Origin: Eledone cirrhosa
Taxonomy: Eukaryota
Assembly (NCBI GenBank): GCA_964016885.1
Contig: OZ024743.1
Coordinates: 163,866,001 to 163,930,000 of the forward strand
Direction: 5' to 3'
Length of the DNA stretch: 64,000 bases
Shown: in pieces, positions 1 to 64,000 of the stretch
Layout of the letters: every line of letters starts with the position of its first letter
How positions within the stretch are numbered: the stretch's first letter is position 1
The notes under the pieces: model-generated
Seen by the model: only the letters and a program-made list of their open reading frames with translations
Database searches by the model: none
What the model was told of the DNA's origin: nothing
Translations under genes and position numbers: made by a program

Positions 1-460
1 GTTCTTCCACGCTAGCATGGGTTAGACGGGTTGTCCTGTTGTGGGCAGTGTCTGGTCGGCTGACCTTTCTTGCTCATACAGGAACTGATTCTGGCTTGAT
101 TTCTACAGCTGGATGCCCTTCCTAACACCAACCTCATTTACAGTGAGTGCTGGGTGCTTTTTTCCGTGGCGCCTACACATCCACTTTACAGTGTGGGCTG
201 GGTGCTTCTTTGCCGTGGCACCTCCACGACCACTTTGCAGTGTGTGTGTGTGGGGGGGGGGCATATTGTCTATATGCTTCAGTTTGTACCCATGGGAGGT
301 CGGGTACTCTGTATTACTGCGTGACGCCAGAAGTCACGGTCGTGTGTCATTGCCTTTGAGAGGTGTAATTGGGTAAGGTCGGCTTTTATCACCTCATCCC
401 AGGTCATCTTGGGTCTCCCCACTCCGCGGTTTCCATCAACTTCTAGTGCTCTGCACCTTT
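1..460 (-). mobile_element. RTE LINE 3' end (subfamily A), 5'-truncated; tail runs off the window start
   Basis: ORF 279..473 encodes the RTE C-terminus (RGVGRPKMTWDEVIKADL). The 3' UTR is near-identical to copies at 30265, 41345-41736 and 51300-51594. Confidence 0.9.
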
Positions 461-1249
461 TATATATATTCATTTTATTAGTATTGCTAATTGAGATTTG
501 TCAGACCATATTTCAACTTAGATATTCATACTTTAAGGAAAGTAGAGAGTCATCATTATCACCGTTTAATATCTATTTTCCATACTTGCATGGGTTAGAT
601 GGGTTTTTATCTGCTGAAGCCAGACTGGTGAGGTTCTCATACCATTGACACAGAGATTTCTGTCTTCTACAGTAATCTAACTATTTCATCATTATCACTG
701 TTTAACCTGTATTTTCTATGCTTGCATGGGTTAAATGGCTGTCATGCTCGGCTTGACTGATCAGATGACTAGGTCCTGCTTGGTTTCTTAGCTGGATGCC
801 CTTCTTGGTGTCAACCACTTTACAGACAATATTTTGAGCTTGATTTCTATAACTAGATGCTCTTCCTAACACCAGCCACTTGACAACATGTATTAGGAGT
901 ATAGTTTCTGTGGCTGAATGCCCTTCTTAATGCCAACCACTTTACAGCATGTACTAAGAGCATTTTATCATGACTCCAGCACTACCTCCTTACAGGGTTG
1001 ACTGGGTACTTTTGTTGTGGCACCATTTCTGTATCTATTTCATGTATGAATATACAATTTGTTGCTATGTAATACTATTGTCCAGATGTGGAAGTTTACC
1101 TTCTTTTCTCCCTTTTCATTCATTTCTCATTTTTCTGTAGAATGATGTAGCTTGAAATGTCATCAATAACTCTTTAAGACTTCTCCTGTGTATCAGTCTG
1201 ATAACTTTAATTTGTATCTTACCTTGCCTTCTTATTTTTGTATTTTACT

Positions 1250-1593
1250 TATTTCAGTCAGTAGACTGAAAACATGTTGGGGCACTGCCTTGATTTTTTC
1301 AATTCTATCAATACCTAGTACATATCTTTTTCAAGCCTTGTACTTATTTTATTGATTTATTTTTTGTTGCACCTCTAAGTTACAGGACATAAACACAGAT
1401 GTGGACCCACATGTGCATACACACACATATATATGTATATGCATTTATACAATGGGCTTCTGCAGTTTCTGTCTACCAAATTCCACTTGCAAGTCTATCA
1501 TAGAAGGCACTTGCCCAAGGTGCTGCACAGCATAGCTAAACCCAGAACCACATAGTTCCAAAACAAACTCCTTAACCACATAGTCATTTCTGC
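1250..1593 (-). mobile_element. Decayed tRNA-derived SINE (octopus OR/OK-like)
   Basis: Minus strand has a decayed tRNA-like head, a CORE-like ccttgggcaagtgccttct segment and a tail with an aataaaataagtac motif. Family name is from recall only. Confidence 0.55.
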
Positions 1594-1897
1594 ATTTATG
1601 CGTGTATAAGAAGCAAAGGGACTTAACTTTGCATCTCCACACGTGCCTCGACTGAATCCACGATGTTCACCTGTTTCACGTCTGGCCAGAGAACATAGCA
1701 AATCTCACACACTCATTCATACCAGTCATTAAAAGGACATCCACACTCAATGCTGCCTATGAACCGAAAAACAGCCCTCACTTCTGGCAAGATCTCCTTT
1801 GCATTTCCTGCATCCCAACCCCACCGTATATAATTTAAATTTAAGTGTGAATGTAACACAAATATAAGTGTATATTGTTTCTTCAGTCCTAGGTTAA

Positions 1898-2467
1898 CCC
1901 TTTTCATACCAAGCTACCTAAACCCACATGATTTTACAATATTTAGCTGTTTATTTTAAAGTGTTTTTATTTATCTAAAAAAAAGCTTCCATAATTTTTT
2001 GTAAAAATATTTGTTCTAAACACCAACTTAATGAAAAATTTAGTTATATTGCTAAATCTCTCCAAATTCTTGATTATTTTCAGAGTTATATTAAATATAT
2101 AATCAAAGTCTTTCATTAGAAATATAGTAACAATATGATTAAACCTCAGAAATGTTGTCTACTTGTGTGTGTGAGAGAGAGTGAGAAAGTAGAGCAGAAA
2201 GCCAAATTTTGTAATTGAAATTAAATGTTTATTTTTAAATGCTTTATATTTATTCTAGAAACCTAATCATAATTTTATGTAAAAACCTTTAAGTTATATT
2301 CCTAGCACCAGCTTAATAATGAGAAAGTTAGTTACATTTCTAAAATCCCTCAAAATGATTTGATCATAAACTGTCCTTCATTAGAAACATGGTAATGACA
2401 TGGTGAAAACCAGAATTTCTCTGCTATAAAACCAAAAGCAGTTTCAGGCAATTTAGTATTAAAAGGG
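1898..2467. mobile_element. piggyBac-type MITE
   Basis: TTAA|CCCTTTT at 1894 and AAAAGGG|TTAA ending 2471. Related fragments occur at ~4800-5085 (two ends share one TTAA at ~4916), ~5850-6040, ~24830-25005 and ~32230-32370. Confidence 0.65.
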
Positions 2468-3331
2468 TTAAACAATTTATATTGCTTAACCAGTTTCTCA
2501 GCCACCAGACGACATTCCATGTTTGTACAAACATTAAGATCTTCATCAAACTGGATTTTACAGCTAAAGCTTATGGCATATAATTAATTTTTTTTTTATT
2601 TTTTGTTATACAGTGAGAATACTTAAAATTCCATTCATAATATCAATCAAAATGTTGCTTAACGCTTTTTATGACATAAAAAAAATGCTGCAAGCCATAG
2701 TTTATCTGCTGCAAAATTACTTGACTATGAAGAAGTTAAAAAAATCTATTGTTTATTTTATATATGTCATATCTTGCATTATATTTAACTTAACAACAGA
2801 AGCAATTGTGTTAGAGTAGTGACGTTCTGTGTTGTAGCAGCCATTGTGAAATGTTGTGACCAGCAGATCTTGACTAACTCATTGATAACAACACATTTTT
2901 ACCATAACTGTGATGTTGTTGTCTGTGCAGTAGCTACTAGACAATATACTGCTGAAATATGTCCATTGTGAAAGTGTTAATTCACTAACAAAAGGATTTA
3001 GAGATAATTAAGTTATAGTTATTTTCCATCACCAATACACAATGTTGGTTGAAGCCTATTTATGTGTGGAAGCATTAACTCTTAACATCATGTACTGATT
3101 TAGCAGAAAATATCTAGAAATGGGTTTGGAGGGAAGGATAAAAGCCAAATTCACTATCTTCAATTTGGTGTTTCTGCCTATCCTTACCTATGGTTAGGAA
3201 TCTATGTCTGTCTTTATGGCTATGAGTGCCTATGTCTGTGTGTGATGCTTATCTCATATACTGTTTACAGTTTCTTCTCCCTCCAATTAATTAGCTAAGA
3301 ATTTTAAGGAATTCACTAAAATTATTTATTA

Positions 3332-4796
3332 CTAGCAGTGTATCCCGGCGTTGCACGGGTAAGAACATTGGTAATAGCACCTCCAATGAGAAACGTTTTT
3401 GTGAGTGCCTGTTAAAAACTCACAAAGATATACCGACAGGAAACTTGTTTTATTTGGAGAAAATTAAGAAGTTGAAAGTACAGTTTAGCTGTCTACGTGC
3501 ATTGTTCATAGAAATATTGTTGAGCCCCTCCTTTTCATACTCCTCTGTTTTGGCCTTTTAGAGTAAATGTGAAAGAGAAAGTCACAGATTAAGTTGGCAG
3601 AAGGTTCCAGTGTCATAGCTGTAAGGCGTAGGCTACTTACCTCAAAAGTTCATTCGCACTCTTTCCACTAAGTTACTCTTTCTCTCTATCCCTCTCGGTG
3701 CAGACCCTTGCAAATTTCTCGCGTAGGCCTGGTGTAGATTTGCACCCGATCCATCTACCCGATGCACATGTCCGCTTTGTACGGCTTTTGGAAGAATGAG
3801 TGACCAGCAGTACGTTGTTCAGTATTATTACGAAAAGGTGTAGCAGGGAATCCCGCGTAAACTAACAGCTCGGGAGGAAACTGCTTACCTCGAAGATTCA
3901 TTCGCCATCGTTCTTGTCTACGCTCCATTTACTTGGTATTTGTTGGTCTACAGTTAGATGAATGGCGCACAAAGGGTTAATGTTTATTGGCAAGAAGTTT
4001 TTTTAATAATAAAAGACGGGTTAAAGCGACCTACAATGTATCTGTGTGTATCATTTTTCATTCATTTCATTTTTACATCCACTTTTCCTTGCTTGCAAGG
4101 GTGGGACGGGAACTGATTCTGGCTTGATTTCTACAGCTGGATGCCCTTCCTAACACCAACCTCATTTACAGTGAGTGCTGGGTGCTTTTTTTTTTTTTTT
4201 CCGTGGCGCCTACACGTCCACTTTACAGTGGAATGATAGGGACCCCAGTCCCTATCATCTCATTTCTACAGCTGAGTAAACTGGAGCAATGTGAAATAAA
4301 GTGTCTTGCTCAAGGAAACAACACATCACCCGGTCTGAGAATTGAACTCACAACCTTTCGATTGCAAGGCCAATGCTCTAACCACTAAGCCATGTGCCTC
4401 CATTGTATATATATATATATACAGAGATACATATATATATATATGTGTGTGTGTGTATGTATGCATATATATATATGTGTATGTATGTATGTGTGTGTGT
4501 GTGCATGTAGCAAAGATAATACGTCAGCAATGATGTATTCGTCAGAATGTCGTTATGCAGACAGCCAGACATACAGACAGATATTATAAGGGCTCGACAG
4601 AGATCGATAACCGGCGCCTAACACCCCTTTAACAACAGAAAATTGAAAAATAAAAGCTGCAGTTAGTATCTTTAGACTGTAAGGAATATATAAATGCAAG
4701 TTTGAAGTCAATCGGAGTAGAAATGTGGATTTGTATAGACTTTGCAAAAATGAGGGGACACACACAGACAACAACAGTTTTATATATATGTATAGA
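3332..4796 (-). mobile_element. Non-autonomous Helitron, interrupted by a SINE
   Basis: Minus strand begins A|TCTAT at 4796 and ends with the hairpin CCCGTGCAACGCCGGG followed by CTAG|T at 3332. It sits between A and T with no TSD. Confidence 0.8.
4051..4402 (-). mobile_element. tRNA/CORE-like SINE with RTE-derived 3' tail
   Basis: A box TGGCTTAGTGG and B box GAGTTCAATTC, then a CORE-like ccttgagcaagacacttt segment and a tail matching the RTE 3' UTR. Six copies are present in the window. Confidence 0.9.
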
Positions 4797-5277
4797 TTTC
4801 AATTCTAAGATAGTAATTTAACATATGGTTCTTATATAAGATTATGTTGGAAGATTTTAATTCAAATATGAACACTTTAAAATGGATGATTTTGACATGG
4901 TTGTTATCAAAAGGGTTAACCCTTTTGTTTCCATATTTCACTGGTGTTTTGAACATAACTTAACAAAGGTTCTTTACATAAAATTATGATGAAAGGTTTT
5001 TAGATAAATATGAACACTTTAAGATGAAAGTTTTATATCATGGCACTTGGGATGATTTCAAGTATTTTGGTATGAAAGGAGTTAAAAAAGGAAAGACATA
5101 TTAGACAATACAGTCTTGCCTTTAATCATCGGCCTGTGCAGTCATGGCTGACTTGGGGCTAAACAATGCAACTAGCTTTTCCTACATACTATGCAAATAC
5201 TAGATTTTTTTGTTCTAAAGGGTTAATGCACTGGATGCTCAGCCTGAGCATCAACTGATCAATACCTACAGAAGAAA

Positions 5278-5458
5278 AAACAGAGTTTGGCTTCCTTAGG
5301 CCCTCCCACTAACTTATTACAAAAAGGGCTTGGTTTCCCTAGCCCCGTTCACTAACTTATTACAGAAACAAGGTTTGGCTTCCCAAGCCGCCACCCTAAC
5401 TTATTATAAAAATGAGATTTGACTGCCCTATCTACTCCCACTAACTTATTACAAAAAA
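5278..5458. repeat. Degenerate tandem repeat, ~46-bp unit x4
   Basis: Recurring tttggcttccct...cactaacttattacaaa. Confidence 0.75.
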
Positions 5459-7137
5459 ATCTAATCCTTTTAGTTTCTTTCATCCTTATCAGCTCCAACT
5501 CCACTTTTTTCCCAATGTCTTTCACTTCTTTATTACATATCTGCTGTATTTTTCATATCTTTATTATATATATTTTTCTATTTCTTTTTAGGTAAAATGT
5601 TTCATATTTCTTCTAGCTGAAATTAAAGTAACACACACACATGCATGCACATATGCACATACACACATATTGCCATACTAAATGAAAAGAAAAGCAAAAT
5701 AACAGTAAGTAATTTTTTATCATCATCATCACCATTATTATGAAATATCAGGATAAATATTACCTTAGCCTGTTCACTGCCCTATCCTAAGGGAAGATAT
5801 ATCTCTTATCTACATGAAAATGCTATGTAATCTGAAATAAATCTTTCAAAGAGCATGGGCTTAATAGAGTTTTAAGTTTATATTTTTCTTCCATCACAAA
5901 AGAAGCTTTGTTAAGTTATGCTCCAAACACCAACTTAATAATGGGATAGTTGTATTATTACTAAATCTTTCCAAATTCTTGATTATTTTGAAAATGGTTT
6001 AAAAATCACAGGCAGTGTGTTTCGTGTTTTTCATGTGGTAAAAAAAACAAAATAAAATGAGCTGATTGTCAAATTGGACCAAGAAAATAATGTTTCCATT
6101 GGTCTTTCCATTGCTGACACTATCTGCCAGGAGTTGCAACTGACAGAAATATTATCATTTTCCATCTGCACCCTTTCATCTTTACAAACATCAATTCCCT
6201 TTTAATCCAAACTCATGCAACAATAATAATAAAAACAACAATAATGATATTATTAAAGTGTTTCTATATAAGGCGTAAGATCAGCAATTTGAAGGGGAAA
6301 GTTGATTAAATCAACCCCCAGTACATTCAACAATTTCTAATTTAGGCACAAGGCCAGGAATTTGACTGGGATGTGGGAGTCAGAGGAATTCTATACACTC
6401 TTCCACCAACCTACATATCCACACCTCAACATATCCATGCTCTCACTCACACATCCACATGTCCAGCCCCCACTCACCTGCCCACAACCCCCACCACCTG
6501 AGCTTTATCTTCCTGTTTCTTTTACTTTTATCCTTTTGATCCCTGTTTTGATGTGATGGGGGTGGTGGAGTGGGCGTACTATTGTTTCTTTGTTAATTTG
6601 TTGTCTTTTCCTGGTTCCTTCCTTCCTTCCAATCATCATCATCACTACTGCCATCATCACTTATGACCAACACAATTATAACCATCATCATCATCATCAC
6701 CCTCCACCCACATCAACATCTCCTTCATCATCATTACCATTATCCCTACCACTATTACCATCTGCACTCCTCCCAACCCTCAATCAGTGTCATCATCATC
6801 ATCATCACCAAGAACAACCTCACCACCTCCACCATCATCATTACCATCACCATCTCCATAAACCCTTGTATGCAACCTGAAAACTAACTCCTCCCTTTTA
6901 TTACATTAACTGCTATACTTCTCTTTGAAGTGTTGGTACCAAAAGTAAACAGCTTCTCTTCCCTCCCTCACTGCTCCGCTATATCAACCTTCTCTTTTAC
7001 TCTCTATCTATCTAACCCTCTTTCCTCCCTTCCCCTCATCTCTCATCTCCTCTCCCTTCATCTTTTCTCTCTTCCATTCTCTTTATTTTTTTATTATCTC
7101 CCCTTTTTTTTGTGTTTATGTATTTTCACCCTATATA

Positions 7138-7471
7138 TCATCATCATTTTACGGCCGCTTTTCCCTGCTTGCAAGGGTGGGACAGGAACTGATTCTGGCT
7201 TGATTTCTACAGCTGGATGCCCTTCCTAACACCAACCTCATTTACAGTGAGTGCTGGGTGCTTTTTTTTCCATGGCATCTCCACGACCACTTTACAGTGG
7301 AATGATATGGACCCCAGTCCCTATCATATCATTTCTAAAGCTGAGTAAACTGGAGCAATGTGAAATAAAGTGTCTTGCTCAAGGAAACAACACATCACCC
7401 GGTCTGAGAATTGAACTCACAACCTTTCGATTGCAAGGCCAATGCTCTAACCACTAAGCCATGTGCCTCCA
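7138..7471 (-). mobile_element. tRNA/CORE-like SINE with RTE tail
   Basis: Near-identical to 4051-4402. Confidence 0.9.
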
Positions 7472-7654
7472 TATATATATATATAAAAGAAAATTTCGCT
7501 CTACATGGCTGAATACAATAAATGTAATCTGACTTTTTCGAATATTAATAATAACATTCGATTTGTTTGCAATTATGCAAACAAACCTCAATTTTATAGC
7601 CATGTCAGTAGAATGAACACTTCATTCTTGCTCTTGTGTTGGCATGCGAACAGA

Positions 7655-7700
7655 ACTGCAGACAGAAATGTTTCTGGGTATCACCCTTCATCAGTACAGC
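7655..7700 (-). ncRNA. Type I hammerhead ribozyme
   Basis: Minus strand reads GCTGTA CTGATGA A GGGT gat ACCC A GAAA CA tttc TG TC TGCAGT. Stem I is GCTGTA/TGCAGT, the core is intact and the cleavage triplet is GUC. Confidence 0.8.
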
Positions 7701-8143
7701 TCACTGTTCACCTGCTAAATTGTCAGAGCTAGTGAAAATATATGCTATTTTCAAAAATACACAGTGACTGATCGGCTTGATTTGCATATTAGCAGACTGG
7801 CTGATCAGTCAGATCTACATATTAGCAGATCCACTGATCAGCCAGATTTGCATATCAGCAGACTGGCCAGTCAGTTTCCTGTATACGAGCGATAAATGGA
7901 CGACTTTGCCAAATTTAAATAAAAAAGAAAATTTCGCTCTACATGGCTGAATACAATAAATGTAATCTGACTTTTTCGAATATTAATAATAACATTCGAT
8001 CTGTTTGCAATTATGCAAACAAGCCTCAATTTTATAGCCATGTCGGTAGAATGAACCTTTCATTCTTGCTCTTGTGTTGGCATGCGAACAGAACTCCAGA
8101 CACTAATGTTTCGAGCTCTGACAGTTTGGCAGGTAAACAGTGA

Positions 8144-8189
8144 GCTGTACTGATGAAGAGTGATACCCAGAAAAATTAGTGTCTGCAGT
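8144..8189 (+). ncRNA. Type I hammerhead ribozyme, degenerate inverted copy
   Basis: GCTGTA CTGATGA AGAG tgata CCC A GAAA aattagtg TC TGCAGT. The core is intact; stems II and III carry mismatches. Confidence 0.65.
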
Positions 8190-8607
8190 TCTGTTCGCAT
8201 GCCAACACAAGAGCAAGAATGAACTGTTCATTCTACTAACATGGCTATAAAATTAAGGCTTGTTATCATAATTGCAAACGAATCGAATGTTATTATTAAT
8301 ATTCGAAAAACTCAGATTACATTTATTATACGTATATATATATTAATAAAAGATCGGAGGCAATATTCAGTTGATTCAGGTTTATTTAAAACTCTGTTAT
8401 ACTTATTTCATTGAGGACTATCAGATATGATAGCCTGAGCTCTTCAGATGGCAAAACCTAAAATAAACATTGAAAGTTCCTAAGAAATCTTTAAATTTGG
8501 AAAAATCCAGTAATTTCCCCGAAAAAGATTTGCTTTTCATTGATACAGGGGGCTGGCGAAACACATGGTGTTGTTTATTTGATGGCTGGCCCCTGTATGT
8601 GCATGCC

Positions 8608-8674
<67 letters not shown>

Positions 8675-9188
8675 ACATGTAGGCAGACACACAGGGAGAG
8701 GAGGTGATGGGAGTCTCAATTCCATTTTCCCTGATCCTTTACTTAATCACCTGCCTGGCTTAAAATGTAAGAAATAAAAGATTTTTCTTCCACTGGCACA
8801 CATACACACATCCAAGGACATCATCCTTATATCACACATGCTCCTCTCTCATTCCTTCTCCCCTCTCCTCTTTTCTCTCACTGTCTCTCTCCCTTTCTCC
8901 TCCCCCTCTCTGTCTCACTATCTCCCTATCCCATCCCACCCACTCTAATTCTGTATTGATCACTAATATTATGACCTAAAAATAGAAGCTAAACAAAAAT
9001 CCCAAGAATGTTGTGTATAAAGAACCCTTGCCATTAAACACATTCCCCTTGACTCTTTCTTAACCTGAGTTTTGAGTATCTACCTGATCAATTCATCTAA
9101 CCATCTATCCATCTAACCAACCAACCATCAACCAACATTCCATCCATCCCTCTAACCATCCATATCTATTTATGTCTGCACGTCAATG

Positions 9189-9526
9189 TATTCTCGGGTC
9201 CCAAATGTTAGGGTGGGGTTGGAATAAGTGGGGGTTGGAGTGGAAAATCTCTAATTCTTGGTTGTCTCCCTTGTGTTTTTTTTTAAAACCAGGATTAGTC
9301 AGTTACATATTTTAGACCCCAACCCATCCTATTTATTTTATAACATATGAGATTTCTTGTAATATTCTTTTTTTGTCATGTATAATGTCCCACTTAAAAT
9401 AAAATTTTGCTTAAGATAGATTAGTAAAATTTGATAAGCAGGTTGGTTGGAATATGAGCGGGGAGTGAGTGGAAAAATCTTAAAATTAATAAGCAGTGGG
9501 GGACGATTATTCAAGACCCAAAAGTA
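9189..9526. mobile_element. TA-flanked MITE-like repeat
   Basis: Termini ta(t/c)tctcgggtcccaaat...ttattcaagacccaaaagta. Related copies lie at ~24455-24795 and, inverted, at ~33545-33837. Confidence 0.55.
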
Positions 9527-12105
9527 CCTCTCCAGAGGCAGACAAGCTATATGGGTTTTGGGGCAATGTCTGATTGGCTACTGGTCTCAGTAGAAATAAA
9601 ACAGCTAATACAATGTCACAAAAACTGTTTCATATAGACTCAAAGGAATATGTAAAGTACAAGTACTTTAGCTGTGCAGTAAAAAACACACCTCTAATCT
9701 TCAGCAGTCTGTTAATTAATATCACCTCAGGTGAGCAATGAAAACACACCTCTAGTCCTCAACAGTCAGTTAGCAGTGTCATCTTAGCTGAGTAGTGGAA
9801 GCAGCCTTTTGTTTATCAGGATCCCCCCCCCCCTACACACACACAAGCATAAGGAAGAGAAACCACTTGGTTTATCAGTGTATCCTACACATAAACATAG
9901 GGAAGCAAAACCACATATGGTTAGTCAGGGTACCCCACTGATAAACACAAGGAAGTGAAAACCACATTGTGTTTATCAGGGTACCCCACACAGAAAGCTG
10001 GATTACCCTGAAACACCAGGCAATAGTTTTTTCATAGGTTTTGCTAATCTACAACCATATATATAGAAGAAAGAAAAGAGAACCAATTGCCTGATTAGGT
10101 TAAGGAGATAATGTTTCCATTGCTGATGCTATCTGCCAGTTACAACTCTTAACAAAAGAAGCCACAAAGCATCCCATTCAGCTCTTTCACAATTGTGCCT
10201 ATCTTCTCTCCCTGGACTGGCTCAGAAAGGCAAAGTTAACCTCAACAGGATTCAAACTCAGAGCACAAAGAACCAGAACCAGTGAGGCATTTAATCAAAC
10301 ACTTTAATAACCCTGCCAATTCAACAGCTATATAGAATATGGCTGTTGAACAATGCCAATCCCTCATTATGGAATCTCTAAGAGTGAAATCCCAATGTAA
10401 CAGACCTTTTTATCTCTTTTCAAAAGTATAAAGTTCAAAAGTCTCTCAGAAAAAATGAGAGTATAACAAAGAATTTGTGTGTAAGTGTCACTATATGTTT
10501 CTGTATGTTTGTGTACGTTTGTCTAGATGTGTGTTTGCATGTGTCTATATTTGTGGCACTGTGTCTGGGCATATGTCTCGATCTGTGTGTCTCAGTGTAT
10601 GTGTGTGGATGTGTGCATCTATGTATTTATATATGTGTATGTACATATGTTTGTGCCTATGTATGTTTGTGTGTGTGTCTGTGTATGGATGTGTGTATGT
10701 GTGTGAGTGTGTCTAGGTTTGTATGTATGTTTGTATATGTCTATGTATACAACCTTTCAATGACTGTTGCTTTAATGAGAAGAACTTGAACTGTGGAAGA
10801 TTTAACACATTGGTGATTACACTTTACATTGCATTTATCTATGTAGCGTATTTTAGTCTTTCAATCAATCAAGTTCCTGCAACTGGTTGTAGCCAGTTAT
10901 TGGATTGCCACTCCAATCAATTTTTCCAGTCAACAGTCACTACTGGTCTCTGCACACTATCATATATATATGTATATCACCTTCATCATCCTTTAATTTC
11001 CATTTTCCATGCTAACATGGGTTAGACAAGTTGTCCTGTTGTAAGACAAGTCAAATCAGGTGACTGTCTTGTTCATACAGAATTGTTTCTGGCTTGGTTT
11101 TTATGGCTGGATGCACTTCCTAAAGCCAACTATTAAATTTCTGTGGACTGGATGCTTTTTATCGTGGCACCAAAACAACCAACTGACAGGTTGGATTGAG
11201 TACTTTTTCATTATGTCACTAGCCCAACCACCTTACAGGGTAGACCAGGTGCTTTTTGTTGTGTTACCAACACAACCACTTTACAGAATGGGCTGGGTGT
11301 TCTTTTGTCATGTCACAAGTATGAGCACCTTACATGGTAGATTAGGGGCTTTTGTTGTGTCACCAGAATGACCACCTTACAGGGTGGATTAAGAGCTTTT
11401 AGTCATTTCAGCAGCATTTTGAGAGAGCATGTCTAGCTTTCCATGCAAGATGTGGATTGGAGAAGTAGGTCTAAGGTGGGGTACTTAGCTGGTAAGGGGT
11501 AGCATGTTAATATCTGGGAGGTGTATGGGTGATTGAGGAGGGAGAGGAGAAAATTTGGTGCACACTATTATGTCCTCTACATGTTTACATATATATATAT
11601 ACTAAAACTCTGTGATTGTGTGCTTGTCTGTAATTTAATACAGCCAAAACGGTACATAATGGGAAAATACTTTGAAAGGAAGTTGACCCTGAAATGGGGA
11701 TACAAATGGAATAAAACAAGTTTTGTATAAATCGGAGCACGGGTTCCTGAGATACAGGGTTTTTCCGAGTACCTTCATAAATAGAGAGAGAGAAAGATAG
11801 TGAAAGAGATAGTGGTTAGAGAGAGAGAGAGAGAGAGAAGGAGACAGAAGTAAAATGGAAGAGAGAGAGCTGGTGGTGATCTTGAATGAAATTATAACAG
11901 GTAACTTCAAACAATCAAATACGGCATTACTGTATCTAGCTCGAATTTGGTGACTGAATATTAAGTCATATGTATCATATAACTTGTGTTAGGACAGGAT
12001 GTGTGTAGCAATATCTCCTGCTAATTAGGAAGGGTTTCTAAGTGTGTGTGGATGTATATATATGTGTGTGTCTGAACAGTGTATATAGGTCACAAACACC
12101 CACAT

Positions 12106-12141
<36 letters not shown>

Positions 12142-12170
12142 GCCTTCCAATTTCATTTTACATTATATAC

Positions 12171-14207
12171 ATCATCATCATCATTGTTTAATGTCTATCT
12201 TCCACGCTAGCATGGGTTGTGACGGGAATTGTCCCACTTGAGGCAAGATTGTTCAGGTGACCGTGTCTCGCTTGTATGGGACCGGCTGGCAGGTTTTCTA
12301 CAACTGGATGCCCTCCCTAACACCAACCACGTTTACAGTGTGGACTGGGAGGTTGTTATTGTGTTACCTACACGGCCACATTACAGCGTGGACTGTGTGT
12401 CTTTTGTCGTGACACCTACACGACCTCATTTATTTTGGACTGGATGTTGTGGTACCAACATAACTTTACAGAGAAAGGATGGTCTTGGTGGGAGTGGGAG
12501 TGTGGAGTAGGGTAAGTGGGATGGGGTGTATATTTGGTTAAGAGGTGCCTACTGACTGTAGGTTTCGCTTTGTACATAGGCAAGGTGAGTCTTCTGTATT
12601 ACTGCATGACGCCAAAGATCCCGGTTCAGTGACATTGTCTTAGAGAGGTGTAAGTGTGTAAGGTCGGAATTTATGAAATCATCCTAGGTTTTTCTGGGTC
12701 TACCTACACTGTAACTTCCATCAATTTTGATCGCCTTGCACTTTTTATACAGCTGTCATCTTTCATGTGCATCACGTGACCGTACCAACGTAGTCTTCTC
12801 TCGAGTAAACAACATCTGATCCCTCTTATTCCTAATTTCTCACTTAGTTCATTTATGTTTTGCCGTTTGTGTATATTACTATTACACATCCAACGGAGCA
12901 TGCATGTTTCATTCCTCTCCAGTCTGTGCAGGTCCTCTGCACACAATGCCCATGTCTCACTGCCATGTAACATTGCTGTTCGTATACAAGCATCATACAA
13001 TCTGACTTTCATTTTTAGAGAGAAACCTTTAGCGGCCAATAGTGGTATAAGCTCTCTGAACTTTTTCCATCCCATTCTGACTCTGACTACTGTCCTTTCA
13101 GAGCATCCTCCACCACTGCTGATTTTGTCACCCAGGTAACGGAAAGTGTCCACTATTTCTATAGAACCATCTGGGCAATAAAAGGAGCTAGTGTCCTGTG
13201 AGCACTTGCTACTTATTGCACCTGAGCATCAGCCACATATAAAATCTATGTTCTTAGATAGCTTACCTGTGATGCCACTACATCTTTTATGTACCCATAG
13301 TTTGCATTTGGGACATACAATGGAACTTCTATCTATTCCCTTCCTACACACTGAGCATGGCCATTTCCCAGAGGGCACCTGTGCCCTATTTTCCATTCTA
13401 CATACAAGAACTTTAGTCTTAGACAAGTTAACTTTAAGGCCTTTTGATTCTAGGCCATGCTTCCATGTTTGGAATTTCTTCTCTAGTTCAGCCATAGATT
13501 CAGCTATAAGAGTTAGATCATCTGCATATAGGAGTTCCCATGGGCAGCCGGTCTTGAACTCCTCTGTTATAGCCTGAAGGGCAATAATAAATAGGAGGGG
13601 GCTAAGGACAGAGCTCTGATGAACACCAACTTTTACGCTAAATTCTTCACTATATTCATTGTTAATTCTAACCTTGCTGACTGTTTCTTTATACATGGCT
13701 TGTATAGCTCTCACAAGCCATTCATCTACACCTAGTTTTCTAAGAGCCCACCAGATAATGGAGCAGGGGACTCTGTCAAAGGCTTTCACCAAGTCAACAA
13801 AATCTAAGTAGAGGGGTTTCTTTTAGCTAGGTACTTCTCCTGTAGTTGTCATACAAGGAAAAGAGCATTTGTGGTACTTTTACCCGACACAAACCCAAAC
13901 TACAATTCCTCTAGATCATTTCGCTCTCTGATTAGTTGCGCTATAACACTTTCTGTAACCTTCATGACCTGGTCAACTAACTTAATGCCTTTGTAGTTTC
14001 CCCTATCTAGAGCATCTCCTTTACCCTTGTAGCAGTTAATGATGATACTGCTACGCCAGTCATTTGGTATGACTCCATTCTGTATTACTTGGTTTACTAT
14101 CCGGGTGACCATAGTGTGTCCCACCATTCCAGATACTTTCAGCATCTCAGCAACTATTTCCGAAGGCCCAGCTGCCTGGCCTGTCTTCATATCTTTGATT
14201 GCCTTAC
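12171..14207 (-). mobile_element. RTE LINE (subfamily B), 5'-truncated and frameshifted
   Basis: ORFs 13900..14190, 13229..13792 (ELLYADD plus Cys/His finger) and 12704..13153 (YLG, HGSETW). A (CAT)n tail lies at 12171. Confidence 0.95.
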
Positions 14208-14310
14208 ATGTTTGTGTATATTTTAATTATTTAAAAATTATTTTTAAGTGAACATGATTTTTTAAAAATATTTTTAAGGAAATATGACCCAATAGGTCAT
14301 AGGTGGTCTA

Positions 14311-14388
<78 letters not shown>

Positions 14389-14404
14389 ATATACATACAT
14401 ATAC

Positions 14405-14703
14405 ACAAAGAAACGTTAAAAAAGATCCACACTTTTGCTGAAACTTTCTTAGGATGGCCACGTTGCCTTCAGCACTTGCATCTTCAAAGGTGGTATTCTT
14501 GTGGTTACATAACCAAAGTTTCATCTTGAGAGCTACAGTTTTCTTCCTTGTGTTACAGAGTAAACATGACTGCTCAGTTGGCTGTGTGCATCAAGGAAGA
14601 ACAGAGATCAGTGATCTGATATCTCTGTTCTGAAGGTGTCTCAGGGCTGAAATTCATCGCAAGCTTTCAGTACAACACAGGGCTAATGCTCTACTACGTA
14701 GAG
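14405..14703 (+). mobile_element. Mariner transposon 5' remnant
   Basis: From the ATG at 14566: MTAQLAVCIKEEQRSVI*YLCSEGVS/AEIHRKLSVQH, resembling the mariner N-terminal HTH. Confidence 0.65.
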
Positions 14704-15547
14704 TTCTTCTTTCCTTATGGTACTATTTCATAATTTGTAAGCCATAACAAAAATTGATCTAAGCAATCGATCATTTATCACCAACTATTGATTTTGGCAA
14801 AGCTGCAGGAGTCATGAATCGATCAGCAGAAGATTCGTCTTTGGATAAGTTCCAATAGAGTATAGAGTACAAAATACTTTTATATCTGCCGGGAGTTAAG
14901 CCAACACCATAGACAGCATGATGTGAAAAGGTTTTAACTGGCAGCAGATATAAATAGGATTGCACGTTGTATCCTCTATAAAGAGGTGCAAAGTACTAGT
15001 CACAGTATAAGCAGTTCAACAAATTAAGAATTTGGAGCAGTTATATACTAATTTAAGGTATAACAACATATATAATATGTATGATGCTTATGTTTCTCAG
15101 TAGAAAAGCTCAATGGACATTTGCCCCAAAGCATCAATAATTCAAATTAAAAGATATATGTATAGGGAGAGAGAGAGAAAGAGCCATATATCGTTTGAGA
15201 AGCACATAGTGTTTTGTACATATATAAAGCATATAATACGAATCATGAAATGGTACCATAAGGAAAAAAGAACTTTTCCACCTTGAAGTACGTATTTTTT
15301 CCTAAATATTATGTGCTTTATGTGTGTAGAAAATACTATGCTATTCTCAAACAATGATATATGGCTCTTCCTCTTTCTTTCTCTACATATATCTTTTAAT
15401 TTGAGTATGTGTTGGTTGGTTACTGACACTTCAGTATGCAGGGTAGAGCACTCAAGGAAGTACGCAGGGGGTCTGTTTACTCCAGAGTAATTTAAAAACA
15501 AAAAGTGTAAGTCAGCAGGTTAAAATTAACTTCGTTTATTCATATTC

Positions 15548-15606
15548 GCTGTAATATATATTTCGGTGATAACCATTATTCAGCAGCTATGACCTCATCA
15601 GACAGC
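15548..15606 (-). ncRNA. Type I hammerhead ribozyme
   Basis: Minus strand reads GCTGT CTGATGA GGTcATAGC...GTTATcACC GAAA TATATA TT ACAGC. Stem I is GCTGT/ACAGC, the core is intact, stem III is palindromic, and AATAAA follows ~8 nt downstream. Confidence 0.8.
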
Positions 15607-16128
15607 TAGAACTTGAACAGAAAAAACAAAAAGTTTACTTCCATTATTTCAGTCCTTTGATATGCCTTGTCCCAAAGTATGGTGTTGTTCTTTGAGAAAA
15701 CAACACCATATATAGATATAGATATTTATGTGTGTATGTATATAATGAACACAACTGACCTAAGATGCAGAAAGTTTAACTTTAGCCTAGACTACAACAA
15801 AAGGGTTGGCGCCAGGAAGGGTATTCAACTGTAAACATTCAACCTCATTATGAGTGTGAAGCCTGTCAGGAAAGCTGCAAGGTTACCCTCTGTTTTAACA
15901 GAGAGTAACCTTATAATGCTTGTCGTTGCTGTGTATGTGTGTGTGTATATATATGTGTGTGTGTGTTTGAAGCACTTTCCAAATATAAACATATACACAC
16001 TGAAACTATCACACATGCTCTCTCTCTCTCTCACACACATGCTTACACACACACAGATTTGTGCTTTTGTCTGTGAAAGATGTCATATTTTGTCATTTAG
16101 AATTATTGTTTACAAGTGCTTAGCATTT

Positions 16129-16179
<51 letters not shown>

Positions 16180-16359
16180 CTGAAAAGTGACCTAATCTAC
16201 TGACTGAAGCCTATCATAAGTGTTATATGTATATATAGTATAACTTGGCAGTTAAGTTTTTTTATGATTATGATAAATTTAAATGGGGGCATTTATATAC
16301 AAGTTAAATATGATAGTAAAAGATGTGATGGTACTGTCTGTGGAAATCAAACTACACAG

Positions 16360-16555
16360 AACCACTATGCTAAGACGCATGCACCCTTAACGTAATTCTT
16401 AGGAAGATTAAGTATGACACGGTGTATAACACAGCTACACCTCATTTTTGCCAGCTAAATGTACTGTCAATCTGAAATAAAGTGTCTTACTTGAGGACAA
16501 AACTTAAAATGCTTCTAATTTGAGTACCCTAATCAGTAAGCCATATGCCTTCACG
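16360..16555 (-). mobile_element. Decayed CORE-like SINE
   Basis: The segment tgaaataaagtgtcttacttgagg and the head taagccatatgccttca resemble the other tRNA/CORE SINEs. Confidence 0.5.
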
Positions 16556-17225
16556 GAGATCATTAGAGTAACAATAGAAGTGCCAGAGAAGAAAAACTGT
16601 GATCATGATTTAGCTCTATAATAATTTAGCAGAAAATATCTAAAAATGGGTTTGTTAATTCAAACGTTTACTAGTGGACAGATTGTTGTGAAAATTTGCA
16701 GTGTTAAAATGAAGATTTTAATTTTTAATGTGATAAATGCAGTTTCAGGAATGCTTTGCAAATGTAGTTTTATGTGGTGTACTTTGCTTTATCTTTGTTG
16801 GGAGGATATAGCAACCTCTCTAGTACTGATTACATGATAAAATGCAATCAGTACACTCAGTAAAATGCTGAAACTTATGTAAGCAAGATGCAGACCCTGG
16901 CCTATCAATTAAGTACTGTCTTTGACTATGAGGACCTGTCCAACCAACGCCAGCATGGAAGAACTGATGTTAACTTATGATGTCCTTGCTAAGACATGAA
17001 CACAGAATGTAAAGATAAGTAACTAAATAGCACAATACATTCACTCCTCAGTGGTGTCATGTTTAGAATTAATCTAGAATGTATATGTGACTTGTGTCAT
17101 TTATACGTTTGGTAAAATATTAGTCTGATTGACATAAACCAGGAATGGAGATGACATTGCCTGTCTTAAAGTGTTCAGACACAAATTATGATGTAAGAAA
17201 TTTTAAAGTTATGTTAAAAAAAATC

Positions 17226-17266
17226 AGCTGCTGCTGATGCTGCTGATGCTGATGCTGCTGCTTCTT

Positions 17267-17299
<33 letters not shown>

Positions 17300-17376
17300 C
17301 TTCTTCTTCTTCTTCTTCTTCTTCTTCTTCTTCTTCTTCTTCTTCTTCTTCTTCTTCTTCTTCTTCTTCTTCTTCT
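17226..17376. repeat. (GCT/GAT)n plus (CTT)n microsatellite; probable expanded (GAA)n LINE tail
   Basis: Pure triplet run abutting the 3' side of the minus-strand LINE at 17380. Confidence 0.9.
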
Positions 17377-17379
17377 CTG

Positions 17380-19720
17380 AGCTATGCACTCTAACGAGTA
17401 ACATTACTCCAAAGACCCAGAGGAATGCCATTTTCAGCTGATTCATGACTATAGGTAGTTGGCATGAAAACCGAATTGAAGATAACGAGTTTGGCTTATA
17501 CACCTAATTCCTTTCTTCTGATTACTGAGTGCTGAAGCTGGTGCATTACTGCACCAGCTACTACAATTCTTGCACTTAATTCAGCCACCTGCCTTCCATA
17601 CCTGTGAACACAGAGATACTTGAACTTCTCTACCTGCTTCAGTGAAACTCCATTTACATGTAGCAGGCACTGTGCAGGCTTCCTTGAGAGGACGAGTGTC
17701 TCAGTCTTCGCAGCACTGATTTTCATTCCCGCCATGCAGCACTCATCATGAAACCTATCAAGTGTAAGTTGAAGATCACCTTCTGTCAAGTTAAGTAACA
17801 TCATGTCGTCTGCAAATTCCAGCTGACTAATTTTACACCTGCCAGTCATAATACCACTTCCAATTCAGCTACCTATGTCAATCCTGTTCATGAAAATAAT
17901 GAACAGGATAGGTGACAATACACAACCATAGCGGAGTCTGACTCCCACATTGAATGGTTTTAATTTGGCACCATTTATCTGAACAGAAATACTTGGGCAT
18001 TCGTATAGAGACATCAGGGCAGCAAGAAACTGACCAGTGATCCCATACTTCTGGACAGCCTTCCACAGCAGGTCCTGAGGAATGCGATCATATGCCTTTT
18101 CAAGGTTGACAAAACTAGAATATACCTCTTGGCAATACTCCCACCATTTCTCGATGTGAATATTTGGTTGGCTGTGCTGTGTCTGAGGTGAAAACCACAC
18201 TCTGTTCGTCAGTTAACTTGACTTGACAATCTCCCTATATCTCTTTGCCAGACACTAAGCATAGACTTTGCCAGGATGGCTTAACAAGGAGATTCCTCTG
18301 TAATTAGAACAATCTCTCTTGTCTCCCTTTTTGAAAATTGCGATTATCACTCCCGATTGCCATTGCTTAGATGCCTTTCCAGAGATCTAGGCCACCCGGC
18401 ACACACAAGTCGGCCAGAGAATACATTCTCTATTTAAGGCTTTTAACTCCTCTAGCCAGATTTCATCTTCCCCAGTGGCCTTGCCACATTTGAGTTCTTT
18501 ATCTGCTCTTCAGACCTCAGTCTTTGAGAGATTAGCCACAACTCTCAGATGCACCATATGTACATCCGAAGATGCTGTTGTGATCCTGTTTAGGAGATCA
18601 GCAAAGTATTTTCTCCACTGTGCGAGAATTCACCTCTCTGAAGAGAGAATCCCCAGACACGTACTTGATAGCAGGTGTGGAGGAGGGCTTCTTATTTCAA
18701 AGTTGGCAGATTTTATTTAATCTGAAGTCGGATTCCAGCTTAACCCCAAAGTCGTCCCATGTCTTAACTTGGGAAGCCTTTACTGTCTCTGTTGCGATTT
18801 GTTGTGCCTTCTAGTACAGCAAGTGCAAAACTTATTTCCAAGCCAAGCTCTGTAAGCCTCTTTCTTTGCTCAGATGGCATCTTCAACCTATTGATTAACC
18901 CAAAGGATCATTCTGCCATCCGGCGCTGCACCAATTCTCTTTCACCCACAGCATTTAACAGCTAAAGCAGAAACTGCTGCACTGAACAATCTCCACTCTG
19001 TTTCAATGTCCTCAGTTTTTTCAGTGAGTTCTCTGAATTTGGATGCATTAATATATGCATACATTGTCCTGACTTCTTTACCCACCAATACTTTCCACTT
19101 TATCCTGTAGGTCGCCCTGTGCCTGCCAGTTTTGTGGTCTTCTTTGGCGTTATGTAGTCTCCAGTTGAAGATAACTAGAGGGTGATTAGTTGACAGCTCA
19201 GCCCCTCTCTTAACACAAACATCCAGGACAGAATCAAAGAGATCAGAGACAATAACAAAATCAATTATTGATCTCTGTCCCTGTTCCCCTTATACCATGT
19301 ATATTCATGGATGTCTTTGTATTGGAAAAATGTGTTCATAATATAAAGTCCAATGCTAAAACAGAAGTCTAATAAGGCCTCTCTATTCGTATTTAGATCA
19401 GGGTCACCATTCCTTCCCATCATTCTTTCTCATGTCAAGAGGCCAGTGCCAGAATGTGCATTGAAGTCTCCCATCAGGATATATGACACAGTCTTAACTA
19501 CATCTAACACTGCAGTGACCTTATCAAAGAAGCACCTGTATTCGGACTACTTGGTTGGTGCATAAACTTGCACCAACCACAGAGACCTATCTTTCAACCT
19601 AAGCTTCAAGAGGCAAATCCTTCCTCCTAATGGGATCCAGTCCGTAACGCATTCTGACAGCTGGGGGCTTCTGAGTATCTCCACACCTGCCTGTGCAATC
19701 ATTTCTGCTGCCACACCTGC
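17380..19720 (-). mobile_element. Old RTE-clade LINE (family without the finger insertion), endonuclease and RT remnants
   Basis: ORF 17865..18200 has FVNLEKAYDRI and GCVLSPILF; ORF 17496..17849 has FADD and EKFKYL. AP-endonuclease remnants (VQVYAP, GDFNAH, IDF) lie at 19150-19580. Confidence 0.85.
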
Positions 19721-19872
19721 AACCCATTCTCTTGCAGAACAGCTCTGTTGAGAAAAATGTAAAAGTTGTTTTACTAAATTTTACAAAATTTTGATTATTT
19801 TAAAAATTACTTCAAACTCATTGGCAGATGGTCATGGAAGTATTATTGTTACAAATCTTTTCATATGCCAGT

Positions 19873-21336
19873 TTCGTGGGTTAGTCAAAAAGTAATGCAA
19901 TTTGTTTCATTATATAAGAAATAAGGACACAATGAAACATATCATACATCAAAATATAGCTATACATTACAGGTTCACAGCCCTACTTCTCAACATAGTC
20001 AACACCTCTTTTAATAGCAATGTTTCACCTATGAATGAGCACATGTACCCCAGCTTCGTAAAACTCAACTGGTTGCTGATGTTTCCAATTCCTTACAACA
20101 GTTTTGACTTCTTTATCACCACCATAACATTTTCCCCCTCAATGCCTCTTTTATTCAAAGAGATGGAAGTTTGAGGGTGCTAAGTCAGGTCGGTAGGAAG
20201 AATGAGAGTTGTCCATCTGAAGGAGTTTATTACCCCCTATGTTCTAAGGCTCAAGTGAGTCCTGCCATTGTCATGTTGAAGCACTTCATTTATCTCAAAT
20301 TTAATCATACGCGGCAGGTTCTTGCTCTAAGTCTTTTAATGGTGTCAATGTATGTTTCAGAATTCACTGTTTCTCCTCTTGGCAAGAAATTAGCAAGAAT
20401 AACACCTTGAGCATCCCAAAAGATAGTTGCCATGATTTTTCCAGCTGACTTTTCTACCTTGAACTTTTTTGTGTTTGGATATGTCAGATGATGCCATTCC
20501 ATTGATTGTCTTTTTGGTTCTGGTTCATAATAATTGTTTCTACTTTTGGCACAAGGCCAGCAAATTACCCAGTGCATTACTGGTACTTTATTTTATTGAC
20601 CTCGTAAGGATGAAAGGCAAAGTTCACCTCGGCGGGATTTGAACTCAGAATGGAAAGGGCCGAAACTCTATGCTGCAAAGCATGGCATCCGACCCTGAAT
20701 CCAAGTTATGAACCTTTGAGAGAAGGTTTTGTCACTTTCACTGACTTCAACGACTTCAGTGCAACATTTAACCCTTTCAATCCTGTGCTCATGTGTCAGT
20801 TGTTTTGGTATCCAGCAGGCACACACTTTTGAATCTCCAAATGACTCAATAATGCCAGCACTACTCTGGCTAACTCTGAGCACTGATACCAGCTCATCAA
20901 TGATTATGCACCTAACAGCTCCGAATAAAGCGTCTGTTTTTTCTTTGCTGGCAAGATTGACAGAAGATGATGGGTAGCCACTACGAAGCATGTCTGCTAA
21001 GCTTGAATTTTCCATTTCTTCTTGGTCTGTTGAATTCTTATTCTGACTGTGGGCTCATTACTACACATTGCTGTAGTCTAAAGCTTTATCTTTGTATATG
21101 TTTTTCAGTCTTTTGTGAATATTTACAGGCAACTAGGAACTTGATTACAGCTCTTTGCTTCTGACAGACTTCCAGCCAGGCAACCATTTTCATATCAGTT
21201 CATTTATTCATATATCTGAAAAAATTAAAATTAATGATGTGCTTTTATTACATTTGTACCAAATTTCAAATAATTTTTCTTTGAGAAATGTCCCTCCTAT
21301 GACAAAAATTTCATTACTTTTTGATACACACTCATA
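19873..21336 (-). mobile_element. Decayed full-length mariner (Tc1/mariner) element with nested SINE
   Basis: Transposase remnants WIPKQL (WVPREL motif) and YYEPEPKRQSMEW...KSAGKIMATIFWD. Imperfect TIRs share tcaaaaagtaatg. Length is ~1.3 kb after removing the SINE. Confidence 0.9.
20527..20695 (-). mobile_element. tRNA-derived SINE (Meta-like central domain) inserted in the mariner
   Basis: Minus strand has B box GAGTTCAAATC and gcctttcatccttacgaggtcaataaaataaagtacc. It splits the transposase frame. Confidence 0.85.
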
Positions 21337-21844
21337 TATTAAATTATTGTTTTGTTCTTAAGGCTGGCACTCTGTACTTCATGAAACTGCATTATCAAGA
21401 CATTCTTGAAAAGTTCAAAATATCACTTCAACTGCATCACAGTAAAAATAAAAGTCTTTAATACTGCTAATTTTCACAATGATCTGTCCAGTAGTAAAAA
21501 TACTATAAACATTTGAATCAACATGCCTGTTTTCAGATATTCTCTACTAAATCATTGCAGGATGTTAATAGTTCACCTGATTTTTTTTTTTATTTTGTCA
21601 ACAGGCAGTTACAAAATTGAATGCTACCAACTTTTATCACCCATTGTATAATCAATACTCACATACACCCACTCCCACACATATATACATTAACTAGACC
21701 ATGCAATCCATGTTGTAATTTCACAAAGGTTGTCTAGGTAGGTATCTTAAACCTTCTGTGGTAGTAAAATGTACCATAAAATGCACCATAAAGTAAGATA
21801 ACAGTGACCTATTCATAAATGTAGGGCAAGTGTTTTTGATATAT

Positions 21845-22445
21845 AATAATAGTTTCCTCTTTTGGCACAAGGCCAGCAATTATCCCAGTGCATTACTGAT
21901 ACTTTATTTTATCGACCCCATAAAGACAAAAGGCAAAGTTAACCTCGATGGGATTTGAACTCAGATTGTAAAGGGACGTAACCATGCTGGAAAGCACAGC
22001 GTCCAACCCTCTACCAATACTGCCAATCCACTGCTCTCATATTTTTGATATATAATAATGATTTCTAATCTAGTTACAATGCCTGCAATTTGTTGGGAGG
22101 AGGAAAATGACCCAGTATTTGACTGGTACTTTATTTTATCGACCTGAAAAGGATGAAAGGAAAAGTTGAACCTATTGGAATTTGAACCCAGAACACAGAG
22201 AGCTGAAACAAATAATAATAATAATTTCTGATTTAGGCACAAGGTCAGAAATTTTGGGGGAGGAGAAAGTTGATTCAATCAGCCCCAGTGCGTGACTGGT
22301 ACTTTATTTTATTGACCCCGTAAGGATGAAAGGCAATACTAACCTCAGCAGGATTTGAACTCAGAACATAAAGGTCCATAACTCTATATGCCCCAAAGCA
22401 GGGTGTCCGACCTCAGCAAGATTTGAACTTAGAATGTAAAGATGT
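21845..22445 (-). mobile_element. Cluster of three Meta-like tRNA SINE copies
   Basis: Repeated ggtactttattttatcgaccc..aaggatgaaaggcaaagt..gatttgaactcag at ~21890, ~22125 and ~22295. Confidence 0.85.
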
Positions 22446-22694
22446 GGAGCAAAGAGATTTTTTTGTTCAATCCTCGAATATATATGTTATGTATTAAATG
22501 TATAATATATATACAATATACATATATTGCATGAAAGAATACAAGCCTGGATAGAATAAAAAATAGAGAACTGATTCGATTCGGGGACTGCCTGCTCATT
22601 CGGTGTTATAGTGATGGCAGACAGACCCTGAATTTTCTATTTTCTATTCTCTGTTTGGGTTCAACGTAATCCTGTTATATAATTCTGCAAATAA

Positions 22695-22765
22695 CACCTG
22701 ATGAAATCACCTAGTCTTGCATCATGATTGGATGTTAGGGCTGGGCCATCGAAATATGTATAGTG
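22695..22765 (+). ncRNA. Type I hammerhead ribozyme-like motif with extended stem II
   Basis: CAC CTGATGA [aatca CCTAGTCTT GCATC..GATGT t AGGGCTGGG ccatc] GAAA TATGTA TA GTG. The core is intact, the base of stem II is mismatched, and ATTAAA lies downstream. Confidence 0.65.
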
Positions 22766-22994
22766 CTTTCGGAGAATTAAAATTCTAAAGTAAATTCTCC
22801 AGTCTGGCCTTCTGTTGTTGCCTAACATAAATGGTACATGTATATAAAATCGTTTAGATATGTAAATAACACAACCATATAAAGGCAAAGAATAATTCAA
22901 AACTCAAATGTGATTTTATAGTCCAGAGCAAAATAGGTAAAAGACAGTTCAGAGTTTAATCCAATCTGTCACAGTAGTTTTACAATATCACACT

Positions 22995-23216
22995 ATATAT
23001 AAAATGAATAAAAATAACCAGGATTAAATTACATTAAATTATTTAAGTGATTTACAAATGTTTCTAATTATGTTATTTATGTTGTTTAATAGATTCTAAA
23101 GAAATCAATGCAGAGGAAAAAATGTATTTTCTTACTGTATTGATAGAAACCTTCGTAAATCACTTGAATAATTTAATGTAATTTAATCCTGGATATTTTT
23201 ATTCATCCCATATATA
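22995..23216. repeat. Foldback/MITE-like element with ~70-bp inverted arms
   Basis: atgaataaaaataaccaggattaaattacattaaattatttaagtgatttac (23004-23055) is matched by its reverse complement at ~23155-23206. Both flanks are TA. Confidence 0.8.
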
Positions 23217-23719
23217 TTTAAACATTTCCAAAGTATATGTTTATTGTCTTTAAAGACACATAACAGTCTTCGGCCAGAAAATTGTGAATATTCTCAACCA
23301 GCATTGATGTTCTAATGTCCCTCTCCCTCCCACACCTCTCATCATCTCTCACTTCCTCGCTACTGTAATCGGCTCATACAAGTTAATCCATAAGCAGTCT
23401 GGGGCATTTCATAAGTTTCTGTAGCATTTTGGCCCAGTTTAACACAAAACCTTATTGCATAGCGAACTTTCAAATTGTCTTCACGTCCCAACTGCATTCT
23501 GTAAACTAGTTAGCTGTGACAACCAGTGTTTAATAAGGTGTATTCAAATTACTGTTACAGCTGTCTCCTTCATTCTGAAATAACAAGAGTTGACAAGTCA
23601 GTTTATTAGATGTATAGTGATGATATACTAAAATTACAATAGTCTAGGACAGTTATAACTGCCTCTCCTAAAAAGTCTCAAAATGTCTATAATGCACCTT
23701 GTATATATATATATATATA

Positions 23720-24022
23720 TCATCATCATCATCATTTCATTTTACGTCCGCTTTTTCCTGCTTGCAAGGGTGGGACGGGAACTGATTCTGGCTTGATTTC
23801 TACAACCGGATGCCCTTCCTAACACCAACCTCATTTACAGTAATTGCTGGGTGCTTTTTTGCCGTGGCACCTCCATGACCACTTTGCAGTGGAATGATAA
23901 GGACCCAGTCCCTATCATCTCATTTCTACAGCTGAGTAAACTGGAGCAATGTGAAATAAAGTGTCTTGCTCAACCTTACGATTGCAAGGCCAATGCTCTA
24001 ACCACTAAGCCATGTGCCTCCA
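23720..24022 (-). mobile_element. tRNA/CORE-like SINE with RTE tail; internal deletion removes the B box
   Basis: Aligns to 4051-4402 except for a ~40-bp deletion at 23972. Confidence 0.9.
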
Positions 24023-26284
24023 TATATATAATGTTCATAGTTTGAAGACCAAGATGGCCATAAATCAGAATAGTACTCAATTCATATTGAATTGCAGAGT
24101 AGGTATAATTATGAGATATAGTCTCAACAGGGCACCCTCTTCGTTTTGCCCTATACTGGGACTATATCTTATAACTGAAGTTAAATAATTGATAATTTTT
24201 GTAAATCCCTCAAAATGTTTAATTAATTAAATAAAATAGTGTAATTTATTGGAAATACTGTCATGAAATGGTTAAATGATGATGAATAAGGGTCTCATTT
24301 GAGGAAAATGCATCTGCTATTTCTTTCAAGTTGAATGTCTGCATAGAGGTAAGTTGTGTTGTTGGCAGTCTATTCAGATATGTCATACCATTTACAGATA
24401 TAGTCTTTCCAAGACTGCCTTCTCCATTATGTCATTTTTTCAACCTTTAATGACTACTCTTGGGTCCCAAATAATAGGGGGGTGGGGTGGAATAAGCAGG
24501 GAGGTTGGAAAATTGCTAATTTTTCTGAGTTGTCTCTCTTGATTTTTTTTTTTTGTAAACCAGAATTAGTTGTTTAGTTTACATATTGAGACACCAACCA
24601 TTCTATTTATTTTATAACATATAACATTTCTGTAATGTTCTTTTTTTTTGTCATGTGCAATGATTTTTAATGTCTAAAGAAGATTAATTGTCACAGGAAT
24701 GCTACCACTTAAAATAAAATTTTACTGGAGATAGATTAGCAAAATTTAATAAGCTGGGGAGTTGTAATAAGACCAGGGGAGGGGACTGGAAAAAATAAAA
24801 TATGCTCTATTTCAATCAATTTGTGAGAAATTTGGAGTGATTTAGTAAAATTGTTAATTAGTTTATTACGATGATACTAACTTAACATATGATTTTAAAA
24901 TAAAATTATGTTGGAATATTTTAATTTAAAATGGAACCCTTTAATACAGGTGCTTTTGTTTCATAGAACCAGAGCTGGTTTTGGCCAGGCTGGTATCAAA
25001 AGGGACAAATAGGAGCGAGATCTACCTGCTTCTTTTAGTAGACTGTGCAACCACATACAGGCTCACTTCATTGGCTCATATAGTAGCTACCATGGTAATG
25101 GCATAACTAGTGGTGTTGGTGGTAGTGATGATTCCCCCTTCTACTTCTTTTCATTATTGCAATTCATACAATAAATTAAATGCCAAACTAGAAATGTTTC
25201 TGTCTAAAGTGATGTGACTGTTCATTACATAAATTATCTGTTCATTAATATTTTTTAAAAATTGTTTATCTTTTTTCTCAGCTTATATATCAGATTCAAT
25301 CTTTGCATTCTAAACCACTTAAGGCCCTTGTTAATTACTTATCTGCTTCAGTACAATTGACATCTACTACAAATCTTCACTCACTTTATTTCCTTCCCTT
25401 ATTGTGTTTTAGAATGTCAAATATATTGTCTCGCAAGTATTTGTTCTATGTTCAAAATCGTGTTTGATATACTCAGATGTTAGACTGAAGCTTTTATCTG
25501 CTATAACACCACCACCTGATCCTTGGATGACTTTAACAGTCAACTGTGTGACAAGCACTTGGATGGGTCTATGTTCTGAAAATACTCTTCTCTCCCCCTA
25601 CACTCTTCTTCCCTCACTAAACAATAAAAAAAAAAAAAGATATTTAGTTAATTTTATCATTCTCACATCAATTGAAAATTAATCTTTTGATTCCCACATG
25701 TCCCACATTCTACCAAATGAACTGTTCCTTATTCTTTATTTATAGCTTCTGGGTTAAAAAAGAAAAACAAAGATTCTTCTTCTTGAATAACATGATGTTA
25801 CAAGTGAGAAGTATTAATCACCTTAATCATCATCATCATAATTATCATTTTCATATGGGCATGTGGAGAACAGGTTGCTACAAAGCAAATCAGTACTTAA
25901 TTGGAGCTGCTGTCTTCTTAGTTAGGTCAGGGGACCACATCTTGCACAGATCATTCCAATTTTCTACAGCTGGATGACCTTCCTAATTCCAACCACTTTC
26001 CAAAGTGTATTGGATGCATTTTAGTATGGTTTGTAAAGCTGAATATCCTTCCTATCACCAACCACTTGAGACAGTGCACTGGTACATTTTTTTATGTCAC
26101 CAATAGAAGCCAGGTTGTTATGTCCTTGACACAATTGAAGACTGCTCATCACCATTTTGGCAGGTTATCTACAACTGGACACCCTACTTATCATCAACCT
26201 CTTTACAGACAGCACCAACAATTCAAAGGTCACATTTCTATAACTGAAGAGTCCTCTTTCCTCTATAGGGTTAGCAATTTATAA

Positions 26285-27108
26285 GAGGATGTTACCAAAT
26301 TAATATTATGCTAGAGATGTTGTTACCAATTTGATATTACACTAGAGATGTTGTTACCTGTTTAATATTACACTAGAGATGTTGTTGCACAGTTAATATT
26401 GCACTAGAGATGTTGTTACCAATTTAATATTGCACTAGAGATGTTACCAGTTTAATATTACACTACAGATGTTACCAATTTAATATGACATTGGAGATGT
26501 TGTTCCAATTTGATATTACACTAGAGCTGTTACCAGTTAAATATTTCATTAGAGATGTTGTTACCAATTTACTATAACATTACAGATGTTGTTACCAATT
26601 TAATATTACACTAGAGATGTTACCAGTTTAATATTACACTAGAGATGTTACAGTTTAATATTACACTAGAGCTGTTACCAGTTTAATATTACACTAGAGC
26701 TGTTACCAGTTTAATATTACACTAGAGATGTTACCAGTTTAATATTAGTCTAGAAATGTTACCAGTTTAATATTACACTAGAGATGTTACCAGTTTAATA
26801 TTACACTAGAGATGTTACCAGTTTAATATTACACTAGAGATGTTACCAGTTTAATATTAGTCTAGAAATGTTACCAGTTTAATATTACACTAGAGATGTT
26901 ACCAGTTTAATATTACACTAGAGATGTTACCAGTTTAATATTACTCTAGAAATGTTACAGTTTAATATTACACTAGAGATGTTACCAGTTTAATATTACA
27001 CTAGAGATGTTACCAGTTTAATATTACACTAGAGATGTTACCAGTTTAATATTACACTAGAGATGTTGTTACCAATATAATATTACACTAGAGATGTTAC
27101 CAATTTAA
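26285..27108. repeat. Minisatellite, 28-bp unit (agagatgttaccagtttaatattacact), ~29 copies
   Basis: Contiguous tandem units, with 31-bp variants carrying an extra tgt. There are no unique spacers. Confidence 0.95.
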
Positions 27109-27432
27109 CACAGTGAAGTTTTATTTCTTTGTTGTTTCTTTTGTGTGTTTAGAGACTGTGACTGGCTGATAAAAGTATTTACTTAACTACTCATCATTTG
27201 ACATCCCTTTTCCAGACTGGCATGTTTTGGACAGGTTGTCATGACCCAAGACCAGATGAGTCGGAGCAATTTCATCTTGCTCATACGTTTCATATTTGGC
27301 ATGGTTTCTATGACCGAATGTCTTTCTTGACACCAACTAACTTACAGAGGTGTACTGGGTTCACTAGAGACATTTCCTCAGGCTCAGCTAGATGGAAGAG
27401 TCCTCTCAAACCTCATATTGTTTCTGTTCCTA

Positions 27433-27470
<38 letters not shown>

Positions 27471-27473
<3 letters not shown>

Positions 27474-29920
27474 TCATCATCATCATCATCAACGTTTAAC
27501 GTCCGTGTTCCACGCTTGCATGGGTTTGGACGGGGGTAGTCCCACTTGAGGCAAGAGTGATTGTCTTGCTCGCATAGGACTGTCTGGCAGGTTTTCTACA
27601 GCTGGATGCCCTTCCTAACACCAACCACATTTACAGTGTGGGTCTGGGAGGTTTTTACCGTGTTGCCTACACGGCCACATTACAGCGTGGACTGTCTGGC
27701 GGGTTTTCTACAGCTGGATGCCCTTCCTAACACCAACCACATTTACAGTGTGGGGCTGGGAGGTTTTTACCGTGTTGCCTACACGGCCACATTACAGCGT
27801 GGACTGTGTGTTTTTTTGTCGTGACACCTACACGATCTCATTTGTTTCGGCCTGGATGGTGTCGCACCAACACAACTTTACATAGAACGGGGTGGCGTGG
27901 ATGGAGTGGGGGTGGTGGGACGGGGGGAGGGGTATGTTGTTAGAGATGCCTACTGGCTGTAGTAGGTTTTACTATGTATTTAGGTAAGGCGGGTCTTCTC
28001 TGTTACTGAGTACCGCCAAAGGTCTCGGTCCAGTGACATTGTCTTGGAGAGGTGTAAGTGTGTGAGGTCGGAGTTTATCAGCTCGTCCCAGGTTTTTCTA
28101 GGTCTGCCTATTCCGTGGCTACCGTCTATCTTTATTGCCCTGCACTTTGTTATACAGCTATCGACTTTCATGCGCATCACGTGTCCATACCAACGTAGCC
28201 TTCTCTCGAGTAAACAACATCTGATCCCTCTTATTTCTAATTTTTTCCTTAGTTCGTTTATGCTTTGCCGTTCACGTATATTACTGTTACACATCCAGCG
28301 GAGCATGCAAGCTTCGTTCCTCTCTAGTCTGCGTATATCCTCTGCACACAATGCCCAGGTCTCACTGCCATGCAACATTGCTGTTCGTATGCAGGCATCG
28401 TACAACCTGCCTTTCATTTTTAGGGAGAACCCTCTAGCGGCTAATAGTGGTATAAGCTCTCTGAACTTTTTCCATCCAGTTCTGACTCTAGCTACTGTAC
28501 TTTCAGAGCACCCTCCCCCACTGCTGATTTTATCACCCAGGTAACGGAAACTGTCCACTATTTCTATAGAACCCTCTGCGCAATTGAAAGAGCTAGTATT
28601 TTGTGGGCACTTGCTGCTACTTATTGCACCAGAGCACGGGCCACATGTAAAATCTATGTTCTTAGTTAGCTTACCTGTGATCCCACTACATCTTTTATGC
28701 ACCCATACTTTGCATTTAGGACATAAAATGGAGTTTCTACCTACGCCTTTCCTACACACCGAGCACGACCATTTCCCAGAAGGGACCGCCGCCTTATTTT
28801 CTTTCCTACAAACTAGAACTTTAGTCTTAGCCAGGTTAATTTTAAGGCCTTTTGATTCTAGGCCGTGCTTCCATGTTTGGAATTTCTTCTCTAGCTCGGC
28901 CATTGATTCCGCTATGAGTGTCAGGTCGTCTGCGTATAGGAGTTCCCATGGGCAGCCGGTCTTGAACTCCTCTGTTATAGCCTGAAGGGCAATAATAAAT
29001 AGTAGGGGGCTGAGAACAGTGCCCTGATGGACGCCAACTTTTACACTAAACTCTTCACTATATTCGTTGTTAATTCTAACCTTGCTGACTGTTTCTTTAT
29101 ACATGGCTTGTATAGCTCTCACATGCCATTCGTCAACGCCTAGTTTTCTAAGAGCCCACCAGATAATGGAGCGGGGGACTCTGTCGAAGGCTTTCTCCAA
29201 GTCGACAAAAGCTAAGTAGAGGGGTTTACCTTTAGCTAGGTACTTCTCCTGTAGTTGTCGTACAATGAAAAGAGCGTCTGTGGTACTTTTGCCTGACACA
29301 AACCCGAACTGCATTTCATCTAGGTCAATTCTCTCTCTGATTAGTTGTGCTATTACTTTTTCCGTGACCTTCATGACCTGGTCGATTAATTTAATGCCTC
29401 TATAGTTACTCCTATCTAGGGCGTCTCCTTTACCCTTATAACAGTTAACGATGATGCTGCTATGCCAGTCCTTCGGAACAACCCCATTCTGTACGACTTG
29501 GTTAACTATGCGGGTGACCATGGTGTGTCCCACCGTGCCAGATGCCTTCAGCATCTCAGCAACTATTTCCGAAGGCCCAGCCGCCTTACCCGTCTTCATA
29601 TCCTTGATTGCCTTACTTATTATACTCCCCTCGACTAACACTGCTGGTCCCTCTATTGGGTCGATATGGGGGAGACTGTCTTTCTCCCATTTATTCTCCT
29701 CATTTAGTAGCCTTTCATAGTGACACTTCCAAGCTACCTTCTTATCAGCGTCGGTGATGGCAAGTGTGCCATCGTCGTTTAGTACACACTTCTCCCCGAC
29801 AATATCACGGTTTTCCTTGACGCATTGCCTAGCAATCCTGAACACCTCACGTTTTTGGTCATCGCGTTGTAGAACATGCTTGAACTTTCTTTCCTCAGCT
29901 TCCCTTCTTGCTAAGTACAC
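27471..29920 (-). mobile_element. RTE LINE (subfamily B), 5'-truncated, young
   Basis: A (CAT)n tail at 27471, a 3' UTR with a 112-bp tandem duplication, an uninterrupted RT ORF, and (TA)n on both sides. Confidence 0.95.
27980..29920 (-). CDS. RTE reverse transcriptase ORF (646 aa, N-terminally truncated) with PHD-like finger
   Basis: Motifs YKGKGD..NYRGIKL, QFGF, FVDLEKAFDRV, GVHQG..LSPLLF, LYADD, GLKIN..KTK, a C4HC3 insert, YLG and HGSETW. The start is the truncation point, not a real initiation codon. Confidence 0.9.
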   Translation of the reverse strand: MYLARREAEERKFKHVLQRDDQKREVFRIARQCVKENRDIVGEKCVLNDDGTLAITDADKKVAWKCHYERLLNEENKWEKDSLPHIDPIEGPAVLVEGSIISKAIKDMKTGKAAGPSEIVAEMLKASGTVGHTMVTRIVNQVVQNGVVPKDWHSSIIVNCYKGKGDALDRSNYRGIKLIDQVMKVTEKVIAQLIRERIDLDEMQFGFVSGKSTTDALFIVRQLQEKYLAKGKPLYLAFVDLEKAFDRVPRSIIWWALRKLGVDEWHVRAIQAMYKETVSKVRINNEYSEEFSVKVGVHQGTVLSPLLFIIALQAITEEFKTGCPWELLYADDLTLIAESMAELEKKFQTWKHGLESKGLKINLAKTKVLVCRKENKAAVPSGKWSCSVCRKGVGRNSILCPKCKVWVHKRCSGITGKLTKNIDFTCGPCSGAISSSKCPQNTSSFNCAEGSIEIVDSFRYLGDKISSGGGCSESTVARVRTGWKKFRELIPLLAARGFSLKMKGRLYDACIRTAMLHGSETWALCAEDIRRLERNEACMLRWMCNSNIRERQSINELRKKLEIRGIRCCLLERRLRWYGHVMRMKVDSCITKCRAIKIDGSHGIGRPRKTWDELINSDLTHLHLSKTMSLDRDLWRYSVTEKTRLT

Positions 29921-29921
29921 T

Positions 29922-29977
<56 letters not shown>

Positions 29978-30034
29978 GTTGCTGTAGGAAAGGTAAAGGA
30001 AAGGATAGTGCTCTATGTAGGCTACAGAGCTATT

Positions 30035-30262
30035 TAGTTATGTAATAAACAACATAAGACAATTATTCCATTTACCAAAGGTTTCAGGAAGACAGACGAG
30101 CTCGACGAAGTCGTCTGAAATCGTTCACCTGAATGAAATTTTATTTTATAAATAAAATTTCATTCTGACGAACGATTTCAGACGTCTGTGTCGAGCTCGT
30201 CTGTCTTCCTGAAACCTTTGGTAAATGGAATAATTTACTTATGTTGTTTATTACATAACTAA
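30035..30262. repeat. ~230-bp near-perfect palindrome (foldback/MITE-like)
   Basis: Arms ttagttatgtaataaacaacataag...gaatgaaattttattt and its reverse complement flank a tiny AT loop at ~30147. Confidence 0.9.
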
Positions 30263-30264
30263 GT

Positions 30265-31185
30265 ATCATCATCACCGTTTTACGTCTGTTCTTCCACACT
30301 AGCGTGGGTTAGACGGGTTGTCCTGTTGTGGGCAGTGTCCGGTCGGCTGACAATGCCTTGCTCATACGGGAACTGATTCTGGCTTGATTTCTACAGCTGG
30401 ATGCCCTTCCTAACACCAACTTCATTTACAGTGAGTGCTGGGTGCTTTTTTTTTCGTGCTGCCTACACATCCACTTTACAGTGTGGGCTGGGTGCTTTTT
30501 TGCCGTGGCACCTTCACGACCACTTTGCAGTGGGAGGGTGTGGGGTCATATTGTCTATATGCTTCAGCTTCAGCTTGTACCCGTGGGGGCCTGGTCTTCT
30601 GTATTACTGCATGACGCCAGAGGTCACGGTCGTGTGTCATCGCCTTTGAGAGGTGTAATTGGGTAAGGTCAGCTTTTATCACCTCATCCCAGGTCTTCTT
30701 GGGTCTCCCCACTCTGCAGTTTCCATCAACTTCTAGTGCTCTGCACCTTTTTATGCATCACATGTCCATACCAATGCAACCGCCTCTCCTGCACACAGCA
30801 TTTGATTCCTCTTATGCTCAGTCTCTCTCTCAATTCATTTATGCTTTGTCATTCGCGTATATTACTATTACACATCCATCGGAGCATGCAGGCTTCGTTT
30901 CTTTCTAATCTACGCAAGTCTTCCACAGACAGCGCCCAGGTCTCACTACCATGTAACATTGCTGTCCGTATACACACATCATACAGTCTGCCTTTCATTT
31001 TGAGGGAAAATCCTTTTGCAGCTAGCAGTGGCAGTAGCTCCCTGAACTTCTTCCATCCCGTTTTTACCCTAGTTATTGTACTTTCCGAACACCCACCTCC
31101 GCTGCTAATTCGGTCACCGAGATAGCAGAAGCTGTCTACTGTTTCTACAGAGCCCTCCCAGAGTTTGGTGGTACTTGTTTCCTAT
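30265..31185 (-). mobile_element. RTE LINE (subfamily A) 3' fragment
   Basis: Encodes YLGDRISSGGGCSES through GRPKKTWDEVIKADL, followed by the 3' UTR and (CAT)n tail. Confidence 0.92.
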
Positions 31186-31190
31186 ATATA

Positions 31191-31765
31191 ATCATCATCA
31201 TCATTTAATGTCCATTTTTCCATGCTGGCATGGGTTCGATCAGTTGTCCTGTTCTGAGCAATGCCAAGTCAGATGACCATGTCTTACTCATACAGAACCG
31301 ATTTGGGCTTGGTTTCTACAGTTGGATGCACCAACCTCATTTACAGTGAGTGCTGAGTGGTGCTTTTTGTTGTGATGCCTACACAACCATTTTACAGTGT
31401 GGGCAGGAGGCTTCACTGGATTTATGCTTCAGCCTGTCCTCATGGGAGATGTGTGGGAGTGGATGAGGTGGTGTGGTGAATTTATATGCTTCAATCTTAG
31501 CCTGAGCCCATGGGAGGTCTGGTCATCTGTAATACTGCATAACACCAAAGATATCGGTCCTGTGTCATCGCTTTTGAGAGGTGCAACTGGGCATGGTCAG
31601 CTTTTATCACCTCGTCCCAAATTTTCCTGGGTCTCCCCACTCCACGGCTTCCATTAACTCTGTGTGCTTTGCACCATTTTATACATCTGCCATCCTTCAT
31701 ACTCATTACATGTCCATATCAATACAATCTCCTCTCCTGCACACTGCATCGGATTCCTCTTATGC
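31191..31765 (-). mobile_element. Older RTE LINE 3' fragment
   Basis: ORF 31497..31706 (RGVGRPRKIWDEVIKAD) plus a diverged 3' UTR. Confidence 0.85.
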
Positions 31766-31817
31766 CTACACATATATATATATATATGTGTGTGTGTTTG
31801 TGTGTATACATATTTAC

Positions 31818-32113
31818 GTGCATGGCTTAGTGGCTAGCAAGCTCGATACACAATCATTAAGTTGCAAGTTCGATATTCGGCCACTTTATTTCACATTACT
31901 CCACTTCACTCTACTGTAGAAATGAGTTTTGACATCACCAGTGCCAAGCTGTATTGGCCTTTGCTTTTCCCTTGAATAACATTGGTGGTATAGAGACTGT
32001 TATACATGGTTGACTGCTGGTCTTCCACAAAAACAGCATCCCCGAGGTTGTGCTTCAGAGGGGAGCTTTCTTGGTGCAAATCCCATTGTCATTCCTGACC
32101 AAAAGGGTCCTTT
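31818..32113 (+). mobile_element. Decayed tRNA/CORE-like SINE with a different tail
   Basis: A box catggcttagtgg, B box gttcgat, and the shared segment cactttatttcacatt..ctgtagaaatgag. Confidence 0.65.
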
Positions 32114-32132
32114 ATTTTCACACACACACACT

Positions 32133-32176
<44 letters not shown>

Positions 32177-32448
32177 TAATTATACATATACAAACGTTTA
32201 TATATATACCCATACACACATACTTCCATCATAATTTTAAAATAGAACCTCTGTTAAGTTATATTCCAAACACAAACTTCACTATGAGATAGTTATTTTA
32301 CTAAATCCCTCCAAATTCTTTATTATTTTCAAAATTATTTGAAAATTAATTAGAAATATGGTTCCAAAACCTTATTTACTTTCTTTATACCCAAAGTGTG
32401 TTAGCCATAACCATCCATTCTGTTGGATGGTCATTATTTCTGGTGAAG

Positions 32449-32632
32449 GTCGGTGGATTGGCAGTATCGGTAGAGGGTAGGACGCCATGCTTTCCAGCAT
32501 AGTTAAGTCCCTTTACAATCTGAGTTCAAATCCCGCCGAGGTTGACTTTGCCTTTCATCCTTACGGGGTCGATAAAATAAAGTACCAGTAATGCACTGGG
32601 TAATTGCTGGCCTTGTGCCTAAAGTAGAAACA
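32449..32632 (+). mobile_element. Full-length Meta-like tRNA SINE with 16-bp TSD
   Basis: Flanked by ATTATTTCTGGTGAAG (32433-32448 and 32633-32648). A box TGGCAGTATCGG and B box GAGTTCAAATCC are present. Confidence 0.9.
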
Positions 32633-33984
32633 ATTATTTCTGGTGAAGCTCGTAGGTGACACTGAGTGGTGATAGCTAGAATATTGGTTTCAGATTTCGT
32701 TTTTCTTTTGAACCCATAACTCCTGGTGTAGTCATAGGGGCACCATAGTGACATACAGCATTCCTTGGGAATTTTCTTCAGCCTGTCAGTGCCCATGTCC
32801 TCTTCAGGTCTGGACATAGCCAATTTCTTCCAGAGAAGGATAGAGAGGAAGTGAGAAAGATATTTGAAGGAAGGATCAATTCTACTATTGGATTAGTACT
32901 CTATTAATCAACCTTGAAAAGATGAAATGCAAAGTTAACCATGGTGGGATTTGAACTCAGAATGCAAGGAGCCAGAAAGAATACCACAAAGCATTCTATT
33001 GGGTGATCTAACGGTTCTGCCAATTCACCACCTTCAAATTTATTAGAGAGAAGTATAAGTTTATTTAATCTTCATACCTTTGTGTTATAGATATTTAAAC
33101 ATTAACTATTTGCTGACCCAGTGGAAATTCCTTGTTTTAATTAGAAACAATTATCAAATATTGAAGATCAATATGACATTTTAAATATTTTATTTATACA
33201 TTATATAAACATAGACACAAACAACTTAATCCTCCTTCGTTGTTGCCACTACCACCACAGCATTTTTTTTTTTTTTTTTTTTTGCTTAAACACTCTTACT
33301 AACCCCTTTCCATTAAGATTTGTTACAGTGTGGGGATTTTCTTTTTAAATGTTTGCGCTGTTGCTACCACCACTGCTGCCAGTCTCTGTCTCTCTTTCTT
33401 TCTCCATCCTCTTTATAGCATGACAGAAGACGTTTTACATGAAATATGCATCAGCTTTAATATAATAGCTGAAATAAAATGAAATTTACAGCTGATTCCT
33501 ATATATTAGAGACAGTTACTTCTGACAGGACCCACTGGAAGGTGTGCTTGATGACTCTGCTCCGACAACCCTCCCAAGAATAAGTAGATGAAGAAAAAGA
33601 AGATAGCTACTGTCAGGTCTCGAATAATTGCCCTCCACCCACCCCACGAAAACATTATATATGACAAAAAAAAGAACATTACAAAAAATCCCATGTTATA
33701 AAGTAAATAGGATGGGTTGGAGTCTCAATATATAAACTAAACAAACAAATTCTCGTCTTTAAAAATAATCAAGAGGAACAACCTAGAAAAATGATCGATT
33801 TTCCACCTATCCATCTATTATTTGGGACTCTTGAGTATATATATATATAGCTGGCTTCCTAAAAGATTGTATCTCATAGAAGGTTTCTTGGATGTTTTAA
33901 AAATAGGAGTCCTTTCATGAAGTGCAGCATGAAATGAAGAATCTTGCTCAAGATCACAGTATATCATCTAGTCTGGGATTTGAT

Positions 33985-34360
33985 ACTACAATCTTACAAT
34001 CAGGAACTGGTACAATAATGCACCAGCTCCAACATTCGATAATCAGAAGAAGGGAGGTAGGTGTAAGAGCGAAACTCGCTATCTTCAATTTGCTACTCAT
34101 GCCAACCTTTACCTATGGTCATGAATCTTGGGTAATGGTCAAAAGAATACAATTGCAAATAGAAGTGACTGAAATGGGATTCCTCCAAAGGGTCTTTGGT
34201 TAGAATGTCTCTGGAAAGAATCACTGGACAGATTTTATGGGCAAAACCAAATGGCAGGAGGCTCACGAGTAGACCCGTGAGCAAGATGGTTGGATAACAT
34301 CCATAAGCTTGGCTGGTCTCACTTGGAGATCCAACCGGATCAGTTGGAAGAAGAAGAAGA
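33985..34360 (+). mobile_element. 3' fragment of the old RTE family seen at 17380-19720
   Basis: MHQLQHSIIRRREVGVRAKLAIF..TYGHESW matches the minus-strand copy near 17500. It ends in (GAA)n. Confidence 0.8.
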
Positions 34361-34511
34361 ACCACCAACTTACAATCATGAGTCCAATACCTTAACCACA
34401 AGGCTATCTCCTTTATACACTGATCTGTCAAAAGAAAGAGTTTCTTTGTTTTGGGGTCTGCTCACTCTTTTATTTTGAAAGAGGTAAAATGTAGAAAAAT
34501 GTAAAAAAAAA

Positions 34512-35300
34512 GTGGTGTTGTTGGTGGTGGTGACAGTAATAGTATTGTTTGTGGTGACGGTAGTAGTGGTGGCGGTGGTGGTGACAGCAATAGTAGTGGT
34601 TGCGGGGGTGGTGTTGTTGGTGGTGGTGACAGTAATAGTAGTGGTTGCGGGGGTGGTGTTGGTGGTGGTGGTGACAGTAATAGTATTGTTTGTGGTGACG
34701 GTAGTAGTGGTGGCGGTGGTGGTGACAGCAATAGTAGTGGTTGCGGGGGTGGTGTTGGTGGTGGTGGTGACAGTAATAGTATTGTTTGTGGTGACGGTAG
34801 TAGTGGTGGTGGTGGTGGTGACAGCAATAGTAGTGGTTGCGGGGGTGGTGTTGGTGGTGGTGGTGACAGTAATAGTATTGTTTGTGGTGACGGTAGTAGT
34901 GGTGGCGGTGGTGGTGACAGTAATAGTAGTGGTTGCGGGGGTGGTGTTGGTGGTGGTGGTGACAGTAATAGTATTGTTTGTGGTGACGGTAGTGGCGGTG
35001 GCGGTGGTGGTGACAGCAATAGTAGTGGTTGCGGGGGTGGTGTTGGTGGTGGTGGTGACAGTAATAGTATTGTTTGTGGTGACGGTAGTGGCGGTGGTGG
35101 TGACAGCAATAGTAGTGGTTGCGGGGGGGGGGGGGGTGACAGTAATAGTAGTGGTTGTGGTGACGGTAGTAGTAGTGGTGGTGGTGTTGATGATGGTAGT
35201 GGTGGTGGTAGTAGTGGTGGCGGTGGTGGTGGTGTTAGTAGTTATAGTAGTTGTGCTGGTGTTGATGATGGTAGTAGTGGTTGGTTATGATGGTAGTAGT
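34512..35300. repeat. GGT-rich minisatellite with ~96-bp higher-order unit, decaying into (GGT/AGT)n
   Basis: Repeating ggtggtgacagtaatagtattgtttgtggtgacggtagtagtggtggcggtggtggtgacagcaatagtagtggttgcggggg. Confidence 0.9.
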
Positions 35301-35635
35301 GATGTCAGTGGTGTTGATTGTAGTAGTAATGTTTGTGGTGTTGTTGGAGGCAATAATGATGGTGGTGTTGGGGAGGGATGTGAAAAATGTATGTTGGTTC
35401 AAAAGATGTTTCAGTGGGAGGTAAAGATAGGGTGCTTGAGTAAAGAGGGTGTGGCCAGGTAAGTGTAGGGTGGTGGGGTAATGTGGTTGGGAAGTGAAGG
35501 TGGTATTGTACTGTAAGTGGGAGGTGCATTATTCAATAAGGTATGGGAATTTTGCTATTTGGGGTGGGGGGCTAAGCAGTTGCTTTTTATATATCAACTC
35601 TCCCCTCACTTATTCTCACTGTCCTATTATTAAAG

Positions 35636-36896
35636 CAAGGTCCCAAACTCAAGAACTCTAAAGAGCCATTACATCCTGGGAGAAAGATACAGTGAGCCAA
35701 AAGTGAGATGAGAGAGGAACATGATTTCCACCAGTTATAATGCTAATCTTCAATACAGCTGATAGGCTGCTGTTTATTTTCCATCAAAATCAATACACAT
35801 ATGATAGTAAGTGGGATATGTGAATTAGTACAAAATGTAGGGGAACAAATTTTCCTTAATTCCATTTTCACTTTAGATAAATTCCATTTTTTCCATTTTA
35901 TTGTATGGGCTTCGTTGGAAAACTGATGGAGTTGATTTTCCATTTAACATTCAGCTTTACCATGGCAGAAGTGGCCAAGGCGAGTTTTGTCAGTATCTCT
36001 TTTGAGATCTGCCATGTTTGGTCAGAGTGGATCCTAGGTACCTGAAGGTGTCCACATCTTCAAGTCTTCCTCTATTCAGCATAATGTTTGTTGCTATATT
36101 CTGATTAACCAGAATTTTGCTCTTTTCTGAGCTGATCTCCATTCCGCATGTTTTTGATACTTTTTCCAGTCTGGTAGTGAGCTCCCGGAGTCCTGCTTCA
36201 CTAATAGATCAATGTCATCAGCAAAGCGCAGGAAATGGGCCATCCTTCAATGGAAACTGAGATATGGCAAACTGTATAAGTTCTTAGTGACTTCAATCCT
36301 TTTGTATGGGTGTGGGAGTTGGACTCTGACAGCTGATATGGAATGAAGAACCCAGTCATTTGAGCACAAATGCTTTAGGAGGATGCTGACATCCTATACA
36401 TGGAGCACAAAACAGCTTTGTGAGGCAGCAAGTTAACAAATATGCTGGCAGACAGGAACCACTCCTTCGAATGGTAACAGGACAGAAGCTTGTCTGGTAG
36501 GGTGGTATATCCTGGCACAACTCCTTGTCCAAAACCATCCTTCAGGGTACAGTTGAGAGAGGGTGAAGAAGAGGCAAACAAAGAAAATCCTGGTCCGACA
36601 ACATCAAAGACTGGACTGGTCACAACACTGAGATTCTTCTACACATGACGGAGAATAGAGACCAATAGCAACAACTGACAGCAAAAGTATCAAGAGAGGC
36701 ACCCCAACGGCTGTCCAGTTGTGGGAACATGATGATGATGTATTTCATGGGTAAATTGCAATAAATAATACTATAAATATTAAAACAGACAAAAGTTTTA
36801 GGAAAATATTAATCATGAAAGTTGTTCTGTTACAAACCATAGAAAAATAGTTTGCAGGCCACATACAGCCTGTGGGCCATGTATTTGAGACCCCTG
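35636..36896. mobile_element. hAT-type MITE with 8-bp TSD, containing a nested LINE fragment
   Basis: TSD TATTAAAG at 35628-35635 and 36897-36904. Termini are CAAGGTCCCAAA and TTTGAGACCCCTG. Confidence 0.8.
35940..36740. mobile_element. RTE-like LINE fragment with 5' inversion
   Basis: 35940-36270 on the minus strand encodes LRFADDIDL..FRYLG remnants. 36330-36740 on the plus strand encodes FEHKCFRRML..SKTILQGTVE..WSDNIKDWTG and ends in (ATG)n. Confidence 0.75.
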
Positions 36897-37017
36897 TATT
36901 AAAGAAACCCTCCTATATACATACACATATGTATATATATATATTATTTTACTTTTTCTTTACTGATTTCAGCCCTTAGAAAGATGCCATATATATTAAA
37001 GAAATTTTGTCTATATA

Positions 37018-38240
37018 TCATCATCATTTTGATTTTGTGACCTTTTTTTCCATGCTTACATGGATTGGACAGGTCCTCTCCAACTCAGCCTCCCTTTTCT
37101 CATAGCATTTCTTCATCATATTCTGTGTGAGGTTCAGCCTTTTGAGCTCAGTTTTTTCTCGGTCTTCCTCTACTGCAGCTTCCTTCCACTAACATCTCTT
37201 GGTACTTCTTCACCTAGTGTTCACTGTCCATATGCATCACAGGTTCATACCAGGTCAATTTTCTCTCTTGTACACTATATCTGATTTCTGTTATACTCAG
37301 TTTTTCTTTCAGTTCATCCATGCTTTACCGTTCATGCACACCAAGATTACACAACCAACAGAGCATGCTCGCTTCATTTCTCTCCATCCTCCACATATCC
37401 TCTGCATTTGCTGTCATACAACATTGCATTTCACATTCAGGTATCATACAGTCAACCCTTCACTCAGAGGTATAAGTCCTTTATTGTCAACAGAAGTAGT
37501 AGCTGCCTGAATTTCTTTCATCCTGTTCTTATCCTAGCTACTATGCTTTCAGAGCAAACTGCTATACTGCTAATTAAGTCATTTAAGTAACAGAAACTAT
37601 CAATTACTTCTATGGTACCTTCCTGGTTTTGAAAATGGTTAATTTTACTACTGCCCTTACTGCACACTATGCCTGTGCATCTCCCACATCCAATGTCTAT
37701 CTTATCTGTTAGTCTACCCACAATCCCAGTACACCTCTTGTATACCTATATTGTGCTTTGTATAGAGTTTCTACCTATTCCTTTTCTACATATTGAGCTT
37801 TGATATTTCCCTGATGGAATCAGTCTTATCCTCTTTCCTATTTACTAAAACAGTGGTCTTTGCTAGGTTTAATCTGAACCCTTCTGATACTAAGTCCTGT
37901 TTCCAGAACAGGAATTTCTTTTCAAGCTCTTCAACAGATTCAGCTATAAGAACTATGTTATCAGCATACAGAAGTTTCCATGGGCTGCCAATTTTAAGCT
38001 GCTCTGTTATGGCCTGGAGGAAGGGCTGAGAGCTGAACCTTGGTGAACACCCACCTACTCATTGAATTCTTCACTGAATTCATTACTTACTCTCACAAGC
38101 CATTCTTCTACACCTAATTTCCTTGAAGACCACTAGATAACAAATGTGGTACTCTGCCAAAAACCTTTTCCAGATATACAAAAGCTAGGTATAGCAACTT
38201 GCACTTAGCTAGGAACTTCTATAGTAGTTGTCTCACTAAG
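37018..38240 (-). mobile_element. Old decayed RTE LINE of the finger-containing type
   Basis: Remnants PWKLLYADN, CGRCTG and IDSFCYLND..CSESIVARIRTG, with a (CAT)n tail. Confidence 0.85.
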
Positions 38241-38836
38241 ATATATATATATATATAAAGAAGGTGATGATGATGATGATAAAATAGAAGATTATAAATG
38301 CATTCCTCCTCACTCATCTTGAAGTTATTGAAGAGATAAGACACACTCTACTCTGAAAGGCTAAAATGAATCACTAGAGTTGATTTAGCTACGTTCCAGT
38401 CATCCATCCATACAAATCTGGTCAGGTATTTCAGCCACCACAACACATCTATTTTGTTATCCTCATTTTTCCCCTACCATGCTGACTCTGTCTCTGTCTA
38501 TTTTTCCATCAAAGGCTACAGGCCATGACTGGCTATTATTAATATTATTGTTGCTGTATTCTATTGGCTACTTTGCCAGGCTGTATTCTATCAGTTAGTT
38601 TGTTAGCCTTGATGGCGACCCTCTCTATACCTCACAATTTCCCTCCCACCCACCTGCTCACACCACCATCCCACCCACCCCCTCACACCACCATAGCCTA
38701 TTCGACCAATCAAACCTCAGCATGCCATTTCTTCTACTACTACCTAACTCTCTCCTCCCCCATCCCAGCCCAACACACCCTGCCATTATTACCACCACCA
38801 CTGTTCTTCTAGCCCTCAATTTTCCTACCAGTATGG

Positions 38837-40051
38837 ATGGATGAGCTGAGAATAAATTGGAGCAACTCTGAATTAATAGATGAAATGAATATGAATCCGC
38901 GAGCTACCAAGCACCCATGTGAAGCGCCAATCCAGAAAGAGGAAGCACACACACACCCCCGCAAAAATCGACCCTTCCCTACAAGTGTCGACAAATGCCC
39001 CAAACTCCGAGTTGGTACCATCAATGTAAGGACAATGAAAGGAAGAGCAGGAGAAATGCTAGACCGAAAGGAAATTGATGTATGCTGTGTGCAAGAGACT
39101 AGATGGAGAGGAGAGTCTGCTAGAGACCTTGTAGGAAAAAGTCGGTGCTACAAATTTTTCTGGGTGGGAAATGACGATGGGATGGGTGGTGTAGGTATAC
39201 TACTAGCTGACAAGTGGGTAGATAAAGTAATCTCAGTGTACAGGGTAAATGCAAGAATCATTAAACTCAGACTAGTCCTGAATAAAACAATTACCACAAT
39301 AATATCAGCTTACGCACCCCAATCGGGGTTGCCAGACAAACTTAAGGATAGATTTTACGAGTCCCTAATGCACACTACTGCTCTAACAAACGACAATGAC
39401 TTCCTAATCATCGCAGTAGATTTTAACGGACACGTTGGTAAACACTGTGACAGCTTCAATGGAGGCCATGGGGTTGGCACAAGAAATGAAGAAGGATTCA
39501 GACTTCTAGAATTCTGCGACGCCAATGACATGTCCATATGTAACACAAACTTCAAAAAGCCCGACAACCACTTGATCGCCTATAGATCAGGGGAGCATTC
39601 TAGTCAGATAGATTTTATCCTCATCAGAGAACGTGACAGATGGACGGTCGTAAACACAAAAGCCTTCCCTGGTGAGGAATGTACCTCCCAACATAGCTTA
39701 GTTGTCAGCGACCCCACAGTCAGAACTAGACGAACCTGGAAACAGAGGCCAACCTGGAGAAGAAAGATCTGGAAGCTGAAAGACCCCTCAGCCAGTAACA
39801 GATTTAAAGATATTTTACTCAATGCCTACGACAGTAAAGAAGAACAGATAGAGACATTCAATGTAGAAGAGCACTGGGAGTTCCTAAAAAATAACTTACT
39901 AGAGGCGACAGATGAGGTCTGTGGCTGGAGTAAGACCACAAGCAGGAGGAGAGTGACTTGGTGGTGGAACAATAAGGTAGATGAGGCAGTTAAGGCCAAG
40001 AGACAGGCATGGAAAGAATGGAAGAACGGGGGAGCAGGGTACATTACATAG
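38837..40051 (+). CDS. RTE apurinic-type endonuclease domain (frameshifted into RT)
   Basis: GTINVRTM, CCVQETRW, GGVGILL, ISAYAPQ, DFNGHVG, QIDFIL, SQHSLV. Confidence 0.9.
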   Translation: MDELRINWSNSELIDEMNMNPRATKHPCEAPIQKEEAHTHPRKNRPFPTSVDKCPKLRVGTINVRTMKGRAGEMLDRKEIDVCCVQETRWRGESARDLVGKSRCYKFFWVGNDDGMGGVGILLADKWVDKVISVYRVNARIIKLRLVLNKTITTIISAYAPQSGLPDKLKDRFYESLMHTTALTNDNDFLIIAVDFNGHVGKHCDSFNGGHGVGTRNEEGFRLLEFCDANDMSICNTNFKKPDNHLIAYRSGEHSSQIDFILIRERDRWTVVNTKAFPGEECTSQHSLVVSDPTVRTRRTWKQRPTWRRKIWKLKDPSASNRFKDILLNAYDSKEEQIETFNVEEHWEFLKNNLLEATDEVCGWSKTTSRRRVTWWWNNKVDEAVKAKRQAWKEWKNGGAGYIT

Positions 40052-40172
40052 AGACCAAGAGGGAAGCTAGGCGACAAGTATACATAGGTAGGAGGGAAGC
40101 AGAGGATAGAAAATTCAAGCATGTTTTGCAACGTGAGGACCAGAAACAGGAGGTGTTCAAGATTGCGAGGCA

Positions 40173-41351
40173 GTGTGTCAGGAGAATTGTGATGTCATTG
40201 GAGAGAAGTGTATCCGGAATGATAAAGGTGAGCTTGCCCTCACAAGTGCTGAGAAGAAAGATGCATGGAAGAGTCATTATGATAGATTACTAAATGAGGA
40301 GAATGCATGGGAAGAAGAGACCCTACCCCAAGTAGACCGTATAGAGGGGCCAGCAGTACAAGTCAGCAGCAACGTAGTAAGTAAGGCAATCAAAGATATG
40401 AAGATGGGGAAGGCAACCGGTCCATCGGGTATAGCTGCCGAGATGCTGAAGGCATCTGGGTCTGTAGGTCACACTATAACCACACGTATTGTTAACCAGG
40501 TAATACTAGGTGTCATACCAAAAGATTGGTGCAGTAGCATCATTGTCAACTGCTACAAAGGTAAAGGTGATGCACTCGATAGAGGAAACTATAGAGGTAT
40601 AAAGCTGATGGACCAGGTCATGAAAGTAACAGAAAGAGTTATAGCACAGTTGATTAGGGACCGGGTAAAACTAGATGAGATGCAATTTGGGTTTGTACCA
40701 GGAAGAGACACCACTGATGCCCTCTTCCTTGTGAGGCAGTTACAGGAAAAGTACCTAGCTAAAAGTAAGCCACTCTACCTGGCATTCGTTGATCTCGAGA
40801 AAGCCTTTGACAGAGTTCCACGTGCTGTAATCTGGTGGGCTCTTAGAAAACTAGGAGTAGATGAACGGCTTGTGAAAGCTGTACAAGCCATGTATAGGGG
40901 AGCAGTCAGCAAAGTTAGGATTAGCAATGAGTATAGCGTACTGGTTGGGGTCCACCAGGTCTCTGTTCTTAACCCTCTCCTGTTCATCATAGTTTTGCAG
41001 GAAATAACGGAGGAGTTTATGACCGGATGCCCATGGGAACTCCTGTATGCTGATGACCTCGTACTTATAGCAGAATCTATGGTAGAACAAGAGAAGAAAT
41101 TCCAAACTTGGAAGCAGGGACTAGAAAGAAAGGGTCTCAAAGTCAACATGACAAAGACTAGGGTCCTTGTAAGTAGACGAGAAAACAGAACCCAGATCCC
41201 CTCAGGGAAATGGCCTTGCTCAGTATGTAGGAAAGGTGTAGGTAGGAACTCCATTCTCTGCCCCAAATGCAAACAATGGGTACACAAGAGATGTAGCGGG
41301 ATCTCAGGAAGCTTAATTAAGAATGTAGCCTTCACATGCAGCATGAGGTGA
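40173..41351 (+). CDS. RTE reverse transcriptase, truncated after the PHD-like finger
   Basis: QFGF, DLEKAFDRV, LYADD, then WPCSVC..CPKCKQWVHKRC..FTC. Confidence 0.9.
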   Translation: MCQENCDVIGEKCIRNDKGELALTSAEKKDAWKSHYDRLLNEENAWEEETLPQVDRIEGPAVQVSSNVVSKAIKDMKMGKATGPSGIAAEMLKASGSVGHTITTRIVNQVILGVIPKDWCSSIIVNCYKGKGDALDRGNYRGIKLMDQVMKVTERVIAQLIRDRVKLDEMQFGFVPGRDTTDALFLVRQLQEKYLAKSKPLYLAFVDLEKAFDRVPRAVIWWALRKLGVDERLVKAVQAMYRGAVSKVRISNEYSVLVGVHQVSVLNPLLFIIVLQEITEEFMTGCPWELLYADDLVLIAESMVEQEKKFQTWKQGLERKGLKVNMTKTRVLVSRRENRTQIPSGKWPCSVCRKGVGRNSILCPKCKQWVHKRCSGISGSLIKNVAFTCSMR

Positions 41352-42265
41352 TAAAAGCCAACCTTACCCAATTACACCTCTCAAAGGTGTCACGCAGTAA
41401 TACAGAGTACCCGACCTCCCATGGGTACAAGCTGAAGCATATAGACAATATGCCCCCACACCCCCTACTGCAAGGTGGTCGTGGAGGTGCCACGGCAAAA
41501 AAGCACGCAGCCCACACTGTAAAGTGGACGTGTAGGCGCCACGAAAAAGCACCCAGCACTCACTGTAAATGAGGTTGCTGTTAGGAAGGGCATCCAGCTG
41601 TAGAAATCAAGCCAAAATCAGTTCCTGTATGAGCAAGGCATGGTCAGCCGACCAGACACTGCCCACAACAGGACAACCCGTCTAACCCATGCTAGCATGG
41701 AAGAACGGACGTAAAACGGTGATGTAGATGATGATGAAACTAAAGTAGAAACACTGTGTGTGTGTGTATATATATATGGCCTTGCTCAGTATGTAGGAAA
41801 GGTGTAGGTATATATACACACATAAATATATACACACACAGTGTTTCTACTTTAGTTTATAATCTATTTTATCATCATCATCATCATCACCTTTTTTACT
41901 CTTTCTCCTTCTGCCTCTCTTCTTATTTATTTCTCCTCTATCTTCAACATAATTTTGCTTTCTTTCTCTATTTCTCCTACTACTACTATTACCATCAAAG
42001 AGAGACAGGGGGAAAGGAGAGAGAAAGGATGAGAGAAAGAAAAGAGAAAAAATGTGAGAAAGGTGTGTTTGATAAAATTGAGTAGAACAAATGACCATAG
42101 TGTTAAAGTACCAATGGAAGAATAAACAAACAACTGAAACAACAGCAGATGTTTTCTCTTGAAGTTTATCTCTTTATATTTTTTTTATTCACTCTTTAAC
42201 TTCTCCTTTCTCTGCCTCCACTCTCTCTCTTTCTCTCTGTCACAATCATCTCTCATGTATATAAT

Positions 42266-42470
42266 AATAATTGTTTCTACTTTTGACACAAGGCTAGCAA
42301 ATACCCTGTGCATTACTGGTACTTTATTTTATCGACCCCGTAATGAGGAAAGGCAAAGTTAACCTCGGCGGGAACTTCTCTATGCTGACGATCTGGTTCT
42401 TATAGCAAAATGGCAAGGGCCGTAACTCTATGCGTCAAAGCATGGCGTCCGACCCTCTACCGATACTGCA
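42266..42470 (-). mobile_element. Meta-like tRNA SINE carrying a short RTE-derived insert
   Basis: Matches the 20527 and 32449 copies except at 42373-42410. Confidence 0.85.
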
Positions 42471-42475
42471 TGAAA

Positions 42476-44070
42476 TTATTGTGTACAGTACTCAGGTGCA
42501 CTACAACTCATCAAAGGTGCATGTATAGTACATAGAATAATGATCAAATGTCAGGAAAATGAACAGTGTACGAGTCATGAAATACATGTGTGCGTGTGGA
42601 GCGAGGATATCAGGTGTAGTGTTGGCGAATTTCAGGAAGCATGGAAGTTTTAAAGGATGCAGTGTCTCGACAGCTAACAACTGATGCAGGTAGTTTGTTC
42701 CATGCTTCAGCAACTCTGAGCGGCGAAAAAATGTTTCTGAAAGTCATGGGAGCTGTGCTGTTTTCTGACTTTGTAGGCATGCCCACATGTGTTAGACACA
42801 TGGAAATCAAAAGGTGCTCAGGGTTGTTGTTGGCAAGATGGTTAATAATTTTGTGGGTGTTTACCAAGTCAGTTGCCAGACATCAGAGCTTCAATGTATC
42901 CATGCCCAGGGAAGCAAGGCGTTCAGAGTATGGTAAATGCCTGATGGAGGGTATTCGCTTGGTTGCACGTCTCTGAACTGTTTCCAGGAGGTCAATGTTC
43001 TGAGCAAGATAGGGGTTCCAGACTGGAATTCTAAGTGTGGCCACACCATAGCTATATACAGCTTTAAATAGATAGCTGGAGAGCAGCTAACAAAGTTCTT
43101 GCTGAGTGATGCTAAGACACCCTCGGCCTTCTTGACAATTTTAGAGATGTGCTTTGTCCAACGCAAGTCGCTGCTGACAGTAATGCCCAGGTCACGTTCA
43201 CATTGATATTAGTGTTGTGGAGGGAGTATGTGGACGCTGGGTTTTTCTTCCCAAAATGCATGGTGGTACACTTGTCCACAGCCAACTTGAGTTGCCAGTC
43301 TGTGATCCATTGCTGCATTGTGTCCAGGTCTGATTGCAGGAAAGATCTATAATGTTCAGCATCTGTTCTTTTTATCTCAATGTACAGCTTGATGTCATCT
43401 GCATATTTCAGTACTGTGGCATTCTTTAAGTTGGCATCTATGTCATTAATATATGTCACAAACAAAAGGGGACCAAGAACAGATCCCTGTGGTACACCAG
43501 ATGACATCTCATATGGTGAGGAATGCTGTCCTAGAACCGTGACTACCTCTCTTCGACTGAGAACGAAGGACATCAACCAGTTAAAAAGATCATCCTTCAC
43601 TTTCACACCCATTGCAGAGAGTTTTGCCATAAGTCTTTTGTGTGGCATAGAATTGAAAGCTTTAGCAAAGTCAAGGAAAACAACATCCACCTATGAGCTG
43701 CCATCAGTGATCCGGGTGATGTCTTCAAGAAACTCGATAAGTTGATCACAGCAGCTGGAGTTAGGGATAAATCCAAATTGCAAGGGCCGGATAAGACTAT
43801 GAGAGTTCCAGAAGTTCCAAAGTATTTCTCTGACACAGGATTCCATCAGTTTGGCAATGCAGCTAGTAAGACTGACTGGACGATAGTTGACAGGCGACGT
43901 ACGGTCACCATTTTTGAACAGAGGAATGACACTGGCAGTTTTCCACTGCTCCGGTGTAGCACCGTTGTTAAGACAGAATTGAAAGAAGAGTGAAAGCTGG
44001 TGTAGAAGGAAGTACCCACCACGTTTGAGAAGCAGGTACGTAACACCATCAAGGAGAGGCATGGTTGCAT
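42476..44070 (-). mobile_element. CR1/Jockey-group LINE, 5'-truncated and decayed
   Basis: NYRPVSLTS, QFGF, VFLDFAKAF, SGVPQGSVLGPLLF..YINDI, KYADDIKLY, FSPLRVAEAWNKLP. Confidence 0.9.
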
Positions 44071-44117
44071 TTATTCTTAAGGTGACGTCGCAGCATTGCA
44101 GGTGTAAATTCCATAGT

Positions 44118-44222
44118 TGTTATATATTTATATATACATAATTAAAGTGATTATGAGAGAGTAGAACTGATCAACATGTGCATGTGTTCTTATTGGCAAC
44201 ATGACCCTCCCAAAGTATAACA
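44118..44222 (+). mobile_element. Remnant related to the solo LTR at 49655
   Basis: ttattggcaacatgaccctcccaaagtataaca is the reverse complement of the 49655 terminus. Confidence 0.55.
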
Positions 44223-44339
44223 AGATATATATTTTACTATGGTCAGAGTTATGTTGGTGCTACAACAGTTAGAAACACCAATCGTCTCTTCATTTTACCA
44301 CTGGCAAAATCTAGATTATATACATACAATATATATATT

Positions 44340-47300
44340 ATGTTGTCAAATAATTTTGTTGATTATGTTATTCCAATCTTATTTGAATTAACACAAATAT
44401 GTTTTATAGTTTTTTTTTAAATGAATGGATTTTTCTGTCAGCCCAATACATTTTGAAATCCCAACATTTTCTACATATGTCTAAAACTAACTATACCGCA
44501 TACACATTCAGATAAACATTTCATTGCAACATTACTGAGGGAACCTCCAATATATTTTATATTTGTTTCTATTTTGGATGGTGTGTATTCTGTAATATCA
44601 CTTCAAATACCTTGGAAACACTGCATTATATGGAAGGCCAAGAGAAGGAAAGTGCAGTGATCTGAAGAAAGTGAAAAAGTTGACAAGCCCCTCTCGGATC
44701 CAAACAGCTTTAGCATGAGCACAAGAATTAGTAGTGGACAGACAGTACCATTTGGATGAAAAGAGACAAAGGACTTGCTGCTACACAAAAACAACAAATT
44801 TAGGAACGGCAGCAAATTAGAAGAAATACTGATCAAGCACATCGTTCTACTGCCTGAGCAGCAGAACAAGCCATTGATTGGTGATTTTTCTTATGACCTC
44901 CAAAAGAACTACAGCAGCAATCCAGAAACCAACCTTGGAAAAATGAACAAATGCTGCTAGCATTGTGGTGCCAAAAAGTAAATATCAGAAACATCAGGTC
45001 TATGCTGCTCAAAAAGAGAAGTCAACCATAAAACAATACAGGAGCCTCCAAAATCTCTAAAGAATCTGCTTTTCCGGAATACCCTGGAAGCACGACATTT
45101 CAATAAATACACCCAAAAACATAATTCTGCCTTTCAAATAACATCTTTTGGAACTGACAGGAATGTGACCGACTTTAGATTCTAGACAACTTTAAAAATT
45201 CAGGAATAGTGCTACCACTTAATGGGTGCCCTTCTGCCATTTTCACAGGAGCCTCAGAAATTTTTGCAGGTTTACTTGATGGGTGGAAATGAAACAGAGG
45301 CACAACAGAGATGTACCAATGTCCATGGTGGATTGCAGTTCTACATAGTCATGAAGTTATAAGAAATGCTTCACCAACATCACATATACGTCAGTACATT
45401 TAAATATGCACTGGAGCATATGAACAACAGCAGGGATTGTAAAATTATCATCATCAGAGCAGACAAATGCCCAGCTTTAGAATATGAACGCAGGTTCAAT
45501 GCACCTGTCACTGATGAAGTTGCAATCATAATGGTTGATGAACAGCATGAACGACGTGACATTGTTTTGCAAAAACAAAGTGGACATTTGGAGCGAATTT
45601 GTGAAACTCATAGAGCCTATGATTCACTCCAATATCCGCTCATCTTTTGGAATGGTCAAGATGGATATCATTTTCAGCTACGGCAGATCAGCCCAGGAAC
45701 AGAACAAGAAACTAGTCAATCAATCAGTTTGCAAAGAATTCTATGTTTATCATTTCATGGTACTTGATCACTTCAACCAAGTTCTGCGATTCAAAGAAGT
45801 AACCAGCCAGTTCATGGTGGACATGTATGCCAAAATTGAAACAGATTGGGTTTCCTGTGAGAGAATCAAAGTAAGTTGAGAGCAGATAACTACATCCACC
45901 TTAGTGATGCCATCAATTCTGATGGTGACCCAAGAAATATTGGCCAGACAGTCATACTGTTATCAAGCTTTATGAGAGGACCACGTTACATGCATGAACG
46001 CACGCAGGATACAATGGCCCATGTCAGAAAATTTGGTTGGCAGTATCTCTTCAAATTGGACAGAAATATCAAATGAATTATTTCAAAATCAAAAACTGAC
46101 GGATTGGCATGACCTCATTGCTTGGGTGTTTCATGTTAAACAAAAAAACTCCTCTGGCTCCTAAAAGAAGGAAGAATCTTTGGTGAGCTTAGTACCTGGA
46201 TGATCACTATTGAGTGACAGAAGAGAGGTCTTCCTCACTCTCACACACTAATCTGATGCAAGGAGAAGATAAGACCAGATGATGTTGATAAGATCATTTC
46301 AGCAGAGTTGCCTGATAAAGATGGTGATCTAGAGCTCTTTGAAACCATCAAGTCCAAACTCATCTATGGTTCACATGGAGCCATCAATCCAGCCTCTCCC
46401 TGCATGAAAGATCAAGAATGCAGCAAACATTATCCTATTCGGGAAACTCAGACAGACAATGATGGATATCCTTTTTGTTGTAGGTGTAGACCAGAACGTT
46501 GAGGCAATACTGCAAACCTAACAGTTTGATGAGAACTGACCATAGACAATCGATTGGGAATCCTACACAACAAATTGTGCAAACTCTTAAAAGCCCATAT
46601 CAATGTTGAGTATTGCAGCTCTGTCAAAGCAATTCTATATGTCACAAGGGCAGTGACATGGCTACCTTTGTTACTGACAAGGAACTCAATGATGGTTGTC
46701 TGGTTGAGGTCAAACATTATTAGACAGGTCAATACATCTCCAGCGATGAAGCTATCTGGCTTAGTCAACCTATCAGTCCATCTGGAGAATGGACTGAGAG
46801 TGTGCTTCACTGAGACCACTGCTCATCAGTTAGCACAAGCACCACCCAACACTAGTCTAATTGCTTTTTAAACTCTGCTGAGATTCCATCATACTACCCC
46901 TGGATGAATTGCAAGACCTTGAATCGAAAGAAGCAAGGTTATTTAGTGGAAGGTCATGAAATCAAAGCAAATGATGCTATTGGGCGTGTTTTCAGTGTTC
47001 ACTCCAACAACAGAGAGTGCTTTTATCTATGGCTATTTCTGCATACATTTTGAGGACCAATGTCATTTGAGGGTGTCAGGTGCTCCGGAGGAAGGGTGTA
47101 TGCAACATACCAAGAAGCATGCAAACAGTCAGTCAAATAAGACAGTTGCTTGCTATTATGCTCACAGCATAGAGAATTGACGAAGCTCATCTACTCTGGC
47201 TGGAGTACAAAAACAATAAGCTGGTAGACTATCTACACCTAGCCTGAAGACATCATAAGAATATGTATATAGAATGTTCACCCAGGATTTACAATCAAGT

Positions 47301-49636
47301 TCTCTGCGACCTGTCCCATTGAATTCTGGCAACGAATAACACATTAGCTAACTCCAGGATGCCAGAGCCAGATCAAGAAATGGAGGTAGCACAAGAAATT
47401 TTTCAGAAGTCAAACTATGATATTCAAGCCTTGCGTGACATTGCAGCAACACTTCTGGAAGGAAGAAGAACACACTCCATGTTTAAGCTGCCCATAGACT
47501 TCACACAGTATGAACAATTTTTTTGCAACATCAAGACCTCGCCCAAGGTCAAGCTTCTGTAAATATGCAAGATGATAATTTGGGATGAAGATACCATGAG
47601 CAGTTGAAGCCTTAGACTGGACAATAAGGGATCTGAGAGACAATACTTGCATAATGGTAGTTGTGACAATAGTTCTTGCTGGTGATTTCTGACAAACTCT
47701 GCCTGTAATTCCTCGAGGGACCCAAGCTGATCAGGTCAATGCCTATCTGAACACATCTTATTTCTGGACACTCTTGCAGTGACTGAGCCTTACAAACAAT
47801 ATGCGAGTGCATTTGACTGCTGATGAAGGTGTCAGTGAGTTTACCATACAGCTACTCAAACTGGGAAATGAAATTCTTGAAAAAGATTTCAACAACCAGA
47901 TTCAGTTGTCCTTTGGCCATATCACTGAAACAGAACAAGAACTGATTGTCTAAGTGTTTTTAAACATTCAGATCAGACAATGTGGTCCCCAATAGTTCTG
48001 TGGATAAGCAATCTTACCACTGAAAAATGTTGCTGCGAGAGAAATCAACAGAAAGCTACTGGACATGTTACCGGGAGAGAAAAGATGCTATAAATCAGTT
48101 GACACAATCACTTCCCAAGACCAGGTTGTAAATTATCCAACTAAATTTTGGGACAGTCTTGAACTAGCAGGAATTCCTCCACACAACCTGATACTGAAGC
48201 TTGGAGCATCAATTATACTGCTACTTAATCTGGATCTTCCAAAACTTTGCAATGACACAAGACTTATCATCAAAATTATTTTGCCCAATGTCTTAGAAGT
48301 CATAATCATGTCAGGAAAAGCTGCTGATGACAATTGTTTTATTCCCAGAATACCTCTGAAGGCAACTGATCTGCTATTTGAATTTCAAAGGCTTCAATTT
48401 CCTATCAGACTCAGTTTTGCCATGACCATCAATAAATGTTGAGTGCAATCATTAAAAGTCGTTGGGTTGAACCTGGCAGATCCTGTCTTTTCACTTGGTC
48501 AGCTCTATGTTGGTACTACAAGGGTTGGAAACCCTGATTGTCTCTTCATTATAGCACCACAGGGCAAAACCAAGAATATTGTTTATCCAGAGGCTTTGGA
48601 ATGAGCAATATCGTAATTCCTATTTTAATGACAAGGCACATAGATCCTAATTCCTTAGTCATGTAGTTTGTAAGGAATTCTGAAATTGCAAATTTACTAC
48701 ATAAGAATATGCAGGCATCCCCAGGTACCTCTGCTATATAAAGTAGTATAGTGGTAGCTAGAACTGTTAGAAATAGCATCCAAATTTCCTTCAAATCCCT
48801 CCCTACTCTCTCATGTAGATATGTATGAAACAAAAAGAAAAGGTTCTATGTGATATCTCGATCTATTAGAAATATAGGCAAAATTCCCCTCAAACCATAG
48901 CCAACTGTATTACACAAACGTGGATGCATACATACATGTGTGTGTATGTATGTTGTGGGGGCCACTATAATTTTTGGTACACCTGATAGAAATAGAAAAC
49001 AAATCCCCCTCAAACACAATCCTACTGCTTTCAAGGTAAAGGTAGGTGACAGCTACAGAGTAAAAACGTAATTGCACTTTCCTGAATTACAGAAATGAAT
49101 AAGTAAATGCTTCATCCATGAGCCAATGCTAACTTTATTTTTTTTTTTATTTTATTTTATTTTTTTTTATTTTATTTTATTTTATTTTATTTTATTTTAT
49201 TTTATTTTATTTTATTTTATTTTATTTTATTTTATTTTATTTTATTTTATTTTATTTTATTTTATTTTATTTTATTTAAGATTTTCAAAATAGTCTGTTT
49301 TGTTTTGAATTTTGGAGGTTCTGTTTGTGCAAAACAAAAAGAAGATAAATAAAAAGAATTCCAAATTTATTTTTCGTCAAGCCCTTTTCACTGACAACAT
49401 ATCTAATGATTTATCTATAGGCAAAACATTATATATGCTGACTGCAAAGTATTCAAAACTAATAATATTTTTATCTAGATAACTTGCATTGAATAAGCAA
49501 CAATGAAAACTTGCTATAGTTCCTATTTTAGTGAAAATATTGTAATCCTATTTTATTGGTCAAATATTTTGTAATATGTACCAAAATATATTGTTATTTT
49601 CATAAAATACTGGGTATTGCCAGGTACCTCTGCTAT
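44340..49636 (+). mobile_element. Decayed autonomous Helitron (Rep/PIF1 helicase pseudogene)
   Basis: Rep region: HRAYDSLQYPL, SSFMRGPRYM and the HUH motif E*QKRGLPHSH (~46212-46244). Helicase region: GRRTHSMFKLP, IIWDE, GDF*QTLPV, QFPIRLSFAMTINK and GQLYV. 3' end-like motifs lie at ~48745 and ~49636. The 5' boundary is uncertain. Confidence 0.9.
49141..49277. repeat. (TTTTA)n pentanucleotide microsatellite
   Basis: Direct reading. Confidence 0.95.
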
Positions 49637-49654
49637 ATATATATATATATATAT

Positions 49655-50109
49655 TGTTATGCTTTCGGAGGGTCATGTTGCCAATAAGAAACACACGCAC
49701 CAGTTGTTTTCACTTCAATTTATTATAAATTAAATTTATAAATTTAAGAATTTATAAATTTCCGGTTGGTTGGTTGGTTCCACAACCAGACGATTGTTCA
49801 TATGTTGTCAAAGTTCTTTCGTCACACATTCTGTGACCTCTTCAGTGACTGGGGATTCTTTTCTTTGTTTTTGTGCCTCTCCTTTGTTCTGTCCTACGCC
49901 ACCTTGTTTTTGTGTATGTTGTGTGCTTAGTTTGCGCATGTGTTACATCCGGGTGTCTGTGTGTGTTTATATTTGTTTATTTACATGTTACTGGTTGGTT
50001 GTTTGTCTATGTGTGTGTGTATTTTCATTTTGTCCTTAATTGTAAGTTGTGATGTTGCTATTCCATTCATGTTTTCTATTTAATTTTGGTTGGAGTTCAA
50101 AGCATAACA
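49655..50109 (-). mobile_element. Solo LTR (Gypsy-like), ~455 bp
   Basis: Inverted termini TGTTATGCTTT...AAAGCATAACA with ATAT on both sides (4-bp TSD), and AATAAA on the minus strand at ~49716-49721. Confidence 0.7.
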
Positions 50110-50192
50110 ATATCGATTTCAACACATGTTTTCAGATAAAGAATCTTGCTAAACAAATTCAGAAACGAAATATATATATATATATATATATA

Positions 50193-51594
50193 TTTGTGCC
50201 AGGAAAAGGCACCACTGATGCCCTCTTCCTTGTGAGGCAATTACAGGAAAAGTACCTAGCTAAAAGTAACCCACTCTACCTGGCATTCGTCGATCTGGAG
50301 AAAGCCTTTGACAGAGTTCCTCGTGCTATAATCTGGTGGGTTCTTAGAAAACTACGAGTAGATGAATGGCTTGTGAAACTGTACAAGCCATGTATAGGGG
50401 AGAAGTCAGCAAAGTTAGGATTAGCAATGAGTATAGCAAGGAATTTAGCGTACAGGTTGGGGTCCACCAGGGCTCTGTTCTTATCCCTCTACTGTTCATC
50501 ATAGTTTTGCAGGCAATAACGGAGGAGTTTAAGACCGGATGTCCATGGGAACTCCTGTATGCAGCTGAATCTATGGTAGAACTAGAGAAGAAATTCCAAA
50601 CATGGAAGCAAGGACTAGAAAGAAAGGGTCTCAAAGTCAACTTGACAAAAACTAGGTCCTTGTAAGTAGAGTAGAAAACAGAGCCCAGATCCCCTCAGTA
50701 TGTAGGAAAGGTTTAGGTAGGAACTGCATTCTCTGCCCCAAATGCAAACAATGGGTACACAAGAGATGTAGTGGGATCTCAGGAAGCTTAACTAAGAATG
50801 TAGGCTTCACATGTAGCACCTGCACTGGGACAGCAAGCAGCACACAGCCACAGGAAACAAGCAGCACCAAACTCTGGGAGGGCTCTGTAGAAACAGTAGA
50901 CAGCTTCTGCTACCTAGGTGACCGAAGTAGCAGCGGAGGTGGGTGTTCGGAAAGTACAATAACTAGGGTTAGAATGGGATGGAAGAAGTTCAGGGAGCTA
51001 CTACCACTGCTAGCTTCAAAAGGCTTTTCCCTCAAAATGAAAGAGGAATCAAATGCTGTGTGCAGGAGAGGCGGTTGCGTTGGTATGGACATGTGATTCA
51101 TATGAAGGACGACAGCTGCATAAAAAGGTGCAGAACACTAGAAGTTGATGGAAACTGCGGAGTGGGGAGACCCAATAAGACCTGGGATGAGGTGATAAAA
51201 ACCGACCTTACCCAATTACACCTCTCAAAGGTGATGACACATGACCGTGACCTCTGGCATCACGCAGTAATACAGAGTACCCGACCCCCCACAGGAACAA
51301 GCTGAAGCATATAGACAATATGCCCCCTCCCACTGCAAAGTGATCGTGGAGGTGCCATGGCAAAAAAGCACCCAGCGCACACTGTAAAATGGACGTGTAG
51401 GCACCACGGAAAAAATCACCCAGCACTCACTGTAAATGAGGTTGGTGTTAGGAGGGGCATCCAGCTGTAGAAATCAAGCCAGAATCAGTTCCCGTATGAG
51501 CAAGACAAGGTCAGCCGTCCGGACACTGCCCACTACAGGACAACCCGTCTAACCCATGCTAGCATGGAAGAACGGACGTAAAACGGTGATGATG
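50193..51594 (+). mobile_element. RTE LINE (subfamily A), 5'-truncated with internal deletions
   Basis: FVPGKGTTDALF..DLEKAFDRV, GVHQGS, a partial finger, GRPNKTWDEV, the 3' UTR and (GAT)n. (TA)n lies on both sides. Confidence 0.92.
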
Positions 51595-52379
51595 ATATAT
51601 ATATATAAATATACATATATATATGTGTGAGTGTGTGTCGGGTTCAATCAGGGGTAACCACAGGAAGGTACTCAATACATAGCAGAGCATAAATATTTAA
51701 TATAGAAATGGCTTCTACAAGACTAGAACTGTTTCATTCGAAGGAAATCATCAAAAGAGATTGATGTATAATATATAACGATGATGTGGACTTTGTCAAT
51801 ATCACAGGAAACCATGTATCTAATATTTTGCTGAGAATAATATAATTTGGTTTAAAAGAATCATAGAAACAGAATACGTATTCTACTTACACTGCCACCA
51901 AGTTTTTACAAAACCTGTATGGTACCATTGCATAGAGCAAAAATCATCAACATTTATCGTTGATTAACATCAGCAAATGCTGAAGCCAAAAGCTGCAATC
52001 ATTAGCAGATACCTTGAAATTCTAGAAAATATTAGTTCCCAAAGAACGGGAGGCCAGCCATTGCTCAGGCAATATTATATATATATTTTTTCAATGTGGT
52101 CTACACTTGGTGGTAGGGTCCCTACGATAGATAGAACTCAATGTAATCTGATGGCGAGTAATCCAGTGAAATCCATAGAAAGGTTGATTGAATCTGTATA
52201 TGAAGTCTGATAGTAAAAAGTTATATAACTGCTATAGATCAGTCAATATGTCGGTATGATCAACCCTTCGAAACGATCGTAAAATAATGATATGAATAGG
52301 TAAAATAACTCGACCTTGTTGTTATTATTTTCATTGTTAAATTAATACCTTATATATATATATGTGTATATATATGTAA

Positions 52380-52531
52380 TCATCATCACCGTTTTACGTC
52401 CGTTATTCCACGCTAGCATGGGTTAGACGGGTTGTCCTGTTGTGGGCAGTGTCTAGTCGGCTGACCTTGTCTTGCTCATACGGGAACTGATTCTGGCTTG
52501 ATTTCTACAGATGGATGCCCTTCCTAACACA
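52380..52531 (-). mobile_element. RTE subfamily A extreme 3' tail only
   Basis: Matches window positions 1-128 plus the (CAT)n tail. Confidence 0.9.
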
Positions 52532-52695
52532 CACACATATATATATATATAAAAGAAATAAGATTTCGCTTCACGCATAGCTTTATATAATATGTATAGA
52601 AATACGGTTTTAGGAAGCCGTAGCTATGCAAACACCGGGAGGGGGGGGGGGGTGCTAATGCCCTCTGGTGGTGTCCAGCAGAAGCAAGGAGGACA

Positions 52696-52739
52696 ACCGT
52701 CTATGCATTTTAGGCTTGACTGGCCTTCGTCAGGACGGT
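52696..52739 (-). ncRNA. Minimal type I hammerhead-like motif (G12A variant)
   Basis: Minus strand reads ACCGTC CTGACGA AGGC cagtcaa GCCT AAAA TGCA TA GACGGT. It has a 6-bp stem I, a 4-bp stem II and palindromic stem III ATGCAT; GAAA is read as AAAA. Confidence 0.7.
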
Positions 52740-53030
52740 CCCTCCCACCGCTTGCCACTGCCGGACTTGAAAACAGTCGAGAATATATAGTTTTCTCGTC
52801 TGTGTGCAGCTTCATATGCAAATGAGATTAATCACCTCATTTACTGTATCCATTCATGCATGCAAACATACATATATAAACACACACACAAGCACAAGCA
52901 TATATATATATATATGGAATGTAGAAAAGTGACATACAAGTTGATATATATAAAAACAAATAATAAAAAGGAAAAAATTCAGTAGAAAATGCTGGAGGGA
53001 TTTTTTCAGTATAATATCAAAACATTTTTT

Positions 53031-53160
53031 TGGCAGTATCGGTAGAGGGTCGGACGCCATGCTTTGACGTATAGAGTTACGGCCCTTGCCATTCTGAGTT
53101 CAAATCCCATCGAGGTTAACTTTCCCTTTCATCCTTACGGGGTCGATAAAATAAAGTACC
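53031..53160 (+). mobile_element. Meta-like tRNA SINE, 3'-truncated
   Basis: tggcagtatcggtagagggtcggacgcc..gagttcaaatccc..ccttacggggtcgataaaataaagtacc. Confidence 0.85.
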
Positions 53161-53790
53161 ATGTGCAAAGTGCAGTTAAGATGCATATTTATACGAATTA
53201 TAATAAAATGGGGAAGAAAAATGATTAGTTTTTACATTGACATTTAGAGGAAAGTTCATGTCTCTGTTCAAGGTTATCTTTTGTTCTCTGTTAGTTGGCC
53301 AGCAGAGGTGGTAGTAGTTTTAAATTTTTGGTTCTGACTGCTGGTTTCCACAGGTAGTAGTGGGGGGAGAAGTGGGTTAGGGGGGAGAAGAAGACATGAG
53401 ATAGGTGTGGTAGCAATCTGTTGTGGTGATAGTCACTTTCAATAAAGGCTACAAAGGCTAGCTGGGCATGGGATTGGCTTGAATTGTTGAATGACGTTAG
53501 AGTTGACTGGGGAAGTAATTGTTCCTGTCTGAAATGCTGGCATTCTTAAATCTCAGAAATAGTCAACATAGACTTTATAATTTTGCCACAAAAAGATTCA
53601 GAATTACCAGATTCAGGTAAATCATTGATTCTATTTTGATTCTATTACGCTGAAAAAGCATATAATGCTGAAACTGGTACCACTATTAAATGCAGAAATA
53701 CCCACTTTATAAATAAATGTTTTGATATTATACTGAAAAAATCCCTCCAGCATTTTCTACTGAATTTTTTTCCTTTTTACTATATATATA

Positions 53791-54158
53791 TGGAGGCACA
53801 TGGCTTAGTGGTTAGAGCATTGGCCTTGCAATCGAAAGGTTGTGAGTTCAATTCTCAGACCGGGTGATGTGTTGTTTCCTTGAGCAAGACACTTTATTTC
53901 ACATTGTTCCAGTTTACTCAGCTGTAGAAATGAGATGATAGGGACTCGGGTCCCTATCATTCCACTGCAAAGTGGTCGTGGGGGTGCCACGCAAAAAAAG
54001 CACCCAGCCCACACTGTAAAGTGGACGTGTAGGCGCCACGGAAAAAAGCACCCAGCACTCATTGTAAATGAGGAGGGCATCCAGCTGTAGAAATCAAGCC
54101 AGAATCAGTTCCCGTCCCACCCTTGCAAGCAGGGAAAAGTGGACGTAAAATGAAATGA
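53791..54158 (+). mobile_element. tRNA/CORE-like SINE with RTE tail
   Basis: Sense-orientation copy that retains an extra RTE 3' UTR subrepeat. Confidence 0.9.
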
Positions 54159-54166
54159 TATATATA

Positions 54167-55474
54167 CTAGCAGCTGAGCCCGGTTGCCACTTTTTATTAA
54201 GTTAATAATTTGAAAAATATTGAAAGTTTATTATAAAGAAGCAGTTTCAGGGAAAAAAATAGAAATATGCTCTTGGGGCTGGACGGCGTACAATGAGAAG
54301 TGGAGCGACGTGAAAAGCGTTGTTTATTAACAGCGAAATAGCAATGTCGATGATATGTAAGTTTGAAAATGCAAATTATGAAGGTTTGTATGATAGTTTA
54401 CACTTTGATTGCCCTGGTCAGCAAGAGAGGCCTCTATATATTAGACGTTTATTAGAAGAGGGGGAAATAACTAACCCCAGTATTAGAACAGGGGGTTCGC
54501 AATGTAAGGGTTTTATTTCTTTTGTTAGAAAACAGTGACCTTTTTCGGTTTGGCATTTCGTAAAATTTTACTGCAGAATTGATTTCATAAAACGGTACTG
54601 TATGATCGTTATAGAAGTATTTAAATTTAATTTAGAGCAACTGTAATTGAAAAATGAAAATGAAACGTACTGTAGAAGGCAACAGTTTATTAACAGCGAA
54701 ATAACGTTGTCTTTGATATGTTATTTTAAATAAGACAATGAATATTAAAAAAAAAACTGAATTAATTAACTCGGCAACCAAAGGCCTTATAGATCCCATT
54801 CCTTAAGTTTACAATGAATATTTTTAAAAAACTGATTGAATTAACTCGGCAACCCAAAGGCTTATAGATCCCATTCATTAATTTTACATGCATGTATTCT
54901 TTAAACTTTTCATTTGACTTTGAAAAATACTACTTACTGTTAGTGGTGGTTAACATGTATTAGAATTAAAATAAAAATGATATCGGAAAAAACATACCTG
55001 AGAACACGCTTCCCTTTTTCGCAATTTAAGGGTTTTATTTCTTTTGATGGAAAACTGACCGTTTTCGGTTTGGCATTTCGTAAAATGGTACTACAGAATC
55101 GATTTCATAAAACGGTACTGTATGTTAACAGCAAAAGAACGTTGTGTTTGCTATGTTATGAAAAAATTGATGAGTTTAAAAATTTGTATGAAATTGTAAA
55201 TAAGACAATGAATATTGAAAGCGACTACGGAAAATAACTCATCCAAGTATTAGAACAGGGGGAAATAACTCACCGAAAGCGATAGTAAATAGACCGGTTT
55301 GGGGCCCTAGGGACCACATTTTTTAAGTTATAGATTTGAAACCTCATCTATTTGCTTTCTTGGCACTTTTTACATAGGTGTGTAAATTTTCATGTCCGTC
55401 CGACCACGTCTACTACCATTTAACCTTGCACAACTGAATTTCAACCAACACCCATTTCACAAATATATATTAGA
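54167..55474 (-). mobile_element. Non-autonomous Helitron with internal duplications
   Basis: Minus strand starts A|TCTAAT at 55474 and ends CTAG|T at 54167 with a GC-rich subterminal segment. Duplicated blocks occur at 54500-54600 vs 55020-55120 and 54750-54810 vs 54825-54885. Confidence 0.65.
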
Positions 55475-55491
55475 TATATATAAATATATAT

Positions 55492-55838
55492 ATCATCATC
55501 ATCATCATCATTTCATTTTACGTCCGCTTTTCCCTGCTAGCAAGGGTGGGACGGGAACTGATTCTGGCTTGATTTCTACAGCTGGATGCCCTTCCTAACA
55601 CCAACCTCATTTACAGTGAGTGCTGGGTGCTTTTATGCCGTGGCACCTCCACGACCACTTTGCAGTGGAATGATATGGACCCCAGTCCTATCATCTCATT
55701 TCTACAGCTGAGTAAACTGGAGCAATGTGAAATAAAGTGTCTTGCTCAAGGAAACAACACATCACCCGGTCTGAGAATTGAACTCACAACCTTTTGATTG
55801 CAAGGCCAATGCTCTAACCACTAAGCTATGTGCCTCCA
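55492..55838 (-). mobile_element. tRNA/CORE-like SINE with RTE tail
   Basis: Near-identical to the other copies. Confidence 0.9.
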
Positions 55839-55994
55839 TATATATATATATAGGTATATCCACACATTGATTCTTTGTTCCTTTATTTTTATACTATATA
55901 TATATATTTACACATACACACAAACTACTGACCAAATAATTTTTGGTATCAATGGGTTAAAGACATCTGTCAAATCAATTAGTGGTGAATGTGG

Positions 55995-56027
<33 letters not shown>

Positions 56028-56299
56028 GTATATATATATACATACACACACACATGTGTATATATATATATCCAATGTCAATTTAATCCCTAGGGATTTT
56101 TGTACAAGTTGAAAACATGTTATATATATATATATAGAGATAAAAAAAAACATGGGTGTGTATGATTGTGTATAGAAGATTATATTAATAAGAGGAATTC
56201 CAACTTTGTCTGATTTACTCGTTTTATTTACAATCCTTTAAAATTTATAATGGTATTATAATGAAATAGTATGATAAATATTAAATGTTAAGTGTTAAT

Positions 56300-56338
56300 T
56301 GAACAAGTACTTTCATGCTTTCGCAATCTTCAGGTTCA
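56300..56338 (-). ncRNA. Minimal type I hammerhead ribozyme in the PLE 3' pseudo-LTR
   Basis: Minus strand reads TGAAC CTGAAGA tTGC gaaa GCAt GAAA GTAC TT GTTCA. It has a 5-bp stem I, a GNRA-capped stem II and palindromic stem III AGTACT. Confidence 0.85.
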
Positions 56339-56723
56339 TAATGTGTGGTGACAGTCAAGTTTGCAATTTTCAACTGTAATGAGATGGGTAAATTTTGTAC
56401 CTTATATACAGTGAAAAGTGGCTCCAGAATGCTAAATCTTGCAAACTGTATTTCGACCAATCGGTGTGTAGTTTCACTGAATTACTAAAGCTGATTGGTT
56501 TAGGCGTCACGGTTGGTTGAGCATGTCTAACGACCACTAATTGAGCCTATCCAAAGCATCAATTGTTTTGCTATTTTTAGAAATGATGAAAATAGCATTT
56601 TCTAGTAATCATCACCATCAACATAACTTTTATTATTATTATTATTGTTGTTGTTATTGTTAGTGGTCGTAGTCGACATGGTCGTAGTCATAGTCATAGT
56701 AGAAGTAATACCTCTAAGCATTA

Positions 56724-57434
56724 TTATTGTTCATTTAGCTTGGGTTTGAATTTATCAATAAAATTCTTTTCTTTAATTTTTCTCTTGATTTCACTTGGGC
56801 TGTGTAATTTGTAGAATGGGAATATTATAAATATTCCCTGACCACATGTTGCTAGATAGTTACTTAGGGGTATCTGACGGACATTTGGGTCTCTGATTTG
56901 CTGATGGTGTACCCGTGCACGTTCCGATAGTGCATTTCCAGTTTGACCGACATATAGTTCTTCACAATTCGGGCATTTAATGCAGTAAATTAGATTTCTG
57001 CTTTTGCAGTTCATATTTGCATTTGGGAATATTTTTCCAGTTTTTGTGTTCATATATTGACCAGTATGTATGGATTGACATGTGCCACATCGACTATCAT
57101 TGCATTTAGATACAGTGAATGATTGGTCTTTGTTGTTAAGGTCAAACTTTGCTTTTGTTAGTAATTGCTTCAAATTTTTCGGCTGCCTTTTACTAAGAGT
57201 CAAAGATCGATCTGTGATTAAGCCTTTTAATTCATTACTTTGAGCAATGATCGGTAGGTTTGCTTTGGCAGTGTTGAAGATATTCTGGTGACATGGGTTG
57301 TGTGTCATTATAAATGGTATGACCAGTTCTTGGTTTCTTCTTCCTTGGGTTGTCCTAAGTTGTTGTATAGGTATTTTTATAGCCCGCTGTATGCCATTTT
57401 CTATAAGTAGAGATGGGTATTTTTGTTTGAGCAA
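56724..57434 (-). CDS. PLE C-terminal linker and GIY-YIG endonuclease (pseudogene fragment)
   Basis: NLIYCIKCPNCEELYVGQTGNALSERARVH..KEKNFI..FKPKLN. Confidence 0.85.
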   Translation of the reverse strand: MLKQKYPSLLIENGIQRAIKIPIQQLRTTQGRRNQELVIPFIMTHNPCHQNIFNTAKANLPIIAQSNELKGLITDRSLTLSKRQPKNLKQLLTKAKFDLNNKDQSFTVSKCNDSRCGTCQSIHTGQYMNTKTGKIFPNANMNCKSRNLIYCIKCPNCEELYVGQTGNALSERARVHHQQIRDPNVRQIPLSNYLATCGQGIFIIFPFYKLHSPSEIKRKIKEKNFIDKFKPKLNEQ

Positions 57435-59139
57435 AAATTCTTAGTTCTGTTAGGCGTTTGTACCTGGTATTCGTATCTTCTACAATGGTACAAATTCTTC
57501 TGGCTAGGCAGTATGGGATGTTGCGTTTTGTATGAGGTGGATGGCATGACTTAAAATTCAGATATTGATGGGTGTCTGTGTGTTTATAATATATATCCGT
57601 GGTAATGGTGGTGTCGTTTTTGATTATCATTATATCTAGGAATGGTAATTTGGTCCTACTCATCTCTTTTGTGAATTGGAGAGATGAGTGTAGGTTATTC
57701 AGGAGGATATTGAACTCATCCAGAGTATCTAGAGATTCTGTCCAGATGATGAAACAGTCGTCAAGGTATCTCTTCCAAGATTTTTCAATGTACTTTCTAA
57801 AGTCAGTACTATATTTTTTCTATATACCTTAGTAGAGTTGTTGTTCTAAGTATCCCATTACAGAGTTCGCGTAAACAGGAGCAAACTTCGTTCTCATCGC
57901 TGTGCCTCTAATTTAGATGTAATTCTTTCCATTGAAGAAGAAAGTGTTGTTTTCCAGAATAAGTGTAACTGTGTCAAATATAAATGGCGCTGTGAATCGG
58001 ATGGGAATCACTTCTCTATGTTTTTCCACCCAGTATTTAACCGCCTTTATTCCTAAATCATGTGTAATGTTGGTGTAAAGGCTTACCACATCAAAACTAA
58101 GTAGAAGTGAATTCGTTTCCGTGGTTTTGGGAAGATGGGACAGGAAGTCGATATCATCCCGGATGAAACTGGGTATGTGAATACATAGTGGTTTTAAAAT
58201 AATGTCAACAAAATTGCTTAGACGTAGGTGGGGCATGTTGGACCAGCTATAATAGGTCTAAGTTTTAAGTCTTTTGGGTGTAGTAATTTAATGTACTCAC
58301 TGTTTTGTTCTCTTACTGCCAGTTGTATTTCTTTTGACTTATGAACTTTTGGTAGGCCATACAGATTGCTGGGTTTTGGCTCAAAATTGGTGATGTAATC
58401 TCTTTCCTTATCAGTAAGTGAGTTGTGGTATTTTGAACCCAGGTTGTTGATCTTCTTCATGATGTTGTGGTCTATATTTGACGGTATTTCATGATAGAAT
58501 GTTGTGTCTTTCAGTTGTTCCTCAACCAAATCCTTGTAGTATTCAGCATCCATTATAACAACTGCACCCCCTTTATTTGCTTGTTTAATTATTATTGTTT
58601 TATCATTTTGTATACGTTTAAGTGCAGACATTTCTGATTTGTTAATGTTTGGCCTAACATTAGTATTACGTCTAAGAGGAAATTTAGACAGGATGTCAAT
58701 GTATTGGTCGAGATAGATATTTCTTCCTTTTGGCGGAGTGAAATTTAATTTATTCTTTACTAGTGATTCATCACTCTCATTACTTTTATCAGTGAAGAAT
58801 TCTACAAGACGTAATTTTCGACAGAATTCTTGGGTATCCTCTTTCAGTTCTTGGTGGTTGACTGTTGGAGTCGGTGTGAATTTCAGTCCTTTTGACAGAA
58901 TTTGCATTTCATCATTGTCAAGATCTCTTTTAGATAAATTAATTATTTTAGGATCTACGTGTACAGTTGTTTTGGGTATGTTTCCTCCTGGAGTTTTTCT
59001 TTTTCCGGTTTTTGTTGTCCTGACGTTAAAAAATGGATTTTTCTCTGTTCAGGATTTATATTCTTGTTGGTGTTTGCTTGAACTTTTGGTCGTGATATTA
59101 TATTTGGTTTGGTTACGTATTTTGTCCTATTTTTGGTAT

Positions 59140-59176
<37 letters not shown>

Positions 59177-59320
59177 GTACATGCACACATATACATGTAC
59201 TCCCATATATATATATATATATATATATATTTATGTAAAAGGTAACAGAAATAACAACACAATCGGTACAGTATATGGAAGGAATATATTAGGTTAACGC
59301 TTGATATAGTAGGAAGAGGG

Positions 59321-59357
59321 TCTTAACGTTTCGGACGCTAGTCCTTCAGCAGAAGAA
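59321..59357 (-). ncRNA. Minimal type I hammerhead-like motif (A6C variant)
   Basis: Minus strand reads TCTT CTGCTGA A GGAC tagc GTCC GAAA CG TT AAGA, with palindromic stem III ACGT. Confidence 0.65.
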
Positions 59358-59699
59358 AGAATGAGAAATAAGATAGATTGAGGGGACGGGCGGGTTGGAA
59401 TTGGAAAAAATGTCTTTAGATAAAAATAACAGATCCATTCATATTGACATCTCTTGCAAAGGTCATTGTTGAAAGTCTCTGGATTTCGCAGAATACTTTA
59501 TATTTTTTATTGGAGAAGGTAAGATATTTTTCCGCAAAAATTTGATTGCATTGTTTTGTTTCCATTTATGTATTTTTTGAAAATGTTATTTATTCATTAT
59601 AAGAATTAAATGATAGCATTCTATATGTAGATGGGCCCCCTTTATCTCCTGGCAACCAATATTTTTAGACCCAGTCTGTTACTGTATATATATATATAT

Positions 59700-60350
59700 A
59701 TAAGTATGTATACGTACATACATATATGTATACAGACGTATAGTAGTATGTATATATATACATACATGCATACATATATATATGTACGTATGGATTTACC
59801 GAACATTTATTATAATGCTCGATTTGTTTGTAAACAAACATCCCGAATTAAGCCGTACAGTGTTTAGCAACCATTGTTGCCCTTTTGTTCAACACTGACA
59901 AAGGAACGATGTACTAGTTTCAAGCTTATTAGCTATTGTCAGCACCATATACCTTCCTGCCAGATGATTGAATGTCTGAAAGTATATACTTTCCTTATGC
60001 ATATTAACGGCTGAGCAGCCTAATTTGCATATCGAGTGAGTTAATCGGCCAGGCACACCAAAAACGATAAATGGAAAAAATGAAACAAAATTTAATTTCT
60101 CACTCTTAGTACGGTTGTTACTTAAATATAAGTATGTACACGTACATACATATATGTATACAAACGTACAGTAGTATGTATATATATACATATATGCACA
60201 CATATATATATGTACGTTTGGATTTACCGAACATTTATTATAATGCTCGGTTTGTTTGTAAACAAACATCCCGTACTAAGAGTGAAAAATGAAATTTCGT
60301 TTCAGTTTTTCCATATATATATATATGGAAAAAATGAAACGAAATTTCTT
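59700..60350 (-). mobile_element. Second hammerhead-bearing partial-tandem plus inverted non-coding element
   Basis: 59701-59845 is repeated at 60129-60272 (period ~428 bp). 60270-60313 is the reverse complement of 60071-60114. Confidence 0.7.
59908..59946 (-). ncRNA. Minimal type I hammerhead-like motif (G8A variant)
   Basis: Minus strand reads GGTG CTGACAA tAGC taataa GCTt GAAA CTAG TA CATC, with palindromic stem III ACTAGT and a GUA site. Confidence 0.65.
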
Positions 60351-60604
60351 AGTAGTGTGTTAGATTTTGCCTACCACAATGTTCAATTTGTCAAGCTATT
60401 TAAACGTATGTTATTACTCTAAAGACCTACCTTGTCAAGTGCTTTGCTAACTCATTCATATCATAGGTCGAATTTGCTTGCACACTGCCAGAGATTCGAT
60501 TTTACTAAGCCTCCAATTATATATATATATATATATGTGTATGTATATATATGTGTGTGTATGTATCTATATATATATGTGTGTATGTATATATGTATAT
60601 AATA

Positions 60605-63292
60605 TCATCATCATCATCATTTAACATCCATCTTCCACGCTAGCATGGGTCTGGACGGGAATTGTCCCACTTGAGGCCAGATTGGTTGTCTTGCTCAGGA
60701 CTCTCTGGTGGGTTATCTACAGCTGGATGCCCTTCCTAACACCAACCACGTTTATAGTGTGGACTGGGCGGTTTTTACCGTGTTACCTACACAGCCACAT
60801 TACAGTGTGGACTGTGTTTTTTTGTCGTGACACCTACACAACCTCATTTATTTAAGACTGGATGTTGAGGTACCAACATAGCTTTACATCGAAAGGGGTG
60901 GTGTAGATGGCCATGGGGGTAGGGGTAGTGGGACGAGGGTGTATTTTGGTTAAAAGGTGCCTACTGACTGTAGGTTTCGCTTTGTACTTAGGCAAGGCGG
61001 GTCTTCTGTATTACTACGTAGTGACATTATCTTGGAGAGGTGTAAGTGTGTGAGGTCGGATTTTATCAAGTCCCAAGTTTTTCTAGATCTGCCTACTCCG
61101 TAGCTACCGTCTATTTTGATCGCCCTGCACTTTGTTATACAGCTGTCATCTTTCATGCGCATCACGTGACCATACCAACGTAGTCTTCTCTCAAGTAAAC
61201 AGCATCTGATCCCTCTTATTCCTAATTTCTCACTTAGTTCATTTATGCTTTGCCGTTCGCGTATATTACTATTACACATCCAACGGAGCATGCAAGCTTC
61301 ATTCCTCTCCAGTCTGCGTAGATCCTCTGCACACAAGGCCCATGTCTCACTGCCATGTAACATCGCTGTTCGTATGCAGGCATCATACAGCCTGCCTTTT
61401 ATTTTTAGAGAGAAACCTTTAGTGGCCAATAGTGGTATAAGCTCTCTGAACTTTTTCCATCCCATTCGGACTCCAGCTACAGTACTTTCGGAGCACCCTC
61501 CACCACTGCTGATTTTGTCACCCAGGTAACAGAAGGTGTCCACTATTTCTATAGAACCATCTGGGCAATGGAATGAGCTAGTATTCTGTGGACATTTGCT
61601 GCTACTTATTGCACCAGAGCACCGACCACATATAAAATCTATATTCTTAGTTAGCTTACCTGTGATCCCACTACATCTTTTATGCACCCATACTTTGCAT
61701 TTGGGACATAAAATGGAGTTTCTGCCTACTCCTTTCCTACACACTGAGCATGGCCATTTCCCAGATGGGACCAGTGCCCTATTCTCCTTGCTACATATTA
61801 GGACTTTAGTCTTAGACAAGTTAACTTTAAGGCCTTTTGATTCTAGGCCATCCTTCCATGTTTGGAATTTCTTCTCTAGTTCCGCCATTGATTCGGCTAT
61901 GAGTGTTAGATCATCTGCATAGAGAAGTTCCCATGGACAGCCGGTCTTGAACTCCTCCGTTATAGCTTGGAGAGCGATAATAAATAGGAGGGGGCTAAAG
62001 ACGGAACCCTGATGAACACCAACTTTTACGCTAAACTCTTCACTATATTTGTTGTTAATTCTAACCTTGCTGACTGTTTCTTTATACATGGCTTGTATAG
62101 CTCTCACAAGCCATTAATCTACACCTAGTTTTCTAAGAGCCCACCAGATAATGGAGCCGGAGACTCTGTCAAAGGCTTTCTCCAGGTCTACAAAAGCTAA
62201 GAAGAGGGGTTTACTTTTAGCTAGGTACTTCTCCTGTAGTTGTCGTACAAGGAAAAGAGCGTCTGTGGTACTTTTACCTGACACAAACCAGAACTGCATT
62301 TCATCTAGATCAATTCGCTCTCTGATTAGTTGCACTATTACTTTTTCTGTGACCTTCATGACCTGGTCAATTAATTTAATGCCTCTATAGTTTCCCCTAT
62401 CTAGGGCATCTCCTTTACCCTTGTAGCAGTTAATGATGATGCTGCTACGCCAGTCCTTTGGTACGACCCCATTCTGTATAACTTGGTTTATTATACTACC
62501 TTCAACTTGCACTGCTGGTCCCTCTATTGGATCGATGTGGGGGAGACTGTTTTTCTCCCATTTATTCTCCTCATTTAGTAGCCTTTCGTAATGACACTTC
62601 CAAGCTACCTTCTTATCAGCGTCAGTGATGGCAAGTACACCATCATCATTACGGACACACTTCTCCCCGACAATATCACGGTTCTCCTGAACACCTCACG
62701 TTTTTGGTCCACGCGTTGTAGAACATGCTTGAACTTTCTTTCCTCTGCTTCCCTTCTTGCAAAGTACACTTGTCTCCTAGCTTCCCTCCTAGCCACTTGA
62801 TAGTCTTCTCTACTTCCCCCATCCCGCCATACTTTCCAAGCCTGCTTTTTGGCCTTGATTGACTCCTCCACCTTACTGTTCCACCACCAAGTTTCTCTCC
62901 TCCTGCCTATAGGTCTGCTCCAGCCACAGATTTCATCTGTCGCCTTCAGCAGGTTAGCTTTCAGGAATTCCCACTGTTCCTCTATATTGTACGACTCTAA
63001 TTGCTCTTCCTTACTGTCAAAAGCATCAAGTAATATGCTTTTAAATTTATTACTGGCTGTGGGGTCCTTTAACTTCCATATTTTTCTCCTAAGGATAGTC
63101 CTCTGTTGTCGAATACGTCTCATCCTGACTATGAGGTCGCTAACTATGAGGCTATGTTGGGAGGTGCATTCTTCATGGGGGAGGGATTTAGTGTTTACAA
63201 CAGACACTCTGTCTCGTCTTCTGGTAAGGATATAATCTATCTGACTCGCGTGTTCCCCTGATCTATAGGTGATCAATTGATTGTCTCGTTTT
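60605..63292 (-). mobile_element. RTE LINE (subfamily B), truncated within the endonuclease, with small internal deletions
   Basis: ORFs 62605..63411 (QIDYIL, SQHSLI), 62114..62512 and 60950..62107 (LYADD, finger, YLG). It has a (CAT)n tail and (TA)n flanks. Confidence 0.95.
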
Positions 63293-63323
63293 TTTGAAGT
63301 TAATATATCTGTATGTGTGTATG

Positions 63324-63394
<71 letters not shown>

Positions 63395-63407
63395 ATGTAT
63401 TTATATA

Positions 63408-63749
63408 TCATTTCATCATTTCATTTTACGTCCGCTTTTTCCCTGCTTGCAAGGGTGGGACGGGAACTGATTCTGGCTTGATTTCTACAGCTGGATGCCC
63501 TTCCTAACACCAACCTCTTTTACAGTGAGTGCTGGGTGCTTTTTTGCCGTGGCACCTCCACGACCACTTTGCAGTGGAATGACAGGGACCCCAGTCCCCT
63601 ATCATCTCATTTCTACAGCTGAGTAAACTGGAGCAATGTGAAATAAAGTGTCTTACTCAAGAAAACAACACATCACCCGGTCTGAGAATTGAACTCACAA
63701 CCTTTCGATTGCAAGGCCAATACTCTAACCACTAAGCCATGTGCTTCCA
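63408..63749 (-). mobile_element. tRNA/CORE-like SINE with RTE tail
   Basis: Near-identical to the other copies and embedded in TA/TG microsatellite. Confidence 0.9.
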
Positions 63750-63821
63750 TATATATATGTGTGTGTGTATGTATATATATATATATATACACGTATGTGT
63801 ATGTATATATATATATGTGTG

Positions 63822-63852
<31 letters not shown>

Positions 63853-64000
63853 ATGTATGCATATCTTTTGTAAGTAGGTGTATGTGAATGTACATATATG
63901 TGCATGTGTATACTGAATATTTATGTGTGTGTATATACGTATATGCACGCATGTGTATATTATATGCATATATGTGTGAGTATATGTATGTGTATGTTTA

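Follow-up and report, generated by a model that had tools for sequence, protein, structure and literature searches.

The locus at positions 7485–8330 of the window, the 64,000-nt stretch of DNA analysed as a whole, is a two-armed insertion of a 438-nt repeat with Penelope-type ends. With a probability of roughly 0.7, this repeat is a dispersed non-coding hammerhead element that is copied in trans into (TA)n tracts by a Neptune-type Penelope-like element (PLE), often from cut RNA. The entire locus is composed of one 438-nt unit, arranged as a full and a partial direct copy followed by an inverted arm, and the three copies are 93–96% alike. Read on the minus strand, unit 249–438 (8112–7923) leads into unit 1–438 (7922–7485) and then into a (TA)n target tract (7471–7484), the same anchor at which most family copies end. 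The full unit (7485–7922, minus strand, with unit 1 at 7922 and unit 438 at 7485) is non-coding and highly self-paired, while the upstream partial unit (7923–8112, minus strand) constitutes a pseudo-LTR, the two being related by a direct repeat of 438-bp period (7485–7674 versus 7923–8112, 190 nt, 96%). A single base (8113), outside both arms, marks the head-to-head junction with the inverted arm (8114–8330, plus strand, unit 193–409), which matches 7514–7730 over 217 nt at 93% and ends at the inner 3' site, next to a TA-rich tract (8331–8345) that it has in common with a neighbouring unrelated repeat. The segment between the two preferred 3' ends (7485–7513, minus strand, unit 410–438) is a PLE-type "tail" (PMC11167929 and PMC8557442, which like the other papers below are cited from excerpts), borne by the direct arm of the window locus and missing from the inverted arm. 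Three 33-nt subrepeats (7767–7875, minus strand) form the central part of an extended hairpin predicted at unit ~31–165, and a second predicted hairpin (7540–7561, minus strand, unit 362–383) is uninterrupted in the window copy. The partial unit is broken off at the G of GAAA (unit 249) but retains GAAA, loop III, the GUC (8101–8099) and the 3' strand of stem I. It begins 14 nt before the cut site, thus its template was uncut or re-ligated there. Two changes common to both direct copies in the window are missing from the inverted arm, which suggests a separate, second RNA as the template of that arm. An earlier note on this DNA had described a ~190-bp direct repeat of 438-bp period, three ~33-bp subrepeats, an inverted copy at 8114–8330 and a second direct copy cut inside the ribozyme, and all its coordinates proved correct within a few bases. 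In contigs from three runs of one sample the unit appears as a high-depth repeat, and no contig piece from these runs spans the window locus, junction 8112–8114 included.

The unit belongs to a large family. Counted as exact matches across the 3.0 Gb genome, a measure that undercounts diverged copies, a 28-nt core occurs 1,426 times and a 32-nt 3' motif 1,720 times, the 438/1 unit junction 200 times, two cores one unit apart 39 times and two successive unit junctions only twice, the reversed control of each pattern giving 0. The locus is therefore not a product of chance, given 1,426 core matches against none for the reversed control. A first-look genome search with the unit returned 3,570 candidates, and the best of the 40 that were scored span the full unit at 94–96% identity. 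Two complete tandem ribozymes, missing at the window locus, are present at 39 exact-match places in the family. The 438-nt family thus consists of dispersed truncated and partial-tandem copies and is not a satellite; long satellite arrays were rejected on the two exact double junctions, with the reservation that exact patterns undercount diverged copies. The copy check proposed in the earlier note is answered by these 1,426 exact core matches, which are mostly dispersed partial tandems. The longest ATG frames of the unit reach 56 aa on the ribozyme strand and 83 aa on the opposite strand, so that it contains no long open reading frame and, with ATG frames of at most 83 aa, none for a reverse transcriptase (RT) plus GIY-YIG endonuclease. 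Its GC content is ~37%. The fold of the unit is far more stable than expected (z = −10.2) and, as 0 of 100 shuffles are equally stable, its structure is not due to chance. The three subrepeats are predicted to fold together as a single long hairpin, and each of them carries an octamer-like ATGCA(A/G)AT. These three motifs (window 7780–7853; unit 70, 103 and 136) precede an AT-rich box and the ribozyme, an arrangement reminiscent of the snRNA-type promoter of newt satellite 2. A slight 5'-end signal at unit 196–223 could be a start site. No description of the 438-nt family was found in the openly accessible literature, and it may already be catalogued in Repbase, Dfam, subscription journals or preprint supplements.

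A motif scan of the whole window revealed two hammerhead candidates with an 8-bp stem I, at 7653–7702 on the minus strand (copy 1) and at 8142–8191 on the plus strand (copy 3), together with three weaker candidates, including one at 56300–56338 behind the PLE open reading frame. Copy 1 displays the 8-bp stem I, CUGAUGA, a 4-bp stem II, GAAA, a 3-bp stem III and the GUC (7663–7661), with the predicted cut at 7661/7660, equivalent to unit 262/263. The family majority has the elements of copy 1, a tetraloop on the 3-bp stem III and an unpaired A on each side of stem II. The type I core (CUGANGA, GAAA, UH and three helices, with stem I open) is present, and all 15 pairs are formed in copy 1 and in the family majority. 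The G10.1–C11.1 pair beside G12 is absent, an A–A occupying the base of stem II where G–C is canonical; the PLE hammerheads described in the excerpts of PMC4209133 have a single additional base, and that solely on the 5' side. Copy 1 also carries a private 2-nt change that abolishes the self-complementary loop III of the family and keeps the monomer fold. The minus-strand hammerhead was previously called intact, which holds for its 15 pairs but not for the base of stem II or the lost loop III palindrome, and the second hammerhead claimed on the plus strand does exist but is likely inactive, with a broken pair in each of stems II and III. Rfam, suggested as a check of these motifs, returned no hammerhead model among 108 matches at E ≤ 1 in the window, where the matches comprised only microsatellite-driven miRNA matches below gathering score and weak tRNA matches. 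In the family majority, stem III and its loop are fully self-complementary (10 pairs, −8.8 kcal/mol), the same design as in the dimer hammerheads of PLEs and salamanders (PMC4209133, PMC7229834), and the monomer favours an inactive fold by ~6 kcal/mol. Within the unit, variation is lowest in the 51-nt hammerhead motif (2.4% versus 2.9–6.0% elsewhere, 91 segments). Among the dimers tested by Li et al. 2026 (10.64898/2026.07.22.740005), the excerpt reports cleavage in vitro for one of nine.

The 3' ends of the family closely follow the pattern of PLEs. The first 100 consecutive exact matches on contig C1 served as an unbiased sample, in which 43 segments stop at unit 400–412 and 26 at the 438 end, the remainder being SINE-interrupted (18), continuing into the next unit (8) or ending elsewhere (5). 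Thus, 69 of the 100 segments stop at either of two sites ~30 nt apart (spacing 28–33 nt), and 50 of these 69 natural ends pass directly into (TA)n, in agreement with the PLE habit of inserting into microsatellites and leaving no obvious target-site duplication. The distance between the two ends matches the PLE tail (30–40 nt), which Frangieh et al. 2024 (PMC11167929) traced to two internal reverse-transcription start sites. A partial tandem, or pseudo-LTR, combined with an inverted truncated 5' copy is found at the window locus and at many others. Partial tandems, inverted 5' copies, a one-end tail and microsatellite targeting are all attributed to PLEs in the excerpted parts of Craig et al. 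2021 (PMC8557442), and the window locus is a textbook case of these insertion marks. As a separate observation, another repeat has inserted repeatedly at one hairpin site of the unit (unit ~371–390, equivalent to window 7533–7552), at 22 of 234 sites with duplicates included and in 18 of the 100 segments of the contig C1 sample (examples are L012, L097, L104, L145 and L198). This repeat, which we take to be tRNA-SINE-like, is always in the orientation of the ribozyme, and the inserts vary in 5' truncation and duplication length. A SINE-containing subfamily of the unit was rejected, since the inserts are unlike in 5' extent and duplication length; the site is a strikingly specific SINE-like insertion hot spot.

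The 5' ends of the copies step up at the predicted cleavage site. The first sample comprised 131 junction-crossing chains from 150 loci, 10 duplicate loci having been dropped beforehand. In this sample 48 chains extend as far as position 273 of the upstream unit, and 17 of them terminate at 262–273, where 3.65 are expected from the flanking rate, whereas 2 of 31 chains stop within the following 12 nt; a peak of this size arises anywhere in 29 of 5,000 constant-rate simulations. In a second sample, selected by a motif 3' of the cut site, 20 of 89 end at 262–273, where 4.86 would be expected in a 14-nt interval, and a further 3 end at 246–259. When the two are pooled, with the three segments common to both removed, the step lies between 258–261 (0 of 98) and 262–265 (12 of 110), and the ends continue at 266–269 (13 of 123) and 270–273 (11 of 134). 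Inverted or single-unit segments of the first sample, taken alone, display no significant enrichment (5 of 32 versus 2.6, P = 0.11), and two of the seven first-sample ends at 262–264 come from fold-backs at a 6-nt palindrome and can be placed only to within a few bases. The simplest reading of the footprint is that cDNA runs off a cut 5' end and that repair then trims a few bases. As the 5' ends pile up right after the predicted cut site, cleaved RNA is a likely template for copying. The self-cleaving RNA proposed at the outset gains from this genomic footprint, by which the unit RNA is probably cleaved in vivo. Two-thirds or more of the chains extend past the cut site, the partial copy of the window among them, thus cutting is partial or undone by ligation. 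Junction reads at the GUC, put forward earlier as a test, are of no use, since re-ligation restores exactly the sequence of the uncut DNA. No report of a genomic 5'-end peak at PLE hammerheads was found in the openly accessible literature. The function of these ribozymes is described as unclear in the excerpt of Craig et al. 2021 (PMC8557442), while that of PMC11167929 reports that hammerhead mutants left insertion of an anole PLE unimpaired in vitro and that no RNA reads of the anole element started at the cut site.

The peak might alternatively reflect the path of the RT on uncut templates, the unit being a PLE-mobilised element with a passenger ribozyme and the ends arising through stalling or fold-back at a helix formed by 263–277 and 212–228. 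This helix is predicted, and the 3' cleavage product begins with one strand of it over 15 bp, so that stalling would give a similar step. The cost of opening is high just 3' of the helix, up to 15.9 kcal/mol at 284, where 11 of 100 segments also end (274–288), and the unimpaired anole mutants, with no reads from the cut site, agree with an idle ribozyme (PMC11167929, in part). However, the stronger helix of the subrepeats (up to 17.6 kcal/mol) produces no peak, with 0.004 ends per nt over 60–259, and the enrichment is already established at 262–265, where three pairs at most remain, with no ends at 258–261. Stalling is on these grounds an unlikely source of the peak. It is slightly more likely than not that cut RNA is a major in vivo PLE template, about a quarter to a third of ribozyme-reaching cDNAs stopping at the cut 5' end, and that the arms may use different RNAs.

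Less probable still is a classical non-LTR retrozyme that spreads mainly by rolling-circle reverse transcription on a ligated 438-nt circle. Comparison of the laps provides mixed evidence on the circularity of the unit RNA, as far as sequence variants can report on it. Rare variants are shared by 9.3% between tandem laps of one insertion and 6.9% between opposite arms, compared with 1.3% between units at different loci, a roughly 7-fold excess for the laps, and the mismatch at eight polymorphic sites is 14% between laps, 12% between arms and 32% between loci. At locus L143, two rare changes are common to laps and arms. These figures, together with the very stable unit fold and the partial copy of the window that crosses the cut site, speak for a circle, but mismatches at two or more of the diagnostic sites occur in 14 of 68 tandem pairs, which is unexpected from one circle read twice, and likewise in 15 of 90 arm pairs. 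Thus, a single monomer seems to have been read twice in some insertions, either round a circle or by jumping back along a linear one, and others look like two different units. Long arrays are nearly absent, with 2 exact double against 200 single junctions, and copying round a closed circle should leave no stop at 263; the rarity of arrays and the stop therefore disfavour pure rolling-circle copying. Circles may be the source of some templates, not all. RNA-editing bias was not detected: in the 384 unit segments, out of 437, that have ≥90% identity, A>G changes number 250 and T>C changes 260.

The question of a partner enzyme was addressed with three PLE families, A, B and C, each of which has a Cys-rich linker ahead of its GIY-YIG endonuclease, a trait tied to the Neptune clade and to microsatellite targeting in the excerpt of PMC8557442. 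The PLE of the window (56.7–59.0 kb, within 56130–59150 on the minus strand) is a frameshifted, Neptune-type member of family A with a GIY-YIG domain. Family A is very large and young, many copies having 775-codon frames, and its 3' UTR contains CCAAT- and TATA-like boxes and the minimal hammerhead at 56300–56338, with U–U at the base of stem II. The similarity of the unit to the 3' UTRs of families A and B stays within that of shuffles and BLAST finds none to the UTR of family C, so that no autonomous partner with a unit-like 3' end was found among these three families. The unit was accordingly rejected as the UTR of the window PLE, none of 30 family-A loci carrying it as such and one (L083) containing unit fragments. 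Family B was rejected as parent since its 20 extended loci possess a separate, microsatellite-rich 3' UTR that lacks the unit; this UTR (L203–L220) is ~1.3 kb long, with long internal (TA/TG)n tracts, and no canonical hammerhead was found in it by motif scan. The link drawn earlier to the RT at 56–59 kb is thus unsupported, its 3' UTR being no more unit-like than shuffles, and the earlier fear that the unit is only the UTR of a coding PLE was checked for families A–C, whose UTRs are unlike it. In 281 fetched unit loci (duplicates included), three have the 5' end of the unit fused directly to PLE coding DNA, of family B at L036 and L042/L202 and of family C at L268, and a fourth junction (L132/L201, family B) lies among the 20 family-B loci that include L036 and L042. 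These coding junctions are at unrelated positions, and three of the four chimeras are fused head-to-head, the unit arm meeting TA- or A-rich DNA at its far end. No direct junction to family-A coding DNA occurs among the fetched loci, and at L024 a family-A 3' end lies 18 nt from the unit across a (TA)n tract. From the chimeras we infer that unit RNA and PLE RNA meet within one insertion complex. Copy number, the absence of long reading frames, the 3' ends and the chimeras together support the original view of a non-coding, multicopy unit mobilised by a PLE. It is highly improbable that a coding PLE, known only as 5'-truncated copies, has the unit as its 3' UTR or pseudo-LTR: PLEs are usually truncated and have hammerheads in their pLTRs (PMC4209133, excerpt), a few loci fuse the unit to PLE coding DNA and the comparison covered families A, B and C rather than every family of the genome, but unit 438 precedes unit 1 at no fewer than 200 exact matches, the junctions to coding DNA, most of them head-to-head, are scattered over unrelated positions and involve two families with unlike 3' UTRs, and the family-A loci show no such UTR.

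Mobilisation of the unit by a PLE, partly through cut RNA, can be arranged in four steps. An RNA longer than the unit would be transcribed from partial-tandem or dimer loci, for which the three octamer-like motifs and the AT-rich box upstream of the ribozyme may serve as a candidate promoter. The hammerhead would then cut a share of this RNA at unit 262/263, as the footprint suggests; cutting would be incomplete, the majority monomer favouring its inactive fold and the self-complementary loop III being suited to cleavage as a dimer. The RT and GIY-YIG endonuclease of a PLE would nick (TA)n, and cDNA would begin at either internal site, unit 405/410 or 438, the step whose footprint is seen in the 3' ends; priming from both sides of the break would generate the head-to-head arms. 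Synthesis would finally stop either at an arbitrary position or on reaching a cut 5' end, templates that are uncut, re-ligated or jumped would yield partial tandems such as that of the window, and different RNAs may serve the two arms.

Other repeats surround the locus. A second, unrelated short repeat of ~270 nt (8346–8540, minus strand; 1,368 first-look candidates) has a hammerhead-like core, a (TA)n end and inverted partial copies, and no PLE protein match was found in 12 of its loci. Several other type I hammerhead families turned up incidentally in a set of 20 loci, 9 kb each (L202, L204, L205, L207, L213, L216, L218 and L219), including a 332-nt tandem at L205 and some inverted pairs, and the genome is dense in type I hammerhead motifs. 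Elsewhere in the window, frame fragments of a LINE reverse transcriptase and endonuclease, presumably RTE-like, are located at 27980–29920, 38813–41351 and 60950–63420, Helitron-like helicase fragments at 45363–48442, and a near-perfect ~45-bp inverted repeat with a short spacer, possibly a MITE, at 30085–30211.

Metazoan non-LTR retrozymes are characterized, in the excerpts of PMC7229834 and 10.64898/2026.07.22.740005, as non-coding, self-paired elements of 150–450 bp with a GC content under 50%, a type I hammerhead and thousands of copies. The 438-nt unit shares with them its size, low GC, lack of coding capacity, self-pairing, copy number and type I motif. In contrast to retrozymes, almost all 438-nt copies are dispersed partial tandems with inverted arms rather than arrays, and the window locus has only one complete tandem ribozyme. 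The PLE tail, the (TA)n targeting, the unit–PLE chimeras and the 5' peak at the cut site are features for which the excerpts on retrozymes hold no report. With EN+ Neptune PLEs the family has in common the partial tandem, the inverted 5' copy, the ~30-nt tail and microsatellite targets (PMC8557442, PMC11167929, in excerpt), as well as a hammerhead with a short self-complementary stem III (PMC4209133, likewise), but it differs from these elements in its lack of an RT or GIY-YIG reading frame and in the additional A that flanks stem II on either side. The anole PLE used uncut RNA in vitro (PMC11167929, part), whereas the genomic footprint of the unit suggests cut RNA. Similarly to the unit, non-autonomous Chlamys PLEs such as MRC1 are non-coding, have pLTRs and head-to-tail insertions and are mobilised in trans; they generally share the 3' sequence of the autonomous family, which was not found for the unit in families A–C, and most Chlamys elements have no canonical hammerhead, whereas the unit carries a type I motif (PMC8557442, in the parts excerpted). 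Judged by these sequence features, the unit behaves as a non-autonomous PLE of the Neptune type would and also agrees with published descriptions of metazoan non-LTR retrozymes, and it is accordingly named here a candidate retrozyme.

The class of element is known and its link to PLEs has already been proposed, metazoan retrozymes being argued to derive from PLEs on the basis of co-occurrence and pLTR similarity (10.64898/2026.07.22.740005, excerpt); what is new is a measurable footprint of the cut site and the unit–PLE chimeras, which point to candidate partner enzymes. If the proposed mechanism is true, it would provide genome-scale evidence on the role of PLE hammerheads, and the arms of one insertion could pair a retrozyme with a coding PLE. 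The thousands of copies permit direct counting of cut-linear, uncut-linear and circular templates. The ends of these copies step sharply at the predicted cut, in contrast to the dispensability of the ribozyme in vitro in the excerpted experiments (PMC11167929), and the dispersed partial tandems place the family between array-forming retrozymes and ordinary PLEs.

What the first reader, a model, noticed from the sequence alone, without database searches (positions are those of the whole stretch)
59700..60350. Second, sequence-distinct element with the same ~430-bp tandem, terminal inversion and hammerhead architecture
Seen: a 145-bp direct repeat at ~428-bp period, a hammerhead-like fold at 59908-59946 (core CTGACAA, G8A) and a 44-bp inverted terminal segment (60270-60313 vs 60071-60114). 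Its architecture and period match 7485-8330 despite little sequence similarity. Inference: several independent families of small hammerhead retroelements share a size constraint and an integration mechanism.
Basis: partly seen in the sequence, partly recalled or inferred. Interest (0 to 1): 0.75.

Follow-up and report, generated by a model that had tools for sequence, protein, structure and literature searches.

The report
Decayed mini Penelope-type hammerhead retroelement

Summary
The structure is real. There is a 145-bp repeat at 428-bp period (138/145 identical), a minus-strand minimal type I hammerhead with G8A (0/5000 shuffles), and an inverted 43-44-bp end piece.

The 'independent families' inference fails. 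The element aligns collinearly with 7485-8330 over about 300 nt (67% of aligned pairs; 0/300 shuffles and 0/1220 window tiles score as high, even with the hammerhead masked). A third relative at 52551-52860 keeps the CTGACGA core. All three have an octamer about 90 nt and a TATA-like hairpin about 50 nt upstream of the core, and all end in (TA)n. The similar periods (428 and 438) come from different filler, so a size constraint is not shown.

Partial tandem, inverted copy, one-sided tail, (TA)n target and minimal hammerhead are the published Penelope-like (PLE) signature. A decayed Neptune/Nematis-type PLE lies about 0.6 kb away.

Best reading: a non-autonomous PLE derivative (non-LTR retrozyme kind), inserted by a PLE reverse transcriptase-endonuclease; this copy's ribozyme is probably dead. 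One useful detail: the inverted piece is almost exactly the tail the main copy lacks, a twin-priming geometry. Genome-wide copies could not be checked.

The parts
59685..59702 (.). (TA)n run at the 3' end of the main copy; presumed target site
59701..60273 (-). Main copy: 573 nt, 1.34 units of a 428-bp monomer with no RT/endonuclease ORF, read on the minus strand and 5'-truncated at the inversion junction
   Evidence: no tblastn hit to 24 PLE proteins here
59701..59845 (-). Repeat copy A
   Evidence: 138/145 to copy A'
60129..60273 (-). Repeat copy A'
59704..59787 (-). 84-nt TA-rich palindromic block inside the monomer (second copy 60132-60215). It starts at the position where the inverted copy of the 7485-8330 relative ends in (TA)n
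59906..59948 (-). Minimal type I hammerhead; G8A at 59937; U.U at 10.1/11.1; palindromic stem III; presumed cut site 59912/59911
59978..59993 (.). Perfect 16-nt palindrome containing a TATA-like box, 47 nt upstream of the core (49 and 57 nt in the two relatives); promoter role inferred
60023..60030 (-). Octamer ATGCAAAT 88 nt upstream of the core (93 and 90 nt in the two relatives); an imperfect second copy lies near 59995-60002; promoter role inferred
60065..60074 (-). 10-mer at the tail-to-promoter junction, found in the window only here and at 7890 in the relative
60071..60114 (-). Tail segment of the monomer (present between the units, absent from the main copy's 3' end)
60271..60313 (+). 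Inverted terminal piece = the tail alone; 3-nt overlap with the main copy at the junction; its 3' end runs into (AT)n
   Evidence: 43/48 identity
60314..60323 (.). (AT)n run between the inverted tail and the third tail copy
60324..60350 (-). Third, short tail copy ending in the same (AT)n from the other side (may extend to ~60354 with an 11-nt gap)
7485..8330 (-). Homologous relative: 438-bp unit, 628-nt main copy with a 29-nt tail, 217-nt inverted copy without the tail, intact CTGATGA core, three 33-bp octamer-type repeats
52551..52860 (-). Third relative: 5'-truncated single unit, CTGACGA core but first base of the GAAA box changed, octamer and TATA-like hairpin upstream, 3' end in (TA)n
56140..59140 (-). 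Neighbouring decayed autonomous PLE (RT + C-terminal GIY-YIG, CX4CXXC linker: Neptune/Nematis type), with its own minimal hammerhead at 56338->56300. Context and candidate helper clade; not shown to be the parent

Best explanation
A decayed copy of a non-autonomous Penelope-like element (non-LTR retrozyme kind). The 428-bp unit is essentially a PLE pseudo-LTR closed on itself without the ORF: putative promoter (octamer, TATA-like box), minimal hammerhead, hairpin-rich 3' part, tail. A tandem or read-through transcript (or a circle) of this unit was bound in trans by a Neptune/Nematis-type PLE protein. The GIY-YIG domain nicked a (TA)n microsatellite on both strands. The RT primed from one nick at the tail end, copying 43 nt, and from the other nick at the internal site just before the tail, copying 573 nt. 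The two cDNAs joined through a 3-nt overlap, giving partial tandem plus inverted end. Afterwards a G-to-A change in a CpG (CTGACGA to CTGACAA) probably killed the ribozyme. SHOWN: repeat, inversion, tail, TA ends, hammerhead motif, homology to two relatives, shared junction, absence of an RT ORF, a nearby PLE. INFERRED: promoter function, RNA intermediate, identity of the helper, twin priming on one RNA (about 0.5 on its own), CpG origin of G8A, loss of activity.
For: Architecture matches Fig. 2 legend and text of PMC8557442: partial tandem, inverted 5'-truncated copy, 30-40-bp tail at one end only, (TA)n bias linked to the CX2-5CxxC linker. Two alternative 3' ends one tail apart: 29 nt in 7485-8330, where the main copy has the tail; about 58 nt here, where only the inverted piece has it. 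This matches the two RT start sites shown in vitro for an anole PLE (PMC11167929). Main copy + 14-nt gap + inverted piece tile one contiguous 631-nt template. All 10 listed 3' termini run into TA repeats (8 in the window, plus L001 and L004); L001, an autonomous relative of the neighbouring PLE, ends in the same TTTCTTTT-then-TA as two of the mini-elements. U.U around stem II plus a palindromic stem III is shared with the neighbouring PLE and L001, so it is a natural PLE variant rather than decay. With register fixed by the core boxes, stem I is paired at 6 of 6 positions in each of the three relatives, with double-sided changes at positions 1 and 4; stem II also changes on both sides. The tail-to-promoter junction is shared with the relative, so the ORF-less unit predates this locus. 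Window CpG observed/expected is 0.38. G8C abolishes a PLE hammerhead, and the natural A8 variant needs U3, which this copy lacks.
Against: No sequence link to any autonomous pLTR was found: z about 0 against the neighbouring PLE's 3' region, no blastn hit of this monomer in 10 fetched loci, and nhmmer found no further member above E 0.5 outside the three training loci. Only three relatives support covariation. The predicted fold does not adopt the hammerhead shape as monomer, and cofolding two copies did not give the double-hammerhead form. Only one hammerhead is present in the insertion. The left end is ambiguous: a 7-mer matching the tail start lies just beyond the (TA)n at 59677-59683 (1 of 55 TA runs). 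No target-site duplication can be read in TA repeats. In 7485-8330 the two arms copy overlapping template, which simple twin priming on one short RNA does not explain.
Confidence: 0.85

Rival explanations
1. Local DNA accident: a solo, 5'-truncated PLE end was duplicated and inverted in place by replication slippage or template switching at TA-rich palindromes; there is no mobile mini-element.
For: The repeat unit contains 84 nt of microsatellite-like DNA. A 58-bp fold-back centred on (AT)n sits at the right end. Other fold-backs occur in the window. No second close copy in 64 kb.
Against: The relative 52 kb away has the same unit closure (tail, shared 10-mer, octamer) and the same tandem-plus-inversion layout. 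Both inversions end at element-defined sites in TA runs. This probably explains only the third tail copy or the TA block.
Confidence: 0.07
2. One reading: independent families that converged on about 430 bp because of a size constraint.
For: Periods of 428 and 438 are reached with different filler (84-nt TA block vs two extra 33-bp octamer-type repeats), which a length optimum could produce. The spans copied are also alike (631 and 628 nt).
Against: The elements are homologous, so not independent. n=2. Chance of matching within 10 bp is 7% for 150-450 bp and 2% for 51-972 bp. Published units range 51-972 bp. The third relative has a shorter hammerhead-to-end distance (183 vs 210 and 300 nt).
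Confidence: 0.08
3. A self-cleaving circular-RNA retrozyme mobilised by a LINE (RTE or L2, abundant in this window) by rolling-circle reverse transcription, not by a PLE.
For: Unit size, low GC (34%) and strong self-pairing (z -4.2 without the TA block) fit non-LTR retrozymes. PMC7229834 leaves LINEs open as helpers. LINE remnants are common here.
Against: The hammerhead is the minimal PLE type. Ends, tail and inversion are PLE-like, and the 3' termini resemble those of autonomous PLE relatives. A circular template is compatible with the best explanation; only the helper differs.
Confidence: 0.05

Closest known systems
Metazoan non-LTR retrozymes (PMC7229834; bioRxiv 10.64898/2026.07.22.740005, which argues they are non-autonomous PLE derivatives)
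   Same: ORF-less tandem unit of a few hundred bp, low GC, type I hammerhead, self-paired RNA prediction, co-occurrence with PLEs.
   Different: Only 1.34 units and one hammerhead, which is mutated; minimal PLE-type rather than canonical hammerhead; carries inversion and tail, which the parts of those papers that I read do not describe for retrozymes; expression and cleavage untested.
Canonical EN+ Penelope-like elements, Neptune/Nematis type (PMC8557442, PMC4209133, PMC11167929)
   Same: Partial tandem, inverted 5'-truncated copy, one-sided tail, (TA)n target, minimal hammerhead with palindromic stem III, insertion next to other PLE pieces.
   Different: No RT/GIY-YIG ORF; no detectable sequence identity to an autonomous pLTR available here; octamer instead of the CCAAT-like boxes seen upstream of the neighbouring PLE's TATA-like box; U.U instead of the usual G10.1-C11.1.
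Non-autonomous Chlamys elements such as MRC1 (PMC8557442)
   Same: Non-autonomous PLE derivatives that form pLTRs and head-to-tail copies.
   Different: Green algae, N-terminal-EN clade, generally without canonical hammerheads; they resemble their autonomous partners at the 3' end, whereas no partner is identified here.
Newt satellite 2
   Same: Hammerhead-bearing tandem unit (~330 bp) with an internal promoter described as snRNA-type (PMC2220036 citing Coats 1994). That this promoter includes an octamer is my recall.
   Different: Canonical, active hammerhead in long arrays; here a TATA-like box is present and no PSE was tested; no sequence comparison was possible.

Membership tests
Autonomous EN+ PLE | Single ORF with telomerase-like RT and GIY-YIG endonuclease | tested here: not met
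   No tblastn hit of 24 PLE proteins outside 56727-58958; so not filed as an autonomous PLE
PLE-type insertion (works like) | Partial head-to-tail tandem forming pseudo-LTRs | tested here: met
   1.34 units, period 428, 138/145
PLE-type insertion (works like) | Inverted 5'-truncated copy at the 5' end | tested here: met
   60271-60313, 43/48 over the extended arm
PLE-type insertion (works like) | 30-40-bp tail at one end only | tested here: met
   Tail only at the inverted end; 43-44 nt (58 nt between the two ends), slightly longer than published; 29 nt in the relative
PLE-type insertion (works like) | (TA)n target bias (Neptune, Naiad) | tested here: met
   Both ends run into TA repeats; left boundary ambiguous by 24 nt
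PLE-type insertion (works like) | Sequence homology to the pLTR of an autonomous family | tested here: inconclusive
   None to the neighbouring PLE (z about 0) or to 10 fetched loci; the host genome was not searchable
Non-LTR retrozyme | Short tandem unit (150-450 bp), low GC, no RT-coding ORF | tested here: met
   428 bp, 34% GC; no RT hit; a 126-aa frame is unconserved and without atlas hit
Non-LTR retrozyme | Type I hammerhead in the unit | tested here: met
   59948->59906, one core mismatch; 0 of 5000 shuffles
Non-LTR retrozyme ('active' by the 2026 preprint) | At least two consecutive units each with a complete hammerhead | tested here: not met
   One hammerhead only, with G8A; second unit cut before it. 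This copy is not an active retrozyme; membership applies to the lineage
Non-LTR retrozyme | Expression as linear and circular RNA; self-cleavage | not testable with these tools
   Needs RNA data and a cleavage assay
Non-LTR retrozyme | Many dispersed or tandem genomic copies | tested here: inconclusive
   Two distant relatives but no close copy in 64 kb; genome not available
Catalytically competent hammerhead | C3-G8 pair (or natural U3-A8 swap) | tested here: not met
   C3 with A8; U3-A8 variant described in PMC4209133
Catalytically competent hammerhead | G10.1-C11.1 pair closing stem II | tested here: not met
   U.U here, also in the neighbouring PLE and L001
Minimal PLE hammerhead | Palindromic 15.2-16.2 region allowing dimer formation | tested here: met
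   6-nt palindrome; self-duplex -6.8 kcal/mol, though cofold MFE is not the double hammerhead
Minimal PLE hammerhead | Covariation in stems I and II | tested here: met
   Among only three relatives: stem I 6/6 paired in each, double-sided changes at 2 positions; stem II double-sided changes; one copy of the relative has a stem II mismatch

The most novel reading that the evidence does not exclude
A lineage of ORF-less mini-PLEs, driven by an octamer/TATA (snRNA-like) promoter, preserves in its junctions a direct record of how PLE inversions form: twin priming at the two RT start sites on one RNA. In this subfamily a captured TA-rich block serves as the internal priming pad for the nicked (TA)n target. 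That would be junction-level evidence that animal retrozymes are mobilised by PLE proteins, where the papers I read offer co-occurrence and phylogeny. It would also give a 430-nt substrate for testing the open question of how PLE tandem/inverted structures arise.
Probability: 0.3. Interest if true: 0.6.

Novelty: new member of a known kind. Interest (0 to 1): 0.32.

Why it matters
As a class it is expected: animal genomes with PLEs hold thousands of minimal hammerheads and ORF-less hammerhead tandems (PMC4209133, PMC7229834, 2026 preprint). Its value is as a clean example in which an ORF-less hammerhead unit carries the full PLE insertion footprint (tail, inversion, TA target). The inverted piece is almost exactly the tail, which bears on a step that PMC8557442 and PMC11167929 call unresolved. 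If the twin-priming geometry recurs across many copies, it becomes a simple test of that step. The conserved octamer and TATA-like spacing also points to how such units transcribe themselves.

Tried and rejected
Rfam scan: 108 matches at E<=1, nearly all miRNA models on TA repeats; no hammerhead family listed. Rejected as uninformative for minimal hammerheads.

Idea that the element is the upstream pLTR of the adjacent PLE: rejected, no similarity to that element's 3' region (local z -0.1).

Similarity of the 52551-52860 element to the piece at 59240-59676 (z 5.8): the alignment is gappy and its hammerheads are out of register; not counted as homology.

126-aa sense-strand frame (59892-60269): 30 of 2000 shuffles that keep the TA blocks reach its length, the relative has stops in all three sense frames, and the atlas gave no usable hit. 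Treated as chance, not excluded.

Sigma-70 promoter/terminator scan: irrelevant for an animal genome.

One scan of genome contigs with a PLE alignment gave 10 loci, probably animal DNA inside microbial assemblies (inference). None matched the mini-element; L001 and L004 were used for 3' ends and hammerheads.

Two weak tile hits near 53300-53950 and 23100-23650 were inspected and are not family members.

Literature: searches for twin priming in PLEs (2 listings, not read), octamer in satellite 2, and octopus with Penelope or hammerhead terms gave no description of this lineage. Searches gave the papers used. Two papers that may bear on the claim (Coats 1994; Lunse 2016 on PLE hammerhead variants) were not held.

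Unchecked: the host genome, and the viral and metagenome contig collections.

Full report
SETTING. The window is AT-rich animal-type DNA full of (TA)n runs, LINE pieces, tRNA-like SINE heads and DNA-transposon remnants. The named relatives of the neighbouring retroelement protein come from bivalves or bivalve-associated samples (4 of 24 hits carry names). A mollusc host is therefore plausible; it was not established.

OBSERVATION. The repeat is real: 59701-59845 and 60129-60273 match at 138 of 145 positions, offset 428. The hammerhead lies on the minus strand at 59948->59906: 6-pair stem I, core CTGACAA (A at position 8, coordinate 59937), U.U around a 4-bp stem II, GAAA, a 6-nt palindrome for stem III, and UA at the cut site. 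In the window it found 4 motifs against 0.03 expected from 60 block shuffles; a relaxed version found 6 against 0.12. A third copy of the same piece (60324-60350) faces the inverted one across (AT)n and forms a 58-bp palindrome. Against a working ribozyme: G8A without the compensating U3; a predicted fold that pairs core bases with the palindrome (z -1.1); no double-hammerhead in cofolding; and a single hammerhead in the insertion.

THE TWO ELEMENTS ARE RELATIVES. Read on the minus strand and phased at the tail, the unit aligns collinearly with the 438-bp unit at 7485-7922 over about 300 nt, hammerheads in register: 190 of 283 aligned pairs identical. The local score is 312 against a shuffle mean of 160, with 0 of 300 shuffles as high. 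With the TA block removed it scores 272 against a best of 166 among 1220 overlapping window tiles (the two loci excluded); with the hammerhead masked, 258 against 149. The parts upstream and downstream of the hammerhead each beat all 1220 tiles, the upstream part only narrowly (123 vs 117; 160 vs 115). The best tile in the first test is a third relative at 52551-52860 (z 4.5 against this element; local z 2.3 and global z 4.0 against the other). It has the CTGACGA core but a changed GAAA box. All three have an octamer 88-93 nt and a TATA-like hairpin 47-57 nt upstream of the core; 4 of the 8 perfect octamers in the window lie in these elements. An octamer-then-TATAT pattern, chosen after seeing the data, matches twice against 0.19 expected (2 of 100 shuffles reach 2). 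The junction that closes the unit (tail, a shared 10-mer found only at 7890 and 60065, then the octamer) is common to both tandems. So the ORF-less unit is ancestral to both. With register fixed by the core boxes, stem I pairs at 6 of 6 positions in all three, with changes on both sides at two positions, and stem II varies likewise. This is covariation, but from three sequences only.

SIZE. The near-equal periods use different filler: an 84-nt TA-rich block here, two extra 33-bp octamer-type repeats there. Without them the units are about 344 and 372 bp. Two draws from 150-450 bp agree within 10 bp 7% of the time. A constraint is neither shown nor excluded.

SURROUNDINGS. About 0.6 kb to the left, on the same strand, lies a decayed autonomous PLE (about 56140-59140). 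It has a GIY-YIG domain (PF01541, E 1.5e-6; my three upstream fragments had no Pfam hit) and is 57-63% identical to RT-bearing homologues along 58907-56727. It has a CX4CXXC linker, which marks Neptune and Nematis (PMC8557442). It is broken by stops and frameshifts. Its 3' region has CCAAT-like boxes, a TATA-like box and a minimal hammerhead with the same U.U and palindrome. Between it and the finding sits another hammerhead-bearing end (59240-59676). None of these is detectably homologous to the finding. One scan of genome contigs gave 10 loci. L001 shows a related ORF followed by a U.U-flanked minimal hammerhead and a T-rich end in TA repeats like those of the mini-elements. L004 has a CTGACGA core. 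L006 and L007 are tandems, and L008 has inverted flanks. None matches the mini-unit itself.

MECHANISM. Published PLE insertions are partial tandems, often with an inverted 5'-truncated copy and a 30-40-bp tail at one end, and with (TA)n bias in Neptune and Naiad. An anole PLE protein nicks both strands of AT-rich DNA and starts reverse transcription at two sites that bracket the tail; hammerhead mutants do not block insertion in vitro. Both mini-elements show two 3' ends one tail apart. At 7485-8330 the main copy has the 29-nt tail and the inverted copy lacks it. Here the main copy lacks it and the inverted piece is the tail: 573 nt, a 14-nt gap and 43 nt tile one 631-nt template, joined by a 3-nt overlap. 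That is the geometry of twin priming, known from L1 inversions (my recall; one search found no paper applying it to PLEs among 2 listings, which I did not read). The TA block begins where the relative's inverted copy ends in (TA)n, so it may be captured target DNA that now serves as an internal priming site. This is inference. The relative's arms overlap in template, which needs a longer multimer or two RNAs. G8A is one CpG transition from CTGACGA in a CpG-depleted window (observed/expected 0.38).

UNEXPLAINED. A 7-mer matching the tail start lies just left of the left (TA)n (59677-59683; 1 of 55 TA runs, about 1e-4 per position), so the left end may be 59677. The origin of the third tail copy (separate priming or DNA fold-back) is open.

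COMPARISON. It works like a PLE insertion and belongs with the non-LTR retrozymes, which a 2026 preprint argues are non-autonomous PLE derivatives with units of 51-972 bp. It is not an autonomous PLE. This copy fails that preprint's test for an active retrozyme (two units with complete hammerheads) and fails the C3-G8 test for a competent ribozyme.

WHAT I READ. 10.64898/2026.07.22.740005: parts 1-3 of 5 (abstract through discussion); its supplements were not available and may list similar families. PMC8557442: 12 of 54 matched passages and the Introduction. PMC11167929 and PMC4209133: parts 1-2 of 4 each. PMC7229834: part 2 of 6, 10 passages and the Discussion. PMC6765202 and PMC2220036: passages. 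PMC2377424: abstract and outline only. Coats 1994 and Lunse 2016: titles in reference lists only. I opened no supplements; repeat libraries in them could already hold this family. Eight searches found no description of this lineage.

VERDICT. Real, mostly explained, new member of a known kind. Interest 0.32. The most novel reading (a junction record of PLE twin priming in an octamer-driven retrozyme lineage) has probability about 0.3 and would merit 0.6.

Noticed in passing
window 56140-59140 (-): Decayed Neptune/Nematis-type PLE ORF (RT + GIY-YIG), 5'-truncated in a TA run, with a U.U-flanked minimal hammerhead at 56338->56300 and its 3' end in (TA)n.
   Followed up: yes
window 52551-52860 (-): Third member of the same mini-element lineage: CTGACGA core, altered GAAA box, octamer and TATA-like hairpin, 3' end like that of 7485.
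   Followed up: yes
window 59240-59676 (-): Another PLE-like 3' end with a minimal hammerhead at 59356->59321 (core CTGCTGA), ending in (TA)n, wedged between the finding and the PLE ORF; unrelated in sequence to both.
   Followed up: partly
window 49849-49807 (-) and 15606-15548 (-): Further hammerhead-like motifs with intact core boxes; context not examined for the first, only viewed for the second.
   Followed up: no
window 30031-30265, 22994-23216, 15142-15404: Fold-back elements of 220-260 bp. The first has a T-rich centre resembling two PLE-like 3' ends tail to tail; the second has outer ends in TA runs. They may be short PLE inversions or MITEs.
   Followed up: partly
window 59896-59902: The + strand also reads CTGACAA here, so the minus-strand RNA has a 7-nt complement of its own core 34 nt downstream; not conserved in the relatives and not used in the predicted fold.
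   Followed up: partly
window 59892-60269 (-): 126-aa stop-free frame from an ATG across most of one unit; 30 of 2000 shuffles reach it, no conservation in the relative, no atlas hit.
   Followed up: yes
window 7767-7875: Three 33-bp repeats in the relative's putative promoter, two with a perfect octamer: local amplification of the promoter module.
   Followed up: partly
window 27980-29920, 38813-41351, 60950-63420 and others: LINE remnants with RT plus a PHD-like finger (for 60950-62113); a Pif1 helicase fragment at 48008-48442 (Helitron-like); a mariner-like transposase fragment near 20305-21054 (label from recall).
   Followed up: no
L001, L004, L006-L009: PLE ORFs with hammerheads, tandems or inverted flanks inside bacterial genome assemblies; probably host-animal DNA mis-binned, as PMC8557442 warns.
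   Followed up: partly
window 26284-27108 and 34376-35460: Minisatellite arrays (short-period repeats of about 30 bp and 48-96 bp) that give long low-complexity reading frames.
   Followed up: no
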